Part shown: positions 1 through 64,000 of the stretch, in pieces | Layout of the letters: every line of letters begins with the position of its first letter | How positions within the stretch are numbered: position 1 is the first letter of the stretch | Origin: an uncultured Bacteroidota bacterium | Lineage (GTDB): Bacteria > Bacteroidota > Bacteroidia > Bacteroidales > UBA12481 | Assembly: GCA_903851365.1 (NCBI GenBank) | Contig: CAINOB010000020.1 | Location: 106,986 to 170,985, forward strand | Length of the DNA stretch: 64,000 nucleotides | Direction of reading: 5' to 3' | Translations under genes and position numbers: made by a program | Notes under the pieces: generated by a model | The model's database searches: none | The model's input: only the letters and a program-made list of their open reading frames with translations | What the model was told of the DNA's origin: nothing

Positions 1-2
1 AC

Positions 3-647
3 GGCAAGACCAGCATATTCCAGTTTCCATATTTTGTAATGGGCATAATCACTTTATTCCTCTATGCAGGATGCGAAGTAATTGCTGGTGATACTGTCGC
101 ACTTTACGCAATGTCCACCGGTATTGCCACAAACAAAGCTATTGTTTTTACTTCCTATACGCTTTTCTCCATGGTTGTTGGATATCTGATTGGAATTGCT
201 CTTATACCGAAAACTATTTCACAGTCCAGAGCACTCGGTATATCAGCCGTCATCGGATTCCTGTTGGCCATGACAGCAATCATGATTAAAGGAACCGCTT
301 CAGTCTATTTCATTTCCTTATTAGGTTTTGCCAATGCCATCATGTGGCCGGCAATCTGGCCTCTCGCATTGGGTGGGTTAGGCAAATTCACTAAGATAGC
401 TTCGGCCTTACTTGTCATGTGTATCGCAGGATGCGCTGTATTACCATTATTATATGGCAAGATAGCTGACTTATTGGGACCGGGAACCGTTGAAAATTTC
501 CAACAATTATCAGCCGAAGCACAGCGACATCTTGTTTTCAGTGGACGCCATACGGCTTACTGGATTGTGGTTCCCTGTTACATTTGGATTGCATTCTATG
601 CCTTCAAAGGTCATAAAGTTGGCCGGCCGGCAGAAGTTGGTGATTAA
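3..647 (+). CDS. MFS sugar:H+ symporter, C-terminal portion (FucP/GluP glucose-galactose-fucose permease family); the 5' end lies outside the window
   Basis: The frame is open from nt 3 to TAA at 645-647. The product is a run of hydrophobic helices with FucP-type segments (FLYAGCEVIAGDT, WPAIWPLALGGLGKFTK, LLYGKIADLLG). Confidence 0.7.
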   Translation, partial: GKTSIFQFPYFVMGIITLFLYAGCEVIAGDTVALYAMSTGIATNKAIVFTSYTLFSMVVGYLIGIALIPKTISQSRALGISAVIGFLLAMTAIMIKGTASVYFISLLGFANAIMWPAIWPLALGGLGKFTKIASALLVMCIAGCAVLPLLYGKIADLLGPGTVENFQQLSAEAQRHLVFSGRHTAYWIVVPCYIWIAFYAFKGHKVGRPAEVGD

Positions 648-657
648 GGAGACAGAA

Positions 658-2394
658 TTAAATTTTATAAGGGATGGCGAAATAGAATTCAGTTCCCTTA
701 TTAACTTCAGATTTAAACCACATCCGGCCACCCATCAGTTCGGTATAAGCTTTGGATATCGGTAATCCCAAGCCGGCACCACCATATGGTTTGGAAAGTG
801 AGTCGTCGACCTGTTGAAATCTGGCAAAGATCGCATCAAATTTAGCAGCGGGTATTCCGATTCCCGTATCCTTAACATAGAATTCAATATTGGAATTCTG
901 CCTTACGTAACCGAATTCAATCCTGCCAGTTTTCGTAAACTTTATCGAATTTTTAAGCAGGTTCATAATAATCTGATGAAGTTTTATTTTATCAGAAATG
1001 ATATGGGAATAAGAATCTTCCATGGAACAGCCTAAAGTCACGGTTAGGTTGGCGGGATCCACCAGCGGCTTAATTTGTCCATAGATTTCGTGCATTAAAA
1101 TATTAAGGCTGAACTTTTCCTCCTTAACAACCGCGGTTCCTGATTCCACCGTTGAAAGATTAATAAGGTCAGTAATAACTCCCATTAACCGATAACTGCT
1201 CTCGACGATAATTTCAGTGAATTCAGCCCTCTCCTTTTCAACAATTCTTGGATCCTTGATCAAATCTGAAAAACCGACAATAGCATTTATCGGAGTTCTG
1301 ATCTCATGAGAAATATTATTAAGGAATGAGGTTTTTAACCGATCGCTTTCCTCTGCTTTGTCCTTGGCAATGATTAATTCAATTTCCATTTTCTTTCGTT
1401 CATCGATCTCGTTGATGAGTGTCTTTTTCTGCAGAAGAAATTCATTGATTAATTGTGCAATTCGACCAAATTCTGTTTTTTGATTTACTAATTCACTGAT
1501 TTGTTCAGTGTCCTCATCCTTCAGGCTGCTGACAAGAACTTTCAATGGACGATTTATAATTCCAATCAGAGCCCATGAAACAACAGAAAGAATTAATATT
1601 AAGATAATTGCCAGGATACTAAGACGTAAGCGAGCATCCTCGTGAAAAACCTTGGCGATTTCCACAATCCCGGTTGATGCAATAATTGCAATTGGCTTAT
1701 GGTCAAAGGCAAAAAGAGGTTTATAATTAATATATCTGAATTCTTTAGGAATAATTGAATCCTTATGATTAGCGTTGTTTTCAGGAGTAAGCAGATTTAG
1801 TTCAGTTCTGGAAATGGCACCAATTTTTTTCAAGTAATCATGGGTCCAGATTCTACCGACAAACAGGTATCCGAAGGGTGGAGATTGTCTTTTTTGGTCT
1901 ATGGTTGGATGAATGGATCCCTCACTGATTTCAATCAAATCCGAACCACTTTTTATAAAGAAGGAAGTCAATGGTTTCCCGGAAACAATTGACCTCATTT
2001 GAGTCTCTGACATTGGCAAAGTTACCAGTGCTCTTATCGAATCAATATGAGTAGAATAGATCAATGAAAGGTCCGGTCGGTATACCCAGGCATAATCTAT
2101 TTTGAACGTAGGGATTGAACTTACGATATTTTCATTGGCCCAAACAGTATCTCCAGTCTGGGCAAACTTCAACATATCGTCCCAGTAAGTATAGTCAAAA
2201 ACAAAATTATCAATGCTTTCCGAACGAAACTGGACTGCAGTATTTAATAAATCAGCACGCTGCTCCTTCTGTTTCTCGAGCAAAGATATTACCCTTTGCC
2301 AATCCAAGTGTCCACTAATAATCAGGCCCCCGACCATACAAATACCGATGGCCAGCAATAAAATAATAATCCGTTTTTGTATGCTTAAAATCAT
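658..2394 (-). CDS. Sensor histidine kinase (TM, CHASE4-like periplasmic domain, TM, coiled coil, HisKA, HATPase_c); no receiver domain and no adjacent response regulator
   Basis: H-box SFLNNISHEIRTPINAIVGFSDL. ATPase boxes KNSIKFT, VKDTGIGI, GGAGLGL. The periplasmic segment YTYWDDMLKF is CHASE4-like. ATG at 2394 forms an ATGA overlap with the stop of the upstream ORF. The longest ORF runs to 2421. Confidence 0.85.
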   Translation of the reverse strand: MILSIQKRIIILLLAIGICMVGGLIISGHLDWQRVISLLEKQKEQRADLLNTAVQFRSESIDNFVFDYTYWDDMLKFAQTGDTVWANENIVSSIPTFKIDYAWVYRPDLSLIYSTHIDSIRALVTLPMSETQMRSIVSGKPLTSFFIKSGSDLIEISEGSIHPTIDQKRQSPPFGYLFVGRIWTHDYLKKIGAISRTELNLLTPENNANHKDSIIPKEFRYINYKPLFAFDHKPIAIIASTGIVEIAKVFHEDARLRLSILAIILILILSVVSWALIGIINRPLKVLVSSLKDEDTEQISELVNQKTEFGRIAQLINEFLLQKKTLINEIDERKKMEIELIIAKDKAEESDRLKTSFLNNISHEIRTPINAIVGFSDLIKDPRIVEKERAEFTEIIVESSYRLMGVITDLINLSTVESGTAVVKEEKFSLNILMHEIYGQIKPLVDPANLTVTLGCSMEDSYSHIISDKIKLHQIIMNLLKNSIKFTKTGRIEFGYVRQNSNIEFYVKDTGIGIPAAKFDAIFARFQQVDDSLSKPYGGAGLGLPISKAYTELMGGRMWFKSEVNKGTEFYFAIPYKI

Positions 2395-3194
2395 AATTGG
2401 AAACCTATGAGTAATCCACAAAACCAGGGATAATTACCCAGGTAGGATGCAATTTCATGGTTTATTGTTTTACTTACCTGAACGTGAGGTTTAAAATAAA
2501 TAATTCCTTTCGTTTTATAGGTCAATTCGCAATTTAAACTTATCAGATTAAGAGATTTTTTTGAAGTTCCGATATAAGATTCATTGAATTTCCCGTTTCC
2601 CCAGCCTAATACTGCGGATGTATTGACGGAAAACTGCTTGCCAATCTCTTTCTCATATTGAAACCCATGTTCAAAATAGAGAGAACCAAAATAGGAAATA
2701 AAATCTGCGGACACATTGGAGGTGATAGCAAAATCACCTATCGGATAGGTAACACCAAGAAAAAATTCGCCAGTTGTTGGAGAATCCTCCATACCCAGAT
2801 AATAATAAATCATAACTGAATGTTCGAATTGGAAATTACCAAGGGACCAGGTATAGTCCAGATTTAAATCCAATTCATGCTCCCTCGTCAGGTGATGACG
2901 GTCGTACAGCGTAACACTGCTCCATAAGCCGGCTGTAAAATTCCTATATGAAGCCCATAAAAAAGGCTGAATAACCAACCCATCATTCACCGTAGTACCA
3001 CGCCATATATATTTCGAGTTAAAATCTGTTTCCAGGCCCCAGGTAATTGATTTTGCTGCACCCTCCTCAGCTGTTTTGACAGTTTCCTGGCACATTACAG
3101 ACGGACTGAAAATTATAAAACTCACAATCAGGCTGATAAATCTTAGGACATCCTTGATAAATCGACTAGAAAGCATCATAAATTCAAACTTCAT
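2391..3194 (-). CDS. Putative outer-membrane beta-barrel protein (TorF/Gcw_chp-like porin family)
   Basis: Signal peptide ending SPSVMCQE. Alternating beta-strand pattern with aromatic girdle residues. Segment SKYIWRGTTVNDGLVIQPFLWASYRNFTAGLWSS resembles the TorF-family pattern S.Y.WRG...Q....G.W.S. The C-terminal residue region ends in F-Q-L. Confidence 0.5.
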   Translation of the reverse strand: MKFEFMMLSSRFIKDVLRFISLIVSFIIFSPSVMCQETVKTAEEGAAKSITWGLETDFNSKYIWRGTTVNDGLVIQPFLWASYRNFTAGLWSSVTLYDRHHLTREHELDLNLDYTWSLGNFQFEHSVMIYYYLGMEDSPTTGEFFLGVTYPIGDFAITSNVSADFISYFGSLYFEHGFQYEKEIGKQFSVNTSAVLGWGNGKFNESYIGTSKKSLNLISLNCELTYKTKGIIYFKPHVQVSKTINHEIASYLGNYPWFCGLLIGFQL

Positions 3195-3284
3195 GTGTAT
3201 TGGGAATGTTAAAGTTAAAAAAATCGATTGAGTAGATGCACCTTATAATTACCGATTATTCGCTTTATGAATCAGATAAACCGC

Positions 3285-3292
3285 TAATTTTG
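3285..3292 (+). promoter_or_regulatory. TAATTTTG, match to the Bacteroidota sigma-A -7 box (TAnnTTTG). It lies only 4 nt before ATG 3297, so it would imply a leaderless or near-leaderless mRNA.
   Basis: Exact motif match read from the sequence. The spacing to the start codon is unusually short. Confidence 0.25.
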
Positions 3293-3296
3293 GTAC

Positions 3297-4196
3297 ATGA
3301 CAAAACAACCGCAATTCTTCGATCAATCTTCATCGCTTAACTTACCGGGATTAGCGGGTAAAGTTTGCGTTATAACAGGCGGAGCAGGAATAATAGGGCA
3401 AGCCCTTTGTCGGGGACTTGTCGCTAATCAAATCAGAACAGCCATTCTGGATATTAATCCGGAGTCAGCCAGCCGGTTGGCTCAGAAACTTGAATCCGAA
3501 ACCGGGGTTAGATGTATTGGGGTGGAGGCGGATGTTCTAAGCCGCGATTCTCTGGAGCAGGCAAAAAAAATCATTGAAACAAAACTCGGACAAGTGGACT
3601 TTCTGATAAATGGCGCCGGGGGAAATTCACCCAAGGCAACTACACATCATGAAAGCTACAGTCGGGATCAAGCAGGTGATTTGGCGGACATAAAGATAGA
3701 AAGGGGTACTTTCTTTGATCTGGATCAAGCAGGGTTTAGATTTGTCTTTGATCTTAATTTCATGGGCACGCTTTTACCCAGTCAGGTTTTTGGGGAAGAA
3801 ATGGCGAGAAGGGGAAATGGCAGTATAATAAATATCAGCTCAATGAACTCCTTTCGTCCACTTACGAAGATTCCAGCTTATTCAGCCGCAAAAGCTTCCA
3901 TCAATAATTTCACCCAATGGCTTTCCGTTCATCTTGCTCCAGTAGGAGTTCGTGTTAATGCTATTGCACCGGGTTTCTTTCTGACTGATCAGAACCGCTT
4001 CCTGTTGACCGATAAGGAGAATGGGGAGCCCACCTTACGGGGAAAGAAAATAATAAACAATACACCGATGGGCAGATATGGTGAACCTGAAAATCTGCAG
4101 GGCGCCGTACTCTTTCTACTTTCCGACCTCTCATCTTTTATAACAGGAGTTATACTGCCCATCGACGGTGGATACTCTGCTTACGGAGGAGTTTAA
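3297..4196 (+). CDS. SDR-family oxidoreductase, UxuB-like (putative D-mannonate/fructuronate oxidoreductase)
   Basis: Rossmann motif ITGGAGIIGQA. Catalytic S...YSAAK triad. Insertion FFDLDQAGFRFVFDLNFMGTLLP as I recall it from Bacteroides-type UxuB SDRs. First gene of an operon that also carries uxaC and uxaE. Confidence 0.6.
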   Translation: MTKQPQFFDQSSSLNLPGLAGKVCVITGGAGIIGQALCRGLVANQIRTAILDINPESASRLAQKLESETGVRCIGVEADVLSRDSLEQAKKIIETKLGQVDFLINGAGGNSPKATTHHESYSRDQAGDLADIKIERGTFFDLDQAGFRFVFDLNFMGTLLPSQVFGEEMARRGNGSIINISSMNSFRPLTKIPAYSAAKASINNFTQWLSVHLAPVGVRVNAIAPGFFLTDQNRFLLTDKENGEPTLRGKKIINNTPMGRYGEPENLQGAVLFLLSDLSSFITGVILPIDGGYSAYGGV

Positions 4197-5506
4197 TGAA
4201 AAATATTATTATCGCACAATCCGGAGGTCCTTCTTCCGTAATAAACAACACACTTAGAGGCATCATTGATACCTGCAGATATTTCCCCGATAAATTCGGA
4301 ACAATTTATGGCGGATGGCATGGAATAGAAGGTGTGTTGAAGGAGGAATTAATAAACCTCTCGGCCCAGCCGGAACAAGAGGTTGCCCTCCTTAGGAATA
4401 CCCCGGCAGCCGGAAGTATCGGAACCTGCCGGTACAAGCTAAAAGACCGCCAGCAAAAGGATTTCCAACGAATAATGGAGGTTTTTAAAGCTCACAATAT
4501 TGGATATTTCTTCTATATCGGTGGAAATGACTCACAGCACACCGCCTTTAAAGTCAGTGAGATGGCAAGAACAAGTGGGCTTGATCTTATCGCGGTCGGT
4601 GTACCAAAGACTATCGACAATGATGTCGGTGACAGTGACTTTCAGCTGATCGACCATACACCCGGATATGGAAGTGTAGCTCGATACTGGGCTTATGCAA
4701 TCCAATCGGCCAACGAAGAAAATAGCGGATCAGCACCTGCCGACCCAGTGCTGGTTTTGCAAGCTATGGGGCGAAAAATTGGCTATATTCCTGCAGCTGC
4801 CCGATTAGCCGATCCACATCGCGAGATGCCCCTGCAGATTTACATGGCAGAATCCGGAGTCAGTGCCCGGGAAATGGCCGACAAAGTAAATGACCAGTTA
4901 AAAAAAGATGGTCGGTGCATCGTGGTGGTGAGTGAAGGGTTTGAATTGAAAAATGAAGGAAAAGAGGATGGAATAATTGCTGACAGTGTTCAGCATGTAA
5001 AAGATTCGTTTGGTCATATCATTTATGGAGCCACGAAAACCGCCGCATACCAGCAAGTTGTCAACTATCTTAATGACGTAGGCCTTAAAGCCCGCGGATC
5101 AGCGCGAGGACAAGTTCCTGGAACTGACCAGCGGCATGCCATGGCTTTTGCTTCCACCGTCGATTTGGATGAAGCTTATAAAGTTGGGCAGAAAGCTGTG
5201 GATATTGCTCTTAACGAAGGAAATGGATGGATGGCAACTATTCTGAGGGATCCCGGCCCGATATATCATGTTCGTTATGATAAAGTGGCTCTCGAAAAGG
5301 TCGCCCTTTCAGAACGGAGTTTTCCCGATAAATGGATCGCCCCGGGCAGGGTGGACGTAACTGATGATTTTATCAGTTATGCCACACCTCTGATCGGTTT
5401 AGACTGGCCATCAATACCTCTGGTTAATGGGCTTCAGAGATTTACCAGATTCAACCTCATATTTGCACAAAAAAAACTGGACAATTATAAACTCGAAGCG
5501 GAATGA
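4196..5506 (+). CDS. Phosphofructokinase-family (PFK/PfpB-like) sugar kinase with PPi-type signature residues
   Basis: PFK motifs SGGPSSVINN, GSIGTCRY, IGGNDSQ, PKTIDNDV, QAMGRKIGY, VVSEG, GTDQRHA. The start overlaps the SDR stop (TAATG). Confidence 0.75.
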   Translation: MKNIIIAQSGGPSSVINNTLRGIIDTCRYFPDKFGTIYGGWHGIEGVLKEELINLSAQPEQEVALLRNTPAAGSIGTCRYKLKDRQQKDFQRIMEVFKAHNIGYFFYIGGNDSQHTAFKVSEMARTSGLDLIAVGVPKTIDNDVGDSDFQLIDHTPGYGSVARYWAYAIQSANEENSGSAPADPVLVLQAMGRKIGYIPAAARLADPHREMPLQIYMAESGVSAREMADKVNDQLKKDGRCIVVVSEGFELKNEGKEDGIIADSVQHVKDSFGHIIYGATKTAAYQQVVNYLNDVGLKARGSARGQVPGTDQRHAMAFASTVDLDEAYKVGQKAVDIALNEGNGWMATILRDPGPIYHVRYDKVALEKVALSERSFPDKWIAPGRVDVTDDFISYATPLIGLDWPSIPLVNGLQRFTRFNLIFAQKKLDNYKLEAE

Positions 5507-6393
5507 ATGCTATGACCAATCACGATATTTTGTCAAATCTCAGGCCCGACAAGGACTTTTTCATTGGCATTGATTCCGATGGCTGTGCTTTTGATACGAT
5601 GGAAATCAAACAAAAAGAGTGTTTTTGTCCGAACTTCATAAAATTCTGGGGTTTTCAACCGGTGGCAACTGCTGCCAGGCAAACCTGGGAATTTGTTAAC
5701 CTGTATTCATCGCATCGCGGCACCAATAGATTCCTTGCCGTGATTGAAACTTTCCGGTTACTGAGTGAACGAAAAGAGGTCAGGGCCAGGAATTTTAAAA
5801 TGCCGGAAATTACTGCCCTGAAGGAATGGGTAAGAAATGAAACACGATTGGGCAACCCCGTTTTAGCTGAATATGCGGCAATAGTAAAGGACCCTGAAAT
5901 TGACCGCGCATTGGCCTGGTCGAAAAAAGTAAATGAGGATATCAGCCAAATGATCTTCGGCATTCCGCCATTTCCTATGGTCAGGGAAAGTTTGGCCCGC
6001 CTCAAGGATTCGGCTGATATGATTGTTGTTTCGCAAACTCCGGTTGAAGCGCTAAAACGCGAATGGGAAGAACATGATATTGACAAGTATACCAAGCTGA
6101 TCGCGGGTCAGGAATTCGGCACAAAATCCGAACATTTGAAATTCGCTGCGAAAGGAAAATATCCCGATTCACATATCCTGATGATCGGGGATGCTCCGGG
6201 TGACCTGAAAGCCGCACGCAATAATGGTGTTTTGTTCTACCCCATCAATCCTGGCACCGAGGATATTTCGTGGGAGCGATTTTATAAAGAAGGTATCGAC
6301 AAATTTCTGACAGGACAATTTATCGGATCCTATCAGGATAAATTGATTGCTGATTTCGATAAATTATTGCCTGTAACACCTTACTGGGCATAA
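5503..6393 (+). CDS. HAD-superfamily hydrolase (putative sugar-phosphate/acid-sugar phosphatase)
   Basis: HAD motif I IGIDSDGCAFDT (DxDG), motif III K, motif IV MIGDAPGDLKAA. ATGA overlap with the PFK-like gene. Confidence 0.7.
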   Translation: MNAMTNHDILSNLRPDKDFFIGIDSDGCAFDTMEIKQKECFCPNFIKFWGFQPVATAARQTWEFVNLYSSHRGTNRFLAVIETFRLLSERKEVRARNFKMPEITALKEWVRNETRLGNPVLAEYAAIVKDPEIDRALAWSKKVNEDISQMIFGIPPFPMVRESLARLKDSADMIVVSQTPVEALKREWEEHDIDKYTKLIAGQEFGTKSEHLKFAAKGKYPDSHILMIGDAPGDLKAARNNGVLFYPINPGTEDISWERFYKEGIDKFLTGQFIGSYQDKLIADFDKLLPVTPYWA

Positions 6394-6396
6394 ATA

Positions 6397-7665
6397 ATGA
6401 TTCTATTTTCCAATGGATCGGAGCATCACGACCTTACCGACAGCGATTTAAAGGAAGGTTTGTACGCAGCGCTCAGCAAAATTGGGAGCCGTAAGAGAAT
6501 ATTGCTCATTCCCCCTGATATCACCCGAATCCATTCGAGAGCTGGTGAATTAACCGCAATGGCCTGGAATTATTATGGGGATAAGGTTTCGGATATATTA
6601 CCGGCACTCGGGACGCACAAACCCATGAATTCGGGTGAATTGGATCGAATGTTTCCCGGCCTTCCCCACAGCCTTTTCAGGGTGCACGATTGGCGAAATG
6701 ATATTACCAGGTTAGGTGAAGTTCCTTCGGATTTCATTTCAAAAGTCTCCGATGGAGCATTAAATTATATAGTGCCGGTTGAACTAAACACACTGATTTG
6801 CAATGGGAAACACGACTTGATCCTATCATTGGGCCAGGTTGTGCCACATGAGGTTATCGGCATGGCTAACTACAATAAAAACCTTCTCATCGGTTGCGGA
6901 GGTCCTGAAAGCATCAATAAGAGTCATTTTCTTGGAGCTGTTTTTGGGATGGAACGTATGATGGGCATTGCCGACACTCCGGTACGCCAGGTTCTTAATT
7001 ATGCTTCCGATCATTTTCTGACTCATCTGCCTGTGGTTTATGTGCTGACTGTACTCGAGCAGGTTTCATCGAGCGAAAATCAGAAAGAAATGGCTACACG
7101 CGGCTTGTTTATCGGCACCTCAGAAGATGTGTTTCTGGCTGCGGCAGCGTTATCTGCAAAAGTCAACAATACTAAACTTGATAAGCCACTAGAAAAAGTG
7201 GTAGTTCACCTTGATCCTGAGGAATATCGGAGCACATGGTTGGGAAACAAGTCGATTTACCGCACTCGAATGGCTATTGCAAATGGTGGTGAACTGATTG
7301 TTCTCGCCCCTGGGGTGAAGGAGTTTGGGGAAGATCCGGAAATCGACAGGCTAATCAGGAAATACGGATACCATGGCACACCGGCTACCCTCGATGCCGT
7401 TAAAAACAACAGTGATCTGAACAATAACCTTAGTGCTGCTGCTCATTTGATTCATGGCAGTAGCGAAGGAAGGTTCAGAATTACTTATTGTCCCGGTCAC
7501 CTTTCGAAGGAAGAAATTGAAAATGTGGGATATGAGTTTGGTGATCTCCAATCGATGGAAAATCGTTTTATTTACGAGAATCTTCACGATGGGTACAATC
7601 ATAATTCCGCAGGTGAAGAGTTTTACTATATATCTAATCCGGCCACCGGATTATGGCAAACATGA
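6397..7665 (+). CDS. LarA-like (DUF2088, nickel-pincer-nucleotide-dependent alpha-hydroxy-acid racemase/epimerase family) protein
   Basis: PPDITRI (LarA SDHTRP), ALGTHKP (LarA ATGFHRP), and VVPH-x9-K-x15-H (H151, K161, H177). This reproduces the LarA H174/K184/H200 spacing without gaps. Confidence 0.7.
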   Translation: MILFSNGSEHHDLTDSDLKEGLYAALSKIGSRKRILLIPPDITRIHSRAGELTAMAWNYYGDKVSDILPALGTHKPMNSGELDRMFPGLPHSLFRVHDWRNDITRLGEVPSDFISKVSDGALNYIVPVELNTLICNGKHDLILSLGQVVPHEVIGMANYNKNLLIGCGGPESINKSHFLGAVFGMERMMGIADTPVRQVLNYASDHFLTHLPVVYVLTVLEQVSSSENQKEMATRGLFIGTSEDVFLAAAALSAKVNNTKLDKPLEKVVVHLDPEEYRSTWLGNKSIYRTRMAIANGGELIVLAPGVKEFGEDPEIDRLIRKYGYHGTPATLDAVKNNSDLNNNLSAAAHLIHGSSEGRFRITYCPGHLSKEEIENVGYEFGDLQSMENRFIYENLHDGYNHNSAGEEFYYISNPATGLWQT

Positions 7666-8819
7666 AATTTATTATCGACGATAAGATTCCTTTTATCAGA
7701 GGGGTTTTTGAACCTTTTGGTGATGTGGTCTATCTTCCAGGTGCAGCAATCGTGAAGAAAGATCTCCTCGATGCAGACTGCTTGCTGGTAAGAACAAGAA
7801 CCCATTGCGACCGGGATCTTCTTGAAGGAACACCGGTGAAATTCATCGCAACCGCCACTATCGGATTCGATCATATTGATACCGGATGGTGCGAGACCAA
7901 TGGAATAGCCTGGACAAATTCACCTGGTTGCAATTCGGGATCAGTGGCTCAATATATTACTGCGGCACTTCTTGAAATTGCCGACAGACTGGGGTTTGAT
8001 CTAAAGGATAAAACTATTGGAATTATAGGTGCCGGTAATGTTGGAAAAAAAGTAGAAAGAATTGCACGACTGTTAGGCATGACAGTTTTAGTCAACGATC
8101 CTCCCCGTGAAAGGGACGAAGGTCCGGAGCATTTCACCAGTCTGCCGGTCCTTCTGCAAAACTCAGATATAGTTACCTTGCATGTTCCGTTGAACCGCGA
8201 AGGAGAAGATAAAACATTTCATATGGTTGGCAGGCAATTTCTTAAAGATTTGAAACCCGGAGCCACCCTGATAAATTCTTCTCGCGGAGAAGTAGTTAAT
8301 GAGGCAGAAGTTGTGAGGGTTTTTAGGGAGTTCAGTCAGTTAGGTGAGTTAAAGAAGCCCGGTCTTTTGGTGATTGATGTTTGGGAGAATGAGCCAGAAA
8401 TAAACAGGGAATTATTAGACCTGGCGGCCATTGCTACTCCTCATATTGCAGGATATTCACAGGATGGTAAACACAATGCAACCCGAATGATCACGGATGC
8501 CACATGCAATTTCTTTGGTCTGACCGGAGATGCAGAAACGTTGAACATAGAACCATTAAGTTGCGAAAACCTTACATTGAAACCAACCTCAAGTCATCAG
8601 TCACTAATCACCTGTCACTCTATTGTGCGTGCCACTTACAATATCCTTGCCGATGATCTTCTCCTTCGGGAATCACCAGAAACTTTCGAAAAACAACGTA
8701 ATAATTATCCGATCCGACGGGAATTCAGCGCCTATACAATCGATCCGTTCCCGGAAGGGGAAATAGGACAGATCCTTAAAGGACTGAGATTTAAAAATGC
8801 AAATAACAAATTGATTTAA
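7662..8819 (+). CDS. pdxB: D-isomer-specific 2-hydroxyacid dehydrogenase, PdxB-like (4-phosphoerythronate dehydrogenase family)
   Basis: N-terminus MKFIIDDKIPFIRG. NAD fold GIIGAGNVGKKV. Catalytic SSRGEVV / ENEP / HIAGYS. C-terminal extension as in PdxB. ATG 7662 gives an ATGA overlap with the LarA-like stop. The ORF track starts at 7653. Confidence 0.6.
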   Translation: MKFIIDDKIPFIRGVFEPFGDVVYLPGAAIVKKDLLDADCLLVRTRTHCDRDLLEGTPVKFIATATIGFDHIDTGWCETNGIAWTNSPGCNSGSVAQYITAALLEIADRLGFDLKDKTIGIIGAGNVGKKVERIARLLGMTVLVNDPPRERDEGPEHFTSLPVLLQNSDIVTLHVPLNREGEDKTFHMVGRQFLKDLKPGATLINSSRGEVVNEAEVVRVFREFSQLGELKKPGLLVIDVWENEPEINRELLDLAAIATPHIAGYSQDGKHNATRMITDATCNFFGLTGDAETLNIEPLSCENLTLKPTSSHQSLITCHSIVRATYNILADDLLLRESPETFEKQRNNYPIRREFSAYTIDPFPEGEIGQILKGLRFKNANNKLI

Positions 8820-8842
8820 TATACTTTAATGCATCAGGCATT

Positions 8843-10273
8843 ATGAATAATAAAAGTAACATCGGCCTTATCGGCCTCGCCGTAATGGGAGAAAATCTGG
8901 TGATGAATATGGCAAATCACGGATTTAATGTGAGTGTTTTTAATCGTTCACCCGAGAGAACAGATAAATTTCTTGCCGGTGGAGCCAAGGGAAAAACTAT
9001 TAAGGGATTCCACACCCTTGAGGAATTTGTCGCCTCATTGGAAAGCCCTAAGAAAGTCATGATGATGGTAAAAGCGGGCACCCCGGTTGACGACCTTATT
9101 GAGCAATTGATACCGCTTATGGAGAAGGGCGATGTTATTATCGATGGCGGAAACAGCCATTATCCTGATACCAACAGACGAACTGCATACGTTGAGAGCC
9201 GTGGTTTATTTTTCATCGGCACCGGCGTATCCGGCGGGGAAGAAGGTGCACTCAAGGGCCCCTCCATTATGCCTGGCGGATCAAGAGCAGCCTGGGAACT
9301 CGTTAAACCAATATTCCAGACGATAGCTGCTAAAGTGGAAGGTGGCACGCCCTGTTGCGAATGGGTGGGAGAAAACGGAGCCGGTCATTTTGTCAAGATG
9401 GTTCATAACGGAATTGAATATGGCGATATGCAGCTTATCTGTGAAGCTTATCAGATCATGAAAGATCGCCTCCACCTTTCACCGGATGAGATGTCGGCAG
9501 TATTTGCCGAGTGGAACAAAGGAGAATTGGACAGCTATCTGATTGAAATAACTGCAGATATCCTGAAATTTAAAAACGAGGAGGGAAAACACCTGGTTGA
9601 TCTTATCCTGGATGCCGCCGGGCAAAAAGGGACCGGTCAATGGACTGCCAAGGCGGCCCTTGAACTTGGCGTTCCACTGACATTGATCACCGAATCGGTA
9701 TTTTCGCGCAGCCTGTCAGCTATGAAAGAAGAACGGGTATTAGCAGCTGATACTCTAAAAGACAAAAGACTTCAAGACATTAAGACGAATAGACAGGAAG
9801 ACCTGAAGAAAGCGATTGAAGAAATCAGACAAGCGTTGTATGCCGCCAAGATCATTTCTTATACCCAGGGATATATGCTGATGCAAGCTGCTGCAAAAGA
9901 ATATGGATGGAATCTGAATTATGGCGGAATCGCTTTGATGTGGCGGGGTGGCTGTATTATCCGTTCTGCTTTCCTTGGCAAAATTAAAGAGGCTTATGAG
10001 CGTGATTCCACCTTGACCAACCTGCTGCTGGATCCATTTTTCCGAGGTCAGATTGAAAAATCACAAAGTTCCTGGCGAAAAGTTGTATCTGAAGCCATAC
10101 TAACTGGAATTCCGGTACCAGCACTCTCAGCATCAATTTCCTTTTTCGACGGATATCGCAGCGAGCGACTGCCAGCAAACTTATTACAAGCTCAACGTGA
10201 CTATTTCGGCGCCCATACTTATGAGCGGATCGACCGCCGACGGGGAGAGTTTTTTCATACTCAATGGATTTAG
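8843..10273 (+). CDS. gnd: 6-phosphogluconate dehydrogenase, decarboxylating
   Basis: IGLIGLAVMGENLVMNMANHGF NADP fold. GHFVKMVHNGIEYGDMQLICEAY signature. 476 aa, full-length. Confidence 0.95.
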   Translation: MNNKSNIGLIGLAVMGENLVMNMANHGFNVSVFNRSPERTDKFLAGGAKGKTIKGFHTLEEFVASLESPKKVMMMVKAGTPVDDLIEQLIPLMEKGDVIIDGGNSHYPDTNRRTAYVESRGLFFIGTGVSGGEEGALKGPSIMPGGSRAAWELVKPIFQTIAAKVEGGTPCCEWVGENGAGHFVKMVHNGIEYGDMQLICEAYQIMKDRLHLSPDEMSAVFAEWNKGELDSYLIEITADILKFKNEEGKHLVDLILDAAGQKGTGQWTAKAALELGVPLTLITESVFSRSLSAMKEERVLAADTLKDKRLQDIKTNRQEDLKKAIEEIRQALYAAKIISYTQGYMLMQAAAKEYGWNLNYGGIALMWRGGCIIRSAFLGKIKEAYERDSTLTNLLLDPFFRGQIEKSQSSWRKVVSEAILTGIPVPALSASISFFDGYRSERLPANLLQAQRDYFGAHTYERIDRRRGEFFHTQWI

Positions 10274-10284
10274 AAAAAAGCAAA

Positions 10285-11697
10285 ATGAAACCATTTCCAG
10301 ATTCGAAATTTCTCCTGACCAATCCTGTTGCAGAACGTCTTTATTCAGGTCAGGCTGCTAAAATGCCGGTAATCGATTACCATTCGCATTTGAGTCCCAG
10401 GATGATTGCTGAGGACCATCAATTTGAGAATCTGACCCAGGCATGGTTATACGGTGATCACTATAAATGGAGGGCCATGAGGGCTAATGGCGTGCCCGAA
10501 AGATACATTACCGGTGATGCCACTGATTACGAAAAATTCGAGAAATGGGCTGAGACAGTGCCTTACACCATGGGAAATCCACTCTTTCACTGGACCCATC
10601 TTGAACTACAACGTTACTTTGGAATCACCAGTCAACTGTCACCGGTCACCTGCCACAGTATTTACGAGAAAGCTTCGGCCATGCTAAGAACCGCCGAATT
10701 CTCTGTTCACTCCCTTCTCGAAAAAATGAATGTTGAATTGGTTTGTACAACAGATGATCCGCTGGATTCACTCGATTATCATCGTAGTATCGCCGATTCA
10801 GACTGGGGCATTAAAGTGCTGCCAACCTGGCGCCCGGATAAAGTTCTTGCATTCGATCAGACCGAAAACTGGAACCGTTATGTGGATACACTGGCCTCAA
10901 TAACCGGTATTCAAATTACCCATTTTCAAGATCTCCTGAATGCACTTCAAGTCCGTCATGATTATTTTCATAACCATGGATGCAGGCTTTCAGATCACGG
11001 GTTGGAATCCTTTCCGCCTCTTGATATCAACCCCTCAGAAACTGAAGATGCTTTTCAAACCATCCGGCTTCAAAAAGAAGGCCTTAAAGGCCCGGGTCTT
11101 AGTCAACAAATGGCAGGTGTGACACTTCTGGCCCTGGCGTGCATGGATGCTGATAAAGGCTGGGTTCAACAATTTCACCTCGGTGCACTCCGCAACAGTA
11201 ATAGCAGGAGCCTCTCTGTGCTTGGGCCAGATACCGGCTTTGATTCCATCAGCGATATTCCTGTTGCGCAACCGATGGCAAGGTTTCTCGACCATCTGGA
11301 ATCAGAAGGTAAGCTTGCAAAAACCATCCTCTACAACCTTAATCCTGCACAAAACGAGGTATTTGCCTCTATGACAGGGAACTTTCAGGATGGATCAGTT
11401 CCTGGAAAAATACAATGGGGATCAGCTTGGTGGTTCCTCGATCAAAAAGAAGGTATGGAGACGCAGCTTAAAACACTGGCCAATTTCGGTCTGCTAAGCA
11501 GATTCGTAGGAATGCTTACCGACTCCCGCAGCTTTCTTTCCTACCCCAGGCATGAGTATTTCCGGCGCGTACTTTGCAATTTCATTGGAGAATCAGTTGA
11601 ACGCGGGGAATGGCCGGACAACGAAACTTGGCTCGGTGAAATGGTTGAGAATATTTGTTATCGAAACGCCGTAAATTATTTTGAATTTGATCAATAA
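10285..11697 (+). CDS. uxaC: Glucuronate isomerase (uronate isomerase)
   Basis: MKPFPDSKFLL N-terminus. Metal site IDYHSHLSP. YGDHYKWRAMRANG. About 470 aa. The ORF track extends to 10264, but ATG 10285 matches the usual UxaC start. Confidence 0.9.
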   Translation: MKPFPDSKFLLTNPVAERLYSGQAAKMPVIDYHSHLSPRMIAEDHQFENLTQAWLYGDHYKWRAMRANGVPERYITGDATDYEKFEKWAETVPYTMGNPLFHWTHLELQRYFGITSQLSPVTCHSIYEKASAMLRTAEFSVHSLLEKMNVELVCTTDDPLDSLDYHRSIADSDWGIKVLPTWRPDKVLAFDQTENWNRYVDTLASITGIQITHFQDLLNALQVRHDYFHNHGCRLSDHGLESFPPLDINPSETEDAFQTIRLQKEGLKGPGLSQQMAGVTLLALACMDADKGWVQQFHLGALRNSNSRSLSVLGPDTGFDSISDIPVAQPMARFLDHLESEGKLAKTILYNLNPAQNEVFASMTGNFQDGSVPGKIQWGSAWWFLDQKEGMETQLKTLANFGLLSRFVGMLTDSRSFLSYPRHEYFRRVLCNFIGESVERGEWPDNETWLGEMVENICYRNAVNYFEFDQ

Positions 11698-11734
11698 CCT
11701 CCCTCAGGCAGCTAATTATTAATACAAATTTCTG

Positions 11735-12955
11735 ATGGTACTAGAAAAGTTCTCGTTCGGTATTGGCGATCGTTTTGGGAAGGAAGGCAAGGCTCAGCTC
11801 AGAGCTATCCAGGAAATTAACCGTCAGGGATTTCCTGTGGTACCAGTGTGGAATAAATCGAACCGCGAGCATGAGTTGGTTGGAACCACCCAACAGGCAG
11901 TAAGGATGGAAGCCGACGAAGCAGTAAAAGTAAATGGCTGGAATGAAAATTATTATGTAGATGCCGATCATATTACAATGGCCAATGTTGACCGGTTCAT
12001 TGATGTCAGCGATTTTTTCACATTAGATGTAGCCAGTTTCATTGGCAGGCCTGCTGATGCAAAACTAAAATCTGATTTTCTCAAGCGTACTCCCGCAACC
12101 GGAATTCCGGGTTTCAGTGAAGAAGAGGCAATATATGACATTTCACTTTTTGCAGATAATTACCTGACAGCCATCCAGGAAGTTAAAAGGTTGCATGAGT
12201 ATATTAAATCAAAAAAACCATCAGGGATTATTGAGATATCCATGGATGAGGTTTCGATGGCACAGAGTCCGCTCGACCTTTATTTCATTCTAAAAGAACT
12301 TAAACTTGCTGATATTGAACCACATACTATCGCTCCGAAATTCACGGGTTTATTTCCCAAGGGAGTTGATTATGAAGGAGATAAGGAAGTATTTGCCCAT
12401 GAATTTGAGCAGGATGTTCAGATATTAAACCTCGTAAGCGATCGATTGGAGTTCAACCATGACATTAAACTCAGCATCCACTCCGGCTCCGATAAATTCT
12501 CAATTTATCCCCTGATGCGGGACATCATTTTCAAGAACCATTCAGGCATACATATTAAAACTGCAGGAACAACCTGGCTCGAGGAAGTTATTGGCCTGGC
12601 AAGGGGTGGAGGCGATGGGTTGCGACTGGCCAAGGAAATATATTGTCAGGGAATCAAACGATTTGAGGAGCTTTCAGCCCCCTATTCTTCAGTCCTGCAC
12701 CTTGATAACAAACAGCTCCCACCACCAAAAGAGGTCCTCAGCTGGAATTCAGCCCGGTTTTCAAAAACCTTGATTCATGATCAGAGCTGTCGGGATTATA
12801 ATCTCCATTTCAGGCAACTTGTACATATTTCTTATAAAATAGCCGCTGAAATGGGAACAGAATTCATGGATGCCCTGGATCATTATCGCGAGCCCATTGA
12901 GGAACAAGTATATACCAATCTGTTTGACAGGCACTTGAGGAGGATATTCAGATAG
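11735..12955 (+). CDS. uxaE: Tagaturonate/fructuronate epimerase (UxaE family)
   Basis: SFGIGDRFGKEG, YYVDADHI and SIHSGSDKFSIYP motifs as I recall them for the UxaE family. The gene sits next to uxaC. Confidence 0.6.
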   Translation: MVLEKFSFGIGDRFGKEGKAQLRAIQEINRQGFPVVPVWNKSNREHELVGTTQQAVRMEADEAVKVNGWNENYYVDADHITMANVDRFIDVSDFFTLDVASFIGRPADAKLKSDFLKRTPATGIPGFSEEEAIYDISLFADNYLTAIQEVKRLHEYIKSKKPSGIIEISMDEVSMAQSPLDLYFILKELKLADIEPHTIAPKFTGLFPKGVDYEGDKEVFAHEFEQDVQILNLVSDRLEFNHDIKLSIHSGSDKFSIYPLMRDIIFKNHSGIHIKTAGTTWLEEVIGLARGGGDGLRLAKEIYCQGIKRFEELSAPYSSVLHLDNKQLPPPKEVLSWNSARFSKTLIHDQSCRDYNLHFRQLVHISYKIAAEMGTEFMDALDHYREPIEEQVYTNLFDRHLRRIFR

Positions 12956-12986
12956 GTATCGGGTATCGGGTATCGGGTATCGGGTT
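12956..12986. repeat. Heptanucleotide tandem repeat (GTATCGG, register TCGGGTA), about 4 units, starting immediately after the uxaE TAG stop
   Basis: Read directly: tag gtatcgg gtatcgg gtatcgg gtatcgg gtt. Confidence 0.95.
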
Positions 12987-13002
12987 CCCGCTTTCGCGGG
13001 AA
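12985..13002. terminator. Perfect 7-bp GC-rich hairpin (ttcccgc-tttc-gcgggaa) between the convergent uxaE and GH94-like genes. Possible bidirectional terminator, but without a clear U-tract.
   Basis: The inverted repeat is read directly. The loop is GAAA on the minus strand. There is no T-run on either side. Confidence 0.35.
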
Positions 13003-13023
13003 TGAGAGAGAAAGGCTTTGTGA

Positions 13024-16000
13024 TTACAATTGAATTTCAACAATATTTTCCTGTTTGTTCAGCAAGGCCAAAAATGAACCGGTCGGAATTTCTGAGCCAC
13101 CATTCCGGTAATTGTTTTTCCCAAGGGTGAAATTGATCTCTGTACCGTTGATGCTAATACATTTGGGACTATAGTTGTTTTGCCTGACCGCATATCTAAA
13201 GGTTATTGAATGACCCATGAAATCAATAGAAGCAGATAATCCATCCATCGAGTGCGGAATAACAGGATCAATAATCACTTTTTCAAACTCAATTCGCAAT
13301 CCCAGGAGCCTGGTAATCATTAGGCTGACATAAATACCTGGTCCACTTGAATATACTCTCCAACCTCCTCTGAGTGTAATATCTCCGGATTTAATAACAT
13401 CATAGAGCTCATCGGCCTCATAACGACTTTTAAATACGACATCGGAACTGCTGTAATAGCAATTTGACTGCCTTTTATCACCACAAGGAACAATTTCATT
13501 GTAATCAACAGGAATTGCCTGGCGAAGCGCCTTTACAAAAGCCTCCGCCTTACCAGTCAGAGCCAATGACTCAGCATATCGGATGTGCTCGTGAACATAC
13601 ATGAGGCCTATTTCGCGACCAAAAAATGTACTGCTTTCGGCACGCTGAAAAATGGTTTGTAAGCCACCCTGATACTTCAACGGGCGATCCATCAATCTGG
13701 CCCCATCTGGGCCCATAAGATGGTTTTCAATGAGTTCCTGATGATAGGCAGCCTGCTCATCTGTAAAGATTTCACTGATTATACCCCTCTCCATCGGCAA
13801 AAGACTGTAGTGCACACCCGTCCTGATATCCGAAGGATGAAGCATCAAACTGATGGTGTCGTCTTCTTCAACCAGACCATAACCGGCTACCACGCAGTCT
13901 CTCACAAGGTATTTATTAAAATCAGTTTTGATATTCTCACAAATATTCTTTAACCGTTCTGCTTCTATAGTATTACCAGCAAGCTGATATATTGCCTGAT
14001 ATTGCTTAAAGGCCTGATAGTTCATTTCAACGGTCCAGCTCGATATCATTCGTTGAGCCAGGTCCTTGCTGACAGGTTGAAGCGAATCGTTCCAGTCACC
14101 ACCACCAAAAGGCACGAGAGACGTTCCGGGGATAAACGAATTTATGATCATTTTGATCAGTCTCTCAACATGCTCACTTACAGATGTTTTATCGGCATTT
14201 ACAGTCACGCTTTCATGAAAATACGGAACCTCCTGGTCAAGGATTTTAAGGTCGCCGGTAACTTTGATGTAGTTGCTCAGCGCGATGATTACCCAGTAGA
14301 AAACATCTCCGTGGGAATCTTGCGCCCTTACATGCGAGTAACTGTCGAACATCCACCATTGAGGCCATCCGCCATCAACATTCTGATTAGAAAAAATAGT
14401 TTTCAAAACCATTTTTGCGGCATCATACTTTTCCAAAGTAAGCAACAGGTCAAGAGGTCCCTGCGACACATCTCGCGTACCCCAGGCTGCGCCACTGAAT
14501 TGTTCCAATCCATAAGGTGTGAGGAAATGAGTAAGTGCATTCATCCCATACCAGGGTAGTATTTCTGCAATAGCCCGAGTATCCTTTTGATCCCCTTCAA
14601 TGACGAGATTACAGCTCATTTGATGCCAGAAAGTTTGCCCGGCCTGGCAATCGATGAGCCACTGATTATCGGCGCTTTCAATTAATGAATCAGGTGCTTC
14701 CCGACAAACTTCACCAATGAAACTCAAACAAAAATCATTGGTATTACTAACATCAAGGACAAAAAGAGAACTTGGGCTCTTACGATCTAAGCCAATTAAC
14801 TCATCGCTCCCAGCCTTATAATCAGACTGATGACTGTTGATGTTAATTTTGAAACCGGCATTTGGAAATTTACTCGAAATCAAAGATCCGGCTTCGGGCA
14901 TTGCTATAAACTGATGCGGTTCAACACCTGGGATTACTTTCCAGCCGTTAAGTGTATCAAAATCATGAGTAATAAGCAATCGGACTTTTGGGCCATTAAT
15001 AACCTTAAAGTCAGTGTTTACTCTTGGCTCGGCGACAGAGGTCCAGGTGCGCACCTGAAAGCAATACCCATTTGTTTTATAGATCCAGCGACAATAATTC
15101 AGCCCCATTTCAAATGCTGATGGAACTCCAAGCAGAAAACAGAGGCCATCTAACTCTACAAAAATACGCTGACCAGATTCGCGCGAAACATTAAACTGGC
15201 TCGTACAAACCGAAAGCAGGACATTGAAATTTGTATTCCCCTGGGATAAATGCGAATTGAATACCCCAAATGCAAAAGCCGTAGTAGATACTATATTTTC
15301 ATCTGGTGTAAAACCAGTATTAGCCTGCATAATGTGTGCGTGTGGCCGATCGGCCAATGTTTCTTTTGCACGTAAAACCACATGACTCCCCTGCCCGCTG
15401 AAAAAGGACAACAGCTGCCCGTTCACCGTATCACAATGACGCTTTTCGTTACCGAAATATTGGTCGATTTCCTGACTTGTCAAATCAACGATTGGCAAAA
15501 ATTGAGAAGTATTGAATAGGTTTGAATCGGGTATCAGGTTTCGGGTATCGGGTATCGGGTATCGGGTATCGGGATTAAGATTGAATTCCAGAAAAAGCTC
15601 GGGCAGCTGTTTTAAGTCATTAGCCGATGTTGCCTTTTGATGATCAGGAAGATAAGTTGTTGCAAATGCACTGCGGCTATGACTGCCCGCACCAAGTTTG
15701 AATGGCTTTTCCTTTAAGGCAATAATCGAAGATTCCCCTGCATAATTCCCTCCCTGGTTATCAGAAAGCAAACCCTCAGGCAAACCAGTTTCGCGGTAAG
15801 ATTTGCCATAAAACTGCATTCCATCCACACTTCCGTTTGCAGCAAAATTCTTACTTGCGATCATCAGCCAGGGATACCCGACAGACTCCTTCATATTTTG
15901 ACGGCAGCAAATGACCGCCCCATAATTTGGATCTTCAAGAACCAAACGTTCAAGATACTGACTTACGTAGTATTCATTGATTAGTCCGCCTGCCATAGGT

Positions 16001-16374
16001 TTTAAACCAACGTCCAGCAAATAGATCAAGTCGATTTCAACCGGATCACTCGTTGTATTTTCAATATCGATCTGCCATTGCCAGCTCAGGCTTTTTGTGG
16101 ATAGTTGCAAATTGCAGGAATAATCAAGACCAGCCCAGGTGCCTATGGCGCAAAAACCCTCATCGGTTAATTGATGGCTGCTATTGGATTCCGGACCCAT
16201 TAAGGGTTTAAAAACAAAAGGGTCCGACCTTTTTCGAAGAAAAATATTTGCCCCGGATTTCATCAGGGGCGTGGCAGTTTTCAGACTTATCCTGATAGGG
16301 TCAGCTTCAATATGTTTCACTGATCCATTTTCCAGAAATTCAATGGAAAGGCCAAGTGAATTTGAAACCTTCAT
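13024..16374 (-). CDS. GH94-like glycoside phosphorylase (cellobiose-phosphorylase superfamily, long form; candidate 1,2-beta-oligoglucan phosphorylase), cytoplasmic
   Basis: 1116 aa with no signal peptide. (alpha/alpha)6 catalytic-region motifs GGWPQWWMFDS, PFGGGDWNDSLQP (GH94 DWND catalytic Asp context), RGGWRVYSSGPGIY. The start ATG directly abuts the stop of the GH35-like gene. Confidence 0.65.
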   Translation of the reverse strand: MKVSNSLGLSIEFLENGSVKHIEADPIRISLKTATPLMKSGANIFLRKRSDPFVFKPLMGPESNSSHQLTDEGFCAIGTWAGLDYSCNLQLSTKSLSWQWQIDIENTTSDPVEIDLIYLLDVGLKPMAGGLINEYYVSQYLERLVLEDPNYGAVICCRQNMKESVGYPWLMIASKNFAANGSVDGMQFYGKSYRETGLPEGLLSDNQGGNYAGESSIIALKEKPFKLGAGSHSRSAFATTYLPDHQKATSANDLKQLPELFLEFNLNPDTRYPIPDTRNLIPDSNLFNTSQFLPIVDLTSQEIDQYFGNEKRHCDTVNGQLLSFFSGQGSHVVLRAKETLADRPHAHIMQANTGFTPDENIVSTTAFAFGVFNSHLSQGNTNFNVLLSVCTSQFNVSRESGQRIFVELDGLCFLLGVPSAFEMGLNYCRWIYKTNGYCFQVRTWTSVAEPRVNTDFKVINGPKVRLLITHDFDTLNGWKVIPGVEPHQFIAMPEAGSLISSKFPNAGFKININSHQSDYKAGSDELIGLDRKSPSSLFVLDVSNTNDFCLSFIGEVCREAPDSLIESADNQWLIDCQAGQTFWHQMSCNLVIEGDQKDTRAIAEILPWYGMNALTHFLTPYGLEQFSGAAWGTRDVSQGPLDLLLTLEKYDAAKMVLKTIFSNQNVDGGWPQWWMFDSYSHVRAQDSHGDVFYWVIIALSNYIKVTGDLKILDQEVPYFHESVTVNADKTSVSEHVERLIKMIINSFIPGTSLVPFGGGDWNDSLQPVSKDLAQRMISSWTVEMNYQAFKQYQAIYQLAGNTIEAERLKNICENIKTDFNKYLVRDCVVAGYGLVEEDDTISLMLHPSDIRTGVHYSLLPMERGIISEIFTDEQAAYHQELIENHLMGPDGARLMDRPLKYQGGLQTIFQRAESSTFFGREIGLMYVHEHIRYAESLALTGKAEAFVKALRQAIPVDYNEIVPCGDKRQSNCYYSSSDVVFKSRYEADELYDVIKSGDITLRGGWRVYSSGPGIYVSLMITRLLGLRIEFEKVIIDPVIPHSMDGLSASIDFMGHSITFRYAVRQNNYSPKCISINGTEINFTLGKNNYRNGGSEIPTGSFLALLNKQENIVEIQL
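15527..15575. repeat. Heptanucleotide tandem repeat (TCGGGTA) of 7 units, 4 of them perfect and consecutive, inside the GH94-like CDS. It is read in frame as PDTRYPIPDTRNLIPDS.
   Basis: Read directly: tcgggta tcaggtt tcgggta tcgggta tcgggta tcgggta tcgggat. This is the same unit as at 12956-12986. Confidence 0.95.
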
Positions 16375-18807
16375 TTAATATATTTTGATATTAAGAACTA
16401 GCTCCTCCTTATGTTTATGGCTGTAAGTAAACACAATACGTCCATTTATCCGTTCTATTTTAATGTTTTCGCCCCCTATGGTGGCAGAAATGACCTGATT
16501 CGCTTTCTGGCCTTCCAGAACCGCCTCACCTGGCAAGTCACGATCACCAACCAAGACAAGCTGAAGTTGTCCATCCGCATGCTGAACACTGAGGATATCC
16601 GAAGTGGAGTGAAGAATTTTAATTCCGGATGATATCTCCAAACATATCGGAGTCAATACCCCATACAATGATGGCCAGAGCATCTCATCCCCATTGTATG
16701 GAATTGTTATCTTTTGGCCGTTACCGGGATGTGTATAGCTGATTTTCCCTGTCTGTTCCTCGTTATAATAGTTTCCGATAAAAAGCATGGCTGAACTATT
16801 ATCCGTAAAACGTTCCCGAACTGCAAGGTTGACATTATTCGAATCAGTTTGCCGGAGCTTTGCACCTGATTTTTCCAGAAACGCCTCATAAACTGGCTTA
16901 TGACCTTCAGTGTCAAATCCGATCCATGTACCTAAATGAATAGCTGTTCCCTTTCCTAGGGGTTTTGAAAATCCGCACACCGTGCCATTGATTGTGCGTG
17001 CTATTATTTCGGCGCCAGAAAGTGATTCCTCGGAATAGCTGATCAGGGGGTTAGCACATTTGATATCCTTAAGATCATAAACATCAATCAGCGGAGAGTT
17101 TATAATCTCTATACCGGAAGGTTCAATAGCGATGGCCTGACGAATTATCGAGCACGGGTTCTGCGACATTTCCCGGTCAGGGAGACAGGGAAAGATAACC
17201 AGGTTACCGCCTTCATGTGTATAATCCACCAGAATCTGCTGGTCGCGGGCATTCATCTCATCAGTACTGAAGGCCCAAACCTGCTTATACCCGCTTAATT
17301 GTTGAGCGGATGTTTGGCAGAGGTCTGCCATATCATAATCGATATTCAGCACCTGGAGAACTTTCAGTAACCCGTCAAAATAAGCCGGTCGCCGGATAGA
17401 CGAAGCATTAAAAAGAAGCTGACTTGCACCGTTTTCTGGCCTTTCCAGCTCGGTGGAGTAATATGGAGGGTAGAAAAGCACGCAAACTTCTGATTTTCGC
17501 TTGGCGTTTACAATCAGGCTTTCACTGGTATTAATCAACCTGCTCATATGCTTGACCAATGGGAAGGCGCTGGTTCGTTCACCTTCGGGCGTCAGTGGGT
17601 TGAACCAATAAAAAGTTTCGCCGGAATAGCCCCTGTGCCTGGGGTTACGGCCCTGCGAAAACATATAATGATTCCAGCCGGTGAGACCATTGGCTACACT
17701 GGCTTTGTAAAAAAGTTCCATTTCCCGGGGATTGGTTACCACATGATATTCACGCGAACCATTCTGGAACTCAGCTGCAAACAGTGGTTTATTGCCCTGC
17801 ATCGCCATCGTTATGTCATTGATTATCCTGTCGTCATGCATGTTTCGATACGACAGGTATTCCGGGATATGATCCACGCCAAAGAGGATCTCACTCTTAT
17901 CACCGAACAAATCGTCATACATGGTGATGTTGACAGGAAACTCATAACCGCTTCCGTAAATCCATCCGGGAAGATTATGATACAACGGCACCGATACGCC
18001 TTTGGCCCTCGCCATGGCAGTAAGCATTTTCAGATAATCGCCATAGTAAGTCCTCCAGAAGCAGTGCCATTCATAATCACGGCCACGATCGCCTTTTGAA
18101 AGGTATGGTAACCTACCGTCTGGCGGAAGTTCTATCTGACTAAAATTATGGAATTCGGTCCCCCAAAGTCCATTAATTTCTTCGATGGAGGAAAATCTTA
18201 TTTGCAGGTAAAATATAAATCGATTTTTCACCTCTTCATTATAATCAGCCTGATGGGCAAGCCATGAAAACACACCTATCTCATTGCAGATTTGCATCAT
18301 GATGATGGGTCCGCCGACTGTTATTTCGCGCTGACCAATAAATGGCATAACCTGATCGTACCACAACCCTACATATTTGAGGTAGTTTTCATTAAACAGG
18401 CTGACACCGTCGCTGGCCACTGTAACACCTGCACTGTTGTGCATCCTGACTTCGTCACCAAATTCCTCAAGGAACCAATCGGGCAGCCCTGCGCCCCTGG
18501 TTTCTGCCAGAATAAAAGGTCCGGGTTTAACGATGCAATTTAATCCGTGAGCCTGGCAAAGTTGCAGCCAGCCATTAAGATCACGTTCAGGGCAGGTGGT
18601 GCCATCGAAGTCGAAAACACCTTTAGATGATTCGTGCCATGCCCATGGAACATAGGAACTTATGGTAGTCAAACCAGCATCTTTTGCTGCTTCTAGATGT
18701 TTATCCCACAATCCACGCTTAATCCTGAAATAATGGATCTCTCCCGAATTTAGAAAAACCTTTTTCCCATTCAGGCAGAAGTTACCTTCACTAATATTAA
18801 AGGTCAT
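16375..18807 (-). CDS. GH35-family protein (beta-galactosidase fold), cytoplasmic; candidate beta-1,2-glucoside-active enzyme
   Basis: GEIHYFRI, SSYVPWAWHE, GGPIIMMQICNEIG (acid/base NE), PLFAAEFQNG (nucleophile E). No signal peptide. It overlaps the upstream transporter gene by 11 nt. Confidence 0.75.
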   Translation of the reverse strand: MTFNISEGNFCLNGKKVFLNSGEIHYFRIKRGLWDKHLEAAKDAGLTTISSYVPWAWHESSKGVFDFDGTTCPERDLNGWLQLCQAHGLNCIVKPGPFILAETRGAGLPDWFLEEFGDEVRMHNSAGVTVASDGVSLFNENYLKYVGLWYDQVMPFIGQREITVGGPIIMMQICNEIGVFSWLAHQADYNEEVKNRFIFYLQIRFSSIEEINGLWGTEFHNFSQIELPPDGRLPYLSKGDRGRDYEWHCFWRTYYGDYLKMLTAMARAKGVSVPLYHNLPGWIYGSGYEFPVNITMYDDLFGDKSEILFGVDHIPEYLSYRNMHDDRIINDITMAMQGNKPLFAAEFQNGSREYHVVTNPREMELFYKASVANGLTGWNHYMFSQGRNPRHRGYSGETFYWFNPLTPEGERTSAFPLVKHMSRLINTSESLIVNAKRKSEVCVLFYPPYYSTELERPENGASQLLFNASSIRRPAYFDGLLKVLQVLNIDYDMADLCQTSAQQLSGYKQVWAFSTDEMNARDQQILVDYTHEGGNLVIFPCLPDREMSQNPCSIIRQAIAIEPSGIEIINSPLIDVYDLKDIKCANPLISYSEESLSGAEIIARTINGTVCGFSKPLGKGTAIHLGTWIGFDTEGHKPVYEAFLEKSGAKLRQTDSNNVNLAVRERFTDNSSAMLFIGNYYNEEQTGKISYTHPGNGQKITIPYNGDEMLWPSLYGVLTPICLEISSGIKILHSTSDILSVQHADGQLQLVLVGDRDLPGEAVLEGQKANQVISATIGGENIKIERINGRIVFTYSHKHKEELVLNIKIY

Positions 18808-20866
18808 TCTGATTGTTTGTTGATTTCGAATTTCTTGCCATTATTAGCTCCTTAATCTCGCGCGACCGTTTTTCAGTCAGCGTATAACGAAGAAGAAAGA
18901 ATATTGAAAATAGGCTCAGTAAAATCGGCAATCCGATTTCAACAACCCGCATCATCAATAATGTATAAGGAGTTTGCTTCGTCAACGGCGCGATTTTGCC
19001 TTCAATGGAAGCCAGTTCAGTATTGAGGACATCCGGTGACAACGAAGTATTCATAACCGAAATTCGATTATTTATCCCGGTTATATTTTTAATAATCACC
19101 TGATAATGTTCCTTACTATTGCTGTTTCTAGCAGATCTTGCTTCGAGATGTGACATAAGCTCGAAGGAATGCATTTTAGCCTTTTCAAACTTTGTTTGTA
19201 GAGCAAGGATCATTGCTGATTTCATCAGGGAATCTATTGCAGAATTCGTGATTCCAAACCTTCCAGGATCAGCCGGTGAAAGAAGTTGCGCCAGTCGGGT
19301 AACTGTAGCATTTGTGGTTGCCTTCGCGTTAAGCAGCATGGTTTTCCTCAGGGAGGGATATTCCGGAAGATAATTATGATCTTCATCCTGATCCTTCAAA
19401 GACTCCTTGTCAAGATATTTAAGGTAATCTTTTGATTCCTGCAAAGCCTTATTGCCTTGTGTTTTTATACAAGTTATCCATTCTGAATTTGCCGTACTGA
19501 AACCCTTGTTCTCTTGCCAGTACTTAACTTCAGCACGCATCTCCCTGATATCACCCTGGATGCTGTCAACTTTTGTGACCTGAGTTTGGTCAAACATGGT
19601 TAACACAATCAGCGCACCTGCAACGAAGCTGGCCAATGCTGTTCCCATCTTGATAAACCACCAGAAAATGGAGTAGAAACTTCCCTCAGCACGATAACCT
19701 GTTTTTAGTTCCTCTTCATCGCAAATATCTCCGACCATGGAGGATCCAAGGGTAAAGAAAAACAACATACCAGCCGAAAGCAGCATTGTGGGTATGATAA
19801 TCAGGTAAGGATGAAGTGGATTATAGCATATGATTTTTGAAAGTTGTGCTGTAACCATCAATAATATGGCAATGGTGAGGGTTTTGCGCTTGCCGAGTTT
19901 CGGACTGATCCAGTTTAGAGGAAAAACAGCCAGCAAGCCAGTGACAGCCCATACTGAACCGTTGATTCCAAGTAATCTCGCCCCGGCAACTTTATCCCCT
20001 CCAAAGACATAGAAAATCGGAATATAGGAACCCAGCAACTGCACAAAATTGAAGCCCATGGCCAGGGTAAAAATAGTGAGCGTCAGCATGACAAAATTCT
20101 TGTTTGTTGCAGTACGCTTCATATCTTGCCAGAAAGGGGTCTTTTCATGGGTTGCGGCTTTTGCAAATCCTGGTTCGCGCAATTTCAGAGTCCACCAGAA
20201 AGAGAGTGGGATAATGATGGCGGCAATCATTATTGAGACATAGCGCATTCCATCAGCCTCATTTCCCCCTGGACCCTTGAAAACCTCCATATTGGCAAGG
20301 GCAAAAAGCCAGGGCGTGCTCATAGCAAAGAGATTTCCAACAAAACTCTTGGCACTGAATAAACGGGTTCGTTCGTGGGAGTCAGAAGTCATCTCCATAC
20401 CAAGGGCACCGTGAGGGATCTCAAAAATATTTACGGCGGTGAAAAACAAAAGCAGGGTTACCAAAATATAAGAAAGCTGAAACCACTGGTAACCAGAATC
20501 AGAGGGGAACCAGGTACGCACCATGTCTCCCTTCGGTATCCACCACATGACTACAAACATTATTGCTACCAGCAAACCGCCCAGCAAAAGGAATGGGCGC
20601 CGGCGTCCCCAACGTGACCTGGTATTATCTGACAAATGCCCGATAATCGGGTCCGAAAGCGCATCCCATAACCGGGGAACTATCATGATTGCTCCCAACC
20701 AGAATGCACTCAAACCCAAACTTATATTTCCCATCAAGCCCACTAATATCCCTGCAACATTAAACAACGCGATAGGAATAATTCCCCCGGCACCATATGC
20801 TGCCAACTGCGAAATCCGCACCTTATCCTCGGTTTTGATGTGGTGAACGTCGCTTTGTTCTTTCAT
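18797..20866 (-). CDS. GPH-family (MelB/glycoside-pentoside-hexuronide) MFS transporter with a ~210-aa insertion before the last TM helix
   Basis: GPH motif WDALSDPIIGHLSDNTRSRWGRRRPF. About 11 helices up to residue ~424. A polar helical segment covers 425-635. The final helix is VVEIGLPILLSLFSIFFLLRY, followed by the typical LTEKRSREIKELI tail. Confidence 0.8.
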   Translation of the reverse strand: MKEQSDVHHIKTEDKVRISQLAAYGAGGIIPIALFNVAGILVGLMGNISLGLSAFWLGAIMIVPRLWDALSDPIIGHLSDNTRSRWGRRRPFLLLGGLLVAIMFVVMWWIPKGDMVRTWFPSDSGYQWFQLSYILVTLLLFFTAVNIFEIPHGALGMEMTSDSHERTRLFSAKSFVGNLFAMSTPWLFALANMEVFKGPGGNEADGMRYVSIMIAAIIIPLSFWWTLKLREPGFAKAATHEKTPFWQDMKRTATNKNFVMLTLTIFTLAMGFNFVQLLGSYIPIFYVFGGDKVAGARLLGINGSVWAVTGLLAVFPLNWISPKLGKRKTLTIAILLMVTAQLSKIICYNPLHPYLIIIPTMLLSAGMLFFFTLGSSMVGDICDEEELKTGYRAEGSFYSIFWWFIKMGTALASFVAGALIVLTMFDQTQVTKVDSIQGDIREMRAEVKYWQENKGFSTANSEWITCIKTQGNKALQESKDYLKYLDKESLKDQDEDHNYLPEYPSLRKTMLLNAKATTNATVTRLAQLLSPADPGRFGITNSAIDSLMKSAMILALQTKFEKAKMHSFELMSHLEARSARNSNSKEHYQVIIKNITGINNRISVMNTSLSPDVLNTELASIEGKIAPLTKQTPYTLLMMRVVEIGLPILLSLFSIFFLLRYTLTEKRSREIKELIMARNSKSTNNQNDL

Positions 20867-20889
20867 AAAAGTGTCAGATTTGTAAACAA

Positions 20890-22257
20890 TTAATAGGATA
20901 TCACAACTTTTGCGGGAATTATTGAAACAGCGATTTCATTTTTGGTAAAGTCCTTACTCTCGATACCGTTAACGGTCACTTTGACCGGAAGCTTTGACCC
21001 ATTGAAATTCTTGATTTTTATGCCGTTGGCCGGGAGCTTCGCTTTGCCTGTAATTGAGAAGAGATATTTATTATTGTCTTTTTTTATTGAGTAGGATATT
21101 TCTCCATAGTAGGTCGGAAGGTTTTCAACCGACATCCCCAGTGGGGTATCGATCCAATCCTGATAAAGCGCCGAAGCCAGGACCAGGGATTGATCATATT
21201 CATTTTCATAAATAAACATCGTACGGATGGCGTTGATAAAATCGCTGCCAACCCAGGTATGCGGCATATCTCCAATATAGCGTGGTGTACGCATATCCTT
21301 CCACACAACTTCGGCCCAGTGGTTCCAGCCTTGAGGACGCTGATCGTTGAGAAAAAACTCGATTAGTTCATGCGCTCTTTCCGGCTGATCAAGAATAATA
21401 AAAGAGCCGATCAAACGATTTTCATATGGCGTATAATTAACCCAGTCGAGCTTCCCGTCTCTCCGGTTTTTGAAAAATTCAAAATATTTATCGAAGGTAT
21501 TATAAACCTGTGGTTTCGGTAAATTATTCAGTTCGTTGCAGGGTGTTAAAGCGATCGTAGTTGAGGTTGCATCAAAATCTCCAAGTTCAACGCATCCAGG
21601 CAAGTAATTGATCTTCCGGGTTTTCATAGCCTGTTGCAGTGAGCTGTATAAATTCTCCTTAAAGGTATCCCTGATCTTTCTGATTCTTTCGTAAGATTCC
21701 TTTTCACCAAGAATTTTCTGAATCTCTGCTGCATCCTTGAGGCCTTTCATCACAAAAAAATCATCCCAATAAGAGTGCATTGGTTTTGCCGAATAACCTT
21801 CGTGACTGATCGATTCAGGAACCAACCCATAATAAGCCCGCACACTGTCGTTGCCGAATTTAAAGTGATCTGTCGACCGCTGGTTGATCAAAGATTCGAT
21901 ATACTCAACAGTTTTCAGAACATTTATATTTTTTGACCGGAGAAAAACCGTATCCTTTGTGAAATTGAAATATTCCCTTATCAGATATATCATTTCGCCA
22001 TGACTGTCATTTTCAGGAACCGGGTCAGGACCCCTGAAATCCACAACGCAGGGAACTTTTCCGTTCTCGTACTGATGATCGGTGTACCAATTAATAAAAT
22101 CCTTCACTTCAGGAACGATCCCGGATTTAAGAAGAGCTGAAGAAGTGAGTGCTCCGTCGCGGATCCAGCTTCTTTCATACGATCTTGACCCAGGCTGAAT
22201 GCCGGCTTTATCCCTGTTGATCAGTATATATGTAAGATTTGACCGGTAGGTATTAAT
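20890..22257 (-). CDS. C-terminal (alpha/alpha)6-barrel glycosidase-like part of a split gene. The frame is open from 22257; the ORF track starts at GTG 22107.
   Basis: The frame upstream of the listed ORF reads INTYRSNLTYILINRDKAGIQPGSRSYERSWIRDGALTSSALLKSGIVPEV, continuing into KDFINWYTDHQ. The SY.RSWIRDGA motif is typical of GH15-like six-hairpin enzymes. There is no start codon or signal peptide of its own. Confidence 0.6.
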   Translation of the reverse strand: MNTYRSNLTYILINRDKAGIQPGSRSYERSWIRDGALTSSALLKSGIVPEVKDFINWYTDHQYENGKVPCVVDFRGPDPVPENDSHGEMIYLIREYFNFTKDTVFLRSKNINVLKTVEYIESLINQRSTDHFKFGNDSVRAYYGLVPESISHEGYSAKPMHSYWDDFFVMKGLKDAAEIQKILGEKESYERIRKIRDTFKENLYSSLQQAMKTRKINYLPGCVELGDFDATSTTIALTPCNELNNLPKPQVYNTFDKYFEFFKNRRDGKLDWVNYTPYENRLIGSFIILDQPERAHELIEFFLNDQRPQGWNHWAEVVWKDMRTPRYIGDMPHTWVGSDFINAIRTMFIYENEYDQSLVLASALYQDWIDTPLGMSVENLPTYYGEISYSIKKDNNKYLFSITGKAKLPANGIKIKNFNGSKLPVKVTVNGIESKDFTKNEIAVSIIPAKVVISY

Positions 22258-23974
22258 TTATACGATCAGCCGAAGCCGGAAGATCAAACCTAATATGCCC
22301 GACTTTTGTTTTCCAGAACTCACTGGATGTTTTCTCCTCGACTGGTTTCTTTCCATAGAAAGGCACCACAACGTAAAATCCTGATTTTGCACCAGGTTCA
22401 AGGTGTATAGTATATTTTATCACCCCATTGGCAAGTCCGTCGGGATCATTGGCAGATTTAGCCTGAGGAATGCTTCCGTTTCTCAAACTTTCTGCCAGAT
22501 TCCCTTCATCGAAGGCCGCTGCACCAAATGCATCATATTTTCGCTGAGACAGCACCACTTTATCGTCAACAACTAAGCCATCGCGCTCCTCCCTGATCGA
22601 AAATATTTTACCCACTCCCCCGGTAAGATTTAAAAACTGATAATAGGGGTTAACCTGGTATGGTCGAATGAGGAGAAAAAGGTCGAAATTCTTGGGCTTT
22701 AATGAGTTATTCTCGAATGCATAATGAATATTGAGCACTGAGCTTTTGTTAGCCTCCCCTGTGGCAGTTATACCTGTACTAAACTTTAGGCCACTGCATT
22801 TCCAGGTTACTGTAGGAACAAAGTCTAAATCATGTTTGTTGTCAGAAGATCCAAGCGTCTGTGCAGATTGCACATTACTCCAGTTAAAAAGCGAATCACC
22901 GACTTTGATCATCGGCTCGATTGAGAATAAAGCTTTGTCCACCTCAACCATACCGTCCTCGTTGATCAGCGCTTCTTTAATGTCGTTATTAACACCCGTA
23001 ATGGTCCAGAATGAAGCTTGCTCCCTGAAATACCTGGGGTAATCACCTGACGTTGAATTTTTAGCTGTATAAATAAGAAAATCATTCGGAGTCAATGAGC
23101 TTTTAACATCCAGAAATTCAATTCCAGCTATTGAGGATCCCTTGTCGGAATGGCTTTTCACGATATTAATCCTAAGATACCTGGCCTCAGCGTCGGGAAG
23201 CCTGATGAAACTCACATTTGCCTGATTCGAAAGTACAGTATAAACTTTTTCCCATTGCTTGCCATCCTCCGAAGTCTGGATATCAAAGCTATTGGCAAAT
23301 TGTTCTTTTTGCCAGTTGATTTGTAATCCGCCGAACTCCCTCCGGGTTTTAAAATCGACAAGGATACTGTTTGACGTGGGTGTTGTAATGATGGGATCAG
23401 GATAGGACTGAACTTCAGGCGGCAGCTTTTCAAATTTCAGGTCATCCAACCACAGCGTACCTTTTCCGCCAACAAACGATGCTATCGTAAACTCAATCCT
23501 GTCGATGCGTTTCAGTTTTTGATCCTGTGTGGGTCCCCAGGCAAAGTTGATATGCCTTTTCCTGATCCTGATTTTTTTCCATTCTTTTGGAAAATTATAA
23601 TTCCGGTTATTCACCCACCACACATTATTTCCGGTGCTGTCGATAAACTTGATTTCAAAATTGTTTGAAGGAGATTCTGCCTTTACATAAAAAGTAAATT
23701 CATAATTGTCAGGAAGATCAATGGGAAACAGCTTCTGAATTCCACCATAACCAGTTCCCTTTGTGAAATCGTAATCAAATCGGATCGCATTGCCTGTCAA
23801 TCCCTTCTCATTTGTGAGGGCGAGGTTTACTCCGTCTGATTTTATAAAGCTCCAACCGACTTTGTTTTCAAAACCATCAAGGTTAACAATTTGTGCATGG
23901 AGCATGTTAGTTGTGAAACCCAGCAGGATAACCAGAGCATACCTCCGGATAAAAAGGAATCCCTTCATAACCAT
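22253..23974 (-). CDS. N-terminal part of the same split gene: signal peptide, CBM-like beta-sandwich, F5/8 type C (discoidin) domain and beta-sandwich linker
   Basis: Signal peptide MVMKGFLFIRRYALVILLGFTTNMLHAQ. Discoidin-like segment FDIQTSEDGKQWEKVY...ARYLRINIV. It ends ...ADRIN-TAA at 22253-22255, exactly where the other frame opens. Confidence 0.6.
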   Translation of the reverse strand: MVMKGFLFIRRYALVILLGFTTNMLHAQIVNLDGFENKVGWSFIKSDGVNLALTNEKGLTGNAIRFDYDFTKGTGYGGIQKLFPIDLPDNYEFTFYVKAESPSNNFEIKFIDSTGNNVWWVNNRNYNFPKEWKKIRIRKRHINFAWGPTQDQKLKRIDRIEFTIASFVGGKGTLWLDDLKFEKLPPEVQSYPDPIITTPTSNSILVDFKTRREFGGLQINWQKEQFANSFDIQTSEDGKQWEKVYTVLSNQANVSFIRLPDAEARYLRINIVKSHSDKGSSIAGIEFLDVKSSLTPNDFLIYTAKNSTSGDYPRYFREQASFWTITGVNNDIKEALINEDGMVEVDKALFSIEPMIKVGDSLFNWSNVQSAQTLGSSDNKHDLDFVPTVTWKCSGLKFSTGITATGEANKSSVLNIHYAFENNSLKPKNFDLFLLIRPYQVNPYYQFLNLTGGVGKIFSIREERDGLVVDDKVVLSQRKYDAFGAAAFDEGNLAESLRNGSIPQAKSANDPDGLANGVIKYTIHLEPGAKSGFYVVVPFYGKKPVEEKTSSEFWKTKVGHIRFDLPASADRIN

Positions 23975-23975
23975 T

Positions 23976-25373
23976 CTACTTTATATATTCGTAGCCAAGT
24001 TTATTCAGTCCCTTCTGTATAATCGGGTCCTTCATCACATAATTCCAAACCATTCCTGTTCTGAAATTTTCAATCATAATAAGCATTGGTCCTTCATCGA
24101 TTCCTAAAAAATCATCATCTATCCATTTTGCCGTAGGATTAAATGAGTCATAATAGCCATATTTTCCCCAAAGTTTCTGACCATATTTAATATTGATCGA
24201 CCGAATCGTCGGTAATACAATTTCAGGAGCGAAAGGCAAAGATGAAAGAGGTCCGTATGGAGCTATCGTTCCATCATCGAAATAATTATAATCAGGACCG
24301 CTGGTTCCACGGCCGGCATAGCCAAGAAACTTTTTATCATCAAAATTCAGTTTCTCGGATGGACCATCACTGGCAGTAACACCCCAACATAAAGAATCGT
24401 ATCCGATCCAGCCCTTTGGATTATCGCTGGCATAATGGCGCTGGACATAAGTGGCACGGCGTGAGTTTTCGAAGTAATCGATCCCCTTTTCCTTCATATA
24501 ACCATCAACCAAGCCCCTGTAATCAATAAAAGCCTGCGAAAACTGATGGCCAAACAAAGGCGGAAAAGCAACATGGGAAAGTCCTTTATAGGGTGTGTTC
24601 CATTGATAGGATTTTAGCCAGGCCTGATAACTTTGGACAGCATTTTGCATTCCACTTCCGGCTGCCAGAACATAGAGAAACAAAGCCTCATTATAGCCAG
24701 CCCAGCCGAATTTGTGTTGGCCGCTCTCCGGAGTCCAACCCATGGAAATGGTTTTGGCATCTTTACCAGTATCAGGCATTGTCATGAAATTCCAATCAAC
24801 CCTGCCTAATAAAAATGTTGCAAGCGAACGAATCTGCTTTTCAACCTCATTATCCAGATTATAATAGTTCCTGGCAAAGAGGACACCCATCATCAGAATA
24901 CCGGTATCGATGGATGAAAGTTCACAATTCCACTCGCGGGTTCCATTTTTCATTTCCAGAAAATGATAATAAAACCCCTTGTAGCCAGTTACCTTCTTAT
25001 CAGTGCTCTGAACTGAACCATTGAAAAACTTCAGAATGTTGAGCGTAATTTCAGCAGCCTTTTCACGGGTAATCCACTTTCTTTCGACACCAATGGCAAA
25101 TGAAGGGATTCCAAAACCTGTAGCTGCAATACTGGCTGGAGCTTGTTGGGTGGTGCGATCCTTGACAATCCCCCAATCCGGATGATGCTCTTTTAAAAAG
25201 AACTGAAAAGTCTTTTGCTGGATTGAATCAAGCATCGCCACTTCGTCTGGCGAGATTGGATAATTAACTTTACCGTGTGATTTAAAGACCGGATTCTGCG
25301 ACTGAACAATACCTGCCGTTGCGATAAAAACAGCAACTGATAATAAGGTCCTGAGTTTAAACAGATTTTTCAT
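23976..25373 (-). CDS. GH144-like (DUF3131/PF10091 'glucoamylase-like') protein, periplasmic; candidate endo-beta-1,2-glucanase
   Basis: Signal peptide. MLDSIQQKTFQFF, ASIAATGFGIPSFAIGVERKWITREKA, and C-terminal IDEGPMLIMIENFRTGMVWNYVM, which is typical of this family. Confidence 0.7.
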   Translation of the reverse strand: MKNLFKLRTLLSVAVFIATAGIVQSQNPVFKSHGKVNYPISPDEVAMLDSIQQKTFQFFLKEHHPDWGIVKDRTTQQAPASIAATGFGIPSFAIGVERKWITREKAAEITLNILKFFNGSVQSTDKKVTGYKGFYYHFLEMKNGTREWNCELSSIDTGILMMGVLFARNYYNLDNEVEKQIRSLATFLLGRVDWNFMTMPDTGKDAKTISMGWTPESGQHKFGWAGYNEALFLYVLAAGSGMQNAVQSYQAWLKSYQWNTPYKGLSHVAFPPLFGHQFSQAFIDYRGLVDGYMKEKGIDYFENSRRATYVQRHYASDNPKGWIGYDSLCWGVTASDGPSEKLNFDDKKFLGYAGRGTSGPDYNYFDDGTIAPYGPLSSLPFAPEIVLPTIRSINIKYGQKLWGKYGYYDSFNPTAKWIDDDFLGIDEGPMLIMIENFRTGMVWNYVMKDPIIQKGLNKLGYEYIK

Positions 25374-25403
25374 ATTAGTTTGTTATTGTTCCTGGCCTAT
25401 CTA

Positions 25404-27374
25404 CTAATAGGTGAAACCCAGTTTAGTGAGTCCGGCTTTTACGTCAGAACTCTTCATAAATAGGTTCCATAATAAAGCAGTTCGATAGTTTTCGATCATA
25501 ACAATTATAGGGCCTTGATCTATTGAAATATACGAATCGGCCCACCATCCAGCTGAAACATTAAATGCGTCATAAAAACCATAGGGTCCCCAGAGTTTAT
25601 CGCCGAGACGGTAGTAAAAATGCCTTATGGCTTTCATTGATTCGGCCGGAGTGTAAGGAAGGGCTGATACAGCAGCAGTAGGTGTAATTACACCCAGGTC
25701 ATTCGTCGGAGACTGCGCACTGTATCCCAATTGATTATCACTGGCAGTAAGGCCCCAACAATCAGCGCTATAACCAATATAATTTCTTGGATTTGCAATA
25801 CAATAACTCATATTGATGAGCGATTGATTAACATTTTGAATCCAGTAATTCGCATAGGTATCTTTTAGATTTCTCGGGTCAAGGCCAAGAAAACTATAAT
25901 GCGTAAAAAACAGGGGACCGCCCATATCTTCTCCAAGCGGAAGGGTTATCCCAAAATATTTATTGCCATTGCGGATCGATCCGTTTAAGGCATATCCTTT
26001 ATGATAAGCAGAAGCCGGAATGGCGTGTGTAGGTGAAGAAGCTGCTAAAATATAAGTTATCAGGGTTTCATTGTAACCGTGTATCTGATAGTTCAAGTTG
26101 AAAAAATTAGTTGGGGACCAATGCCAGTATAAAACATCCTGGCCTTGGGTATACCAATCCCATTCAACGGATTCCCAAAGCTTGGTGATCCTGGTCGCCA
26201 GGTCAGATTCATTTTGAACCGAGGCATTTAGGTATTCTCTCATGGCTAGCAGCCCCTCAATCATGAAAGAGGTTTCCACAATGTCGCCTCCATTATCTAA
26301 AGTACCGAAGGGAATAACTTTACCAGTAACTCCGTTTATCCAATGAGGCCAGGCTCCGTGAAAACGGTCGCAGGTTTCGAGGAACCCAAGGATCTTACCC
26401 AAACGGTCAAGTCCATCCTGGCGGGGTATAAATTGTCTTTCCATTCCCACTATCAAGCCCAGGATTCCAAATCCCGATCCACCGGTTGTAACTACATCAC
26501 CGGATGTATTCCGCTCCCTGGCCATGCCACAAGAAGGATGGCCAAAATCCCAGAAATAACGAAATGTCTGACGCTGCACCAGGTCTATCAGTTCATCATC
26601 TGAGATTCTTGGATATTTATCCGTTGAATCCATTTGGGTATAAAAAGAATTTGAAAATCCATCGAAGGAATATCCAGTTTGGGAAGTAAGATTCGATGAA
26701 ATATTGAAGTAATATCGGCTGTAACCAATCAATGGTTTTGAATTGGTGAGGGTAATCGATTTATTGTCGGCCGAAAGGCTTGCGGTCATCTGTGCTCCCC
26801 CGGAAAAGGAAAAGTATGATAAGTATCCGGATGGGCTAATCGGATCTGAAAATTCAGCAGTCAGCGTTATTTTATCGAAATCAATATTTATCAGTGGTTT
26901 TGCAGTTTTGAATGGAAACCCATTAAGTGAAACATTCTTCAGGGTAAGCTTTCCAGGCAAGGTGGTCAGCTTGCAGGAAATACCGGCAAAGGATTCCCCA
27001 TTTGCGCCTTTTAATGTTGGACCGATTTCCAGGGTATAAGTTTTGATATAATCCAGTTTACTATCAGGATTCATTGAGATAACAGACAAGTTATTGGAAA
27101 AAGTGAACTTGCCTGTTACGACCGCTCCTGATTCGTTTTTTAATGTGATGCCATTTTTGGCAGTAAGTGTATCAACTGCACTGGTGAACTCAATAGAAAA
27201 AACAGCGTCGGCTGGAATATTTTGAGTGGTAGCCTCAGGACTAAGCGTAATACCGCCGGCGATTACTTTCACCAGTTGCATGGTGCCATGGTTTGCCGGA
27301 TCATCAGGTTTGCAGGATGTTATTGTAGAAAAAATCCCGGCAAAGAGAAAGAATATGCGAATAAAGTGTTTCAA
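25404..27374 (-). CDS. Surface lipoprotein with N-terminal Ig-like (SbsA_Ig-type) domains fused to a GH144-like catalytic domain
   Basis: Lipobox STITSC. About 250 aa of Ig-like repeats. Then LIDLVQRQTFRYFWDFGHP, TTGGSGFGILGLIVGMERQFI, and IDQGPIIVMIENYRTALLWNLFM, paralogous to 23976-25373. Confidence 0.7.
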   Translation of the reverse strand: MKHFIRIFFLFAGIFSTITSCKPDDPANHGTMQLVKVIAGGITLSPEATTQNIPADAVFSIEFTSAVDTLTAKNGITLKNESGAVVTGKFTFSNNLSVISMNPDSKLDYIKTYTLEIGPTLKGANGESFAGISCKLTTLPGKLTLKNVSLNGFPFKTAKPLINIDFDKITLTAEFSDPISPSGYLSYFSFSGGAQMTASLSADNKSITLTNSKPLIGYSRYYFNISSNLTSQTGYSFDGFSNSFYTQMDSTDKYPRISDDELIDLVQRQTFRYFWDFGHPSCGMARERNTSGDVVTTGGSGFGILGLIVGMERQFIPRQDGLDRLGKILGFLETCDRFHGAWPHWINGVTGKVIPFGTLDNGGDIVETSFMIEGLLAMREYLNASVQNESDLATRITKLWESVEWDWYTQGQDVLYWHWSPTNFFNLNYQIHGYNETLITYILAASSPTHAIPASAYHKGYALNGSIRNGNKYFGITLPLGEDMGGPLFFTHYSFLGLDPRNLKDTYANYWIQNVNQSLINMSYCIANPRNYIGYSADCWGLTASDNQLGYSAQSPTNDLGVITPTAAVSALPYTPAESMKAIRHFYYRLGDKLWGPYGFYDAFNVSAGWWADSYISIDQGPIIVMIENYRTALLWNLFMKSSDVKAGLTKLGFTY

Positions 27375-27386
27375 TCTTTAAGAATT

Positions 27387-27424
27387 AAAAAAAAGGGAGG
27401 GTCCGGGATGATCCGGATCCTCCC
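27387..27424 (-). terminator. Intrinsic terminator/attenuator on the minus strand between the LamG lipoprotein gene and the first GH144-like gene
   Basis: The minus-strand RNA reads ggggaggauccgg-aucauc-ccggacccuccc followed by U8. The stem is 6 bp + one C/A mismatch + 5 bp. It lies 13 nt upstream of ATG 27374. Confidence 0.6.
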
Positions 27425-27443
27425 CAAATTTGATTAACCAATA

Positions 27444-28700
27444 CTACTTTTCAGAGTTATACATGAGCCTGATTTCTGTATCAGTCAGGGCTTTGTGGAA
27501 GATCCGGATATCATCGAGCTGACCTTTAAAGTGGTTAGCACCTGGGATGGCATATCCGCCCCAAGCCTCAGTAGCCCACATGGTGCCTGCCCTTGATTGA
27601 ATAAACCCGAATGCGAGTTCATTCTTTACATCTGGCAATTTCCCACCATATCTCAAGCCGACCACCCCACGTTTGGCATCGCCATCAGGCCAAAGATTGA
27701 AATCCTGAGCCTTCATTTTTTCACCATTCATATACATGGTGCCCACCTTTGTTGCCGAATTATAGGTGCAAACAACATGTGCCCACTTATCCTGCAAAAT
27801 GGCAGCAACACCGCCTGAACCAGTCAGGTCCTTGCAGAAAGTCCAACCCTGCCATCCGCCATTGTCTTTTGTCTGACCGTTACCCGGGAACCAAAGGTCT
27901 TCGGAACCGGTAGTGGAATTGCCAAGATCATAGCTGGCAGCGAGTTTGCAATTACTGAAATCGCTTGCTATTTCAAATTGGAATCCATAGAAAGCTCCCA
28001 AACCCATAACAAAATGTCCTTTGTCCTGAGTTGCGGCTTTTACCCAGAAGCTTAGAGTAAAATCAGCGGTATTCATCAGCAGATCACCATTAGGAACTTC
28101 AATAATACTTGTGGTACCATCGAAAGTAGCTGCTGTTCCTGCTGCTGCATTACGGGAAGCCCCGTAAGAAACGTTAACAATACCGGTGGTGGCTGGATCG
28201 AAAGTTCCAACTACATCATTTGCATTGCCTTCAAAGTTCCAGTGAGCAATAACGCCTGTCGGAACAAAAGTGCCTGTGGTGGTAAAATTGCGCGTCACAG
28301 CGGTAAGAACCAACGCATTGGCTGATTTCAGACCGGCGGTAAGGGTTAATTTGTAAAGTGTGCCACTGCCTAAGTCAGCAGTCGGGGTAATGGTAATGCT
28401 TGATCCGCTGGCTGTAACAGTTACAGCAATAGCAGCATTGTCATAATCCTGCACCAGAGTAACGTTTGCAGGAATTGCGGTGGTTGCATCAACATCAGTG
28501 TTGAAAGTAGCCACAATTACTGGTTTTACCGGAACCGTATTGGCGGTGGTAGCTCCGTTGAGATCAATAGTTCCTGTCACGAGACTGCTCAGAGTGAAAA
28601 CAGTTGGTTCTTTTTTGCAACCGCTCATAACCAGAGCGAACATCGCGGAGACGAGGACGACACTCAGAAAGACATTTTTTCTTTTCATAGAATGAATCAT
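27444..28700 (-). CDS. Surface glycan-binding lipoprotein candidate (Ig-like domain + LamG/concanavalin-A-like lectin domain), in the SusE/F position
   Basis: Lipobox LVMSGC. Thr/Val-rich Ig-like N-domain. Laminin_G_3-type C-domain ending GQLDDIRIFHKALTDTEI. The gene is immediately downstream of susD. An alternative start is ATG 28688. Confidence 0.65.
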   Translation of the reverse strand: MIHSMKRKNVFLSVVLVSAMFALVMSGCKKEPTVFTLSSLVTGTIDLNGATTANTVPVKPVIVATFNTDVDATTAIPANVTLVQDYDNAAIAVTVTASGSSITITPTADLGSGTLYKLTLTAGLKSANALVLTAVTRNFTTTGTFVPTGVIAHWNFEGNANDVVGTFDPATTGIVNVSYGASRNAAAGTAATFDGTTSIIEVPNGDLLMNTADFTLSFWVKAATQDKGHFVMGLGAFYGFQFEIASDFSNCKLAASYDLGNSTTGSEDLWFPGNGQTKDNGGWQGWTFCKDLTGSGGVAAILQDKWAHVVCTYNSATKVGTMYMNGEKMKAQDFNLWPDGDAKRGVVGLRYGGKLPDVKNELAFGFIQSRAGTMWATEAWGGYAIPGANHFKGQLDDIRIFHKALTDTEIRLMYNSEK

Positions 28701-28750
28701 TTAATGTGAAACTTAGATTAATTAATATTCGGTTGAATTTAAAAACTCAG

Positions 28751-30235
28751 TTAATTCCAATTCGGATTTTGTACCAGTATACCCTGCGAAATATCAATTT
28801 CGGTTTGAGGAATTGGCAGGAGCTCATTTTTTCCAACCACAAATCCAACAGGACCTAAAACTTCCCCAGCCATTCCTGTGCGCACGAGGTCCCAGAACCT
28901 GTGTCCTTCCATCGCCAGTTCATGTCGGCGTTCCTCCATGATTATTTTCCGGAGATTGGCTTTGCCTGTTTCAGTTATATCAGGCAGGATAGCCGGGTTT
29001 CCTCCACGAGCGCGTTGACGAACCTTATTCAGGTAAACCAACGCATCAGCAGGTTTATTATTTTCATTCAGAGCCTCAGCTGCTATCAACAAAACATCAG
29101 CATAACGAATTAACCTGCGATTATGACCCCATTGGGTTATCGTGTTGTTACCCGGCACCCAAACTTTCTGATTATAACACTCTCGTTGTGTAATATTTCC
29201 TTTATCGTCATATTCGAAATCAGGTGTCGTACCATCACCAATGATTTTTACGCCATCAAGGGTTTCGCCCAAATCAATGATCGTGGCATCCAAACGAGGA
29301 TCACCAGCTTCAAAGGAATTCCGAAGTTCCTCTGAAGGCCTGTTAAATCCCCATCCGCGGTTTGGCGTTCCGCGAACACCCTGAGTGTTTGCGTATTGGT
29401 CTCCGGCTGTACCTTCAACCTGCATGGCTCCGACCTCGAAAACAGATTCAATCCCATGTTCGCCTTTCACTCCGTTTGCATCTGTGTATACCGGTTCCAG
29501 ATCATATTCACCCGAATGGATAACTTCCAGTGCCTGTTCCTCCGAAGTGATAAAAAGGCCTTGGAACAGAGCGACTTTTGCCATCAGGGCCTGGGCTGAA
29601 CCTTTGGTGGCACGTCCTCTGTTGTCCAGAGTTTGTGCACTTCTTAACGGGAGATTTTGAATAGCAAATCCGAGGTCCTCAACTATCAGCTGATACACCT
29701 CATCTTTCGATGCACGGGCCAATTGCAAAGGTGGTGTAACGGTTGTCACAATAGGCACCCCACCCCAGGCACGTACCAGATCAAAATAATAAATGGCCCT
29801 CAAAAATTTGGCTTCAGCAATACATTCATTTTTCACCTTTTCATCCATTACCACTGCTGGAACCTTTTCGATAACCACATTTGCGCGTTTTATGCCTTCA
29901 TAAAGGGTGCTCCACCAACGGTCAAGACCATCGGCAGTTGCTGTAATCTTAAAGTTATCATAAGGACCGACAGTGGTTAACTGGTCATTAGGATTACTTC
30001 CTTTGTGGGAATCATCCGACATAATGTCCAAAATCGGATATCCCCCCGAGTTGAAATACCAGTCGCGGATAGTGGAATAAACGGCGTTGGTAGCCAAAAG
30101 GACATCCGAAGGAGTGCTTGGGAAAACTTCCTGGGTCAGTTCACCTTGCGGATTTTTCTGTAGGAAATCTGTACATCCTGCGAGTGGAAGAATAAGCAGG
30201 ACGGATGCTATTGTAGTTTTAATCAGTGCTTTCAT
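28751..30235 (-). CDS. susD: SusD/RagB-family nutrient-binding outer-membrane lipoprotein
   Basis: Lipobox LPLAGC. TPR-like helical core (RAIYYFDLVRAWGGVP, LLIAAEALNE, ERRHELAMEGHRFWDLVR). The gene is 5 nt downstream of susC. Confidence 0.9.
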   Translation of the reverse strand: MKALIKTTIASVLLILPLAGCTDFLQKNPQGELTQEVFPSTPSDVLLATNAVYSTIRDWYFNSGGYPILDIMSDDSHKGSNPNDQLTTVGPYDNFKITATADGLDRWWSTLYEGIKRANVVIEKVPAVVMDEKVKNECIAEAKFLRAIYYFDLVRAWGGVPIVTTVTPPLQLARASKDEVYQLIVEDLGFAIQNLPLRSAQTLDNRGRATKGSAQALMAKVALFQGLFITSEEQALEVIHSGEYDLEPVYTDANGVKGEHGIESVFEVGAMQVEGTAGDQYANTQGVRGTPNRGWGFNRPSEELRNSFEAGDPRLDATIIDLGETLDGVKIIGDGTTPDFEYDDKGNITQRECYNQKVWVPGNNTITQWGHNRRLIRYADVLLIAAEALNENNKPADALVYLNKVRQRARGGNPAILPDITETGKANLRKIIMEERRHELAMEGHRFWDLVRTGMAGEVLGPVGFVVGKNELLPIPQTEIDISQGILVQNPNWN

Positions 30236-30240
30236 CTTGC

Positions 30241-33200
30241 TTAAAATGATAGGTTTAGTCCAATTGAATAAACTGCAGTGACAGGATAGGTTCCATAATC
30301 GATACCGTTTGAGAGGACATCGTAGCTCCCGATTTCAGGAGTATACCCGGTAAACTTGGTCAGCGTGTAAACATTTGTCCCTTTCAGGTAAACCCTCAGC
30401 TCATTAAGCTTAAGTTTCTTGGTTAAAGCTTTAGGAACTGTGTAAGTAACCATGATATTCCGTAGTCTCATAAAAGAACCGTCCTGTAAAAACTTATCGG
30501 AGATCGAGTAATTGTATCCCCCAAAAGATGACCTTGGTTCGGTATTACTGGTACCCGGGCCTGTCCAACGGTCAAATACATGCTGTTCGAAATTGTAGGG
30601 ATCAGGTCGAACCACCTCTTTTCCGTTGAATATTTTATTTCCCAGCTGTCCCTGAAAATCAGCCGAAAATTCAAAGCTTTTGTAGGACAATTCAAAATTG
30701 AATCCATAGATAAACTTCGGTATGGAAGATCCCAGATAGGTTCTGTCCAAGGCATTAAGCTTGCCGTCACCATTGGTGTCTACAAAGCGCAAATCGCCGA
30801 CGCCTGCCTGTGACGAGTGTGGATAAGCATCTAGTTCGGCTTGTGTTTGAAAAACCCCATCTGTTTTATATCCATAAAATGCACCGATTGGCAAGCCAAC
30901 ACGGCTTTGTGTCACGGCCTGACCATTCCCCAGGTAACCGCCAATCAACAAGGAATCAACACCACTGGCTCCACCGATGGAAAGTACTTCATTATGAACG
31001 GTCGATCCCAGGATGCCAACGCCGTAGGAGAATTCGCCAATCTCCTGACGCCAGTTAATGTTCATCTCGAATCCCCGGTTCAGAACAGAGCCGGCATTGT
31101 ACCGTATCTTCTGTCCAAGACCGTTACCCATGTGACCAGGTGTTGATAATTCAACAAGGATATCATCTGTAACGCGGTTATAGAAATCAAACTCTCCAGT
31201 AAGCCTGTTCTTGAATAGTCCGAATTCAAGACCGACATCTGTTTGTTTTGTGCTTTCCCATTTCAGATCGGGATTGCCGCTCTTACCGTAAGATGCTGCA
31301 GCAATAGCAGCATCAGGATCACCAATAACGGCAACAATATCTGACTGAACCCTGGCAAAACGATCGAAATAGCTTATCTTTTCATTTCCAATAATTCCCC
31401 AGCTGGCCCTGAGCTTTAAAGCAGAAAATATGGGAAGTTTTTCCATAAAGCTTTCACGTCCGATGTTCCAGCCGGCAGCCACTGATGGGAAATTCGAGAA
31501 GCGGTTAGCTGGAGCAAATTTCGATGATCCGTCGCGTCTGAAAGTTGCGGTGAACATATACTTATCCGACAGGGTATAATTAACCCTGAAGAGGTAGGAA
31601 AGCATGGAATAATATTCGTTAGGATCAACACCATTTGAAATGGACTGAATCGTGTTTACATTGTTAGCCGGATCATATATATAAGAAGGTCCGATATACC
31701 AAAAGTCACTTCCATTACGAATAACATTCTCTCCGGATAAACCTATTGATTCAGATTTGGTTTCTTGCATAGTATAACCGGCTACGGCATTAAAACTGTG
31801 CTTACCAAAGGTTTTAGTATAATTCAGGGTATTCTCCCAAAGCCAGCTGGTATTTTGTGAATTACCCTTGTAAATATCACTCAGGACATTTTGCTGTTGG
31901 GAAGCTGTACCATCAGGATTAAATACGGTGAATGCCGGAGTAAAGCTTTTAGATTGACCGAAGCTGGCATCCATTCCATAACTTGACCTTAAGGTAAAAC
32001 CATCAAGGAAAGTGTATTCACCAAAAATATTTCCTACCCCTCTGACACCTGAAGCAAAATTGTTTGAGTTTGCCAGGTCGGCCAGCGGATTGCCAACATT
32101 ATAAACCACGCCGTAAGATCCGTCAGCATAATAGGGATTCAACAACGGTTGGGCCCGGTAAACCGAGTACGTCACATTCGGTGCATTCTGCTGTTGATAG
32201 GGAGCCAGAGTAAAGTTGTTTCCAAATTTAAGATGGTCAGTCAGGTGATAGGTATTGTTAGCTTTAATGGTATAGCGGCGGTAGCTCGACTTATCAATTA
32301 TACCGTCCTGTTGAAACAGTCCAAAACTCAGGTAGTACTCAGTTTTCGCTGTCGTGCCGGAAATCGAAAACTGGCTGTTATGCATTGGTGCCGGTTTAAA
32401 GACCAGACTTTGCCAGTCGGTATTTGGTACAGCATCTACATTATTATAGGTTCCTGAAACAATTTCATTTGTGATAATGGCGAACTCCCTGCCATTCAAC
32501 AAATTAATTTTCTTTGAAAGATTCTGGATTCCAAATTCCGAGCTGAAGTTAAAGACTGGTTTGTCTGAGCCTTTGACCCCGGTTTTTGTAGTAACAATAA
32601 TTACTCCGTTCGCTCCGCGTGAACCATAAATTGCAGTTGCCGAAGCATCTTTAAGCACCTCCATTGAGGCAATATCACCAGAATTTAAAAAGGAAATATT
32701 GTCAAGGATCACACCATCTACAACATAGATGGGAGAAGAGTTATTAAAAGTCCCGACCCCCCTGATACGGACAACCGGAGAAGCCCCTGGGGCTCCCGAG
32801 GTACTTGTGACCTGGACTCCGGCAACCTTACCCTGAAGGCTTTGCTCCGGGTTAACCGAGGTAATTTTGGTCAAGTCCTTAGCTTTTACCGAACTTACCG
32901 CACCGGTGAGATCGCTCTTCCTGACTGTGCCATATCCGATGACGACTACCTCCTCCAAAGAAGAGGCCTTGGTTTTCAGCACTACATCAATTTTTGTCCT
33001 GTTTCCAATCACTACTTCCTGAGTTTCATAACCCACGAAGGAAAACACAAGTACAGCATCCCCGGCTTTCACTTCAATGCGGTATTCGCCATTCATATCT
33101 GTGATGGCGCCATGAGTGGTTCCTTTCACTGCAACGGATGCAGTGGGTAAGGATTCACCGGTATCCGATCCCCGCACTTTACCCGTGATTACTATGCTTT

Positions 33201-33273
33201 GCGCAAAAGCATAGGAACCTGAGGTAAGTATCAGGAGCAACAGGATAATGATTTTCAGCTTTACAAGTTTCAT
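30241..33273 (-). CDS. susC: SusC/RagA-family TonB-dependent transporter
   Basis: Signal peptide. CarboxypepD_reg domain (ITGKVRGSDTGESLP...DMNGEYRI). TonB box/plug (EEVVVIGYGT, GVQVTSTSGAPG). 1010 aa, with a C-terminal aromatic residue. No STN/anti-sigma domain. Confidence 0.92.
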   Translation of the reverse strand: MKLVKLKIIILLLLILTSGSYAFAQSIVITGKVRGSDTGESLPTASVAVKGTTHGAITDMNGEYRIEVKAGDAVLVFSFVGYETQEVVIGNRTKIDVVLKTKASSLEEVVVIGYGTVRKSDLTGAVSSVKAKDLTKITSVNPEQSLQGKVAGVQVTSTSGAPGASPVVRIRGVGTFNNSSPIYVVDGVILDNISFLNSGDIASMEVLKDASATAIYGSRGANGVIIVTTKTGVKGSDKPVFNFSSEFGIQNLSKKINLLNGREFAIITNEIVSGTYNNVDAVPNTDWQSLVFKPAPMHNSQFSISGTTAKTEYYLSFGLFQQDGIIDKSSYRRYTIKANNTYHLTDHLKFGNNFTLAPYQQQNAPNVTYSVYRAQPLLNPYYADGSYGVVYNVGNPLADLANSNNFASGVRGVGNIFGEYTFLDGFTLRSSYGMDASFGQSKSFTPAFTVFNPDGTASQQQNVLSDIYKGNSQNTSWLWENTLNYTKTFGKHSFNAVAGYTMQETKSESIGLSGENVIRNGSDFWYIGPSYIYDPANNVNTIQSISNGVDPNEYYSMLSYLFRVNYTLSDKYMFTATFRRDGSSKFAPANRFSNFPSVAAGWNIGRESFMEKLPIFSALKLRASWGIIGNEKISYFDRFARVQSDIVAVIGDPDAAIAAASYGKSGNPDLKWESTKQTDVGLEFGLFKNRLTGEFDFYNRVTDDILVELSTPGHMGNGLGQKIRYNAGSVLNRGFEMNINWRQEIGEFSYGVGILGSTVHNEVLSIGGASGVDSLLIGGYLGNGQAVTQSRVGLPIGAFYGYKTDGVFQTQAELDAYPHSSQAGVGDLRFVDTNGDGKLNALDRTYLGSSIPKFIYGFNFELSYKSFEFSADFQGQLGNKIFNGKEVVRPDPYNFEQHVFDRWTGPGTSNTEPRSSFGGYNYSISDKFLQDGSFMRLRNIMVTYTVPKALTKKLKLNELRVYLKGTNVYTLTKFTGYTPEIGSYDVLSNGIDYGTYPVTAVYSIGLNLSF

Positions 33274-33326
33274 AGATTAGGTTTATTATTCTGTAATTAA
33301 GGTCAATGCTTAGGGTTCAATTTTAC

Positions 33327-33334
33327 CAAAGTTA
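33327..33334 (-). promoter_or_regulatory. TAACTTTG (-7 box, TAnnTTTG) 53 nt upstream of the susC start
   Basis: The plus strand reads caaagtta. This is an exact match to the Bacteroidota -7 consensus on the minus strand. Confidence 0.45.
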
Positions 33335-33423
33335 AATGCGATGCTTTTGGTTTCATAATAAACCCGTTTCACATCACTACTTCACAAAAAAAACAGATTT
33401 CACAAGAGTACTACAACAGTACG

Positions 33424-36291
33424 TCAGAATTTTAGAAGAAAATCATAAAGATTTTCTTCTGTACTGATATTTAATCTCTTACGTAAACGATATCGACGAA
33501 CCTCGACACCACGAAGGGAAATATTAAGAAGGTGGGCAATCTCTTTGGAAGAGATATTCAGTCGCAGATAAGCACAGAGCTTGAGATCGCTCTGGGTTAA
33601 ATGGGGATAATTCAGTTTTAACCTGTTAATAAAATCCTGATGTGCCTGATCAAAATGAGTTTCAAATGTTTGCCAGTCATCCTCAGAAGAAAGTTGCTTA
33701 TCGAATAGCCTGATAATTTTTTCTTGAAATGAGCGTGAAAAACCGGAACCCTTATCACCTGACTGACGCATAAATTCGTCACGGATTTTTATGAGCTGTT
33801 CATTTCTCTTGATCACACTCATAGTAAAATCAGCAAGTTGCACGTTTTTGAAATTCACCTCAGCTTCAAGCTTCTCGTTCCTAAGTTTAATAACCTCCTG
33901 CTCTGCTTTAAGCATCTCCTGACGGCGTTTTTCAATCTCCTCTTCTTCAATTCGTTGCTGATGAAGCCTGAGTCGCTTTAGAAAGGTGATCCGAAGAAAC
34001 ACGATAAGCGCAATTAGTATTAAACCATAAATTATCCAGGCAAGAATTGAACTATACCACGGGGATTTAATAATAAAGGAGTAAGTAGCGGTTGGGCCAG
34101 GTAATCCATTGATATTCATAGATACGATCTGGAGCTGATAACCCCCTGCCGGAAGTCTGGTAAAAGCAATAGAGGACTGATTCTTCCAAGGTCCCCATGC
34201 TGCATCAAGTCCTTCGAGTTTTGTGCGATAGAGCGGATGGCGGTAACCAGCTCCCGCCGAGAAATCTATTGTCAGGCTCTTGAAACTATTGGATATTCTG
34301 ATTCCATGGCGAACCGAATCGAGTGGAAGGCTAAGCAAATCACCGCGGCGGTTGACCGCAGTAGCCCTCCTTATACGCACCGGGGCAGGTGGTTCCAGCG
34401 TTCTCAGACCTGTTTCATCGAAAATGGCAAAACCATTATCGAGGCAAATAAGATGCAGCCCTTCTTTTAGGCTGATGATTTTGGGGAACCTGCTATTCAG
34501 GTATAGACCCTGCATGGAAAAGTCGTAGCGAAAAACCTGTTCAACACTGAACCCGGTAATTCTGAACAATGCAATATCATGGCCATTAATAAACCAGTAA
34601 TGATTCTCTCGTGATTTAATAATCTGTCTTGCCCTGGCAAAATCGCCAATCTTATCATTTAGTTGGGTATATGGAATTATGGAATCATTTAAATCATCCC
34701 AGGTATATAAACCAGTTCCGCCGGGAAAAACGATCCTGTTTTCAATCTTAACCACATCAATATGCCTGTCAGCTGCCAATCCTTTTTCGATTCCATACAT
34801 CTCTGATGATTCAATCGCTGACAGGTCTTCCTTAAACCGGATGCGGAATATTCCCCTGGTGGCATGTGCACACCAGATATTGCCGAGGTGATCGCTTTCG
34901 AAACTGCTGATAGGTTCTAAGAACCCGCCAACGGTGTGGTCCAGCATCCAATTGCTGTTCACTGAGGTATAAATGGCAAATGCGCTGTATGTGCTCTGAA
35001 GTAGAAAATCCCGTCTTCGATCAGTTATCTTCCGGATCTCATAGCCACCTGTAATTTCTGAAATACGGGTCGCCTGAGTGCCGGTGATCCTGTAGGTTCC
35101 ATTAGTATGGCCGCAAAGAATCTCACCATCAATGTTTTTTAAATCCCAAACCTGACCATTTAATCCTACAACAGGTTCAGGCCTGACATAACCTTCCCCA
35201 GGAACAAAATGATATCGATATACCCCTTGATTGGTCCCGACCAGAAGATCCATCCCATCCAATACTGCAGCGTAAACTGAACCCATGGTACCAGATGGAT
35301 CAACATAAACATCCATGCCTGAATGCAGGTTTATCAGATCGATTCCCCGATCCAATCCGGCCCATATGTTTCCAGCGGGATCAAAAGCCATGGCCAGTAC
35401 TGTATTGTTTTGAAGAAAGTTCCCTGAATTCAGGTGTTCCTGAAGATTTCCATGTTCATCGAGGATAAACAACCCATTCCCTATGGTTCCGATAACGAGA
35501 TGATTATTGCCCGACATTCCATTATTCAGTTCCGATGAACTTATCATCCTGTTCACCGGATTATCCCATGGGGTAAATACCGAGCCATCGAAAAGAAACA
35601 TTCCTTTTCCAGAAACACCAATTAAGAATCGATTCCCTTCATAAGGAAGAATAACCTTGATTTCATCGCGTGCAAAGATTTCGGATCCGGCTATCATCTT
35701 AAAGGAATCGTCAATGATTTCGAATAATCCGCGCCCTACTTCATGAATAAAGAGGCGTCCACTTGCCTTGATAAGCAATACAAGCGATGTATTGGGATTC
35801 AACATTGAGAGCTGCCTTCCGTCATAAACGAAAATATTGGCGAAAGACTGAAAATATATTTTCCCGTTATGGGCAATTATCCTCCAGATCTCATCATTAT
35901 GAAGTGCATTTGGCGGAAGCAGCTTCTTGCTCAGCGAAGTATAGCTAAGAACGCCGCAATCGTCGCGGCTCCAGTAGCCGAACTCCTGATAGGAGCCAAC
36001 ATAAATATTGTCATCATCACCGATGGATACCGACCGAACAATACCATTATCCGGCATCGTATATAAACTCCAGTTGGCACCATCGAATTCCAGAAGGCCT
36101 TTATCATTGCCAATATAGGTTAATCCATTCTTGTCGGTCGCAATAGACCAGTTCTGATTATCACCCCCGTAAGTTCTTTTATCATAATTAATTACGAATG
36201 GTTTGCCAACAAATTGAGGATATAGGGATGACCATGGTAGAATGGATAATAATACCAGAAATCCTATCAACCTTGACTTCATATTTTGCAT
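33424..36291 (-). CDS. Membrane-bound one-component regulator: periplasmic two-component-regulator beta-propellers + Y_Y_Y domain, single TM, coiled coil, C-terminal LuxR-type HTH
   Basis: N-terminal signal/TM. Repeated propeller blades. TM helix SILAWIIYGLILIALIVFLRITFL. LuxR/GerE HTH LTQSDLKLCAYLRLNISSKEIAHLLNISLRGVEVRRYRLRKRL. No HisKA/HATPase/receiver motifs. The ORF track begins at TTG 36312; ATG 36291 or 36282 is more likely. Confidence 0.8.
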   Translation of the reverse strand: MQNMKSRLIGFLVLLSILPWSSLYPQFVGKPFVINYDKRTYGGDNQNWSIATDKNGLTYIGNDKGLLEFDGANWSLYTMPDNGIVRSVSIGDDDNIYVGSYQEFGYWSRDDCGVLSYTSLSKKLLPPNALHNDEIWRIIAHNGKIYFQSFANIFVYDGRQLSMLNPNTSLVLLIKASGRLFIHEVGRGLFEIIDDSFKMIAGSEIFARDEIKVILPYEGNRFLIGVSGKGMFLFDGSVFTPWDNPVNRMISSSELNNGMSGNNHLVIGTIGNGLFILDEHGNLQEHLNSGNFLQNNTVLAMAFDPAGNIWAGLDRGIDLINLHSGMDVYVDPSGTMGSVYAAVLDGMDLLVGTNQGVYRYHFVPGEGYVRPEPVVGLNGQVWDLKNIDGEILCGHTNGTYRITGTQATRISEITGGYEIRKITDRRRDFLLQSTYSAFAIYTSVNSNWMLDHTVGGFLEPISSFESDHLGNIWCAHATRGIFRIRFKEDLSAIESSEMYGIEKGLAADRHIDVVKIENRIVFPGGTGLYTWDDLNDSIIPYTQLNDKIGDFARARQIIKSRENHYWFINGHDIALFRITGFSVEQVFRYDFSMQGLYLNSRFPKIISLKEGLHLICLDNGFAIFDETGLRTLEPPAPVRIRRATAVNRRGDLLSLPLDSVRHGIRISNSFKSLTIDFSAGAGYRHPLYRTKLEGLDAAWGPWKNQSSIAFTRLPAGGYQLQIVSMNINGLPGPTATYSFIIKSPWYSSILAWIIYGLILIALIVFLRITFLKRLRLHQQRIEEEEIEKRRQEMLKAEQEVIKLRNEKLEAEVNFKNVQLADFTMSVIKRNEQLIKIRDEFMRQSGDKGSGFSRSFQEKIIRLFDKQLSSEDDWQTFETHFDQAHQDFINRLKLNYPHLTQSDLKLCAYLRLNISSKEIAHLLNISLRGVEVRRYRLRKRLNISTEENLYDFLLKF

Positions 36292-36345
36292 ATTCAGAAT
36301 AGCCGTACACAAAATAACAAAATCTGCGTTTTAATCCTGTTCGAT

Positions 36346-36353
36346 TATCTTTG
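36346..36353 (+). promoter_or_regulatory. TATCTTTG (-7 box) 22 nt upstream of the TerC-family gene ATG
   Basis: Exact TAnnTTTG match. Confidence 0.4.
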
Positions 36354-36374
36354 AAACCTAAAATTCCTTCAAGA

Positions 36375-37094
36375 ATGGAAATATTTCTTCACGCGGAAGC
36401 ATGGATTGCATTATTAACTCTTACTTTTCTTGAGATAGTACTCGGGATCGACAATATAATATTCATATCCATCGCCACCGGAAAGTTGCCTAAAAGGCAG
36501 GAACCGCGGGTGAGGACAATAGGAATGATGCTGGCGTTGGTTTTCAGGATTGGCTTGCTCGTATCCATTACTCTGATCATCAAGCTTACTCATCCGTTAT
36601 TTACCATTGCAGATAATGCATTTTCGATTCGCGACATCATCCTTTTGGCCGGTGGAATTTTCCTGATATGGAAAAGCGTAATTGAGATCCATCAAAAAAC
36701 TCTTGTTCAGCACCATGAGGGGAGTGCAAAAAACAAAATAACTCCTGCGGGGGTAATACTTCAGATTGTGGTTCTGGATATGGTGTTCAGTTTTGATTCG
36801 ATTCTTACTGCCATTGGATTGAGTAAACAATTATTAATCATGATAATGGCAATTATTATCGCAATGGCTGCTATGATCTCATTTGCTGGAACGATAAGCC
36901 GGTTCATCAACAGGAATCCAACACTTCAAATTCTGGCACTCTCTTTTTTGATATTAATAGGGTTTACGCTGACATTGGAAGCCTTTCATCAGGAAATACC
37001 CAAAGGATATGTTTACGTAGCAGTCCTGTTCTCTTTTTCGGTGGAATTAATTAATCTAAGGATCAGAAAAAAAACTGAACCAAAAAAATTATAA
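36375..37094 (+). CDS. TerC/Alx-family integral membrane protein
   Basis: LTFLEIVLGIDNIIFISI and VVLDMVFSFDSILTAIG repeats typical of TerC. Seven or so TM helices. ATG 36375 is preferred over TTG 36351. Confidence 0.8.
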   Translation: MEIFLHAEAWIALLTLTFLEIVLGIDNIIFISIATGKLPKRQEPRVRTIGMMLALVFRIGLLVSITLIIKLTHPLFTIADNAFSIRDIILLAGGIFLIWKSVIEIHQKTLVQHHEGSAKNKITPAGVILQIVVLDMVFSFDSILTAIGLSKQLLIMIMAIIIAMAAMISFAGTISRFINRNPTLQILALSFLILIGFTLTLEAFHQEIPKGYVYVAVLFSFSVELINLRIRKKTEPKKL

Positions 37095-37107
37095 CAAAAA
37101 TTGTAAG

Positions 37108-38130
37108 ATGAAAGCGATATTTCTGGTTCGGACCGGTGACGGCAAAGATGCATTTGAGATCAGGAACACCCCGGTTCCGGTACCTGGCAAAGGGCAGGTA
37201 CTGGTAAAAGTTGAAGCATTCGGATTGAATTATGCAGATGTCATGGCACGTCGTAGCCTTTATAAGGCTGCACCACCAATGCCTGCTGTTTTAGGTTACG
37301 ACGTTGCTGGAACAATACACGCAATTGGAGAAGATACTCACGGCTTTAAAATTGGACAACGCGTTGCAGCGCTCACCCGCTTCGGGGGTTACGCCGAATT
37401 CGCCTTAACCCAGGCGGAAGCGATTATCCCACTTCCCGATTCAATGGATATGGCCCTTGCAACTGCTTTGGCAACGCAGGCTTCAACCGCAGTGTATAGT
37501 TCAAGCTTTGCCACCAGAATTTATGTCGGCGACAGGGTGTTGGTTCACGCTGCTGCCGGTGGCGTGGGAACAATATTAGTTCAGCTGGCAAAAGCCAGAG
37601 GGTGCGCGGTTTTTGGTGCTGCCTCCTCACTGAAGCATGACTATCTCCGAGAAATAGGAGTCGATTTTACTATTGATTCACACTCGCCAGATTTCTGGAA
37701 AGAACTTTCATCCAAACTTAACGGACATAAACTTGATGTTGTTTTTGATAACATCGGAGGTCTGAGTTTCAAGAAAGGATTTAAACTTTTAGGTCCCGGC
37801 GGCCGGATGATTACCTATGGTGCCGCTGCTCAAAATATTGGAAAAAGATCCAATCAACTGAACAATCTGCGTGTAGGTTTAGGATTTGGTTTTCACTCGC
37901 CAATAGGGCTGATTGTAAAATCGCAGTCGATGATTGGTGTAAATATGCTTGCTCTGGCCGATAATAAACCGGTGGTACTTAAGGAGGTAATGGAGGAAGT
38001 CAGCCGCCTGACCAAAGCCGGAATCATTAAACCTGTTCTTGGAAAATGTTTTCCTGCTGAAAAAACCGGGGAAGCACATGACTTTCTGGAGTCTAGAAAG
38101 TCTACAGGAAAAATTGCAATATCCTGGTAG
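37108..38130 (+). CDS. Medium-chain dehydrogenase/reductase, quinone-oxidoreductase-like (zinc-independent type)
   Basis: GroES-like N-domain (VLVKVEAFGLNYADV). Nucleotide motif HAAAGGVGT. 340 aa. Confidence 0.8.
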   Translation: MKAIFLVRTGDGKDAFEIRNTPVPVPGKGQVLVKVEAFGLNYADVMARRSLYKAAPPMPAVLGYDVAGTIHAIGEDTHGFKIGQRVAALTRFGGYAEFALTQAEAIIPLPDSMDMALATALATQASTAVYSSSFATRIYVGDRVLVHAAAGGVGTILVQLAKARGCAVFGAASSLKHDYLREIGVDFTIDSHSPDFWKELSSKLNGHKLDVVFDNIGGLSFKKGFKLLGPGGRMITYGAAAQNIGKRSNQLNNLRVGLGFGFHSPIGLIVKSQSMIGVNMLALADNKPVVLKEVMEEVSRLTKAGIIKPVLGKCFPAEKTGEAHDFLESRKSTGKIAISW

Positions 38131-38135
38131 TTTTT

Positions 38136-39326
38136 CTACTCTTTCTTGATTTCTTTAGATAGGATCAAAACACCCTTATCCGACATTACTTTGATAGAAA
38201 GAGATTCACTGGTTGCTTCAATTTTCACGTAGTTGGTATTTCCATTTGTGAGAATCGGGAAGCGGTATCCTGAGAACGGCGGAGCCAACCATGAATGCCT
38301 GTGGGTATGTCCCGCTATCATCAGATCAGCACCGGCTTCACGGATGACCGGACCAAAATGCTCAGCCAGAAATTGAGGTCCATGACCCCGGTTATCACTG
38401 AGCAATAAAGGAAATTTTCCAAAAACCGTTTTCAGTATCGGGATAATAGGCATATGAACTATTATCACCCTGTAGGTAGCCTTTTTGTAAGCATCTGTCG
38501 CAAATTCTCGCTTCAACCATTCCAGTTCTTTTAACCGATAATTATCATAATCAGCTAATCCATAATAATATTTGTTATCATCCGGCTTGTCTTCTCCACA
38601 ATCGAGCATAACAAAATGAACCGGTCCCTCATCGAAGGAACCATAGTATCGATCCTCTGGCAAATCAAGATAATCCTTGAGCTTCCTGGCCATGATTCCC
38701 CGTGTTTCATGATTTCCACGATTAAATACAAAAGGGACGTTTGATGCAAAATATCTTACGCTGGTATCAATAATAGGTCCCAAAAATTGCGATTCAGTTT
38801 CGAAATTATCCACGATATCACCGTTATAAATCAACAGGTCTTCTTCTGCCGCATTACCCGACTTCAGGAACTTACCCAACTCTGCACCATTGGTATGTAT
38901 ATCATTTACCACCATAAATCGGGTACTTATTTTATTAGGATTAAGAGTAGTAAAACTGCACTCTTTTCCTTTGATGGTATCTCCGTAATAAACCTGATAA
39001 GGTCGTAACTTCATCAGCTCAACAGAGTGAATCCGGTAAGAGTATTTTAGGCCGGGTTTGAGCCCTGAGATCCTCACCTTATGCATTGTGCCGCCAACAT
39101 TAATCAATCCGTCGGTTGAGTTGCGGATCAGCGAATCATTCAATGGCCTGCTTCGCACCATCCACACCCCGGGTACGGCAGGCAGATTTGTTGTCCAGCA
39201 AACGGTAACCCCATCAGGAGTGAGATTCTGTAACCATGGTCCATGAGTAATTCGCAGGGATTCTGTGCTCTGTCCATAACAAGCAGCACTGACCAGCAGG
39301 GAAATCAGAAAAACAATAATTCTCAT
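38136..39326 (-). CDS. Secreted metallophosphoesterase (purple-acid-phosphatase-like, FN3-like N-domain)
   Basis: Signal peptide. Metallophosphoesterase motifs VVNDIH, NGDIVDN, NRGNHE, IIVHMP, GHTHRH. Confidence 0.8.
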   Translation of the reverse strand: MRIIVFLISLLVSAACYGQSTESLRITHGPWLQNLTPDGVTVCWTTNLPAVPGVWMVRSRPLNDSLIRNSTDGLINVGGTMHKVRISGLKPGLKYSYRIHSVELMKLRPYQVYYGDTIKGKECSFTTLNPNKISTRFMVVNDIHTNGAELGKFLKSGNAAEEDLLIYNGDIVDNFETESQFLGPIIDTSVRYFASNVPFVFNRGNHETRGIMARKLKDYLDLPEDRYYGSFDEGPVHFVMLDCGEDKPDDNKYYYGLADYDNYRLKELEWLKREFATDAYKKATYRVIIVHMPIIPILKTVFGKFPLLLSDNRGHGPQFLAEHFGPVIREAGADLMIAGHTHRHSWLAPPFSGYRFPILTNGNTNYVKIEATSESLSIKVMSDKGVLILSKEIKKE

Positions 39327-39375
39327 CGGGATTGAATTTATCGCTCGAAAATACAGAAATTAGTTGCGGGATATT

Positions 39376-41586
39376 ATGTCAACAGATACAAAGCCCATAA
39401 TAATGCATCGCCCAAACCATAGAATATTCGCCAGCCTGCTTTTCTTAATTCTATTCAAGGGGTTGTCTTCATTTGTCATTGGCCAGGTGCCTTCGGAGAG
39501 TGTCAAAGCCTTCAAGGTTTCAAAACCGCCTGTTATTGACGGGGTCCTTGACGAAGATATTTGGAAGCAAGCTCCTTCATTTTCTGACTTTGTAACGTTT
39601 ATTCCAGATTTCGGGAAAACATTACCCCAACATACGAAAGCATGGTTGGCCTACGATGAAGAGAACATCTATTTTGCTTTTGATTGTCAGGATCCTGAAC
39701 CGGATAAAATCAAAGCCAATGTTTCAGCTCGCGATGCGATTATTCAGGATGATTGGATCTGTTTGAATATTGATTCGAGGTTTGACCAGCAGGCGCTCTA
39801 TGCCTTCTATGTCAATCCTCTGGGAATTCAGATGGACACCCGTTTTGCAGCTGGTAAAGAGGATGCGAGCATTGATCTGGTTTGGTATAGTGCAGGAAAA
39901 CTAAATGATCACGGGTACATCGTTGAAGTAAAAATCCCTTTAAAAAGTCTGAGATTCGCCAATGGTGATCCTGTGAGTATGGGCCTGCTGCTCGAACGAT
40001 ATGTGAGCCGGACAGCAACACATGTCGGCTATCCTCATCTCGACCCAACCATGGGTTTCAACCTGTTACCACAACTGATGCGTGTTGATTATCAGGGAGT
40101 AAAGCACTATACACTCTTTGAAGCCCTCCCAGCAATCACCTATACCCATAAGGATATCCGCGAAGGGGACAAGCTCGTGAGAGATGTCAGAAAACCCGAT
40201 CTCAGCCTTACACTCAAATACGGTATCACGCCAGACCTTATTCTGGACGCAACGGTTAATCCTGATTTCAGCCAGGTTGAGTCGGATGCTGGACAAGTGG
40301 ACGTCAACCTGAGATATGAATTGTACTATCCTGAAAAAAGACCATTTTTTCTGGAAGGAAGGGAGAAATTCAACATTGGGGCAACTCAGGCATCCATTGT
40401 TGATCCGATGATGTACCTGGTTAATACGAGGACCATTGTTAATCCTATTTCCGGAGTGAAGTTTACCGGCAATATTGATAAAAAGAATTCCATTGCATTG
40501 CTTTATGGTGCCGATGAACTCCCACGCGACAGCGCTTCAGGAACCCGCCAGTTTGCTCACTTCCCTATCCTTAGGTATAAGTATAACCTTAAAGATGATG
40601 GTTATCTCGGAGCATTATACACTGGTCGCGAAGCCAGCGGAAGCAGTAACCGCGTTGCCGGGACGGATGCCCAGATCCGCATCAATAAATCCAGCATGCT
40701 GGAATACAACCTATTCGGATCCCAAACAACCGATAGCGTATCAAGGCGTACGAGCCATGCAGAAGGCTTGTATCTTCATTCTGAAACGAGAGACCTCATC
40801 TACGGAGTTTCAGTTAAGAATATAGGCACTGGCTTCGATGTATCAACCGGCTACATTACCAGAACAGGAATCAGTCAGGCCACGGCTCTTATCCATCCTA
40901 TGTTTTATACCAAATCAGGACCTTTCCGCCGATTCGATCTGGAACTGTTCAGCTCAGCCACCTATGACCAGATCTATTCAATGTGGGAAACCACTGACCA
41001 TGCCTCGATTCTGGCACTCCTTGGAGGCACCGTCCAGCTGAAATTCAAATATTCATACTCCAACGAAATATTCCTTAGCAAGCGATTCAATACCAGTGGC
41101 CTGCAGGTTATCCTACAGGGTCGCTATAAAAATTGGTTCTCTGGTACCTTCTCATACCGTCGGACAAATGCCATCTATTATTCCGCTGATCCTTATGGTG
41201 GCATGAGCAACCGTCTCACTTTCAATGCAGGATTCCAACCGTGGCCAAAATTTGAGACCACATTCAGTTTTACTTATTCCGATTTCTTCAGGAACAGTGA
41301 TCAGGAGAAAATTTACCAATACCCCATTGAACGTTTGAACCTGACCTATCAGTTTAACAAATATCTGTTCATCAGAGGGATACTTGAATATAATGGGTAC
41401 AGGAAATCTCTTTTGACGGACTTCCTGGTTTCATTCACCTATATTCCTGGCACTGTTTGTTATTTGGGATATGGGTCGCTTTATGAACAATCTGAAGATT
41501 CACAGCCATTTATTGGAAGGGATATAAAACCTTTGGAGATGCAACGGGGATTCTTTGTTAAACTTTCTTATCTGTTCCGCAAGTAA
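39376..41586 (+). CDS. CBM9/DOMON-like domain + DUF5916-type outer-membrane beta-barrel protein
   Basis: IDGVLDEDIWKQAP...AWLAYDEENIYFAFDCQD is the typical CBM9-like N-domain. It is followed by a long beta-rich C-terminal region ending F-R-K. The start is ambiguous (TTG 39364, ATG 39376, ATG 39403). Confidence 0.6.
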   Translation: MSTDTKPIIMHRPNHRIFASLLFLILFKGLSSFVIGQVPSESVKAFKVSKPPVIDGVLDEDIWKQAPSFSDFVTFIPDFGKTLPQHTKAWLAYDEENIYFAFDCQDPEPDKIKANVSARDAIIQDDWICLNIDSRFDQQALYAFYVNPLGIQMDTRFAAGKEDASIDLVWYSAGKLNDHGYIVEVKIPLKSLRFANGDPVSMGLLLERYVSRTATHVGYPHLDPTMGFNLLPQLMRVDYQGVKHYTLFEALPAITYTHKDIREGDKLVRDVRKPDLSLTLKYGITPDLILDATVNPDFSQVESDAGQVDVNLRYELYYPEKRPFFLEGREKFNIGATQASIVDPMMYLVNTRTIVNPISGVKFTGNIDKKNSIALLYGADELPRDSASGTRQFAHFPILRYKYNLKDDGYLGALYTGREASGSSNRVAGTDAQIRINKSSMLEYNLFGSQTTDSVSRRTSHAEGLYLHSETRDLIYGVSVKNIGTGFDVSTGYITRTGISQATALIHPMFYTKSGPFRRFDLELFSSATYDQIYSMWETTDHASILALLGGTVQLKFKYSYSNEIFLSKRFNTSGLQVILQGRYKNWFSGTFSYRRTNAIYYSADPYGGMSNRLTFNAGFQPWPKFETTFSFTYSDFFRNSDQEKIYQYPIERLNLTYQFNKYLFIRGILEYNGYRKSLLTDFLVSFTYIPGTVCYLGYGSLYEQSEDSQPFIGRDIKPLEMQRGFFVKLSYLFRK

Positions 41587-41616
41587 TCTGCAAATATTAT
41601 AGAAACCTTTTAAAGT

Positions 41617-41624
41617 TATATTTG
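41617..41624 (+). promoter_or_regulatory. TATATTTG (-7 box) 27 nt upstream of ATG 41651
   Basis: Exact TAnnTTTG match. Confidence 0.4.
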
Positions 41625-41650
41625 TCAGAAGTAATTGGAGAATCAACCAA

Positions 41651-42490
41651 ATGGAGAATAAGATTATTCTGATCACAGGAGCTAATTCCGGTATTGGAAA
41701 GGCAACAGCCACTGCTCTGGCTGAAATGGGAGCCCATGTGGTCATGATGTCACGTGATATGAACAGGGGTGAGGAAGCACGACAGGAGGTCATGTTTATC
41801 AGTAAAAGTAACCAAGTTGACCTATTGCAGTGCGATCTTGCTAGTTTATCTGATGTCCGACGGTTTTCGTGTGACTTCATTGCCAGATATTCACGGCTGG
41901 ATGTCTTGATCAACAATGCCGGCATTTACACCGAAAAGAGGATGGAAACTGTCGATGGATATGAATATCAGATCGGCGTGAATCACCTGGGACATTTTCT
42001 TCTTACCCGGATGCTGCTCGACCTGATGAAAAAGAGTTCTCCGTCCCGGATTATCAATGTTGCCTCAGGAGCTCATTTTGGCGGAAAAATTGATTTCGCC
42101 GATATCCAGTCAACCAGAAAATATTCAGGTTGGAAAGCTTATGCCCAGGCAAAACTTGCTAACATCCTATTTACCTATGAACTGGCGCACCGCCTCGAAG
42201 ACACAGGAGTCACCGCAAATTGCCTGCACCCGGGATTCGTCAACAGCCGGTTTGGCGTAAACCGCTCCACCGGTAAAGCAAACCTGATGATGAAACTCAT
42301 GAAACCCTTTACCATAGAACCTTCTGCCGGAGCCGAAACTTCAATTTACCTCGCGGCATCCCCGGAGGTTGAGGGTGTCACTGGAAAATATTTTGCTAAA
42401 AGAAAAGAAAAGGCATCCTCCAAGGCATCATACGATCTGGTAAGTGCGGAAAAACTGTGGAATCTTAGTGAGGCCCTTACCGCAAAATAA
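41651..42490 (+). CDS. SDR-family oxidoreductase (retinol-dehydrogenase/WW-domain-oxidoreductase-like subgroup)
   Basis: ITGANSGIGKATA, NNAGI, S...YAQAKLANILF catalytic motif. Confidence 0.8.
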   Translation: MENKIILITGANSGIGKATATALAEMGAHVVMMSRDMNRGEEARQEVMFISKSNQVDLLQCDLASLSDVRRFSCDFIARYSRLDVLINNAGIYTEKRMETVDGYEYQIGVNHLGHFLLTRMLLDLMKKSSPSRIINVASGAHFGGKIDFADIQSTRKYSGWKAYAQAKLANILFTYELAHRLEDTGVTANCLHPGFVNSRFGVNRSTGKANLMMKLMKPFTIEPSAGAETSIYLAASPEVEGVTGKYFAKRKEKASSKASYDLVSAEKLWNLSEALTAK

Positions 42491-42503
42491 AATATATTAA
42501 AGC

Positions 42504-43709
42504 ATGTTTTCCGATAAAATTGTCATATCCGGAACCGGCTGTGCCCTTGCCGATTACTTATATACCGGAATTAAGTTCAACAGTCCCGAATTCCTGAAAT
42601 ACCAGTCGAAGGAAGGTGGTGATGGAGGGTTATCGCCGGGAAAGTTAGTTTTTACGGAAGAACTGGAGAAATTCTCATCAACCCCCTATCCGGAGATTTT
42701 CTCGCAATTAACCGGTGATAAACAGGCTGATTCGATAAATATCGGCGGGCCTGGTTTGGTTTCACTTATTAATACTTCACAACTTCTCAATCCTTCTGAA
42801 TTTCAAGTTTCTTATTACGGTGGAGCTGGCAATGATGAAACAGCCGATTTTATCTTCAATCTTCTGCAGAAAACACCGCTGGACATCTCAAATTATAAAA
42901 GAATCGGCGCAAAATTCACTCCATTTACCCATGTTCTTTCTGATCCCACTTACGACAATAATCATGGGGAAAGAACATTTATCAATAATATAGGTGCTGC
43001 CTGGGATTACACGCCCGACCTCATTCACAATGATTTTTTCAAGTCTGATCTTGTCTGTTTCGGGGGCACTGCTCTTGTGCCTCAGATACACGATCATTTA
43101 ACCGGGCTGCTTGGCAAGGCTAAGGATAACAGGTGCATGACAGTAGTAAATACGGTTTTTGATTTCCGTAATGAGAAACTGAATCCCGGACAAGCCTGGC
43201 CTTTGGGAAATACTTCCGAAAGCCTTAAGCTGATTGACCTTTTAATTATGGATTGTGAAGAATCGCTGAGAATAAGCGGCTGCCATACTATTGAAGAGGC
43301 GGCCGACTATTTTGCCGGGCAAAATGTAGCCTCCTTCATTATTACGAACGGCATCAGAAACCTCTTTGCATTTTCAAATGGCAAGGTCTTCCGAAAAACC
43401 GGTATCATCCAGTTTCCTGTATCAACAAAAGTTGTTGAAACGATAAAACTATTTCCAGATCTCAAGGGGGATACAACGGGTTGTGGCGACAATTTTGCCG
43501 GTGGAGCTATTGCTTCTATCGCCCGGCAATTGAAAACCAGCCAAAAAGGTGATTTTGACTTAGAGGATACGATTGCCTGGGCCACTGCCTCCGGTGGATT
43601 TGCCTGTTACTGCGTTGGAGGAACCTATGTGGAAGCGAAATCCGGGGAAAAATTGGAGAAGGTCAGCGATCTGGTAAAGGATTATAAAAGCCAAATTTCA
43701 AAATTGTGA
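42504..43709 (+). CDS. PfkB-family carbohydrate kinase, unusually long (401 aa)
   Basis: C-terminal ATP/anion-hole motif DTTGCGDNFAGGAIAS. N-terminal GTGCALADY. Roughly 70-90 aa longer than typical ribokinase-family members. Confidence 0.75.
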   Translation: MFSDKIVISGTGCALADYLYTGIKFNSPEFLKYQSKEGGDGGLSPGKLVFTEELEKFSSTPYPEIFSQLTGDKQADSINIGGPGLVSLINTSQLLNPSEFQVSYYGGAGNDETADFIFNLLQKTPLDISNYKRIGAKFTPFTHVLSDPTYDNNHGERTFINNIGAAWDYTPDLIHNDFFKSDLVCFGGTALVPQIHDHLTGLLGKAKDNRCMTVVNTVFDFRNEKLNPGQAWPLGNTSESLKLIDLLIMDCEESLRISGCHTIEEAADYFAGQNVASFIITNGIRNLFAFSNGKVFRKTGIIQFPVSTKVVETIKLFPDLKGDTTGCGDNFAGGAIASIARQLKTSQKGDFDLEDTIAWATASGGFACYCVGGTYVEAKSGEKLEKVSDLVKDYKSQISKL

Positions 43710-44920
43710 TCATTACGAACCCTGAAAAATTGGTACTGTTCGGAGCCGGGAAAATTGGCCGTTCCTTTATCGGGCAGCTTTTCAGCCTTGGTGGATATGA
43801 AATTGTGTTTATCGACACATATAAGCCTGTTATTGATGAGCTTAATCTAAAAAGGCAATATAATGTTATTATCAAAGGGCAAACGACTGAGGTACTCATT
43901 ATCAATAATGTCCAGGGTATTATGGCCGATGACCTTGACAAAGCCACAGAGGAAATCGCATCTGCCCGCATCCTTGCCGTTTCAGTCGGCATAGCGGGAT
44001 TGCCCTCAACGATCCCACTGATCGCTAAAGGCTTGCTAAATCGATATGAAATTAATCCGGATTACCCACTGGATATTATCCTTGCGGAAAACCTTCGCAA
44101 TGCGGCGGATTACATGCGTACCGAGCTAATCGGTCAATTACCGGATTGGTACCCATTTAACCGTCTCGTTGGTCTTATTGAGACCAGCATCGGTAAAATG
44201 GTGCCGATCATGCAGGAAAAAGATATGCAGGAAGACCTTTTACAGGTATTTGCCGAACCCTATAACACCTTGATCCTGGACAAGCTGGCCTTCAAGAATC
44301 CCATTCCTGACATCCCGGGCCTTTCACCTAAAGTAAACATGAAAGCATGGGTCGACCGTAAACTTTTCATTCATAATCTCGGGCATGCATCTACCGCTTA
44401 TCTTGGATATTTGTTCCATCCGGGATTTGTGTACCTCTATGAGGCTCTGCATGTTCCCGAAGTAAAAAACAGGGTAAGGGACACCATGCTTCAAGCGGCG
44501 GATATTCTCTTAGCCCGGTACCCCGAAGAATTTACTATCGAAGCATTAACTGACCATATCGATGATCTACTTTTTCGTTTTCAGAATAAAGCCCTCGGCG
44601 ACACCATTTATCGCGTAGGATGCGATTTATTACGTAAGCTGGGACCCGAAGACAGGCTGGCCGGTGCAATTCAACTTGCTTTGGAGCTGTCGTTGCCATA
44701 TAACCGGATCCTCTATGCTTTAGTTGCGAGTTTCAATTTCCGGGCAACTGATGAAAACGGTAATCAGTTTCCGGGCGATGAGGAATTCTCCAGAAAATCC
44801 AAAAAGGGGATTGACTTTATCTTATCAGAGGTTTGTGGTTTTAATGAAAAGCTGGACCCTGAAATCTATGTTCAGGCCAGGGAAATGCAGAGCGAAATTT
44901 TGCGGTTATCTGTCAGATAG
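43706..44920 (+). CDS. Mannitol-dehydrogenase-family protein (mannitol-1-phosphate 5-dehydrogenase-like)
   Basis: N-terminal Rossmann LVLFGAGKIGRSFIGQLF. Catalytic-region KLFIHNLGHA. About 400 aa. The GTG start forms a GTGA overlap with the PfkB stop. Confidence 0.6.
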   Translation: MIITNPEKLVLFGAGKIGRSFIGQLFSLGGYEIVFIDTYKPVIDELNLKRQYNVIIKGQTTEVLIINNVQGIMADDLDKATEEIASARILAVSVGIAGLPSTIPLIAKGLLNRYEINPDYPLDIILAENLRNAADYMRTELIGQLPDWYPFNRLVGLIETSIGKMVPIMQEKDMQEDLLQVFAEPYNTLILDKLAFKNPIPDIPGLSPKVNMKAWVDRKLFIHNLGHASTAYLGYLFHPGFVYLYEALHVPEVKNRVRDTMLQAADILLARYPEEFTIEALTDHIDDLLFRFQNKALGDTIYRVGCDLLRKLGPEDRLAGAIQLALELSLPYNRILYALVASFNFRATDENGNQFPGDEEFSRKSKKGIDFILSEVCGFNEKLDPEIYVQAREMQSEILRLSVR

Positions 44921-44975
44921 CAGCAATTTCTTTTGTATAAATAACTAATTTATGGTCCTCATAAATTAGATCATA

Positions 44976-45860
44976 ATGAAAATTAAACTCGTGACCCTCA
45001 GTATATTCCTTTCGATAAGCACCATGGCATTTACGCAGTCGGTGCCAATGGGGCAAGTACTGGAAGGATTAACGATGCAGAGCCAGATTCTTGGACATGC
45101 AGTAAACTTTGCAGTGTACCTGCCGCCTGATTACAAGGCCGGAACTCGCCTATATCCAGTTGTGTATCTCCTTCATGGGTACACAGATAATGAATCAGGT
45201 TGGATACAATTCGGTGAAATTAATACGATTGCCGACCGTGCCATTGAATCCAGGGAAATACCTCCGATGATTATTGTAATGCCTGATGCTAAGGCTACCT
45301 GGTATATGAATAACGCCGATGGTTCGGAAAAATACGAAGATATGTTCATTCAGGAATTCATTCCCTGCATCGACAAAAACTACAGAACAAGGCCAACGAA
45401 GGAATTTCGCGGGATTGCGGGGTTATCAATGGGCGGCTTCGGTTCCCTCCTCTATTCGATGAAGTATCCCGATATGTTTGTTGCCTGCGCAGCCTATAGC
45501 GCTGCGGTTTGGACCGATGAGGAAATGAAAGCCAGACCTCTCGGTAATCGTGATGGTTTGTTCGAAAAACTATTTGGCCTGACAGCTGACAAATCGCTGC
45601 TAACTCCGCATTACAGGGCGAACAGCATTCTCGATCTGGTTTCAACTCTGCCAAAAGAGCAAATCGAAAAGGTCAGATTTTATATTGATTGCGGGGATGA
45701 TGATTTTCTTTACAAGGGAAATTCTGCTTTGCACGTCCTTCTTCGCGACAAACAAATTAAGCATGAATTCCGTACCCGCGATGGTGGTCACTCCTGGGTA
45801 TACTGGAGGACAGGTATTACAGACGGACTGAAATTTATCGGCGAAAGCTTTCACCGATAG
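44976..45860 (+). CDS. Secreted esterase (PF00756 putative-esterase / CE1-like alpha/beta hydrolase)
   Basis: Signal peptide. YPVVYLLHG, nucleophile elbow GLSMGGFGS, C-terminal GGHSW. Confidence 0.8.
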   Translation: MKIKLVTLSIFLSISTMAFTQSVPMGQVLEGLTMQSQILGHAVNFAVYLPPDYKAGTRLYPVVYLLHGYTDNESGWIQFGEINTIADRAIESREIPPMIIVMPDAKATWYMNNADGSEKYEDMFIQEFIPCIDKNYRTRPTKEFRGIAGLSMGGFGSLLYSMKYPDMFVACAAYSAAVWTDEEMKARPLGNRDGLFEKLFGLTADKSLLTPHYRANSILDLVSTLPKEQIEKVRFYIDCGDDDFLYKGNSALHVLLRDKQIKHEFRTRDGGHSWVYWRTGITDGLKFIGESFHR

Positions 45861-45870
45861 ACGCTGAAGA

Positions 45871-45912
45871 AGACAAAAGACAAAAGACAAAAGAAAAGAG
45901 ACAGAAGATTTA
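45871..45912. repeat. Heptanucleotide tandem repeat: (AGACAAA) x3 perfect, then degenerate units (agaaaag agacaga agattta), in an intergenic spacer
   Basis: Read directly, 10 nt after the esterase TAG stop. Confidence 0.9.
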
Positions 45913-45926
45913 AAGATTTTAATACT

Positions 45927-46214
45927 ATGAATACCATATCGTTATGCGGATTAGTTTGCGACGAGTGCGAGTTCTACAACAAAACCTGCAGCGGCTGCTA
46001 TGCCGTTAAGGGTTCAACCTTTTGGGCCCAGGAAATGATGCCAACCAAGGTTTGTCCTTTATTCCAATGTGCATTCAATGACAGGGGTTATGAAAGTTGT
46101 AGCGATTGCAGTGAACTGCCGTGCTCGCTTTTCCTTAGTATGAAAGATCCCTCTCTTTCTGATGAAGAGCATGAAAAAAGCATCAAGGAAAGAGTTGGAA
46201 GGCTAAGGAATTAA
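45927..46214 (+). CDS. Small cysteine-rich protein (DUF3795-like)
   Basis: 95 aa with CGLVCDEC...C.GC...C..FQC...C.DC...PC cysteine pattern. Confidence 0.5.
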   Translation: MNTISLCGLVCDECEFYNKTCSGCYAVKGSTFWAQEMMPTKVCPLFQCAFNDRGYESCSDCSELPCSLFLSMKDPSLSDEEHEKSIKERVGRLRN

Positions 46215-46216
46215 AT

Positions 46217-47548
46217 ATGAAACACATAATTGTTCTGCTGGCGGCACTTATTCTTGCCGGTAAGGTAAACTGTCAGGATGCCCGAATCAGTTTTTCGAGT
46301 GATGATCAGGTTCTGGTAAAAGGATTTGAGTGGGCAAAGAGGCAAGCCATGGCCTATGTTTTCCGCAACAATGATCCGGTTGGCCCTTGGTATGAAGCAG
46401 CCCTTCCCAAGCGTGAAGCTTTTTGCATGCGCGATGTCTCGCATCAGCTTATTGGCGCCCAAATGCTCGGATTGGCAGATATCAATAAAAATCTTTTGTC
46501 AAAATTTGTCGCTGCGATATCTGAAAGCCGCGATTGGTGTGGTTACTGGGAAATCAACCGGCATAATCTTCCCGCTCCTGTGGATTACAAATCGGATAAG
46601 GATTTCTGGTATAACCTTCCGGCAAATTTTGATATCCTGGATGCCTGTTACCGTGCCTGGCTCTGGACGGGTGATCCTATCTATCTCAATGATCCTGCTT
46701 TTATCAATTTTTACGATAAATCCCTGAATGAATATGTCAGGCGTTGGGACCCAGATGGTGATGGCCTCATGGAGGGTAATCCCGACAGTACCAGCAGTCG
46801 CGGACTGAGTTCCTACAATGAAGAAAAATATGGCAAAGTTGGCATAGATCTTCTTGCTGCCCAGTACATTGGCAACCTTGATTATTCAAAGATCCTGCTG
46901 TTTAAAAAGCAAGCGCTTTCGTCGGATGATTATCTTGCCCGGGCAATGAAAATTAAAAATCGGATTAATTCTATTTGGTGGGATCCTGAGAATAAGCTTT
47001 ACCATCATTATATTCGTTATAATGGTATGTGGCTGGATGACAAACAGATGATGTCGTTTCTCCTAAGGTGGGATGTGGTTCCCCACGACAGGGCTTCAGC
47101 AGTAATCGACCATTTGATCAAGGTCGTTCCCCAAACAGGCGTAGAGATGAACACTTATTATCCTCTGGAAACTTACAGGTACGGGAAAGCTGAAGATGCT
47201 TACCGTTTACTGGTCAGATTAGTATCGCCTGATCTAAAGCGCCGCGAATATCCGGAGGTCTCCTTTGCAGCAATTGAAGCCATCGGAATGGGACTCATGG
47301 GCATTCAGGCAGATGCCGGCACCCTGACGATTCGCACAAAATCACGTTTAACAGGCTCCACAGGTTGGGCCGAATTAAAGGATATGCCAGTTTTCGATGG
47401 AACTATTACTGTAAAACATGAGGGACGGATGAAAACCATCCTGACAAATAATACTAAAAAGGATATCAACTGGGAAGCAATGGCAGAAAGCGGGAAAGCG
47501 CAGATTATCAAGGTAAAACCCGGTCAAGCGAAAAAGATCAACCTGTAA
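46217..47548 (+). CDS. Secreted hypothetical protein, possibly an (alpha/alpha)6 glycosidase-like fold
   Basis: Signal peptide. Segment PKREAFCMRDVSHQLIGAQMLGL and later GDGLMEG resemble six-hairpin glycosidase motifs. The assignment is weak. Confidence 0.35.
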   Translation: MKHIIVLLAALILAGKVNCQDARISFSSDDQVLVKGFEWAKRQAMAYVFRNNDPVGPWYEAALPKREAFCMRDVSHQLIGAQMLGLADINKNLLSKFVAAISESRDWCGYWEINRHNLPAPVDYKSDKDFWYNLPANFDILDACYRAWLWTGDPIYLNDPAFINFYDKSLNEYVRRWDPDGDGLMEGNPDSTSSRGLSSYNEEKYGKVGIDLLAAQYIGNLDYSKILLFKKQALSSDDYLARAMKIKNRINSIWWDPENKLYHHYIRYNGMWLDDKQMMSFLLRWDVVPHDRASAVIDHLIKVVPQTGVEMNTYYPLETYRYGKAEDAYRLLVRLVSPDLKRREYPEVSFAAIEAIGMGLMGIQADAGTLTIRTKSRLTGSTGWAELKDMPVFDGTITVKHEGRMKTILTNNTKKDINWEAMAESGKAQIIKVKPGQAKKINL

Positions 47549-47583
47549 CATCAAAACCAGTGGTTTCCTTTTGAAGTCGCGAA

Positions 47584-48756
47584 TTAGCCTAAAAACTTCA
47601 CAGCGCCGGTGAACACCTGATGAAAGGCCTCATTTACCTGGGGACGAAGATTTTGATTACCCGTCGGAAAAGGATTTTCATGAGAATAGGGATAAGGGAA
47701 ATCCATAATCGACATCGGTATCTTATTACGATTTTCCGACCCCCAAAGGGTTCGCAAAATAGATTTGGCGGGAATTACCTGATCGAGTGCCAGACCGACT
47801 GCAGAAATCTGATTTCGCAATCGGTAAAATGCCTTCTCCCTGAAATTTTCGTGTTTATCCAGCCGTAACATGGCCATAAAAGCCGACCAAAGGACATTAA
47901 ACGTATTGAGATGTTCGATATTAATCTTGTTTCGGATCGATGACGGATCGTGCAGGATAAAAGCATCCTCCAGCCGGGCAAAGGCCTTTGTATCCATTAT
48001 ATACCTCGATATTCCCTGCATTTGTTCAAAGGAGCTTCCTCCCAGGAACAAAAAGCTCTTTGAATCTAAAAAGAGATCCTCCGGATTGGCAATCAATAAT
48101 ACTTCCAAAAGAAAGGCGCCAACTGAATAAGCAAAAAAATCGACGGATGCACCCTGACTGAATAATTCATGCTTTCCTGACCTTATCATTCTATTTAAGC
48201 ATATCAAATCGTAGCAGCTCTGCAATCCCGAAGTGCAAAACCACTCAGGATGGGTATCCAACCGTGTGCTCAATGCGGCATTTACAGGTGTAGCGACTGC
48301 ATTTTCAGGCGATTGATTCACACGCATCTGGTAGGCATCCTGCATAGCCCGGGGATCGCTCCAGAAACCGGGTGAGCGGTTAACATGAAAAGCCATCGGG
48401 AAAAGGATTACTGCCTTGCCTGTATTTTCTGATAAATATTGAGCCCAATAGAGGTATTTCAACCAGTTTCTTTCGTTTAACCCATGAAGCATGACGATAG
48501 CGCCAGTGGACTTTTGAACCCCTGAAGGCATGAACACAGGATAAGTAAAATTGAAATTTCCTTCATATGAACGCGCCAACAGGTCGGGCTGTCCGGCAAC
48601 CGAGATGTTATCCGAAATATCATGATTCCCATCCGGCCTTATGACCGACTGGAAGTTGCAATTCATGATCCTTGTTGAGGATCCCGGAATAGAAATATCA
48701 GGAGAATGGAAATCGTAACAGGATTTCAGCAGCTTCTGATTTTCAAAATAATCCAT
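47584..48756 (-). CDS. Alpha/beta-hydrolase-fold protein of unknown specificity
   Basis: AIVMLHGLNERNW (oxyanion HG). Nucleophile-elbow-like FFAYSVGAF. No signal peptide. Confidence 0.45.
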   Translation of the reverse strand: MDYFENQKLLKSCYDFHSPDISIPGSSTRIMNCNFQSVIRPDGNHDISDNISVAGQPDLLARSYEGNFNFTYPVFMPSGVQKSTGAIVMLHGLNERNWLKYLYWAQYLSENTGKAVILFPMAFHVNRSPGFWSDPRAMQDAYQMRVNQSPENAVATPVNAALSTRLDTHPEWFCTSGLQSCYDLICLNRMIRSGKHELFSQGASVDFFAYSVGAFLLEVLLIANPEDLFLDSKSFLFLGGSSFEQMQGISRYIMDTKAFARLEDAFILHDPSSIRNKINIEHLNTFNVLWSAFMAMLRLDKHENFREKAFYRLRNQISAVGLALDQVIPAKSILRTLWGSENRNKIPMSIMDFPYPYSHENPFPTGNQNLRPQVNEAFHQVFTGAVKFLG

Positions 48757-48775
48757 AGTTCTAAGTTTCTGGTGG

Positions 48776-48783
48776 CAAATTTA
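48776..48783 (-). promoter_or_regulatory. TAAATTTG (-7 box) 19 nt upstream of ATG 48756
   Basis: The plus strand reads caaattta. Exact TAnnTTTG match on the minus strand. Confidence 0.4.
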
Positions 48784-48954
48784 CGATGCATAAAAAGTGA
48801 TATCAACAGGGGTGTGGCAAACCGCTGATCTGAGTGATTAATCCGGAATTTTTGGGATCAAACACGAAATACAGGGACGAAATCGAGTGTCCGGATTCCC
48901 TTTCCATTGGTTTTGTAAAACGGCAGATTGCCCAACTTTGATTAATATTGCGGT

Positions 48955-49791
48955 ATGAATTTGAATCATGCGATACCCGACTTTTTTGTAAAGCGCCGTA
49001 ATACGGTGATTCAGATCATCTTCACCACTATTTTTGCCTATGCCTTTATCCTGATTTACCGTCCTTTCAACTCAAGAAGCTGGTTCGATGTAAATACAGG
49101 AAAATTTGCCTTCGGAGTAGGTTTTGTCGTCGTTTTGGGAATGCTGGTTGTCATTATCAGCAGGGTTATCATGAGTCAGATCCGAAAAATCCGGACGATA
49201 ACCATTGCCGGATATGCCATTATGATAGCATTGGAGGTGCTGGCCATGACGGGATTTTACATGATGATCCAGAAGGTTTTTTTGAAAGATCCCCGGTTCT
49301 GGTTTGAAGTTTATTACACAGCTATTCTGAATGCAACTCTGATCCTATTGATTCCATACCTCATCAGCCTTCTCTATTTTGCCTGGTACGACAAAAAACA
49401 AAAATTCGAAAGTCTGCTTTTTGAAAAACGAGCAGAACCGGAATCCAGATTCATCCATTTTGATGATGAAAACGGGGATACCAAGCTGAGTATCCAACTA
49501 AATGATCTACTCTATCTTGAAGCCAGCGAAAATTATGTGATCATTCACTACCTAAATCATACCCAACCCGACCGTATTCTTCTTCGCAACAGCATGAAAC
49601 GCATGGAGGAGCAATTGGCTGGGTTCCCGGTGGTCCGCTGTCACCGCTCCTATATGGTCAACCTCAATCGTATCAGGCTGGCCAAGAAAACTAAAGCCGG
49701 TATGGTGGTTGAATTATCCTCCTCGACACCAATACGTCTGCCTGTTTCGGAAACTTATAAGAGCAACTTCTCCGAAACATTAAGGTCTTGA
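48955..49791 (+). CDS. Membrane-anchored LytTR-domain DNA-binding protein
   Basis: Four N-terminal TM helices, then a LytTR domain (LLYLEASENYVIIHY...RCHRSYMVNLNRI). Confidence 0.8.
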   Translation: MNLNHAIPDFFVKRRNTVIQIIFTTIFAYAFILIYRPFNSRSWFDVNTGKFAFGVGFVVVLGMLVVIISRVIMSQIRKIRTITIAGYAIMIALEVLAMTGFYMMIQKVFLKDPRFWFEVYYTAILNATLILLIPYLISLLYFAWYDKKQKFESLLFEKRAEPESRFIHFDDENGDTKLSIQLNDLLYLEASENYVIIHYLNHTQPDRILLRNSMKRMEEQLAGFPVVRCHRSYMVNLNRIRLAKKTKAGMVVELSSSTPIRLPVSETYKSNFSETLRS

Positions 49792-49813
49792 AAGAATCGA
49801 TGTTTAAGATATT

Positions 49814-51217
49814 ATGAAGCAATTTCTGTTTTGGGCTTGCCTGGCAATGCTGACTTCAATCATTCAAGCTGAATCGCAGGTCACTATAGTGCTGCAATCT
49901 ATTCCTGCGTACACTCCGGCATCCGGACCAATTTATATTGCAGGTGATCTGAATGGCTGGGACCCCGGGGCTGCAGCACAGGCACTTCAGAAAAACCAGT
50001 CGGGACTTTGGCAGATTACACTTCCGGCTAAAAATGCAGGGACCGTTATACAATTCAAATTTACCCGGGGAAGCTGGGCAACAGTGGAAAAGGGTACTGG
50101 CGGAGAGGAAATTTCCAATCGGAGTTATACTTTTGGGCCTCCTGAAACCATATATCTATCTATCGCCAACTGGGCTGATAACAATGGAACGGTCACCACA
50201 ACTGCAGCAAAAAACGTTATACGGATTTCAGAAAACTTTCAGATTCCGCAGCTTGGCAGAACCAGGAGAATCTGGCTTTACCTGCCTCCGGACTATGCCG
50301 AAAGTCAGAAATCCTATCCAGTATTGTATATGCATGATGGTCAGAATGTGTTTGATTCTTTCACCTCCTTTGCCGGCGAGTGGAATGTGGATGAGAGCCT
50401 GAACGAGCTCGCAGCCCAGGGTTATGAGGTTCCCATTGTTGTTGCCATCGATAATGGCGGCATACACAGGATGGATGAGTATTCACCGTGGCATAACGCT
50501 GATTATGGTGGTGGTGAAGGGCAGCAGTATGTCGATTTTCTGGTAAATACGCTTAAACCCTACATTGATTCGGCATACCGAACAAAAAGAGATCGCGAAA
50601 ACACCGGAATCATGGGCAGCTCAATGGGCGGTCTTATTTCATTCTATGCAGCATTCAGCCGTCCTGACATTTTTGGCAAAGCCGGGATCTTCTCCCCATC
50701 CTACTGGTTTTCGCCATCCATTTGGCCATTTGTCAGAAACGCTGAGAAACGACATCCGATGCTTGTTTATCAACTGGTAGGAAGCCTTGAAGGCGGCACC
50801 ATGCCTTCTGATATGCTGGCAATGCAGGATACGCTCCGGAAATTCGGCTATTCCGCTAATGAATTAAAATCAAATGTTGTTAACGGTGGGCAGCATAATG
50901 AGTTATTCTGGAGAACCAATTTTAAAGAAGCCTTTTTATGGCTCTTTCCCGCTTCATCAGGGTTGCCGGATCAAACATTTATCAATAAAGGAATAAAATT
51001 ATATCCCAACCCGGCGAGGAACCTCATTTTCATGGATCGGCCCGAACAGAATATTTCAGTTAACCTCAAAATTTACGATATAGCTGGAGCTTGCGTCGCA
51101 GCGATTCACAATTTTGCTGGTTGCCAAATCGATCTCAACTCCCTGCCACCCGGAAAATATCTGTTAACGATATCAGGGGGGAAAAAAAGCTGGTCAGACT
51201 GGTTTATAAAGCTATAG
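49814..51217 (+). CDS. Secreted esterase (PF00756) with an N-terminal E-set/CBM-like domain and a T9SS C-terminal sorting domain
   Basis: Signal peptide. IYIAGDLNGWDPG...FKFTRGSWATVE (starch-binding-like). YPVLYMHDGQN, GSSMGG. C-terminal KLYPNPARNLIFM...GKYLLTI (Por_Secre_tail pattern). Confidence 0.8.
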   Translation: MKQFLFWACLAMLTSIIQAESQVTIVLQSIPAYTPASGPIYIAGDLNGWDPGAAAQALQKNQSGLWQITLPAKNAGTVIQFKFTRGSWATVEKGTGGEEISNRSYTFGPPETIYLSIANWADNNGTVTTTAAKNVIRISENFQIPQLGRTRRIWLYLPPDYAESQKSYPVLYMHDGQNVFDSFTSFAGEWNVDESLNELAAQGYEVPIVVAIDNGGIHRMDEYSPWHNADYGGGEGQQYVDFLVNTLKPYIDSAYRTKRDRENTGIMGSSMGGLISFYAAFSRPDIFGKAGIFSPSYWFSPSIWPFVRNAEKRHPMLVYQLVGSLEGGTMPSDMLAMQDTLRKFGYSANELKSNVVNGGQHNELFWRTNFKEAFLWLFPASSGLPDQTFINKGIKLYPNPARNLIFMDRPEQNISVNLKIYDIAGACVAAIHNFAGCQIDLNSLPPGKYLLTISGGKKSWSDWFIKL

Positions 51218-51219
51218 AA

Positions 51220-54200
51220 TCAATCGAACCGGAATACTTTCAGGTCCCATTCCTTCATCCATTTCAAAACAGGTAATCCATCTTTCCAAAGCACTGGAAG
51301 CCAGATGTACCTGCCATCTATTGCATTTTCGGGATTCCAGCGATCGGCCATAAAGATAAAAGCGTCCGGACGACCAATAACAGGCTGAATATAGGTACTT
51401 TGTGAGTCGAACGTGGTTTTTATTTCCGACACAGCTCCAACACATGGATTTTCCTTCTCAACCCAGGGGCCCCAGATGGATTCTGCAACTGCCACAGTTG
51501 CGGCATTGGGAGCCCAGCCGGTACATGCAGAGGTGACCAGATAATATTTGCCTTTATATTTAAACGGTGCAGGCGCCTCGCGTGACCTGTCTTTCAGAAT
51601 TTTAATAAACTTTCCTGATGGCTTAAGGTAGTCATCACTCAAAAGAGAAATAACCATGGTTGCATTATCTTCTGATGAATAAAAGTGATAGGCCTTTCCG
51701 TCTTCATCTACGAAAAGGTTCATATCTCGTGCCATTTCACCATTTGGGCGAGTGCTCTCGATGTAGGTGTATGGGCCGGTAATCTTGTCGGCTACTGCCA
51801 CGCCGCTTCTGGCTGCATTATATCCCTGACCTTTTAGCTCCAGATGGAACCACATCACATATTTCCCAGTTTTGCTGTTAAAAATTACTTTTGGCCGTTC
51901 CAGAACGCATCCGGCAGTGATTTCACTTTTGGGATCATCAGAAACTTTTAATGCAATACCCTCATCTATCCAGTTATACAGATCAGTGGACGAATAACAA
52001 TGTACACCCACCCATGCGCTGTTCCCTTTTCTACCTTCCAGTTTATGCTCGCCAAACCACCAGTATTTTCCCTGGTCAAACAGTATTCCGCCCCCGTGGG
52101 CATTAATCATAACACCGTTATTATCGAGCCACGGTTGTCCGGGATTAAAACTCTGCTTGTCAGTAACTGTCGCCTTGTTTGCCGTACCTTCATCAGATTT
52201 TCCTATCGAGCGGATCAGAATCACCCCGTGCGAAGGAATCATAGCCGCATACTTTCCTGTAAAATCTCCGGCATCTTTCTGCCGCCACAAATCTCTTACT
52301 GTTTGCATGCCTTTCAGGCCAAGCTTGGTTAAATTGAGTTCATATTTCTTTGACTCCTCGCCCAGGTTAAAAATCCCGATAGCGCGGCTTCCATCTGCCA
52401 GTAGTTTCGACCATACCTGAAAGTTACCATCGACAAAATCCCTGGAAGCCTGTCTACCAGATGGGTCCTGGTTAACAGCCAGCACCTCATCATTGGTAAT
52501 CAGGTTCAGTGTAAAATCATCAAGCCTGGTAAGGTCGCAACCCAGCAGCAGCGGGGCCGAAAGAAGGCTCCAAAGACTGATATGAGTATATTGTTCATCG
52601 GGTGTCAGTTTCGACTGGTGAAGGCTTGGTCCCCAGCCTACCCATCCTACTACCAGCATATCCGGATCGTTCCAATGTCCCTGACCGGCAAAAGCAGATT
52701 GTACAGTCTGCGAAAAGCCGCATTGTTTGAGCGATTCCCAGCTGTCGTTTATATCTTCGGTTGTGCGCCAAAGATTGCCACCCACTTCCGTACCCCATTT
52801 CCATACATCACCCATTCCATACTGGCACAAGCTGTAAACAATATCGCGGCCCGAGTTTTTAAGGGCACTTTGCATGGTCAGGTAAGGCTTCATGAGTTCC
52901 TGCTTTTCCTGATTTTTGGCGATCTGATCATAAGAACACCAATCATATTTTAGATAATCCACTCCCCAGGCACCATAACTTTCAGCGTCCTGATTTTCAA
53001 ACATATAACTTGCTGCATATTTCCCGCATGTCAGCGGCCCGGGAGAGCTGTAAACACCAAATTTCAACCCCAGCGCATGAATGCTGTCGCCCAATGCCTT
53101 CATATTTGGGAACCTTTTGTTTGGCAGGATATAACCCCATGGATCTCTTTTAGGTTCTTCATTCTGATATTTCTGCCATCCATCATCAATATTGATAAAA
53201 GTATAGCCATGATTGGCCAGCCCCTTTTCTTTAAACACTTTTGCGCTGGCAACCACCTTTTCCTGATCGACAGTCAAGCCCCAGCAATTCCAGCTGTTCC
53301 ATCCCATGGGCGGCGTAAGCGCGATATTATCACCAATAATCAGGTTAAGCTCTTTTCGTGCTTCGCCCTGTTTGTTCTTTGCCACAAGCATAACATGGTA
53401 TTCACCGGAATCTTTCACTCTTCCGGTTATGATTCCGGTTTTAGTATCCAGGCTAAGTCCTGCCGGGAGACCTTCGGTTGCATAAGTCATTGGACGCGCA
53501 CCCGTTGCGGGGATATAGAACAGGAAAGGTTTACCTGGCCTTTCGCCATACACCCGAGCTCCATTGATTTTCGGAATTGCAGGTGTAACCGGGGTCAGGA
53601 TATAAGGATATTCATCGCTGATTCGGATCTGATCCTTCACCTGGTCGTAAGTAAACAGGTACTGCACCTGATTTGGCCCCGAAGGTTCGTTGATTACATA
53701 TTTGAAATTCTTTAATGACAGCGGATCAACAGACATCTTTTCATTGAGAATTACCGATGATTTGCCATTCAATTTATCGATCATCGAGATTGATAGATGG
53801 CCGGTTATCGGTTTTGCTGAATAGGAATTTCGTAAAACGACCTTTTTAGTTATAGATCCTGAACCTGATTTTTCGGCCGCCTCCTGATTATCGATCAAAA
53901 AATAGTCAGTCAGCTTTCTCATTCTGATCGCCAGTTCACCGGCATAGATTCCTCCCATACCGCCTTCATCAAAAACACGTATCGCAATGACATTCTCCTG
54001 ATCCCACAGTATTCTTGGATCATTTACAGCCACAACATAGTTACGTTGAACATCATAAGTTGCAGTGGGAGCCTTTATAAAAGACTGGTCGCCTTTGGTG
54101 CCGGCGGAAACAGTTTTCCCATTCATTCCCAGGAGCTCTCCATTGAGATAGGATTGATCGAAATTATTGATCTTACCCAAACCAATTTGAAGGCTGTCCC

Positions 54201-54471
54201 TGAGATAAGCGCTTTTTTTAAGAGATGACGGGATGACCACTTTTGTCCGATACCAGGCATAGCCATCATACACTTCGAACCCCTGCAATTCCCAGTTTTT
54301 ATCCATGGCCATGGTTTTCCAGCCCGAATCATTAAAACCGGCCTCGATACATTCCTCATGATTTCCAGTTGCGAACTTCCATCCTGTTGAAATGGATAAC
54401 TTTGGCTCTACCTGGGAAAAAAGCCCTGTTGACAGTAAAATAGCACACAAAGCCGAAACGATTCTTTTCAT
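51220..54471 (-). CDS. Multidomain glycoside hydrolase: GH2-N-like sugar-binding domain, He_PIG Ig domain, GH27 (alpha-galactosidase/beta-L-arabinopyranosidase family), C-terminal GH43
   Basis: Signal peptide. GWKTMAMDKNWE...AWYRT jelly-roll. GLPAGLSLDTKTGIITG. GH27 motifs MGWNSWNCWG, FINIDDGWQ, VDYLKYDWC, LWRTTEDINDSW. GH43 motifs INAHGGGILFDQGKYWWFGE, ERPKVIFN, MARDMNLFVDEDGKAYHFYSSEDN, REAPAPFKYKGKYYL. Confidence 0.8.
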   Translation of the reverse strand: MKRIVSALCAILLSTGLFSQVEPKLSISTGWKFATGNHEECIEAGFNDSGWKTMAMDKNWELQGFEVYDGYAWYRTKVVIPSSLKKSAYLRDSLQIGLGKINNFDQSYLNGELLGMNGKTVSAGTKGDQSFIKAPTATYDVQRNYVVAVNDPRILWDQENVIAIRVFDEGGMGGIYAGELAIRMRKLTDYFLIDNQEAAEKSGSGSITKKVVLRNSYSAKPITGHLSISMIDKLNGKSSVILNEKMSVDPLSLKNFKYVINEPSGPNQVQYLFTYDQVKDQIRISDEYPYILTPVTPAIPKINGARVYGERPGKPFLFYIPATGARPMTYATEGLPAGLSLDTKTGIITGRVKDSGEYHVMLVAKNKQGEARKELNLIIGDNIALTPPMGWNSWNCWGLTVDQEKVVASAKVFKEKGLANHGYTFINIDDGWQKYQNEEPKRDPWGYILPNKRFPNMKALGDSIHALGLKFGVYSSPGPLTCGKYAASYMFENQDAESYGAWGVDYLKYDWCSYDQIAKNQEKQELMKPYLTMQSALKNSGRDIVYSLCQYGMGDVWKWGTEVGGNLWRTTEDINDSWESLKQCGFSQTVQSAFAGQGHWNDPDMLVVGWVGWGPSLHQSKLTPDEQYTHISLWSLLSAPLLLGCDLTRLDDFTLNLITNDEVLAVNQDPSGRQASRDFVDGNFQVWSKLLADGSRAIGIFNLGEESKKYELNLTKLGLKGMQTVRDLWRQKDAGDFTGKYAAMIPSHGVILIRSIGKSDEGTANKATVTDKQSFNPGQPWLDNNGVMINAHGGGILFDQGKYWWFGEHKLEGRKGNSAWVGVHCYSSTDLYNWIDEGIALKVSDDPKSEITAGCVLERPKVIFNSKTGKYVMWFHLELKGQGYNAARSGVAVADKITGPYTYIESTRPNGEMARDMNLFVDEDGKAYHFYSSEDNATMVISLLSDDYLKPSGKFIKILKDRSREAPAPFKYKGKYYLVTSACTGWAPNAATVAVAESIWGPWVEKENPCVGAVSEIKTTFDSQSTYIQPVIGRPDAFIFMADRWNPENAIDGRYIWLPVLWKDGLPVLKWMKEWDLKVFRFD

Positions 54472-54491
54472 GTTGTTCTGGATTTAACAGG

Positions 54492-54499
54492 CAAATCTA
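54492..54499 (-). promoter_or_regulatory. TAGATTTG (-7 box) 20 nt upstream of ATG 54471
   Basis: The plus strand reads caaatcta. Exact TAnnTTTG match on the minus strand. Confidence 0.4.
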
Positions 54500-54533
54500 C
54501 TAATTCGGCACCCAATTATTATCTTCGTATATC

Positions 54534-54968
54534 ATGGATTGGAAAACAGAACAAGAGTGGATCATCATGCGGTATTTCACGGAATTCTGCCCCGAGATTC
54601 CGCAGGGAAAGCTGATAAAAGGTGAATCTCCTGATTTTCAGCTATGGATATCTCCCAGGCGTTTTATCGGAATTGAAATCACACAGGTTCATCAATATAA
54701 TTCTGAAGGGACGGCACAGTGCGTATTAACCAATGAATCAGCGGTTAGACAGGTGTTTGAATCGGTCCGTTTAAAGGAGGAGAAAGTACATCTGTACCGA
54801 TCAGATCATCCCTTTCAACTTTGGCTGATTATCTTTGCCGATTATTCGGAACAAAATTCAATTCAAAAACTAAATCGCGAATATGATAATAACAGGATTG
54901 ACAGCTCATTTGACAGGGTCTATTTTTTTGATCTTGATACACATAAAATAATTCAATTGACCGTATAA
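54534..54968 (+). CDS. Hypothetical protein (144 aa)
   Basis: ORF with a 1-nt gap to mntP. No motif confidently recognised. ESPDF...IGIEITQ is only loosely nuclease-like. Confidence 0.4.
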   Translation: MDWKTEQEWIIMRYFTEFCPEIPQGKLIKGESPDFQLWISPRRFIGIEITQVHQYNSEGTAQCVLTNESAVRQVFESVRLKEEKVHLYRSDHPFQLWLIIFADYSEQNSIQKLNREYDNNRIDSSFDRVYFFDLDTHKIIQLTV

Positions 54969-54969
54969 A

Positions 54970-55539
54970 ATGAACATTTTCGTTTTGATTGGTATTGCCA
55001 TCGGCCTTTCGATGGATGCGCTGGCAGTATCAGTTGCCAACGGCATCATGATCAAAAAATTGCAGGTGCGGCATGCTTTCCGGATTGCTTTTTCTTTTGG
55101 TTTTTTCCAGGCAATAATGCCTTTGATTGGTTGGGCCGCCGGTCTGACTTTCAGTACCTACATAAAAGCATTTGATCATTGGATTGCTTTTGGCCTATTG
55201 ACAATTGTGGGGTTGCGCATGATCTGGGAAAGTTACAAAAGTGCCAAAAGCGATGAAGCTATGAGAAATTGCCTTCACTTCCCTACGCTTCTGGCTCTCT
55301 CCATTGCCACCAGTCTTGATGCTCTCGCTGTCGGTGTCAGTTTTGCTTTTCTCGATATGACTATCTGGTTTCCCATCCTGGTGATCGGCCTGATCACGTT
55401 TATCATTTGCTTTTTAGGAGTGATCCTCGGAAATAAACTTGGTCCACATCTGGGTAATAAGTTGGGCATTGTCGGAGGATTGGTCTTGATCGCAATCGGA
55501 ATAAATATATTACTTCAACACACACTTGGTAAAGCTTAA
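54970..55539 (+). CDS. mntP: Manganese efflux pump MntP
   Basis: Duplicated motif GLSMDALAVSVANG / ATSLDALAVGVSFA. Six TM helices. 189 aa. Confidence 0.85.
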   Translation: MNIFVLIGIAIGLSMDALAVSVANGIMIKKLQVRHAFRIAFSFGFFQAIMPLIGWAAGLTFSTYIKAFDHWIAFGLLTIVGLRMIWESYKSAKSDEAMRNCLHFPTLLALSIATSLDALAVGVSFAFLDMTIWFPILVIGLITFIICFLGVILGNKLGPHLGNKLGIVGGLVLIAIGINILLQHTLGKA

Positions 55540-55542
55540 AAT

Positions 55543-56832
55543 ATGGACCCAATATTAATGCACCCACGGGAGCAGATAACAGAGATAATAACCAGGATTT
55601 ATCGTCGGGGACTCACCACAACATCAGGCGGTAATATATCTATCCGTGATGATAACGGAGACGTTTGGGTTACTCCAGCCTCTATTGATAAAGGCTCGTT
55701 AAGGCCTTCAGACATTTTATGCGTTCATCCCGACGGTTCCGTTTCCGGTCCGCATAAGCCCTCATCCGAATTACCTTTTCACCTGGCCATCTACCAGGCC
55801 AGGCCTGATCTGAATGCCATCGTGCATGCTCATCCGCCGGCATTGGTATCATTCAGCATTGTCAGGGATTTCCCGAATACGAATGTTATTCCCCAGGCCA
55901 GGGAGGTTTGCGGACCTATCGGCTACGCAAAATACGAGTTGCCGGGATCGCAGGCGCTGGGCGATAAAATTGCAGAGGAATTTGCCAAAGGGTTTAATGC
56001 AGTAATTCTTGAAAATCATGGCACTGTGGTGGGCGGGATAAATCTGCAGGATGCTTTTGAGCGATTTGAGACCTTTGAATTTGTAGCCAGAATTCTGATA
56101 AACTCCCGAATGCTAGGCATTCCAAACTACCTGACTGATGAACAACTGTCAGCTTTTGAAGCCCAATACGGAGAGCATATTCCTGAGATGGAATCTGTTA
56201 CTTATCCTTCCGATGAAAGAGCCTTACGGTCCGACATCTGCAGGATCGTCAGGAGAGCCTGCGACCAGGGTCTGATGATCAGTACTTACGGAACGGTTTC
56301 CACACGCTGGCGTGGTGATGATTTCCTGATTACTCCGCGGAGTTTTTCGCGTTGGGACATACAACCTTCGGATGTCGTTCAGATTCGGGATGGACATTGT
56401 GAGCCAGGCAAAAATCCAAGCCGGTCGATATTGATTCATCAGGAAATTTACAAAAGGAATCCTGGCATTAAAGCAATCATATTTACTCAGGCACCATATT
56501 CCATGGCATTCGGAGTAACTGGTCAAAGCTTCGATAATCGAACAATCCCTGAAAGCTGGATATTGCTTCAGGATGTTCCATTGCTTCCATTTGGCGCTCA
56601 CTTTGCAGGCCAGGAGCGAATCAGCCAGTCCTTAAGGTCTGATCATCCTGTGCTAATTATCCAGAATGACAGCATTTTAGTAACAGGTAACAGTCTCCTC
56701 CATGCTTTCGACCGGTTAGAGGTGGCAGAATTCAGTGCCCGGTCATTAATTCACAGTTTACCGCTCGGAACGATGAAGCCAATTGATGAATTTCAGATAG
56801 AAGAATTGCGCAAGAAATTCCTGCCGGATTAA
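55543..56832 (+). CDS. Tandem class II aldolase/adducin-domain protein (two fused domains; the second lacks the metal ligands)
   Basis: N-domain: SGGNISIR, PSSELPFH, IVHAHPP, LENHGTVV. C-domain: TYGTVSTR, NPSRSILIH, IIFTQAP, IQNDSILV. Confidence 0.8.
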   Translation: MDPILMHPREQITEIITRIYRRGLTTTSGGNISIRDDNGDVWVTPASIDKGSLRPSDILCVHPDGSVSGPHKPSSELPFHLAIYQARPDLNAIVHAHPPALVSFSIVRDFPNTNVIPQAREVCGPIGYAKYELPGSQALGDKIAEEFAKGFNAVILENHGTVVGGINLQDAFERFETFEFVARILINSRMLGIPNYLTDEQLSAFEAQYGEHIPEMESVTYPSDERALRSDICRIVRRACDQGLMISTYGTVSTRWRGDDFLITPRSFSRWDIQPSDVVQIRDGHCEPGKNPSRSILIHQEIYKRNPGIKAIIFTQAPYSMAFGVTGQSFDNRTIPESWILLQDVPLLPFGAHFAGQERISQSLRSDHPVLIIQNDSILVTGNSLLHAFDRLEVAEFSARSLIHSLPLGTMKPIDEFQIEELRKKFLPD

Positions 56833-56882
56833 AATAAATTGCAAATAATTAGGAGTTTAGGGCATTCTTAAATAAATCTGCT

Positions 56883-56890
56883 TACCTTTG
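56883..56890 (+). promoter_or_regulatory. TACCTTTG (-7 box) 25 nt upstream of the RRM-protein ATG
   Basis: Exact TAnnTTTG match. Confidence 0.45.
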
Positions 56891-56915
56891 CACCGGTTTT
56901 AAATTAAATTGTATT

Positions 56916-57221
56916 ATGAAAATTTATGTAGGAAGTCTGCCTTACCGCGTTAGCGGAGACGACTTAAAAGGAATCTTTGAAGAGTACGGCGAAGTTAGTT
57001 CGTCAACGGTTATTTCTGACAAATACACCGGAAGAAGCAAAGGATTTGGATTTGTTGAAATGACAAACGAAGCCGAAGCTAAAAGTGCAATTGAACAATT
57101 GAATGGCGCCGAAATCGAAGGTCGTACCATCGTTGTCAATGAAGCAATCGAAAAACAGGACAATTTCAAGAAACGTGATAGTGGTGCACCACGCCGGGAT
57201 AACTTCCGGAAGAGTTACTAG
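56916..57221 (+). CDS. RRM-type RNA-binding protein (single RNP domain with a basic tail)
   Basis: RNP-2 IYVGSL. RNP-1 KGFGFVEM. 101 aa. Confidence 0.9.
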   Translation: MKIYVGSLPYRVSGDDLKGIFEEYGEVSSSTVISDKYTGRSKGFGFVEMTNEAEAKSAIEQLNGAEIEGRTIVVNEAIEKQDNFKKRDSGAPRRDNFRKSY

Positions 57222-57259
57222 TGTCTGGAAGCACGTCGTGTTAAGAGATTTTCGAGCAG

Positions 57260-57288
57260 CCCCGCCAAAAGCGGGGTTGTTTGTTTTC
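57260..57288 (+). terminator. Rho-independent terminator after the RRM-protein gene
   Basis: ccccgc-caaaa-gcgggg (6 bp GC stem) followed by ttgtttgttttc. Confidence 0.7.
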
Positions 57289-57309
57289 AGGGGTTTCGCA
57301 ACTTATATG

Positions 57310-57317
57310 TAAATTTG
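57310..57317 (+). promoter_or_regulatory. TAAATTTG (-7 box) 18 nt upstream of ATG 57336
   Basis: Exact TAnnTTTG match. Confidence 0.4.
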
Positions 57318-57335
57318 AACTAAATAAAATTTTCC

Positions 57336-57551
57336 ATGGCAGTTAAATACCTGGTGTGCCCACAATGCGGAATTATAAGATTTCAGGTTAAAAATGAAGC
57401 CGGAGCATCAATAGTGGTCCAGGTGACCAGAGAATTCGAAGTTATTCCGATTAATTCAGAAGATAACCTTGATGGTTTTGACCTCACATTTTTCTATTGT
57501 CTGGGCTGCTCCTGGAAAGGGAGCATCAATAAATTAAGGAAATTTTTATAG
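57336..57551 (+). CDS. Small zinc-ribbon protein (71 aa)
   Basis: CPQC ... CLGC pairs. 10 nt upstream of the patatin gene. Confidence 0.5.
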   Translation: MAVKYLVCPQCGIIRFQVKNEAGASIVVQVTREFEVIPINSEDNLDGFDLTFFYCLGCSWKGSINKLRKFL

Positions 57552-57561
57552 CGCATAAATA

Positions 57562-58629
57562 ATGAAAAGATTTCTGATAGTCATCGGAGTTTTAACCTTC
57601 TTAACGGCATTGACTATTGGCCTGTACTATTTCCTCCGTGAAAATCCAGAACCTGAAAAAACTATGGACCATTCTGAAGGCACTGCCATTGTAATTACAG
57701 GCGCTGCAGCACGCATACCTCAGGAAGCTGCTTTGCTTGAACAATTGTATTATTCCGGAGAGATGAAAAACGTGGCCTTCATATCAGGAGTGAGTTCCGG
57801 AGCGCTTAATGCAGTAATTCTCAATGCAATCCTCGACCGCAAATATACCTGGAAGAGATACAGGAATCTATTGTTTTCGCTAACAAATCAGAGCGTATTT
57901 TATTCCACAAATGATCCCCTGCCAGTAAATACTGATCCGTTACGCAAACTTCTCACCACTGTTCTGCACGACACACTTCACTATTACAAACTGAAGGATC
58001 TGCCCTATCCAACCTCGTTGTCCACTGTCAGTCTGAGTATAAAATCCTGGGCCGATCTTACTTATCGTTTATGCAACCGAAAGATAAATGCAGAAAGCGA
58101 TCCCGAACTCGATCTGGTTGAAGTGCTCATGGCCTCCACCGCCTTTCCAATAGCTTTTCCACCTACCAGAATTACCAACAATAATACCCTGCCCGACGGA
58201 AAATTTATTGATGGCGGTACCACATCTGATTATATCCCTTACCGGGCTGTCCTTGAATTCGAGAAGTTTTCAGGCCATAACCTGAACAGGATGATCATAG
58301 TAAGCCGTAAGCTGGATACAGAGGATGGCATCAGGGCCGAACTATTAAATATGGGTATTAATCGACTGGATTTGCTTGACAAATTAAATATTGCCATTGA
58401 GGATCTCTGTCAACGCGCATTCTTCAAGGGATTGGAATCGCTGATGAGCGAAGCGCCCATGTTGTCTGAGAAAACGTCCATTTACCTGCCTGCCATACCA
58501 GGTGAATATCCTCTGTTCGACTTTGGCAATATGAAGGATCAGTACCTGGCTTCCCATACCTGGGCACAAACACACAAGCCTATTCCATTGGCAGATTTTC
58601 TCAAGAACGGAATTTCAATTTACGATTGA
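57562..58629 (+). CDS. Membrane-anchored patatin-like phospholipase
   Basis: N-terminal TM helix. Oxyanion region ITGAAARIPQEAA. Nucleophile GVSSG (GxSxG). Catalytic Asp in FIDGGT. Confidence 0.8.
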   Translation: MKRFLIVIGVLTFLTALTIGLYYFLRENPEPEKTMDHSEGTAIVITGAAARIPQEAALLEQLYYSGEMKNVAFISGVSSGALNAVILNAILDRKYTWKRYRNLLFSLTNQSVFYSTNDPLPVNTDPLRKLLTTVLHDTLHYYKLKDLPYPTSLSTVSLSIKSWADLTYRLCNRKINAESDPELDLVEVLMASTAFPIAFPPTRITNNNTLPDGKFIDGGTTSDYIPYRAVLEFEKFSGHNLNRMIIVSRKLDTEDGIRAELLNMGINRLDLLDKLNIAIEDLCQRAFFKGLESLMSEAPMLSEKTSIYLPAIPGEYPLFDFGNMKDQYLASHTWAQTHKPIPLADFLKNGISIYD

Positions 58630-58638
58630 CAATTATGC

Positions 58639-59097
58639 ATGGATAAGATCAAACCACAACGCTTGACCGATCAAATCAAGCAAGTGATCCTGGATGATTA
58701 CTCAAGCATCATGCAAGTGCCGGGCAATACAATCAGTAAATTCATTCTGATAGCTGTCGGGATTGAATTTCTGGGCGCCTGTCTCGATAAGCAGAGTATC
58801 AAATCTACCGCCAGGGGCGAAAAAAGGTTCAACGCCACAATAACAAAACTCTTTCCTGCGAAGTATCATCATTTTGTCAAAGCCGGTTCAGTCCCAAATC
58901 TTTATGCGGATTTCAGATGTCCGGTCATTCACCAGTTTACCTCTGAAAAATCAATATTCCTATGTACGAGGCAAGAGGCAGGATCGGCAAAACATCTGAC
59001 ATATAATCCTGAAGGTGCACTGGTTCTGGTAGCCGAAGATTTTTATGATGATCTGGCCAACGCGGCAATGGAATTAATTAAACGGCTATCTCCCTGA
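58639..59097 (+). CDS. Hypothetical protein (152 aa), mostly helical
   Basis: ORF 9 nt after the patatin gene. It contains one R-x4-H element (FRCPVIHQF). No family confidently recognised. Confidence 0.4.
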   Translation: MDKIKPQRLTDQIKQVILDDYSSIMQVPGNTISKFILIAVGIEFLGACLDKQSIKSTARGEKRFNATITKLFPAKYHHFVKAGSVPNLYADFRCPVIHQFTSEKSIFLCTRQEAGSAKHLTYNPEGALVLVAEDFYDDLANAAMELIKRLSP

Positions 59098-60382
59098 TAA
59101 TCTTCAGGCAACGGTCGATTTCCGCTATGCTATTATATATATGTGTCGAATGCCTCAACCCATGGATATCACTTGAGGCGCGTGGTCTGAGTTTATCGCG
59201 GTTCCAAAGTAGTTCCTGCAATTTAGCTCCGGTCCAGCCATCGACATTATAAACCGTAATTCCGCCACACATATTTTCATCCGACGGGGAGAAGATCTTC
59301 ACTTTCGGCAGTTTCCGAAGTTCATCGCGGAGATAATTCCCCAGAAACTTCACCCGGGCCAGTATCCTGTCTTGCCCAATTTCATTTGTGAAATCCAGAG
59401 CAGCTTCTAATCCATGCAGCAGGGTAAGACTGCCCGTACCGCGATTAACGAAGCGAAAACCCTCATCAATATGATTGTCCCACTGTGAACTGGCTATTGT
59501 AGTGGAAATCTCCTGCATCCTGTCCTTTCTAATGTACATGAATCCGTTACCGCTGGGAGCCAGCACCCATTTATGAAAACAACCCACATAGGCATCACAG
59601 CCAATATCATGAATATCCACTGGTATGTTACCTAATGCCTGTGCACCATCGATCACGGTAAATATCCCTCTTGAACGGGCCTCTGCACATATTTCCTTCA
59701 CCGGCATAATGGCTCCGCTTCCTGAAATCACATGCGATATCATGATGACCTTCGTCTTTTTGGTGAAAGAGTCCACCACAATATCCAGCACCTCTTTTGG
59801 TGAATGAGCAGGTTTTGGGATGGGGATTTCGCGATAGATGATCCCATCACGCTTCTGGCGAGCTTTCCATGAACTGCATCCGCCGGGGTGCTCCTGGTCG
59901 CTTGTGATCACTTCATCACCCTTGGCCAAATTAAGTCCCATGCATACGAAGCTCATCGCCATAGTGACATTCTCAGTCAGTGCGAGTTCCCCCATATTAA
60001 CATTCATGAGTTTTGCCGCTTTTGTCCGAATACCCTCATAAGGGAAGTACCCCGACATCATGTCACCGTCGGCAACATAATCCCACTCAGCAAGGTTTGA
60101 TGCTGCCACATGCAGGTGCTCGGTCATCCTTGCAACCACAACACGCGGCATGGCACCCATGGTTCCCGTATTGAAAAAGACCTCATCTTTCCTTAACATG
60201 AACTGATCGCGGATCTTAGCCCAGAATTCAGGGTCATCAGCGGATGGAACCGGCGGTATATCAAACTCATTACGAAGTTCATTCATTCCACTAAGCTGAG
60301 CCGCCCATCCTGTCTGGGATAGCATTGGCAATGCAAAGGCTGATAAAGCCATCGTTTTCATCAGATCGCGCCTGGTTGTCAT
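59078..60382 (-). CDS. Class V aminotransferase-fold PLP enzyme (cysteine-desulfurase/isopenicillin-N-epimerase-like) with a twin-arginine signal peptide
   Basis: MTTRRDLMKTMALSAFALP...WAAQ Tat signal. PLP lysine context GCFHKWVLAP. ISHVISGSG and VIDGAQALG. Confidence 0.75.
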   Translation of the reverse strand: MTTRRDLMKTMALSAFALPMLSQTGWAAQLSGMNELRNEFDIPPVPSADDPEFWAKIRDQFMLRKDEVFFNTGTMGAMPRVVVARMTEHLHVAASNLAEWDYVADGDMMSGYFPYEGIRTKAAKLMNVNMGELALTENVTMAMSFVCMGLNLAKGDEVITSDQEHPGGCSSWKARQKRDGIIYREIPIPKPAHSPKEVLDIVVDSFTKKTKVIMISHVISGSGAIMPVKEICAEARSRGIFTVIDGAQALGNIPVDIHDIGCDAYVGCFHKWVLAPSGNGFMYIRKDRMQEISTTIASSQWDNHIDEGFRFVNRGTGSLTLLHGLEAALDFTNEIGQDRILARVKFLGNYLRDELRKLPKVKIFSPSDENMCGGITVYNVDGWTGAKLQELLWNRDKLRPRASSDIHGLRHSTHIYNSIAEIDRCLKIIREIAV

Positions 60383-60458
60383 CTTGGGTTTATTGAATTG
60401 TTAATAAGGCCAAAAATTACGAAAAATATAGCGATTTGAAAGGGGGGCCGGGAATTAC

Positions 60459-60466
60459 TACATTTG
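60459..60466 (+). promoter_or_regulatory. TACATTTG (-7 box) 18 nt upstream of ATG 60484
   Basis: Exact TAnnTTTG match. Confidence 0.4.
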
Positions 60467-60483
60467 AGCAAAAGCACTTAATT

Positions 60484-61158
60484 ATGAAGGACAGGTCAAA
60501 ACAGATTTTCAGTATAATTATAACATTGGTATTGATATTCACTGGCATCTATATCATATCCCTTTTTGGCAATCCTGATGGTGAATATCACAGGAGTTCC
60601 ATATTCGGAGCTTTAGTTGGCCTGATTCTTATCCGCTTTTATCAGAATTACTTTATTGGAAACTGGGTTTACAATGCCCGATTGCTTTTAAATGCAGTGG
60701 CAATCGGCCTTGGATACCTGCTTTGGACCATTCTTGAATTGATAACTAAAGGATTGGATTCCAGTTCTTTAAAAACTCTTTTAATGGAGTCCTTAATGGG
60801 ATTCGCATTCGGACTGTTCATTGGTCTGTACCAGTTTTTCACAAACCTTTATCGAAAAAAGAAAACTCCCTTTGGAGGAAACGAGGAACTCATGGTCAAT
60901 AGCAGCGCATACATAATATATTCAAGTGGAACAGTTTCTGGAAAAGGAAGAGCGATCCTGTTGCGAGACCAGTTAATATTCCTGACCCCAGGTTCTCCTG
61001 AACAGTCGTTGCTTTTAAAAGACATCAGGAATATTGAGGTTGGCAGGACTCTTGGATTCCCGAATAAGCTGATCCTCTTTTTAGATGGAGCTGAATCGAT
61101 GGCACTTTCCGTTTCGATGCCCCAATACTGGAAAAACAAAATTGAGAAATTGTCATAA
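60484..61158 (+). CDS. Membrane protein (about 4 TM) with a C-terminal GRAM/bacterial-PH-like domain, paralog 1
   Basis: Hydrophobic N-half. C-half GKGRAILLRDQLIFL...IEVGR...LILFLDG...SVSMPQYWKNKIEKL. ATG 60484 is preferred over TTG 60436. Confidence 0.55.
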   Translation: MKDRSKQIFSIIITLVLIFTGIYIISLFGNPDGEYHRSSIFGALVGLILIRFYQNYFIGNWVYNARLLLNAVAIGLGYLLWTILELITKGLDSSSLKTLLMESLMGFAFGLFIGLYQFFTNLYRKKKTPFGGNEELMVNSSAYIIYSSGTVSGKGRAILLRDQLIFLTPGSPEQSLLLKDIRNIEVGRTLGFPNKLILFLDGAESMALSVSMPQYWKNKIEKLS

Positions 61159-61177
61159 TCCATTTAATATTAGAAGA

Positions 61178-61855
61178 ATGCTAGTTAAACCACAGCGGGT
61201 ACCCAGATCAATACTTTTTAATTTTATTGTTGTTATTATCCTCATCCTGGTTGGCCGATACACTAGTTTAAAATTGGATGAAGTCGTGAATATTTTAGCT
61301 GGAATGCTGATCGGCGGAATATTCAATACGATTTTTGAGGGCATCATGGTCTACATTTGGGCATCCAAACTTCGATACTTTATGAAAGGATTTGAAGGTG
61401 GTTTTCTCTTCTTATTTATTAGCCTGTCTTTTCTAATTATCGGCACAAGAGTAGTAAGTGCTGACAAGACGCTTCTTATGACTGCTTATGGTGCCTGTCT
61501 GGGACTTATCTGGGGTCTTTTGGATTACCTGATCACTGACAATCGTGAAAAGAAACATCCTTATACCGGTAGTGAAAAGCCGATCTTAAAGTATAAGGCA
61601 AACCTCTACTTTTTCGGGCAGCTACATGGCCGGGGGATCATATTGCTGCTTTCGGACCGGCTGTTGTTTATCGGGGATAATTCGGAGAACCGGGAAATAA
61701 GGCTTAATGAAATCGTAAGCATGGATGTTCATAGTTCGATCCTGTTTCCATTCAAGCTGGATGTATTTTTAGAGGATACCGTCATTTCGATTAATGTCGC
61801 CATGCCTTATCTTTGGAAGAAGAAAATTGAAAAAATAGTTGGCAGTAGGCAGTAG
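61178..61855 (+). CDS. Membrane protein (about 4 TM) with a C-terminal GRAM/bacterial-PH-like domain, paralog 2
   Basis: Same architecture as 60484-61158. GRGIILLLSDRLLFI...MDVHS...LDVFLED...NVAMPYLWKKKIEKI. ATG 61178 avoids an overlap with paralog 1. Confidence 0.55.
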   Translation: MLVKPQRVPRSILFNFIVVIILILVGRYTSLKLDEVVNILAGMLIGGIFNTIFEGIMVYIWASKLRYFMKGFEGGFLFLFISLSFLIIGTRVVSADKTLLMTAYGACLGLIWGLLDYLITDNREKKHPYTGSEKPILKYKANLYFFGQLHGRGIILLLSDRLLFIGDNSENREIRLNEIVSMDVHSSILFPFKLDVFLEDTVISINVAMPYLWKKKIEKIVGSRQ

Positions 61856-61857
61856 CA

Positions 61858-61885
61858 AATCCGATACCTGATACCCGACACCCAA
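61858..61885. repeat. Degenerate heptanucleotide repeat (aatccga tacctga tacccga cacccaa), the reverse complement of the TCGGGTA family, in the spacer before the GH38-like gene
   Basis: Read directly. It begins 3 nt after the TAG stop at 61853-61855. The preceding 14 nt are ggcagta ggcagta. Confidence 0.8.
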
Positions 61886-61889
61886 AAAC

Positions 61890-64000
61890 ATGAAACACTT
61901 AATCTCAATTACGTTAGCCCTGATTTTCTCCGTTATATCAGGCAATATTTTTTGCCAGGAAAGGAAACCCAATCCAAAACTTGAGCAGATCATTTTTGTT
62001 TTTAAAACTCATTTCGATATTGGATATACTGACCTGGCTGAGCGCATTGTGCAAAAATACGGCACCTCGATGATCAATGAAACGCTCAAAACCCTGGACG
62101 AATCAAAGTCAATGCCTGCTAATGAGCAGTTCCGCTGGACCATTCCCGGCTGGCCAATGAAAGAGATATTAAAAAATCGATCGGGTGACTCAAAAAAAGT
62201 GATCGATGACGCCATCCGTGACGGCCGGTTTGTGGTTCATGCTCTCCCTTTCACCTTTGAAACTGAGGCTGGCACACCGGAAGCACTTACCCGCAGCATG
62301 CAGTTTTCCTCCCAAATTGCCCGCGATCATGGGTTGGAACTTCCTCGTGATGCAAAGCTGACCGATGTTCCGAGTCATTCCTGGTTCTTACCCACATTGC
62401 TTAAAAATGCCGGGGTGGATTTTCTGCAGATAGGATGCAACTCGGCCTCCAGCTCACCGGATATACCGGTGCTCTTCTGGTGGGAAGGTCCTGATAAATC
62501 AAGGCTGATGACCCTATACTGGGAAGCCTATTACGGTACCGATATCATTCCAGCCGATAACTGGCCTTTCAAAACATGGATCGCTATTATCCATACCAAC
62601 GACAATGTTGGCGCCCCGCCGATCGATGAGGTGATGAAAACGCTGGAGACGGCAAGGAAGCTGGCCCCAAACGCAAAATTAACCATTGGCAGGATGTCGG
62701 ATTTTTATGATGCCATCATGAAAGAAAATCCCGAATTACCAGTTATCAAAGGCGATATGCCCGATACCTGGATCCATGGGTATATGTCGATGCCACAGGA
62801 AGTAAAAGCTGCGGGAAAAGTAAAGGCTGACGCCGTTGGTCTTGAAATCCTGAGTACGGAACTCGAACAATGGGGAGGAACACCCAATGACGTAACCGGT
62901 AAGCTTAAAGATATCTATGAGCAATGCCTTTTATTCGACGAACATACATTTGGCCTGGCTATGTCGCACGGATCATCAGGATACTGGTGCTACGGTGATG
63001 AATTTAAAAGGCTGAGATCAGCGGGTACATTTGATAAAATAGAGCTGTCGTGGAAAGAGAAAGGGAGGCATGTATTGGAGGCAGAAATCCTTGACCAGGG
63101 AACTTATTCAAGAAAAATGGAAGAACTGACAACCAACGTCAGTGTTGAAGGTACCCATGTGGTGGTTTATAATCCTCTGCCATGGAAAAGGAGTGGATGG
63201 ATCACTATGAACCAGCACTCTGGTTGGTTTACCGCAAAAGCTTTTAAGGACCTTGAAACAGGAAAGATTATTCCGATCAGCAATGAGGGTAACGTAATAA
63301 CTTTCCTTGCTGAAGATGTGCCATCGCTGGGCTATAAAACTTTTGTCGCAGCAAAACAGCCTGAAGAGGAAAATGCAAAAGAAGACATCACCTTAACTGA
63401 GAATCAAGATCTGAGACTTGAGAATGGTTTCATCAGGTTGGTGATCGATAAGAAAACAGGCAATCTTAGCTCACTCATCAATAAAAAGACGGGACGTGAT
63501 TACGTGAAAACCGGAACTGGTTATGGCATGGGAGAATATCTTTATGAACGATTCGGTAAAGAAAATACCGACAAGTACGCCAAAGATTATATCAAAGGCG
63601 GCTGGGACTGGGCTCCGGCCGAGCTAGGCCGAATTAATCTCAGCGATGATCCCTATCGTTCTGCATCAGGTTCAATGCCTAAAATCAAGATTGAAAAACA
63701 AGGTAAATCGATATCAGTCTGGTTGTTATATTCGAGGAACGATAAAATGCCGCATGATTACAGTATCAGGTACAGGCTTGTTGCCGGACAACCCAATTTG
63801 GAGGTTAATTGGGCCATCGACGGAAAACCTGCTGATCCATGGCCGGAAGGTGGCTGGCTTTGTTTTCCTCTAAATATTGAAAACCCCAGATTCAGACTTG
63901 GTCGCACGGGCGGAATTTCCGATCCGGCAACCGATTTCGTTAAGGGATCAAATTTTGATTATTGCTTCGTGCAGGAGGGATTGGCCATTCTGGATAAAAA
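61890..64000 (+). CDS. Secreted GH38-like glycoside hydrolase (alpha-mannosidase family), 3' end outside the window
   Basis: I translated this by hand. ATG 61890 opens a frame with no stop up to nt 64000 (about 703 codons). Signal peptide MKHLISITLALIFSVISGNIFCQ. FVFKTHFDIGYTD resembles the GH38 N-domain metal motif. It is absent from the ORF track because it has no stop in the window. Confidence 0.55.
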   Translation, partial: MKHLISITLALIFSVISGNIFCQERKPNPKLEQIIFVFKTHFDIGYTDLAERIVQKYGTSMINETLKTLDESKSMPANEQFRWTIPGWPMKEILKNRSGDSKKVIDDAIRDGRFVVHALPFTFETEAGTPEALTRSMQFSSQIARDHGLELPRDAKLTDVPSHSWFLPTLLKNAGVDFLQIGCNSASSSPDIPVLFWWEGPDKSRLMTLYWEAYYGTDIIPADNWPFKTWIAIIHTNDNVGAPPIDEVMKTLETARKLAPNAKLTIGRMSDFYDAIMKENPELPVIKGDMPDTWIHGYMSMPQEVKAAGKVKADAVGLEILSTELEQWGGTPNDVTGKLKDIYEQCLLFDEHTFGLAMSHGSSGYWCYGDEFKRLRSAGTFDKIELSWKEKGRHVLEAEILDQGTYSRKMEELTTNVSVEGTHVVVYNPLPWKRSGWITMNQHSGWFTAKAFKDLETGKIIPISNEGNVITFLAEDVPSLGYKTFVAAKQPEEENAKEDITLTENQDLRLENGFIRLVIDKKTGNLSSLINKKTGRDYVKTGTGYGMGEYLYERFGKENTDKYAKDYIKGGWDWAPAELGRINLSDDPYRSASGSMPKIKIEKQGKSISVWLLYSRNDKMPHDYSIRYRLVAGQPNLEVNWAIDGKPADPWPEGGWLCFPLNIENPRFRLGRTGGISDPATDFVKGSNFDYCFVQEGLAILDK

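Follow-up and report, generated by a model that had tools for sequence, protein, structure and literature searches.

A putative hexuronate-to-pentose-phosphate operon of an uncultured Bacteroidales bacterium with a PFK-family enzyme and a HAD protein in its kinase slot

An eight-gene operon of an uncultured Bacteroidales bacterium most likely directs uronic acids of plant origin into the pentose-phosphate pathway, a route published for other bacteria, and on balance we lean towards seeing it as a version of the isomerase/pentose-phosphate hybrid pathway already published for hexuronates, one in which a PFK-family enzyme and a HAD protein act as the kinase module. In the window, the whole 64-kb stretch of DNA that was analysed, the ORF list places eight closely packed, co-directional plus-strand genes at 3297-12955, in the order UxuB-type SDR, PFK-family enzyme, HAD, LarA homolog, PdxB-like dehydrogenase, Gnd, UxaC and UxaE-like epimerase. 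The sequence reads TAATG at 4194-4198 and ATGA at both 5503-5506 and 7662-7665, the remaining intergenic gaps are 3, 23, 11 and 37 nt, and no internal terminator or promoter signal within the operon exceeds shuffled expectation. ORF coordinates and junction sequences thus bear out the initial annotation's description of an eight-gene co-directional operon with minimal or overlapping junctions. Its arrangement is not a matter of chance, since the same order is seen again in about 150 independent loci; the core, SDR, kinase slot, LarA homolog, GFO and/or PdxB-like dehydrogenase, and Gnd, spans several phyla, and the gene association is therefore conserved.

We infer the substrates, and the order of kinase and epimerase, as follows. 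UxaC (10285..11697, + strand; 601 bits against NF002794, cut-off 387) would isomerise glucuronate and galacturonate to fructuronate and tagaturonate, respectively; its longest ORF begins at 10264, and the gene calls of identical contigs take the 470-aa start. The short UxaE-family protein (11735..12955, + strand), a predicted tagaturonate/fructuronate epimerase, would then convert tagaturonate to fructuronate; it scores 172 bits against Pfam UxaE and 91 bits against the Cohnella UxaE structure 6ILB, spanning 6ILB residues 93-415, and has no NCBIfam match. The SDR-type fructuronate reductase/D-mannonate oxidoreductase (UxuB-like; 3297..4196, + strand; 376 bits against NF006132, the NCBIfam D-mannonate oxidoreductase subfamily, cut-off 281) would form D-mannonate by reducing the keto group at C5; the group-18 LarA homolog, with its nickel-pincer cofactor, would then invert C2 of that product. 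Phosphorylation of the terminal CH2OH, here by the PFK-family enzyme and HAD and in most relatives by a KdgK/IolC-like PfkB kinase, would give 6-phosphogluconate, and decarboxylation by the NADP-type 6-phosphogluconate dehydrogenase Gnd (8843..10273, + strand; 769 bits against TIGR00873, cut-off 427) would yield ribulose-5-P, with recovery of the NAD(P)H spent by the reductase.

The LarA homolog (6397..7665, + strand) scores 633 bits (cut-off 500) against NF052594 (LarAH group 18), which NCBIfam curates under the name "nickel-dependent putative hexonate epimerase", is 60% identical to ACP_2683 and matches the T. maritima GntE2 structure 4NAR with 133 bits. It possesses the complete set of catalytic and NPN-binding residues plus the group-18 substrate signature (D41 R44 H74 H151 E152 V153 K161 H177 W281 L282 N284 K285), and its signature and catalytic residues are identical to those of the published group-18 member. 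The enzymes of sister groups 19 and 20 epimerise D-gluconate at C2, and the homolog has the substrate signature (E, V, W) in common with proven gluconate 2-epimerases; the authors of the published LarAH work predict a hexonate epimerase for group 18, a published group-18 context table already names SDR, Gnd, a ribokinase-family kinase and UxaC, and GenBank records already annotate the family as "D-mannonate epimerase". The protein is thus predicted to be a nickel-pincer-dependent C2 epimerase of D-mannonate/D-gluconate or of their 6-phosphates. Both flanks reach 3 kb or more at 53 LarAH18 loci; of these, Gnd occurs at 40, the SDR at 39, and UxaC and UxaE at 25 each, counts that ignore shared ancestry. 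Together with the residues, this synteny backs the route as initially annotated, from hexuronate through fructuronate, mannonate and C2 epimerisation to 6-phosphogluconate and ribulose-5-P.

The initial annotation was wrong in holding that no such pathway had been described. A path from mannonate to gluconate or 6-phosphogluconate and on to ribulose-5-P had been put forward for Thermotoga maritima (Rodionova 2012, as related in PMC7583248 and PMC6978723), GntE activity was demonstrated in 2020 (PMC7583248), and Lactobacillus suebicus extracts revealed, also in 2020, a mannonate kinase, then a 6-phosphomannonate 2-epimerase and then Gnd, a kinase-first variant of the route (PMC6978723). The absence of UxuA, KdgK, KdgA/Eda, zwf and pgl from the operon holds across the window, where the scanned ORFs (at least ~150 aa, plus end fragments) include no uxuA, kdgK, eda, zwf, pgl or gntK and none of larB, larC and larE, the genes for NPN biosynthesis. 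To describe the route as replacing that through KDG is too strong, however, because UxuA, Eda and a KdgK-like kinase share the cluster in some relatives.

The PFK-family enzyme (4196..5506, + strand) belongs to a dedicated subfamily (NF010675; 377 bits, cut-off 273). Five of five random look-ups of PFK or HAD homologs returned the same cluster, and generic PFKs (37-39% identity) are found without any of these partner genes. In the subfamily context set, 76 loci whose identity is no lower than 52% and for which counts again ignore shared ancestry, the HAD gene lies immediately 3' of the PFK-like gene at 42 of 58 loci, LarAH18 is present at 38 of 50 and Gnd at 32 of 38. A PfkB kinase occurs at none of the 76, and the PFK-like enzyme and a KdgK/IolC-like PfkB are found together at none of the 53 LarAH18 loci. 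Indeed, loci L075 and L083 are collinear (DUF4861-UxaC-UxaE-Eda-SDR-X-LarAH-Gnd-TKT, 57-86% identity) with a PfkB kinase at X in the former and PFK plus HAD in the latter, and the state of this slot switches ~25 times on the LarAH tree. The slot PfkB, whose best family matches are KDG and IolC kinases, shares only ~27% identity with the KdgK-like kinase next to Eda in the same loci and appears to be a separate, pathway-specific kinase. Restriction of the subfamily to these clusters, and its exclusion and replacement of PfkB, lend indirect support to the initial annotation of the PFK-family protein as the kinase; we propose that it is the pathway's acid-sugar kinase.

PPi-PFKs are the closest solved structures to the PFK-like enzyme (3HNO and 3K2Q, 250 bits). 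Its catalytic residues are retained and it carries the changes G104D, G124K, R162P and H249T, of which the last two are partly present in generic PFK relatives too; D104/K124, alongside the intact catalytic set, is a PPi-type signature, and the enzyme is predicted to be PPi-dependent. R243, R252, M169, R171 and E222 are also retained, so the enzyme may still act on fructose-6-P or sedoheptulose-7-P in the normal way. The HAD protein (5503..6393, + strand; weak HAD_2 match), encoded by a near-obligate partner of the PFK-like gene, whose stop overlaps its start, looks to be a HAD-IA type phosphotransferase, either a phosphatase or a mutase by class, whose helical cap is enlarged. Its motifs DSDG (D24, D26) and GDAPGD are invariant, as are many cap arginines; its AF2 model (pLDDT 92.8) gives generic fold matches only (HAD phosphatase, beta-phosphoglucomutase, mannitol-1-P phosphatase; TM 0.4-0.5), and its sequence has no match in the PDB. 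HAD adjoins LarAH without PFK in about 7 loci. On our preferred but tentative reading, the PFK-like enzyme would draw on PPi to phosphorylate D-fructuronate at C1 or, alternatively, the hexonate, with HAD as an auxiliary phosphatase; D-fructuronate would mimic fructose-6-P, its C1 being C6 of 5-dehydro-mannonate. The linear catabolic route offers no obvious place for a phosphatase, a point that counts against this explanation.

Intact sugar-binding and catalytic residues, and PPi-PFKs as nearest structures, would also fit an ordinary PPi-dependent fructose-6-P/sedoheptulose-7-P 1-kinase handling Gnd-derived pentose-phosphate/glycolytic flux, e.g. in a transaldolase-free pathway, with the hexonate kinase elsewhere and the HAD and PdxB-like proteins only shielding Gnd from 4-phosphoerythronate. 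This compound inhibits Gnd, poisoning it when carbon enters at gluconate, and is removed by HAD-type phosphatases; moreover, gnd has a neighbouring transketolase gene in L083 and L075 and a class II FBP aldolase gene in L008, L025 and L167, 14 Gnd-containing clusters have no kinase whatsoever, and PFK-HAD-Gnd in L145 and PFK-Gnd in L133 occur without SDR or LarAH nearby. We nevertheless judge such a supporting role improbable, given that the subfamily is confined to hexuronate clusters and absent near other pentose-generating pathways, that it never accompanies a KdgK/IolC-like PfkB but replaces it at the same position, and that the slot PfkB clusters with acid-sugar kinases, not Pfk-2, FruK or LacC. 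Replacement of one PfkB kinase by two proteins, nearly always adjacent and with overlapping genes, might instead reflect a PPi-driven hexonate kinase in which the PFK-like enzyme spends PPi to turn fructose-6-P into fructose-1,6-bisphosphate and the HAD takes that phosphoryl group onto its aspartate and passes it to mannonate or gluconate. The retained fructose-6-P-type residues, the DxD motif of phosphatases/mutases and the cap arginines suit this arrangement, clusters with HAD only could draw on cellular FBP, and one of the fold neighbours, beta-phosphoglucomutase, can be phosphorylated by FBP. Those fold matches are generic, however, and we know of no HAD enzyme dedicated to inter-molecular phosphoryl transfer of this sort; we regard such a relay as quite improbable.

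That the group-18 homolog acts on another hexonate or uronate-derived acid (e.g. fructuronate to 5-keto-gluconate, or an aldarate), with 6-phosphogluconate reached through steps in another order or the cluster serving a different substrate, seems very improbable. For the group-19 enzyme the Km for mannonate is 120 mM and the native substrate is in doubt, and between LarA homolog and Gnd 16 of the 53 LarAH18 loci carry a GFO/IDH/MocA oxidoreductase and 14 a PdxB-like one (shared ancestry again being ignored); against this, SDR, Gnd and UxaC/UxaE are the dominant context, the signature is that of proven gluconate 2-epimerases, and C2 inversion alone connects mannonate to the Gnd substrate. The PdxB-like D-2-hydroxyacid dehydrogenase here (7662..8819, + strand, alternative start 7653), with a DUF3410 dimerisation domain, could itself be a vitamin B6 biosynthesis gene placed beside gnd by ancestry, without a hexuronate role: it aligns full-length, from residue 1, with PdxB structures 3OET, 5DT9 and 2O4C (240-250 bits), scores 433.2 bits on the PdxB equivalog model NF001309, just under the cut-off of 434, and is missing from 39 of the 53 clusters. 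We consider this unlikely, as the LarAH-PdxB-Gnd position is constant in several lineages, the gene also accompanies a group-19 LarA homolog, PFK, HAD and Gnd (L131, L136, L142), and in L002 it remains beside gnd despite a two-gene insertion that splits the operon. Most likely the enzyme is accessory, and would clear 4-phosphoerythronate or reduce a 2-keto-6-phosphohexonate.

Upstream of the operon, the window start truncates an MFS transporter gene (3' part at 39..647, + strand), a candidate uronate or hexonate importer. The 202-aa fragment by itself has no Pfam match; on a same-species 506-kb contig the gene is complete, sits at an equal offset and encodes a 454-aa protein that has an MFS_1 domain, and the arrangement is kept in L002. 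Divergent from the operon, in the same position as in the related genome L002, lies a CHASE4 sensor histidine kinase gene (658..2421, - strand; Pfam CHASE4, HisKA, HATPase_c), a possible regulator whose association is uncertain; at most other loci a LacI regulator takes its place. Co-oriented with it is a gene for a 267-aa protein without a Pfam or NCBIfam match (2391..3194, - strand), whose L002 counterpart has a weak Gcw_chp match. TAATTTTG (3285..3292, + strand), a candidate -7 promoter element 5 nt upstream of the first start codon, is the sole intergenic plus-strand match within 3151-13000 to TAnnTTTG, which we take to be the Bacteroidota -7 consensus. At the other end, four tandem GTATCGG heptamers followed by a GC-rich hairpin (CCCGC-TTTC-GCGGG), together at 12957..13007 with no strand assigned, separate the convergent uxaE-like and GH94-like genes and are a probable terminator region.

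Apparently undescribed are a dedicated PFK subfamily with PPi-type signature residues, nearly always followed by a distinctive HAD; the supplanting of the KdgK/IolC-like PfkB by this pair in otherwise collinear operons, with never both present; and the recurrence of a PdxB-like gene directly upstream of gnd.

The eight-gene operon read in the initial annotation is borne out, with eight forward-strand open reading frames running from 3297 to 12955 of the window, and so are its tight junctions: TAATG at 4194-4198, ATGA at 5503-5506 and 7662-7665, and gaps of 3, 23, 11 and 37 nt elsewhere. By profile search the first gene encodes an SDR, a UxuB-type fructuronate reductase (NCBIfam "D-mannonate oxidoreductase" subfamily, 376 bits against a cut-off of 281). 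It is followed by a PFK-family protein of the PRK14072 PPi-PFK subfamily (NF010675, 377 versus 273), a HAD protein with a weak score (Pfam HAD_2, 28 bits against a cut-off of 23.8), a LarA homolog (NF052594, 633 versus 500), a PdxB-like 2-hydroxyacid dehydrogenase (NF001309, 433.2 versus 434), gnd (769 bits), uxaC (601 bits) and a short UxaE-family protein (Pfam UxaE, 172 bits; 91 bits to the Cohnella UxaE 6ILB). UxaC, a UxaE-family protein and a fructuronate reductase are all encoded in the operon according to these searches, the UxaE call coming from the Pfam and 6ILB matches, and the LarA homolog, a predicted C2 epimerase, is separated from Gnd by a single gene. UxuA, KdgK and KdgA are missing from the operon, as first described, and the rest of the 64-kb window contains no uxuA, true kdgK, eda, zwf, pgl, gntK or larB/C/E among open reading frames of at least ~150 aa and end fragments. 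The operon also holds no GntK, FGGY or PfkB-type hexonate kinase; the PFK-family and HAD genes fill the slot that PfkB occupies in relatives.

Scans of the operon for sigma-70 promoters and intrinsic terminators gave counts that match the shuffled expectation and are therefore uninformative. The sole intergenic forward-strand copy of TAnnTTTG (3285-3292), the consensus of the Bacteroidota -7 promoter motif, sits 5 nt ahead of the first ATG. The organism is an uncultured member of the Bacteroidales; proteins identical to those of the operon are also encoded on metagenome contigs in ENA, the longest of 506 kb, and the complete 5.4-Mb genome of a relative, L002, carries the same operon with two genes inserted. 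The break in L002, at 11402-15581 between the LarA homolog and the PdxB-like gene, holds a Big_9/PKD protein gene and, on the opposite strand, a gene for a 1144-aa CARDB/type IX secretion protein.

Upstream of the operon and divergent from it, window 658-3194 (reverse strand) encodes a CHASE4 histidine kinase and an unannotatable 267-aa protein, at the place where most relatives carry a LacI regulator; no response regulator adjoins the histidine kinase. At the other end, window 12957-13007, between the convergent uxaE-like and GH94-like genes, comprises four tandem GTATCGG heptamers and then a GC-rich hairpin. The reverse strand from 13024 to 36312 is a polysaccharide-utilisation locus encoding a 1116-aa GH94-like protein of the 1,2-beta-oligoglucan-phosphorylase type with SOGP domains, GH35, an MFS_2 transporter, an F5/8 type C protein, two probably GH144-like 'glucoamylase' proteins (PF10091), a Laminin_G_3/Big_5 protein, SusD, SusC and a Y_Y_Y sensor; because of the SOGP domains, its substrate is apparently beta-1,2-glucan. 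Beside an MntP manganese exporter gene, window 55543-56832 (forward strand) encodes a 429-aa protein with two class II aldolase/adducin domains, whose best match is 3-oxo-tetronate 4-phosphate decarboxylase (184 bits against a cut-off of 250).

By score and signature residues, the LarA homolog is a clear member of LarA homolog group 18 (LarAH18), and hexonate epimerase activity is predicted for it. Group 18 as a whole is a predicted hexonate epimerase, and groups 19 and 20 have been shown to be D-gluconate 2-epimerases (Desguin et al. 2020, PMC7583248). The window protein exceeds the curated equivalog cut-off of NF052594, "nickel-dependent putative hexonate epimerase", and shares 60% identity with ACP_2683, a published member of group 18. 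In an alignment with L. plantarum LarA, H108 and H174 correspond to H74 and H151 of the window protein, and the NPN-binding residues D72, R75, K184, H200 and K298 to D41, R44, K161, H177 and K285; these catalytic histidine and NPN-binding positions are invariant across 18 homologs. The group-18 substrate signature consists of E and V after the second histidine, W-L-x-N-K and SAAAHLIHGS, and the window protein and ACP_2683 agree at E152, V153, W281, L282 and N284 and in the motif LSAAAHLIHGSSEGRF (SAAAHLIHGS), the C-terminal sites being assigned by motif identity because MAFFT missed the published register there. The closest solved structure is the T. maritima GntE2 apoprotein 4NAR, identity to TM0442 is only 27%, and some GenBank records label close homologs "D-mannonate epimerase". 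A group-19 enzyme has a Km of 120 mM for free mannonate (PMC7583248), a high value that would be consistent with phosphorylated substrates in this enzyme clade.

Scanning species-representative genomes with a LarAH18 alignment yielded 80 loci in Bacteroidota, Verrucomicrobiota, Planctomycetota, Acidobacteriota, Ignavibacteriota, Spirochaetota and others, each sharing 59-65% identity with the query. To annotate them, we ran tblastn with the proteins of the window as queries and grouped the open reading frames left over into clusters. The recurring order is SDR, kinase slot, LarA homolog, GFO (a GFO/IDH/MocA oxidoreductase) and/or PdxB-like gene, and Gnd, with UxaC, UxaE, LacI and MFS or TRAP transporters near the SDR-LarAH-Gnd core. 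In the 53 loci flanked by 3 kb or more at either end, Gnd is present in 40, SDR in 39, UxaC and UxaE in 25 each, GFO in 16, the PdxB-like gene in 14, Eda in five and UxuA in four. The initial annotation had proposed checking whether this neighbourhood is conserved, and the association proves to be strongly so. The LarA-dependent branch, with its core and variable slots now defined, is thus widespread in the six phyla named. The suggestion that it operates instead of the KDG route holds only in part: the KDG genes are absent from the window, but UxuA and Eda share the cluster in some relatives, and the LarA and KDG branches therefore coexist in some organisms rather than one always replacing the other. 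The GFO gene (330 aa; best match iolG, under cut-off) lies directly after the LarA homolog and ahead of Gnd, for example in L004, L005, L009, L010 and L012 and also in L084 and L166, at times together with a PdxB-like gene.

The proposed route from hexuronates to 6-phosphogluconate is well supported by this conserved association and by the LarAH18 membership. The accompanying statement that no such pathway had been described fails, because the concept is published. For T. maritima, conversion of mannonate to gluconate by GntE and to 6-phosphogluconate by GntK, leading into the pentose-phosphate pathway, was proposed by Rodionova et al. in 2012 (as recounted in PMC7583248 and PMC6978723), and epimerase activity has been demonstrated for GntE2, which is LarAH20 (Desguin et al. 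2020, PMC7583248). As recounted there, the UxaE-UxuB-GntE-GntK-Gnd branch has in common with the window UxaC/UxaE, an SDR reductase, a C2 epimerase of the LarA superfamily, a kinase and Gnd, and in both mannonate is diverted to the pentose-phosphate pathway. The window differs in that its predicted epimerase belongs to group 18 and not to group 20, in having a PFK-family enzyme and a HAD protein where the published table gives a sugar kinase (COG1070) type as group-20 context, and, relative to the branch as recounted, in its additional PdxB-like gene.

The second precedent is the galacturonate pathway of L. suebicus, in whose extracts mannonate kinase, 6-phosphomannonate 2-epimerase and Gnd act in succession, the activities not being tied to genes (Valk et al. 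2020, PMC6978723). It shares with the window the upper isomerase steps, phosphorylation, C2 epimerisation, 6-phosphogluconate and Gnd, and is redox-neutral to ribulose-5-P; the window gene order, kinase before epimerase, fits its kinase-first order. The candidate kinases in L. suebicus are gluconate-kinase homologs and a phosphoketolase acts downstream, and that pathway is known by extract activities whereas the window is known from genes alone. The canonical Ashwell isomerase pathway has UxaC and fructuronate reduction in common with the operon, but its lower half (dehydratase, KDG kinase and KDPG aldolase) is found in neither operon nor window, although both branches lie in one cluster in some relatives. 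Our loci agree with the published group-18 context, in which SDR occurs at 36%, Gnd at 32%, a ribokinase-family kinase at 16% and UxaC at 12% (Desguin 2020 Table S1, PMC7583248); that survey covered three genes per side in 25 genomes and did not report the PFK, HAD, PdxB-like and GFO links. Literature searches on phosphomannonate, mannonate kinase, fructuronate kinase, and PFK with LarA returned the L. suebicus paper as sole match. We found no description of a dedicated PFK-family/HAD module, of its recurring exchange with PfkB, or of PdxB-like and GFO genes as recurrent accessories.

The kinase slot, between SDR and the LarA homolog, carries a PfkB-family kinase in 20 of the 53 LarAH18 loci. 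This PfkB is only ~27% identical to the Eda-adjacent KdgK-like kinase of the same loci (L011, L057, L080), and its best family matches are KDG and IolC-type acid-sugar kinases, each under cut-off. The slot instead contains PFK followed by HAD in the window and in L002, L004, L025, L052, L055 and L079, and the two arrangements never occur in the same cluster. When metagenomes were scanned with the PFK-like protein, 76 loci of its subfamily (52-100% identity) emerged, none with the slot PfkB. HAD lies directly downstream of the PFK-like gene in 42 of the 58 loci with enough flank and SDR upstream in 45 of 58, and the subfamily is accompanied by LarAH18 in 38 of 50 loci and by Gnd in 32 of 38. 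Such partners are missing around seven more distant PFKs (37-39% identity), save for one distant PdxB-like match in L165. Five further PFK or HAD homologs that we looked up all lie in the cluster type of the subfamily. The state of the slot switches ~25 times across a LarAH tree built from 103 loci. The Melioribacter MAG locus L075 and the locus L083 of bacterium BRH_c32 are collinear (DUF4861-UxaC-UxaE-Eda-SDR-[X]-LarAH-Gnd-transketolase, 57-86% protein identity), and X is a PfkB kinase in L075 and PFK with HAD in L083. This in-situ non-orthologous displacement is our main reason for reading PFK and HAD as the phosphorylation step of the pathway, and the slot exchange gives indirect backing to the earlier prediction that the PFK-family protein would be the pathway kinase.

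The neighbouring unannotated open reading frames of HAD-only or kinase-less clusters include no other kinase; they are GH28-like, helicase fragments, membrane proteins, GH105-like, DapF-like, flavodoxin-like and others. The window has a PfkB-family gene of its own at 42504-43709, which we rejected as the missing kinase since it shows no relationship to the PfkB kinases beside LarAH and matches no NCBIfam model. It encodes a 401-aa protein and belongs to a small sugar cluster (41651-44920, forward strand) with an SDR and a mannitol-dehydrogenase-family protein that falls under every mannitol-1-P dehydrogenase cut-off.

In alignments, the PFK-like subfamily keeps R72, T125, D127, D129, M169, R171, E222, R243 and R252 (E. 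coli PfkA numbering), and all nine aligned members have Asp 104 and Lys 124, the PPi-type signature of PFKs. R162 is replaced by P and H249 by T. The catalytic and sugar-binding machinery therefore appears intact, with one or two ligands of the 6-phosphate probably lost, and the residues are compatible with a fructofuranose-like substrate bearing a carboxylate, as fructuronate would be; the pattern is not diagnostic of substrate, since positions 162, 243 and 249 vary among generic relatives as well. Fold, length, catalytic residues and D104/K124 are common to the PRK14072-type PPi-PFKs (3HNO, 3K2Q), from which the subfamily is set apart by identities of at most 39% to the sampled generic members L159-L165, by R162P, H249T and its own insertions, and by its occurrence solely in hexuronate clusters, beside a HAD gene, a context that argues against a general glycolytic role. 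In L147 (637-4480), a PFK-like gene of 56% identity is flanked by a 438-aa gene, family 4 glycosidase-like by eye, and a distant UxaE-family gene, followed by a regulator and an ABC sugar-binding protein; LarAH, HAD and Gnd are absent from this locus. The class II aldolase (Pfam F_bP_aldolase) whose gene adjoins gnd in L008, L025 and L167 was considered as a fructuronate-1-P aldolase and set aside, as by eye it looks like a housekeeping E. coli-type FbaA.

The HAD motifs I (D24-S-D26-G-C, of the DxD type), II (S177), III (K208/K219) and IV (G229-D-A-P-G-D234, of the GDxxxD type) are invariant in the alignment and, together with a C1 helical cap, are those that define the HAD-IA phosphatase/mutase class. 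The predicted model (pLDDT 92.8) has a large helical cap with many invariant arginines, its helices at residues 33-149. Fold searches matched only generic HAD-IA phosphatases, beta-phosphoglucomutase and a mannitol-1-P phosphatase domain (TM 0.4-0.5), giving no functional assignment, and a sequence search against the PDB found nothing significant. HAD stands beside the LarA homolog without PFK at ~7 loci (L008, L019, L042, L045, L049, L061 and L070). It never co-occurs with the slot PfkB, where 3-4 cases would be expected (Fisher p = 0.008, uncorrected for phylogeny).

On balance we lean towards the operon encoding a hybrid isomerase/pentose-phosphate hexuronate pathway in which PFK and HAD provide the phosphorylation. 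In its direct form, the PFK-like enzyme would transfer phosphate from PPi to C1 of fructuronate. The phosphorylated acid would then be the substrate of SDR and the LarA homolog, as in L. suebicus, and HAD would serve as an auxiliary phosphatase. IolC-type kinase phosphorylates 5-dehydro-2-deoxygluconate at the carbon equal to C1 of fructuronate, and both slot occupants could therefore fit one substrate. A relay, with the PFK-like enzyme making FBP and HAD handing its phosphoryl group to the hexonate, would best account for two proteins replacing one and for the HAD-only clusters, but it is without precedent and strikes us as quite improbable. That PFK and HAD both serve pentose-phosphate flux instead is suggested by the transketolase gene after gnd in L075 and L083, by the FbaA-like class II FBP aldolase gene after gnd in L008, L025 and L167, all PFK/HAD-type clusters, and by L145, where PFK, HAD and Gnd stand alone; the exclusivity of PfkB and PFK and the displacement data oppose this explanation, which we consider unlikely.

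A fuller version of the phosphorylation reading, which we advance tentatively and rate somewhat short of an even chance, is that this PFK branch and its co-translated HAD carry out PPi-driven phosphorylation of a carboxylate sugar, either as a direct fructuronate 1-kinase or through an FBP-mediated HAD relay to mannonate or gluconate. They would repeatedly have replaced the ATP-dependent PfkB in a widespread route by which anaerobes bring the sugars of pectin and glucuronan into the pentose-phosphate pathway, with the PdxB-like enzyme guarding Gnd from 4-phosphoerythronate.

As to the guard, the PdxB-like protein is 0.8 bit short of the equivalog cut-off of NF001309 and scores 274 against 687 for a second PdxB model. 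It has the 2-Hacid_dh catalytic and NAD domains and a DUF3410 dimerisation domain, and aligns over its full length to the PdxB structures 3OET, 5DT9 and 2O4C (240-250 bits). Its position between the LarA homolog and Gnd is held in several lineages. In the metagenome loci L131, L136 and L142, the PFK-like, HAD, PdxB-like and Gnd genes cluster with another LarA homolog, 30% identical to the window protein and 51% to the group-19 Trad_0660, and the module is therefore not bound to group 18 alone. 4-Phosphoerythronate is a strong Gnd inhibitor that intoxicates B. subtilis on gluconate, and eukaryotes clear it by HAD-type phosphatases (PMC6449344), which makes it reasonable to suppose that the PdxB-like enzyme, and possibly HAD too, protects Gnd. 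The PdxB-like protein might also be a 2-keto-6-phosphohexonate reductase or, though we think this rather unlikely, the product of a plain housekeeping pdxB. The window invites comparison with the known 4-phosphoerythronate proofreading that protects Gnd (yeast Pho13, mammalian PGP and B. subtilis CpgA; PMC6449344), since it has a phosphoglycolate-phosphatase-like HAD and a 4-phosphoerythronate-dehydrogenase-like enzyme beside Gnd, and the window pathway would send all its carbon through Gnd. The comparison is purely inferred, however: the window HAD gave no orthology to Pho13 or PGP in any test run, and it tracks the PFK-like gene and not gnd.

Anaerobic Bacteroidota and their neighbours draw much of their carbon from the hexuronates of pectin, hemicellulose and host glycans. 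A redox-neutral route to 6-phosphogluconate shifts fermentation balances and is wanted for engineering galacturonate fermentation, and the clusters described here provide concrete candidate genes, from other phyla, for the kinase and epimerase steps that the L. suebicus work left without genes. To our knowledge, no PFK-family enzyme uses a substrate other than a sugar phosphate, and a fructuronate 1-kinase, if confirmed, would be the first. If the PFK-like/HAD pair is a PPi-dependent acid-sugar kinase, it would widen the chemistry of two very well studied enzyme families and would explain how energy-limited anaerobes save ATP on this pathway.

Follow-up and report, generated by a model that had tools for sequence, protein, structure and literature searches.

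The LarA homolog at positions 6397-7665 of the 64-kb window (the whole stretch of DNA that was analysed) lies in an operon of eight forward-strand genes (3297-12955), which are joined throughout by start/stop overlaps or by gaps of at most 37 nt. The first gene (3297-4196) encodes an SDR of the D-mannonate oxidoreductase/fructuronate reductase type (NCBIfam PRK08277, 376 bits against a cutoff of 281). It is followed by a gene for a PFK-family phosphotransferase of the short PPi-PFK type (4196-5506; NCBIfam PRK14072, 377 bits; PDB 3HNO/3K2Q, 1e-73), a candidate for the kinase of the pathway, which belongs to a subfamily linked to LarA homologs and carries changes specific to that subfamily. The third gene (5503-6393) encodes a divergent HAD-superfamily phosphohydrolase-like protein (Pfam HAD_2, 2.8e-6), in which motif I reads DSDG and motif IV reads GDAPGD. 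Downstream of the LarA homolog, and overlapping its stop by 13 nt, starts a gene for a PdxB-like D-2-hydroxyacid dehydrogenase with a DUF3410 domain (7653-8819), which at 433.2 bits falls just under the NCBIfam PdxB cutoff of 434. The remaining genes encode Gnd, the decarboxylating 6-phosphogluconate dehydrogenase (8843-10273; TIGR00873, 769 bits), the glucuronate/galacturonate isomerase UxaC (10264-11697; Pfam UxaC, 2.5e-195; NCBIfam, 601 bits), and finally a UxaE-like member of the tagaturonate/fructuronate epimerase family (11735-12955; Pfam UxaE, 2e-50).

A 7-bp GC-rich hairpin read from the sequence between convergent genes (TTCCCGC-TTTC-GCGGGAA, 12985-13002) is a possible terminator, and was not called by a consensus terminator scan. 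Scans of positions 3000-13200 for sigma-70 promoters and intrinsic terminators gave sites no more numerous than in shuffled sequence, so that the operon structure rests on gene spacing. The operon contains no canonical gluconate kinase gene (gntK), and no larB, larC, or larE was found among the scanned ORFs of the window. A PfkB-like gene at 42504-43709 adjoins a mannitol-1-phosphate-dehydrogenase-like gene, and is unrelated to the PfkB kinase that accompanies LarA homologs elsewhere.

Family membership of the LarA homolog

The reading frame of the LarA homolog is genuine, running from an ATG at 6397 to a stop at 7665 and encoding 422 amino acids, and the N-terminus of the product agrees with the homolog consensus. 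The protein matched the NCBIfam equivalog NF052594 (NPN_18_hexonate), titled "nickel-dependent putative hexonate epimerase", with 633 bits against a cutoff of 500 (E = 1.8e-190) over residues 10-421, while the next-best NCBIfam matches outside group 18 reached about 36 bits against cutoffs above 460. Pfam placed the Lar_N domain (PF09861) in it as well (2e-8, 34 bits against a cutoff of 23.3). Published group 18 proteins of Acidobacterium capsulatum and Koribacter share 60-61% identity with the product, and conservation across phyla is strong (about 60% identity). The family is widespread, with at least 8000 candidates scored in our protein search, each at E ≤ 1e-5. In GenBank, homologs already bear the name "D-mannonate epimerase" in some records.

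The closest solved structure, and the only solved relative detectable by sequence, is GntE2 of Thermotoga maritima (4NAR, E = 8.5e-38). LarA itself (5HUQ) was not reached among PDB sequences, even at E = 10, by phmmer with the protein or by hmmsearch with a profile of 21 family sequences. The comparison with LarA was therefore bridged via 4NAR and the sequences of the supplement to PMC7583248. An AF2 model of the 422-residue protein (pLDDT 83) retrieved 4NAR with a TM score of 0.80 and 5HUQ with 0.68 in Foldseek; the best 19 PDB matches were all LarA-family structures, and at E < 1e-10 these were the only structures found. Together with the NCBIfam and 4NAR E-values, this indicates that the relationship to LarA is not due to chance. 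The predicted structure thus has the two-domain LarA fold, including a Lar_N domain, that defines the LarA superfamily, and judging from its sequence the product is a clear member of group 18. We annotate it as an NPN-dependent, putative hexonate 2-epimerase.

Catalytic residues and substrate pocket

To map functional residues, the product was aligned with MAFFT to LarA of Lactiplantibacillus plantarum, GntE2, GntE1 of Corynebacterium glutamicum, and two published group 18 proteins. The columns that hold D41, R44, H74, H151, K161, H177, and K285 are invariant, and these residues correspond to D72, R75, H108, H174, K184, H200, and K298 of LarA. The 4NAR alignment, combined with the published equivalences of R41, K164, and H180 of GntE2 (PMC7583248), gave an identical mapping. 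The motif D41-I-T-R44 (6517-6528) would thus provide the catalytic Asp and the Arg that contacts NPN and the substrate carboxylate, the latter matching R41 of GntE2 (PMC7583248), and H74 (6616-6618) would be the first catalytic His. The segment at 6847-6927 aligns without gaps to residues 174-200 of LarA and 154-180 of 4NAR, and is predicted to hold the second catalytic His (H151), a substrate loop (E152-V153, in place of F175/F176), the Lys that tethers NPN (K161), and the His that ligates nickel (H177). The stretch between the catalytic His and the tethering Lys reads GMANYNK in group 18 and GFSGGxK in other groups. By alignment, then, the product has kept every catalytic and NPN-binding residue of LarA, including K285.

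The initial annotation, made from the sequence alone, had already proposed that the cofactor residues were retained, and had aligned H151-x9-K161-x15-H177 without gaps to a segment of LarA. Both statements are borne out by the alignments, and the LarA segment that it quoted is exactly residues 173-200 of 5HUQ. Its reading of the substrate pocket went astray in the details: it paired the LarA stretch IYQAVK with SIYRTRM, from which it concluded that the Tyr was kept and that Gln and Lys were replaced. These two stretches are about one helical turn out of register. According to both the MAFFT alignment and the group 18 signature of published Dataset S2, Y294, Q295, V297, and K298 of LarA fall on W281, L282, N284, and K285 in helix α11 (W281-L-G-N-K285, 7237-7251, equivalent to LarA Y294-Q-A-V-K298), such that IYQAVK pairs with TWLGNK. 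The reverse is thus the case: the Tyr has become Trp, and the catalytic Lys is retained as the invariant K285. The broader idea that the pocket is unlike that of lactate racemase holds through other residues, namely E152/V153 in place of F175/F176, W281 in place of Y294, and helix α14.

The pocket segment of helix α14 (S346-S355, SAAAHLIHGS, 7432-7461) corresponds to T353-I362 of LarA. As MAFFT left α14 unaligned between group 18 and LarA, its seven positions rest on the published signature (S A A L I H S), which applies here because the segment LSAAAHLIHGSS is identical to that of the group 18 member ACP_2683. With thirteen N-terminal and α11 positions matched by MAFFT and the seven α14 positions by this string identity, the product fully matches the 20-position signature of group 18 (D R H H E V K H V W L N K S A A L I H S). 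Both marks of GntE proteins are present as well: an E-(V/S) loop that follows the second catalytic His (E152-V153 here), and a Trp where LarA has Y294 (W281). In addition, E152 and V153 match the loop part of the pocket signature "E, V, A, H" described for the GntE branch (PMC11770544), and A349-H350 would fit its "A, H" in a register set by reading, outside the aligned region. The E-V loop is a signature of groups 18-20 and GntE.

These residues bear directly on the reading that the protein is a racemase of lactate or another small 2-hydroxyacid, or an inactive remnant that makes no use of NPN. The Pfam domain is named after lactate racemase, and homologs are labelled "lactate racemase" in many database entries. 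However, the hydrophobic pocket of lactate racemase (group 1; F175, F176, and W358) is replaced by E152, V153, and a small or polar α14, identity to LarA is only 17%, and NCBIfam families other than group 18 score far below their cutoffs. The catalytic and NPN residues, moreover, do not vary among phyla, across which identity is about 60%, and this argues against decay. We consider this reading very improbable.

By analogy with LarA, NPN would be tethered to K161 and nickel ligated by H177, while R44, H74, and H151 would grip the C1 carboxylate and the 2-OH of the substrate. H74 and H151 would act as the paired acid/base, with the C2 hydride passing to the cofactor to give a 2-keto intermediate and returning on the opposite face. 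The loop E152/V153, α11 (W281 to K285, and R289), and α14 (S346-S355) may form a polar pocket for a six-carbon polyhydroxy chain.

Conserved linkage and the proposed pathway

To place the operon in context, we compared 80 related loci from Bacteroidota, Verrucomicrobiota, Planctomycetota, Acidobacteriota, Ignavibacteria, and others. The SDR gene adjoins the LarA homolog in 56 of these, and Gnd is encoded in 53, often as an immediate neighbour; a context of SDR and 6-phosphogluconate dehydrogenase is likewise present in the window and in published Table S1. UxaC is encoded in 34 loci, a UxaE-like protein in 33, and a PfkB-family kinase in 33, while in 19 a PdxB-like gene separates the LarA homolog from Gnd. 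At 4 loci the cluster also contains UxuA (mannonate dehydratase), identifying mannonate as the branch point. The sugar-acid context on which the initial annotation had based its proposal of an aldonate or aldonate-phosphate 2-epimerase is therefore conserved across phyla.

A PFK-like gene occurs in 5 of the 80 loci, never alongside a PfkB kinase. A HAD gene adjoins the LarA homolog in 13, and was considered as a stand-in for the PfkB kinase since the two seemed never to co-occur. One locus (L059) has both, its PfkB being a fragment that immediately precedes the LarA homolog, so this idea was dropped; mutual exclusivity stands only between PFK-like genes and the PfkB kinase. The local peculiarity of the operon is that a special PFK-like gene and a HAD gene take the place of the PfkB kinase of its relatives.

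Considering both the residues and the gene linkage, we think it probable that the product is an NPN-dependent group 18 2-hydroxyacid epimerase that most likely interconverts D-mannonate and D-gluconate in a hexuronate-to-pentose-phosphate operon. Glucuronate or galacturonate would be converted to fructuronate by UxaC with the UxaE-like enzyme, and fructuronate reduced to D-mannonate by the SDR. The LarA homolog would then epimerize D-mannonate at C2, a kinase (in this operon probably the PFK-like protein, and a PfkB-family protein in most relatives) would provide 6-phosphogluconate, and Gnd would convert this to ribulose-5-phosphate. The idea of a non-lactate aldonate epimerase agrees with every computational test run, being supported by the NF052594 match, the relationship to GntE2 (4NAR), the E-V loop, and the conserved linkage.

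A different acid of the uronate pathway, such as an aldarate, altronate, idonate, or 2-keto-3-deoxy derivative, might instead be the one epimerized at C2. Desguin et al. (2020) described group 18 only generically as a "hexonate" epimerase and suggested an isomer or an aldarate as the possible native substrate of group 19, and genes for KduI, GFO/IDH/MocA oxidoreductases, and the PdxB-like dehydrogenase recur near the LarA homolog. Yet its strongest and most widespread partners, the SDR of the D-mannonate oxidoreductase type and Gnd, bracket exactly the step from mannonate to gluconate(-6-phosphate), and dedicated enzymes for other acids were not consistently linked. We therefore regard a different acid as unlikely.

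The order of phosphorylation and epimerization is less clear-cut. In extracts of Lactobacillus suebicus, mannonate was phosphorylated first and then epimerized, and a GntE homolog was found in the proteome of cultures grown on galacturonate (Valk et al. 2020, PMC6978723), the sole paper in the literature searched that uses the term "6-phosphomannonate 2-epimerase". Similarly, a kinase could make 6-phospho-D-mannonate here, which the LarA homolog would turn into 6-phosphogluconate for Gnd, making group 18 a family of 6-phosphomannonate 2-epimerases. The commonest kinase-containing gene order, SDR-kinase-LarAH-Gnd, is colinear with such a route (at least 12 gene runs, against 3 of SDR-LarAH-kinase-Gnd), and Gnd often directly adjoins the LarA homolog, although gene order is mixed and makes weak evidence. 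The characterized GntE enzymes have a high KM for D-mannonate (9 to 120 mM), suggesting that free mannonate may not be the native substrate, and in the alignment group 18 carries basic residues absent from groups 19 and 20 (K175, R291, R359, and R100). On the other hand, GntE2, GntE1, and LarAH15 all act on free D-mannonate, with kcat values of 59-197 per second. Phosphorylation before epimerization is thus a tentative alternative. Slightly more doubtful still is its fuller form, in which group 18 comprises 6-phosphomannonate/6-phosphogluconate 2-epimerases and the first step is carried out here by a specialized, possibly PPi-dependent PFK-family enzyme without a basic residue aligning with the 6-phosphate site for fructose-6-phosphate, while the HAD phosphatase and the PdxB-like dehydrogenase would control side products around Gnd.

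If the preferred assignment, epimerization of D-mannonate to D-gluconate, is true, Bacteroidota and many other phyla would have a redox-neutral route from pectin- or glycan-derived uronic acids to ribulose-5-phosphate, which avoids the classical mannonate dehydratase/KDG branch and needs both nickel and NPN as its cofactor. This proposal has been made before: a role as hexonate epimerase in hexuronate-to-pentose-phosphate metabolism was hypothesized for group 18 by Desguin et al. (2020), and the same metabolic role was proposed for GntE of T. maritima. A family review of February 2025 lists only G1, G2, G5, G6, G7a, G10, G19, and G20 as experimentally confirmed groups. The main outcome of our analysis is that an idea drawn from a single stretch of DNA coincides with a published, curated prediction.

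Comparison with known systems

Among the characterized systems, LarA of L. plantarum (5HUQ) shares the fold and the seven conserved residues from D72 to K298 with the product, while its hydrophobic pocket of F175, F176, Y294, and W358 has become E, V, and W with small or polar residues here. GntE1 (LarAH19) of C. glutamicum has the E-V loop in common with the product at about 29% identity, and its D-mannonate epimerase activity has been measured. LarAH15 of Phytophthora nicotianae belongs, as does GntE1, to the same GntE branch, and its pocket is described as resembling those of GntEs identified before it.

In T. maritima, the GntE gene lies between genes for a fructuronate reductase and a gluconate kinase. 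The latter, GntK, is presumably of the FGGY type, whereas the kinases linked to the group 18 gene are PfkB or PFK-like. GntE2 (LarAH20, TM0442, 4NAR) is a D-gluconate/D-mannonate 2-epimerase that converts D-mannonate to D-gluconate (PMC7583248), and it resembles the product in its fold, in all catalytic and NPN residues, in the Glu that follows the second catalytic His, in the Trp at the position of Y294, in a basic residue four positions past the catalytic Lys, and in its context of an SDR fructuronate reductase and Gnd. It differs in sequence (24-26% identity), in its loop (E-S rather than E-V), in the stretch GFSGGLK (GMANYNK here), in G286 before the catalytic Lys (N284 here), and in the position of its basic residue in α14. 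The 6-phosphomannonate 2-epimerase of L. suebicus would sit at the same junction of hexuronate, mannonate, 6-phosphogluconate, and Gnd; its activity is known from extracts only, with a phosphorylated acid as substrate and GntK-like proteins as kinase candidates (PMC6978723).

The closest counterparts are the other members of group 18, such as ACP_2683, which have the same 20-position signature and the same neighbours: SDR, Gnd, a ribokinase-family kinase, and UxaC. In their published contexts larB, larC, and larE are not nearby, while group 19 genes often lie beside these three. Most group 18 members are accompanied by a PfkB kinase, where the operon described here has the PFK-like and HAD genes instead, plus the PdxB-like gene. 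Otherwise the two show no essential difference, and the product of 6397-7665 belongs to group 18.

Conserved cofactor residues in a group-18 LarA homolog

The open reading frame at 6397-7665 (+ strand) is a real feature: it forms a clean frame of 422 amino acids, the N-terminus of which agrees with the consensus of its homologs. The encoded protein scored 633 bits against the NCBIfam equivalog NF052594 (NPN_18_hexonate, "nickel-dependent putative hexonate epimerase"; cutoff 500), with the next best NCBIfam family at 36 bits, and shared 60-61% identity with published members of group 18 of the LarA homologs. Identical copies of this protein were found on metagenome contigs only. Neither phmmer with the window protein nor a profile built from 21 members of the family detected LarA itself; the only solved relative detectable by sequence was 4NAR, GntE2 of Thermotoga maritima (E = 8.5e-38). 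An AlphaFold model (pLDDT 83) matched LarA-family structures only, with TM-scores of 0.80 to 4NAR and 0.68 to 5HUQ, LarA of Lactiplantibacillus plantarum.

The window protein was aligned with LarA, GntE1 of Corynebacterium glutamicum, GntE2, and two group-18 proteins (sequences as given in the supplementary data of Desguin et al. 2020, PMC7583248). D41, R44, H74, H151, K161, H177, and K285 all fell in invariant columns, corresponding to LarA D72, R75, H108, H174, K184, H200, and K298. The initial annotation had claimed that the cofactor residues were retained, quoting a LarA segment that proved to be exactly residues 173-200 of 5HUQ; the His/Lys/His motif of the window protein indeed aligns with that of LarA (H151/K161/H177 with H174/K184/H200). 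A published structural comparison equates GntE2 R41/K164/H180 with LarA R75/K184/H200 and places GntE2 G286 before the catalytic Lys (PMC7583248), which leads to the same mapping for the window protein. Together, the alignment, these equivalences, and the model matches confirm retention of the cofactor residues, far beyond chance. Between the catalytic His and the tether Lys, group 18 carries G-MANYN-K (residues 156-161, 6862-6879), unlike LarA, GntE1, and GntE2, which all carry G-FSGGx-K.

The LarA mechanism is established for the family, and by analogy the nickel-pincer nucleotide would be tethered to K161, with nickel bound by H177. R44, H74, and H151 would bind the carboxylate and 2-hydroxyl of the substrate, following the general model of the 2025 structural paper, and C2 would be inverted as a hydride passes to the cofactor and returns, with H74 and H151 as an opposed acid/base pair.

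A substrate pocket distinct from lactate racemase

The pocket had also been proposed to differ from that of LarA, on the grounds that LarA IYQAVK reads SIYRTRM, replacing Gln295 and Lys298. This mapping is contradicted by the alignment and the published 20-position group-18 signature, which both place LarA Y294/Q295/V297/K298 on W281/L282/N284/K285; the Tyr288 chosen earlier sits a full turn of helix α11 beyond the true equivalent position. The catalytic Lys (K285) is therefore kept, and is invariant across the family. The pocket does differ from lactate racemase at other positions: F175-F176 is replaced by E152-V153, Y294 by W281, and the α14 segment reads LSAAAHLIHGSS. Judged from sequence, the predicted pocket residues are the exact signature of the "gluconate epimerase" branch of groups 18-20.

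Gene context and the order of epimerization and phosphorylation

The LarA homolog is the fourth of eight genes on the + strand (3297-12955), separated by overlaps of a few bases or gaps of at most 37 nt. In order, these encode an SDR whose score exceeds the "D-mannonate oxidoreductase" cutoff, a short PFK-family protein (4196-5506), a divergent HAD-superfamily protein with motifs I and IV intact (5503-6393), the LarA homolog, a PdxB-like dehydrogenase with DUF3410 (7653-8819; 433.2 bits against a PdxB cutoff of 434), 6-phosphogluconate dehydrogenase (Gnd), UxaC, and a UxaE-like protein. The end of the LarA-homolog frame and the start of the PdxB-like gene share 13 nt. At 3285-3292, only ~5 nt upstream of the first ATG, TAATTTTG fits TAnnTTTG, the -7 promoter motif of Bacteroidetes. 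Immediately 3' of the UxaE-like stop codon, between convergent genes (12955-13002), the heptamer GGTATCG occurs four times in tandem, followed by a 7-bp GC hairpin (TTCCCGC TTTC GCGGGAA).

Elsewhere, the window shows features typical for Bacteroidota: SusC/SusD, a Por secretion tail, and a glycan utilization locus. A polysaccharide utilization locus (13024-36312, - strand) encodes an SOGP-type 1,2-beta-oligoglucan phosphorylase, a GH35-like protein, an MFS_2 transporter, two PF10091 "glycoamylase" proteins, SusD, SusC, and a Y_Y_Y hybrid regulator, and looks like a beta-1,2-glucan system. A separate cluster (41651-44920) contains an SDR, a mannitol-1-phosphate-dehydrogenase-like gene, and a 401-aa PfkB-like kinase that had no NCBIfam match and is unrelated to the LarA-homolog-linked PfkB kinase. 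At 55543-56832, a 429-aa protein carrying a tandem pair of class II aldolase domains best matched 3-oxo-tetronate 4-phosphate decarboxylase (184 bits, cutoff 250). ORF scans of the window found no larB, larC, or larE, nor are these near published group-18 loci (Desguin et al. 2020, PMC7583248).

Context was compared across 80 loci (~60% identity) from Bacteroidota, Verrucomicrobiota, Planctomycetota, Acidobacteriota, Ignavibacteria, Spirochaetales, and others. SDR (56 loci) and Gnd (53) form a constant core with the epimerase, followed by UxaC (34), UxaE-like (33), KdgK-like PfkB kinase (33), LacI regulator (28), GFO/IDH/MocA oxidoreductase (19), PdxB-like (19, between the LarA homolog and Gnd), MFS transporter (18), HAD (13), KduI (11), and PFK-like genes (5). 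Mannonate dehydratase (UxuA) shares the cluster in four loci (L006, L031, L053, L055), so that some organisms carry both mannonate fates together. The core brackets a single gap, between the D-mannonate that fructuronate reduction yields and the 6-phosphogluconate on which Gnd acts; closing this gap requires C2 inversion and C6 phosphorylation.

The family match, signature, and context support the earlier reading as an aldonate (or aldonate-phosphate) 2-epimerase, although this functional inference is already published and curated. Desguin et al. 2020 hypothesized it for group 18, and their Table S1 lists SDR, 6-phosphogluconate dehydrogenase, ribokinase-family kinase, UxaC, and KduI as group-18 neighbors (PMC7583248); in some GenBank records, homologs already carry the name "D-mannonate epimerase". 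The route from D-mannonate to 6-phosphogluconate has likewise been proposed for T. maritima GntE (including PMC6978723). Group 18 is absent from the eight groups with confirmed substrates in the 2025 structural paper, and our literature search found no later assay of it. Interest lies in a group whose function is only predicted, in whether its substrate is free or phosphorylated, and in the unusual PFK-like/HAD module.

Our best estimate, which we regard as reasonably probable, is that D-mannonate ⇌ D-gluconate interconversion precedes phosphorylation; free D-mannonate is epimerized by GntE2, GntE1, and Phytophthora LarAH15. Phosphorylation may instead come first, making the LarA homolog a 6-phosphomannonate 2-epimerase, an activity demonstrated in L. 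suebicus extracts with genes never assigned (PMC6978723). SDR-kinase-epimerase-Gnd, the commonest kinase-containing gene order, is colinear with that route, known GntEs have a high KM for free mannonate (9 to 120 mM), and basic residues occur in the alignment in group 18 but not in groups 19 and 20. None of these points is decisive, and we consider this main rival rather unlikely.

The PFK-like, HAD, and PdxB-like genes

The window and four other operon-bearing loci contain PFK-family and HAD genes in the place that a PfkB kinase takes in most relatives (arrangement listed for L002, L023, L050, L053, and L077). No locus had both kinase types; 33 had PfkB only, and five PFK-like only. The HAD protein as a simple kinase substitute was ruled out by L059, where HAD and a PfkB fragment are found together. 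One idea for a putative role of the HAD and PdxB-like enzymes is removal of 4-phosphoerythronate, which potently inhibits 6-phosphogluconate dehydrogenase.

The LarA-homolog-linked PFK-like proteins form a tight subfamily (~72% identity), with the short PPi-PFKs 3HNO and 3K2Q as its closest structures. Compared with 3HNO, GGGDS has become GGNDS, five residues are inserted after PKTIDND, and a further insert precedes the QR motif. Nine residues before MGR, at the position we take to be Arg162, the 6-phosphate ligand of fructose-6-phosphate in classical PFKs, the subfamily has Pro where 3HNO has Lys. These differences from 3HNO suggest a changed substrate, and make the PFK-like protein a candidate for the pathway kinase.

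Follow-up and report, generated by a model that had tools for sequence, protein, structure and literature searches.

Does a tandem repeat with a 7-nt unit, located inside the reading frame of a bacterial enzyme, act as a genetic switch, or is it simply translated as protein? This question is raised by a tract of TCGGGTA-type heptamers in a putative phosphorylase gene on a stretch of 64,000 nt (the window) from an uncultured Bacteroidales bacterium. A preliminary description of the window had considered a phase-variable enzyme, the insertion of a mobile repeat and a repeat tolerated in a surface loop. Our analysis argues for the last of these readings: the coding tract is probably a tolerated passenger repeat of a lineage-specific G-rich GGGTATC family, grown in the linker of the phosphorylase, and not a programmed switch.

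Anatomy of the coding tract

The coding tract was the top-scoring repeat of the window in Tandem Repeats Finder (15526–15573, period 7, 6.9 copies, 90% matches, score 82), in agreement with the seven TCGGGTA-type units previously noted within the coding sequence; the program returned ATCGGGT and GGTATCG as consensus sequences of the window tracts of this type. The 33-nt perfect run also described before was recovered as an exact periodic core (Table 1), and the units flanking it are decayed. The perfection of the core implies a recent expansion or an ongoing homogenisation. A pattern of two TCGGGTA units with at most two mismatches matched the window 11 times, compared to 0.18 matches expected, and none of 100 shuffled sequences reached 11.

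The core satisfies the G-quadruplex (G4) motif G3N4 x4 on the + strand, and the regular expression G3N1-7 x4 was matched on this strand by both perfect tracts of the window (4.4 and 4.7 units). The G4 prediction by ViennaRNA was marginal, with −15.9 kcal/mol with and −15.6 kcal/mol without G4. As the gene is transcribed from the G-rich strand as template, its mRNA contains the C-rich sequence (UACCCGA)n, and this mRNA-sense strand was predicted to be unstructured (−0.7 kcal/mol). The TCGGGTA unit is stop-free in all six frames. Translation of the tract within the frame of the GH94-like gene, as reported earlier, was confirmed and yields a peptide rich in Pro, Asp, Thr and Arg.

Table 1. Positions of the heptamer tracts and associated features in the window.
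Feature	Position	Strand	Remarks
Host gene, intact 1116-aa GH94/SOGP-type 1,2-beta-oligoglucan phosphorylase (assigned by sequence)	13024..16374	-	Pfam, PDB, orthologues
Complete tract of about 7 TCGGGTA-type heptamers	15527..15575	+	G-rich strand on +
Perfect tract core, 33 nt, 4.7 units, five GGG runs	15541..15573	+	Exact periodic run
Codons for residues 267-284, NPDTRYPIPDTRNLIPDS	15523..15576	-	Repeat-encoded share of inter-domain linker
Intergenic copy, 4.4 perfect units	12955..12985	+	Overlaps TAG stop (12953-12955) of ORF 11735..12955(+)
REP-like hairpin TCCCGCTTTCGCGGGAATGA	12986..13005	+	Directly abuts the 12955-12985 tract
Heptamer tract (AAGACAA)5.6	45870..45908	+	Starts 10 nt after stop of ORF 44976..45860
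Different heptamer (AGTAGGC)2.7	61837..61855	+	Overlaps stop of ORF 61085..61855
Degenerate copy, about 3.3 units, 81% matches	61861..61885	-	Ends 6 nt upstream of ATG 61891

The host enzyme and its linker

Judged by its sequence, the host ORF encodes a GH94/SOGP 1,2-beta-oligoglucan phosphorylase. The Pfam domains SOGP_N, SOGP_2nd, Glyco_hydro_94 and SOGP_4th were each detected above cut-off, residues 26–1106 matched PDB entry 5H3Z with E=1.7e-173, and orthologues with 65–76% identity are similar over the full length. The gene is the last one of a beta-1,2-glucan PUL operon, and its product, which carries no signal peptide, is a cytoplasmic metabolic enzyme. The 1,2-beta-oligoglucan phosphorylase of Lachnoclostridium phytofermentans (PDB 5H3Z) resembles it over the entire length and shares all four SOGP-type Pfam domains, with the exception of the linker, the sequence of which does not align.

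The repeat-encoded segment falls between SOGP_N (residues 12–234) and SOGP_2nd (residues 312–551). Among homologues, the linker consensus consists almost exclusively of 'x', and the length of the linker segment is 32 in 111 of 123 sequences. The mapping of the segment on a predicted structure, which had been suggested before, placed residues 269–284 in a coil with pLDDT values <50. The quality of this model is no more than moderate (mean pLDDT 68) and some conserved regions score low as well, so that the disorder call rests mainly on the hypervariability of the sequence. The tract thus occupies a hypervariable, length-conserved inter-domain linker which is predicted to be flexible and exposed, as expected for a repeat tolerated in a surface loop. 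A rare-codon pause at the linker was considered and rejected; the codons of the tract are not unusually rare in the window (CGA, 11% of Arg codons; ATA, 21% of Ile codons).

Orthologues and independent repeats at the same linker

The TCGGGTA tract is absent from the orthologues compared. The closest of them, encoded by locus L122 (76% amino acid identity), has an ordinary linker sequence with a single ACCCGAT seed and reads ...CAA CTG ATT TCA CCC GAT AAA, compared to AAC CTG ATA CCC GAT TCA in the window. The 3′ units of the coding tract align with this seed-containing sequence, and the window linker shows a net gain of 9 nt (3 amino acids). As the linker length was nearly kept and the orthologue holds the ACCCGAT seed, a local expansion is suggested rather than a transposition. 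The tract is lineage-specific.

In two other orthologues, the same linker contains octanucleotide repeats, namely (TACAGTCT)7.9 in L158 and (TCTTCTCC)5 in L159, which arose there independently, and two diverse homologues showed low-complexity expansions in the linker. Outside these linker cases, no strong periodicity was seen in about 275 homologues. The 7-nt and 8-nt repeats, which converge on one linker of a single enzyme family, provide a natural map of the tolerance of this fold towards arbitrary sequences, which may be useful for protein engineering.

Other heptamer copies in the window

An intergenic copy and an inverted copy of the unit had been described and both exist, although their boundaries are 12955–12985 (not 12956–12986) and 61861–61885. 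The intergenic copy sits between convergent genes, and its G-rich strand is the coding strand of the ORF whose stop codon it overlaps. The spacer which holds it measures 68 nt in the window versus 18 nt in the orthologous locus L122. Its arrangement with the adjacent hairpin recurs in another Bacteroidetes MAG (L096). A role of tract and hairpin as terminator was rejected, as a consensus scan revealed no intrinsic terminator. For the degenerate copy, the G-rich strand is antisense relative to the gene starting at ATG 61891 (+), and the adjoining (AGTAGGC)2.7 tract makes it part of a compound array. Since an (AAGACAA)5.6 tract is also present, the genome carries several heptamer families.

Of the three TCGGGTA-type copies in 64 kb, two are intergenic, and contigs from elsewhere break inside the intergenic tract; taken together, this suggests a genome-wide dispersal in this organism.

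The heptamer in other genomes

A genome scan identified the TCGGGTA unit at >120 loci of other genomes, from >10 phyla with GC contents of 33–73%; among these fetched loci, only L001, L122 and L123 overlap with the window. The occurrence of the unit at these loci and at the intergenic sites of the window supports the earlier statement that the repeat exists independently of coding constraint. Tracts with three, four and five units were found 41, 39 and 10 times, respectively, with a sharp fall after four. In 827 kb of TCGGGTA-bearing loci, we counted 263 exact tandems with period 7, compared to 14 with period 6 and 9 with period 8. Nearly half of the period-7 tandems (126/263) consist of other heptamers, and the process generating these tandems is specific to heptamer length. 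Many of the arrays are compound; cyanobacterial examples involve STRR1 and STRR3, with the TCGGGTA unit adjoining CCCCAGT and CAACAGT, and in Phycisphaeraceae loci the tract is embedded in a conserved composite element.

With respect to genes, low-GC loci of other genomes yielded 6 tracts inside called ORFs, 13 near no gene and 32 gene-end placements, in which one tract may be counted more than once. Since no frame of the unit contains a stop, ORF calling in high-GC loci is noisy. An orientation bias in other genomes, with the C-rich strand in the 5′UTR of the mRNA, was not significant (18 versus 9, p=0.12). In viral contigs, the composition-matched controls (GGGTTAC)3, (GGGATCT)3 and (GGTGATC)3 were found 15, 3 and 10 times, compared to 6 for the target; as these controls were as common, the idea of TCGGGTA as a special, horizontally spread unit was dropped. 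A literature search for the TCGGGTA unit itself found no relevant paper.

Relation to the GGGNATC repeat class

Read as GGGTATC, the unit of the coding tract fits the GGGNATC type of G-quadruplex-forming heptameric simple sequence repeats, which were described as GGGAATC in Xanthomonas and GGGGA(C/T)T in Nostoc (Rehm et al. 2015, PMC4692102). Repeats of this class are dispersed over the genome, about 90% of them (89–93%) are intergenic, and their modal length of four units equals the G4 requirement; oligonucleotides of this type form G4 structures in vitro (PMC4692102). The describers found no association with mobile elements, considered phase variation unlikely and demonstrated no function; intragenic copies were left out of their analyses and none was mapped to a protein linker (PMC4692102).

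By sequence type, the coding tract is a member of these heptameric repeats, with a G4 capacity predicted from its motif. The perfect tracts of the window, with 4.4 and 4.7 units, are close to the class mode of four, and two of the three window copies are intergenic. Their placement also agrees with the class: the intergenic copy overlaps a stop codon with its G-rich strand coding, the degenerate copy lies antisense upstream of a gene's start codon, and for the coding copy the G-rich strand is the non-coding one, which the class prefers. In contrast, the window unit has T at position 4, where A is conserved in the Xanthomonas repeat, and the host is a Bacteroidales MAG with roughly 44% GC, unlike the high-GC xanthomonad or cyanobacterial hosts of the class. 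The assignment would extend the GGGNATC class to Bacteroidales.

Length variation of the coding tract

Gain or loss of one or two 7-nt units was expected to shift the frame, and simulation confirmed this: changes of +/-7 or +/-14 nt led to stop codons at residues 278–299, while changes of 21 nt stayed in frame. In the available assemblies the tract length is constant. An identical phosphorylase product was found on seven contigs and a product of the same length in P0121; L123, with 2 SNPs relative to the window over 3450 nt, carries the same tract. A flank-anchored metagenome scan for variants of up to two units in either direction found one contig, with the same length. An exact look-up of eight predicted variant products in about 15 billion proteins retrieved none of them, and the remaining members of the protein cluster are either of the same length or fragments unrelated to the linker, with no length variant among them. 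As assemblies represent the majority allele and near-clonal populations were sampled (99.94–100% identity), low-frequency length variants could exist unseen. The earlier proposal of a phase-variable terminal PUL enzyme is consequently not borne out by these data, in which eight contigs agree in length and neither the scan nor the look-ups revealed another allele.

Origin of the tract and alternative explanations

The GGGTATC family is presumably related to the STRR sequences of cyanobacteria and to the long simple-sequence repeats in the survey of Mrazek and co-workers. Its tracts may arise and change length by replication slippage, in which 7-nt units appear to be favoured in many bacteria, and would settle mostly beside gene ends. 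The most likely starting point of the coding copy is a single ancestral ACCCGAT, which provides the codons of a conserved Pro-Asp. Growth would have taken place in the putatively disordered and hypervariable linker from the N-terminal domain to the second beta-sandwich domain, the one site of the phosphorylase that would accept almost any sequence. The tract may survive because its unit is stop-free, its Pro/Asp/Thr/Arg-rich peptide is flexible, and selection acts against out-of-frame or length-altering alleles; occasional slippage would merely yield null alleles. We infer slippage as the origin, growth in situ from the seed and neutrality of the tract from the combined evidence. The locus would then illustrate clearly how a G-rich, non-triplet heptamer of a dispersed kind enters a gene and turns into ordinary protein sequence.

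A contingency locus, at which slipped-strand mispairing reversibly switches the terminal PUL phosphorylase ON or OFF (truncated at about residue 280–300) by the mechanism known from the heptanucleotide repeats of neuO in E. coli or hmw/HI1369 in H. influenzae, is unlikely. The unit length is indeed not divisible by three, the core comprises 4.7 perfect units, and changes of one or two units lead to early stops with three-unit changes remaining in frame, but no length variant was found among the contigs, in the flank-anchored scan or in the eight look-ups. Moreover, 4.7 perfect units are short compared to 3–53 (mode 20) in neuO and 13–38 in hmw, known heptamer switches usually having 8–50 units, and the flanking units are decayed. 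The neuO gene sets a precedent for a heptamer switch in a coding region (PMC13001214): its AAGACTC repeats lie in the 5′ coding region and number 3–53, most often 20; of 64 genomes, 65.6% are OFF, and about 7% of the cells of a culture carry length variants (PMC13001214). As in neuO, the 7-nt unit of the window gene specifies a 7-aa periodic peptide within the ORF, and the full-length product is made only if the frame is kept. However, the neuO repeat is located at the 5′ end and its product modifies the surface capsule, whereas the window tract lies 24% into the gene for a cytoplasmic catabolic enzyme without a surface or restriction-modification function, and it belongs to a mostly intergenic family for which phase variation was thought unlikely by its describers. 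The 8-nt, likewise non-triplet repeats of two other lineages speak for switching insofar as three independent repeats of this kind in one linker could reflect selection for mutability. In a further variant, which we judge rather improbable, non-triplet repeats, of 7 nt in the window and of 8 nt in the two other lineages, would repeatedly land in the SOGP linker and be kept as a low-rate reversible knock-out of the cytoplasmic end-step of a costly pathway for beta-1,2-glucan utilisation, and a G-quadruplex on the template strand could add local instability. If true, a free-living environmental member of the Bacteroidales would possess a contingency locus which affects a metabolic enzyme and not a surface antigen; real length heterogeneity in reads, if seen, would make an environmental PUL enzyme a case of phase variation.

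It is similarly improbable that the tract is a functional nucleic-acid element or a regulator-binding array, with the peptide being incidental. The G3N4 x4 motif on the + strand, the G4 formation by GGGNATC oligonucleotides in vitro together with the match between modal length and G4 requirement (PMC4692102), the positional rules followed by the intergenic copies near start and stop codons, and the regulator binding proposed by MacGregor for the 5′-UTR heptamer arrays of the TAACTGA type (PMC4679880) are consistent with such a role. Orthologues nevertheless lack the tract, the mRNA-sense strand is unstructured, the orientation bias in other genomes is not significant, matched control heptamers are as common in viral contigs, and the class has no function demonstrated even by its describers (PMC4692102). 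Introduction of the array into the gene by a small MITE- or REP-like mobile element is very unlikely. Three sites in 64 kb, the REP-like hairpin next to the intergenic copy, which is paired with the tract in another Bacteroidetes MAG too, and the composite element of Phycisphaeraceae would fit this explanation; the coding copy itself has neither a hairpin nor terminal inverted repeats nor a target-site duplication. A linker longer by just 3 amino acids, 3′ units aligning with an ancestral sequence which already held the ACCCGAT seed, and a repeat class not associated with mobile elements (PMC4692102) also contradict the insertion that had been considered earlier. An assembly or sequencing artefact is hardly conceivable: L001 and L123, both short-read contigs, are broken within the intergenic tract, which indicates that TCGGGTA repeats disturb assembly, yet independent assemblies, made from different samples and with different pipelines, agree exactly in the coding tract, which keeps the 1116-aa frame open.

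Comparison with other heptamer repeats in genes

We compared the passenger repeat proposed here with related systems. The long simple-sequence repeats of prokaryotes were surveyed by Mrazek, Guo and Shah in 2007; according to the summary in PMC4679880, coding-region repeats usually have units in multiples of three. As far as this summary goes, those repeats and the cyanobacterial STRR sequences resemble the present ones in the dominance of heptanucleotides, the sporadic occurrence across phyla and the compound arrays, whereas the window enzyme, unlike the coding-region repeats of the survey, keeps a 7-nt unit in frame. The TAACTGA repeats of Beggiatoaceae, Cyanobacteria and Bacteroidetes (MacGregor 2015, PMC4679880) are dispersed intergenic heptamers near start codons, as is the window unit. 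Their rare intragenic copies were found at the periphery of proteins or outside domains, one of them in a glycosyl hydrolase, and were proposed to persist only where the protein tolerates them (PMC4679880). In contrast to TCGGGTA, the TAACTGA unit has stops in all three forward frames, and its intragenic copies are terminal, whereas the window copy is internal, between domains. Apart from the window phosphorylase, real enzymes tolerate the TCGGGTA tract in frame: in other genomes, we found it in a DegT aminotransferase, a GH57 protein, PurH and an Fe-S flavoprotein.

Host gene and anatomy of the repeat

The open reading frame carrying the heptanucleotide repeat (13024..16374, minus strand) is intact, encodes 1116 amino acids and matches the solved 1,2-beta-oligoglucan phosphorylase 5H3Z with E=1.7e-173. 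Its orthologues share 65-76% identity over the full length, and no signal peptide was found at its N-terminus. Upstream on the same strand lie genes for a Y_Y_Y regulator, SusC, SusD, two PF10091 (GH144-type) glucanases, an MFS transporter and a GH35-like enzyme; the minus strand of 13024-36312 also encodes Big_5 and laminin-G surface proteins and an F5/8 type C protein. Together these genes point to a beta-1,2-glucan utilisation locus (PUL), of which the phosphorylase is the predicted final, cytoplasmic step.

Direct reading of the plus strand at 15527-15575 gave one TCGGGTA, one TCAGGTT, four consecutive TCGGGTA and a terminal TCGGGA. Tandem Repeats Finder reported 6.9 copies of period 7 at 15526-15573 (90% matches) with a score of 82, the highest in the window. 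The 33-nt perfect tract of the preliminary description was recovered as an exact periodic run at 15541-15573, and a two-unit pattern with up to two mismatches matched 11 times in the window versus 0.18 expected from shuffles. The same unit does recur at the two further sites named there, but their coordinates were revised and the inverted copy is degenerate. This latter array, reading GATACCC, directly continues (AGTAGGC)n.

Coordinates of host-gene domains, repeats and linker sequences
Feature	Coordinates	Description	Basis
Phosphorylase domains	ORF 13024..16374(-)	SOGP_N 12-234; SOGP_2nd 312-551; Glyco_hydro_94; SOGP_4th	Pfam
Intergenic copy	12955-12985	G-rich strand on +; perfect, 4.4 units	
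Inverted copy	61861-61885	G-rich strand on antisense strand; degenerate	
(AAGACAA)5.6	45870-45908	begins 10 nt past stop of ORF 44976..45860	
(AGTAGGC)2.7	61837-61855	overlaps stop of ORF 61085..61855; abuts degenerate GGGTATC copy	
Orthologue P0048, (TACAGTCT)7.9	L158 1000-1062	8-nt unit, in frame, read as LQSYSPTV repeats	
Orthologue P0030, (TCTTCTCC)5	L159 2050-2106	8-nt unit, in frame	
DegT-family aminotransferase	L003 1213-1242	in frame, PDTRYPIPDT, residues 65-74	Pfam
GH57 enzyme	L039 4687-4719	in frame, immediately ahead of domain	Pfam
Fe-S/flavin oxidoreductase, 1363 aa	L048 2852-2881	in frame, inter-domain	Pfam
PurH	L071 6219-6247	in frame, SGIGYRVSGI, G-rich strand coding	Pfam
Linker codons, window		GAA TTC AAT CTT AAT CCC GAT ACC CGA TAC CCG ATA CCC GAT ACC CGA AAC CTG ATA CCC GAT TCA AAC	
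Linker codons, L122		GAA TTC ATT GAC CAG GTT TCT GTT CCG GAT CAG GAC CAA CTG ATT TCA CCC GAT AAA AAC	

A permissive inter-domain linker

The coding tract is translated as NPDTRYPIPDTRNLIPDS at residues 267-284, in agreement with the earlier estimate of about 267-283, and occupies the gap separating the first two Pfam domains, SOGP_N and SOGP_2nd. Across 60 aligned orthologues no residue of this segment is conserved, and its flanks (EF... and ...KNLFNTS) are conserved; its length is 32 residues in 111 of the 123 homologues and 35 in the window protein. When the segment was mapped onto an AlphaFold2 model of moderate quality (mean pLDDT 68), residues 269-284 were predicted as coil with pLDDT <50. 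Inter-domain position, variability, constant length and low-pLDDT coil together indicate that the tract sits in a hypervariable, length-constrained and probably disordered linker.

The octanucleotide repeats of P0048 and P0030 occupy the identical linker position. Two more of 148 diverse family representatives carry low-complexity expansions there (one poly-Ser, one Ala/Val/Arg-rich), and strong peptide periodicity was confined to this linker in a scan of ~275 homologues. The simplest reading is that the linker is the sole part of the fold able to accept arbitrary sequence; its convergent use by 7-nt and 8-nt repeats is the most useful by-product of this analysis.

The TCGGGTA unit is stop-free in all six frames, as direct inspection and translation established, and copies are read in frame in other enzymes (see table). 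Intragenic copies of TAACTGA repeats survive at the protein periphery (MacGregor, PMC4679880), a conclusion which agrees with that drawn here for TCGGGTA coding copies.

Heptamer repeats across genomes

As summarised by MacGregor (PMC4679880), Mrazek and colleagues found that heptanucleotides were the commonest type among long simple-sequence repeats and proposed polymerase slippage favouring 7 nt. An exact scan for (TCGGGTA)3 in one genome per species yielded at least 120 loci spanning Bacteroidota, Acidobacteriota, Planctomycetota, Chloroflexota, Gemmatimonadota, Cyanobacteria, Nitrospirota, Proteobacteria, Actinobacteria and Spirochaetes. The matches listed cover at least 10 phyla and a locus GC of 33% to 73%, include isolates of Streptomyces, Methylobacterium, Pandoraea, Rhodococcus, Komagataeibacter, Nodularia and Microcoleus, and comprise many copies in several genomes and many tracts at contig ends. 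In the 827 kb that these listed matches comprise, exact tandems of period 7 numbered 263 (period 6, 14; period 8, 9), 126 of them built from other units, and TCGGGTA tracts often adjoined other heptamers, including the classical cyanobacterial STRR units CCCCAGT and CAACAGT. TCGGGTA does not appear to be privileged over other heptamers of equal composition: in viral contigs, 15, 3 and 10 loci were obtained with three composition-matched controls versus 6 with the target.

A REP-like hairpin, TCCCGCTTTCGCGGGAATGA, lies directly 3' of the intergenic tract (12986-13005), where a consensus scan detected no terminator. Tract and hairpin are also paired in another Bacteroidetes MAG, Loclat_bin-16290 (L096 around 6498, - strand), and hairpins resembling it are present in L111 and L029. 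In Phycisphaeraceae (L036, L038, L049, L094, L103, L104, L120) the tract lies inside a conserved composite, ordered as hairpin-like left flank (ccaacgccggtcctgagcgaagcgaaggtccggg), (TCGGGTA)n and (TTTCTGC)n, which recurs at many sites on the same chromosomes.

The literature already describes the class to which, by its sequence, the window repeat belongs. The GGGNATC-type heptamers of Rehm et al. (PMC4692102) are dispersed over the genome, with 89-93% of copies intergenic and 7-11% intragenic; four units is their modal length, equal in number to the G-tracts that a quadruplex requires. Within ORFs they are under-represented on the coding strand, and G4 formed in vitro. The window unit, read as GGGTATC, is of this type, and the window copies agree with its positional rules: the intergenic copy overlaps the TAG stop of a plus-strand gene, the inverted copy stops 6 nt short of ATG 61891, the G-rich strand of the coding copy is the template strand, and both perfect tracts (the coding one of 4.7 units) match the sequence motif G3N4 x4. 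The coding tract would be a further copy.

Origin of the coding tract and alternative explanations

The closest orthologue, at locus L122, shares 76% amino acid and 73% nucleotide identity. In the alignment, the final 1.7 'units' of the coding tract fall opposite ancestral CAA CTG ATT TCA CCC GAT, which in L122 holds one exact ACCCGAT, the codons of a conserved Pro-Asp; the 33-nt perfect core stands in place of ~30 nt of unrelated L122 sequence, with a net gain of 9 nt. The tract itself is absent from L122. The UxaE/phosphorylase spacer measures 68 nt in the window versus 18 nt in L122, the extra sequence being intergenic tract plus hairpin. Because L122 differs at both linker and spacer, both tracts are lineage-specific. 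We infer that the coding tract arose by local expansion from the ACCCGAT seed. Insertion of a mobile repeat, as once proposed, is improbable, as the coding tract has neither inverted repeats nor target duplication.

The coding tract is likely to be a copy of the known G-rich heptamer kind that expanded within a permissive linker, is tolerated there as a passenger and is kept in frame by selection. Tolerance in the protein had been offered in the preliminary description beside a phase-variable terminal PUL enzyme. The frameshift arithmetic behind the latter holds: simulated changes of +/-7 or 14 nt produced stops at residues 278-299, while 21 nt stayed in frame. Tract length is constant across the eight contigs found. 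The identical 1116-aa product occurs on 7 contigs (NCBI, ENA), which for practical purposes excludes an assembly or sequencing artefact, and a JGI contig encodes a product of equal length with 2 substitutions. Of two contigs overlapping the gene, L001 is 100% identical over 3452 nt and L123 differs by 2 SNPs/3450 nt with an identical tract. A flank-anchored metagenome scan allowing 33-63 nt between flanks gave L123 only, and none of eight products predicted for 1-4-unit changes occurred among ~15 billion proteins. Rare length variants may have escaped notice, since assemblies are consensus alleles and the sampled populations nearly clonal. The neuO switch has 3-53 units, is OFF in 65.6% of 64 genomes and varied in ~7% of cells in one culture (PMC13001214); H. 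influenzae heptamer switches have 8-38 units. By contrast, the coding tract has no more than 4.7 perfect units, its neighbouring units are decayed, and it lies mid-gene in a cytoplasmic enzyme. Programmed phase variation is therefore unlikely here, and Rehm et al. judged it unlikely for their class, which is without known function (PMC4692102). A DNA- or RNA-level function of the coding tract, with which the quadruplex motif would be compatible, is less likely still.

L001 and L123, independent short-read contigs, share both end points, 12979/12980 and 16429/16430 of the window; the former falls inside the intergenic tract and is hence understandable, and no repeat was seen near 16430. In the UxaC (glucuronate isomerase) gene, a coding segment with heptamer periodicity occupies equivalent positions in the window (10625-10656) and L122 (6760-6786). 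It is perfect in L122, where (TCACTTG)3.9 is translated as SHLSLVTCHS, and in the window it has decayed to TCACCAG TCAACTG TCACCGG TCACCTG; it resembles an older heptamer tract, in frame, that is becoming ordinary coding sequence. At L122 7655-7692, a hexanucleotide (TGGGTG)6.3 is translated as a TPTPTPTPTPTP stretch of a protein without Pfam match and is an ordinary triplet-compatible linker repeat.
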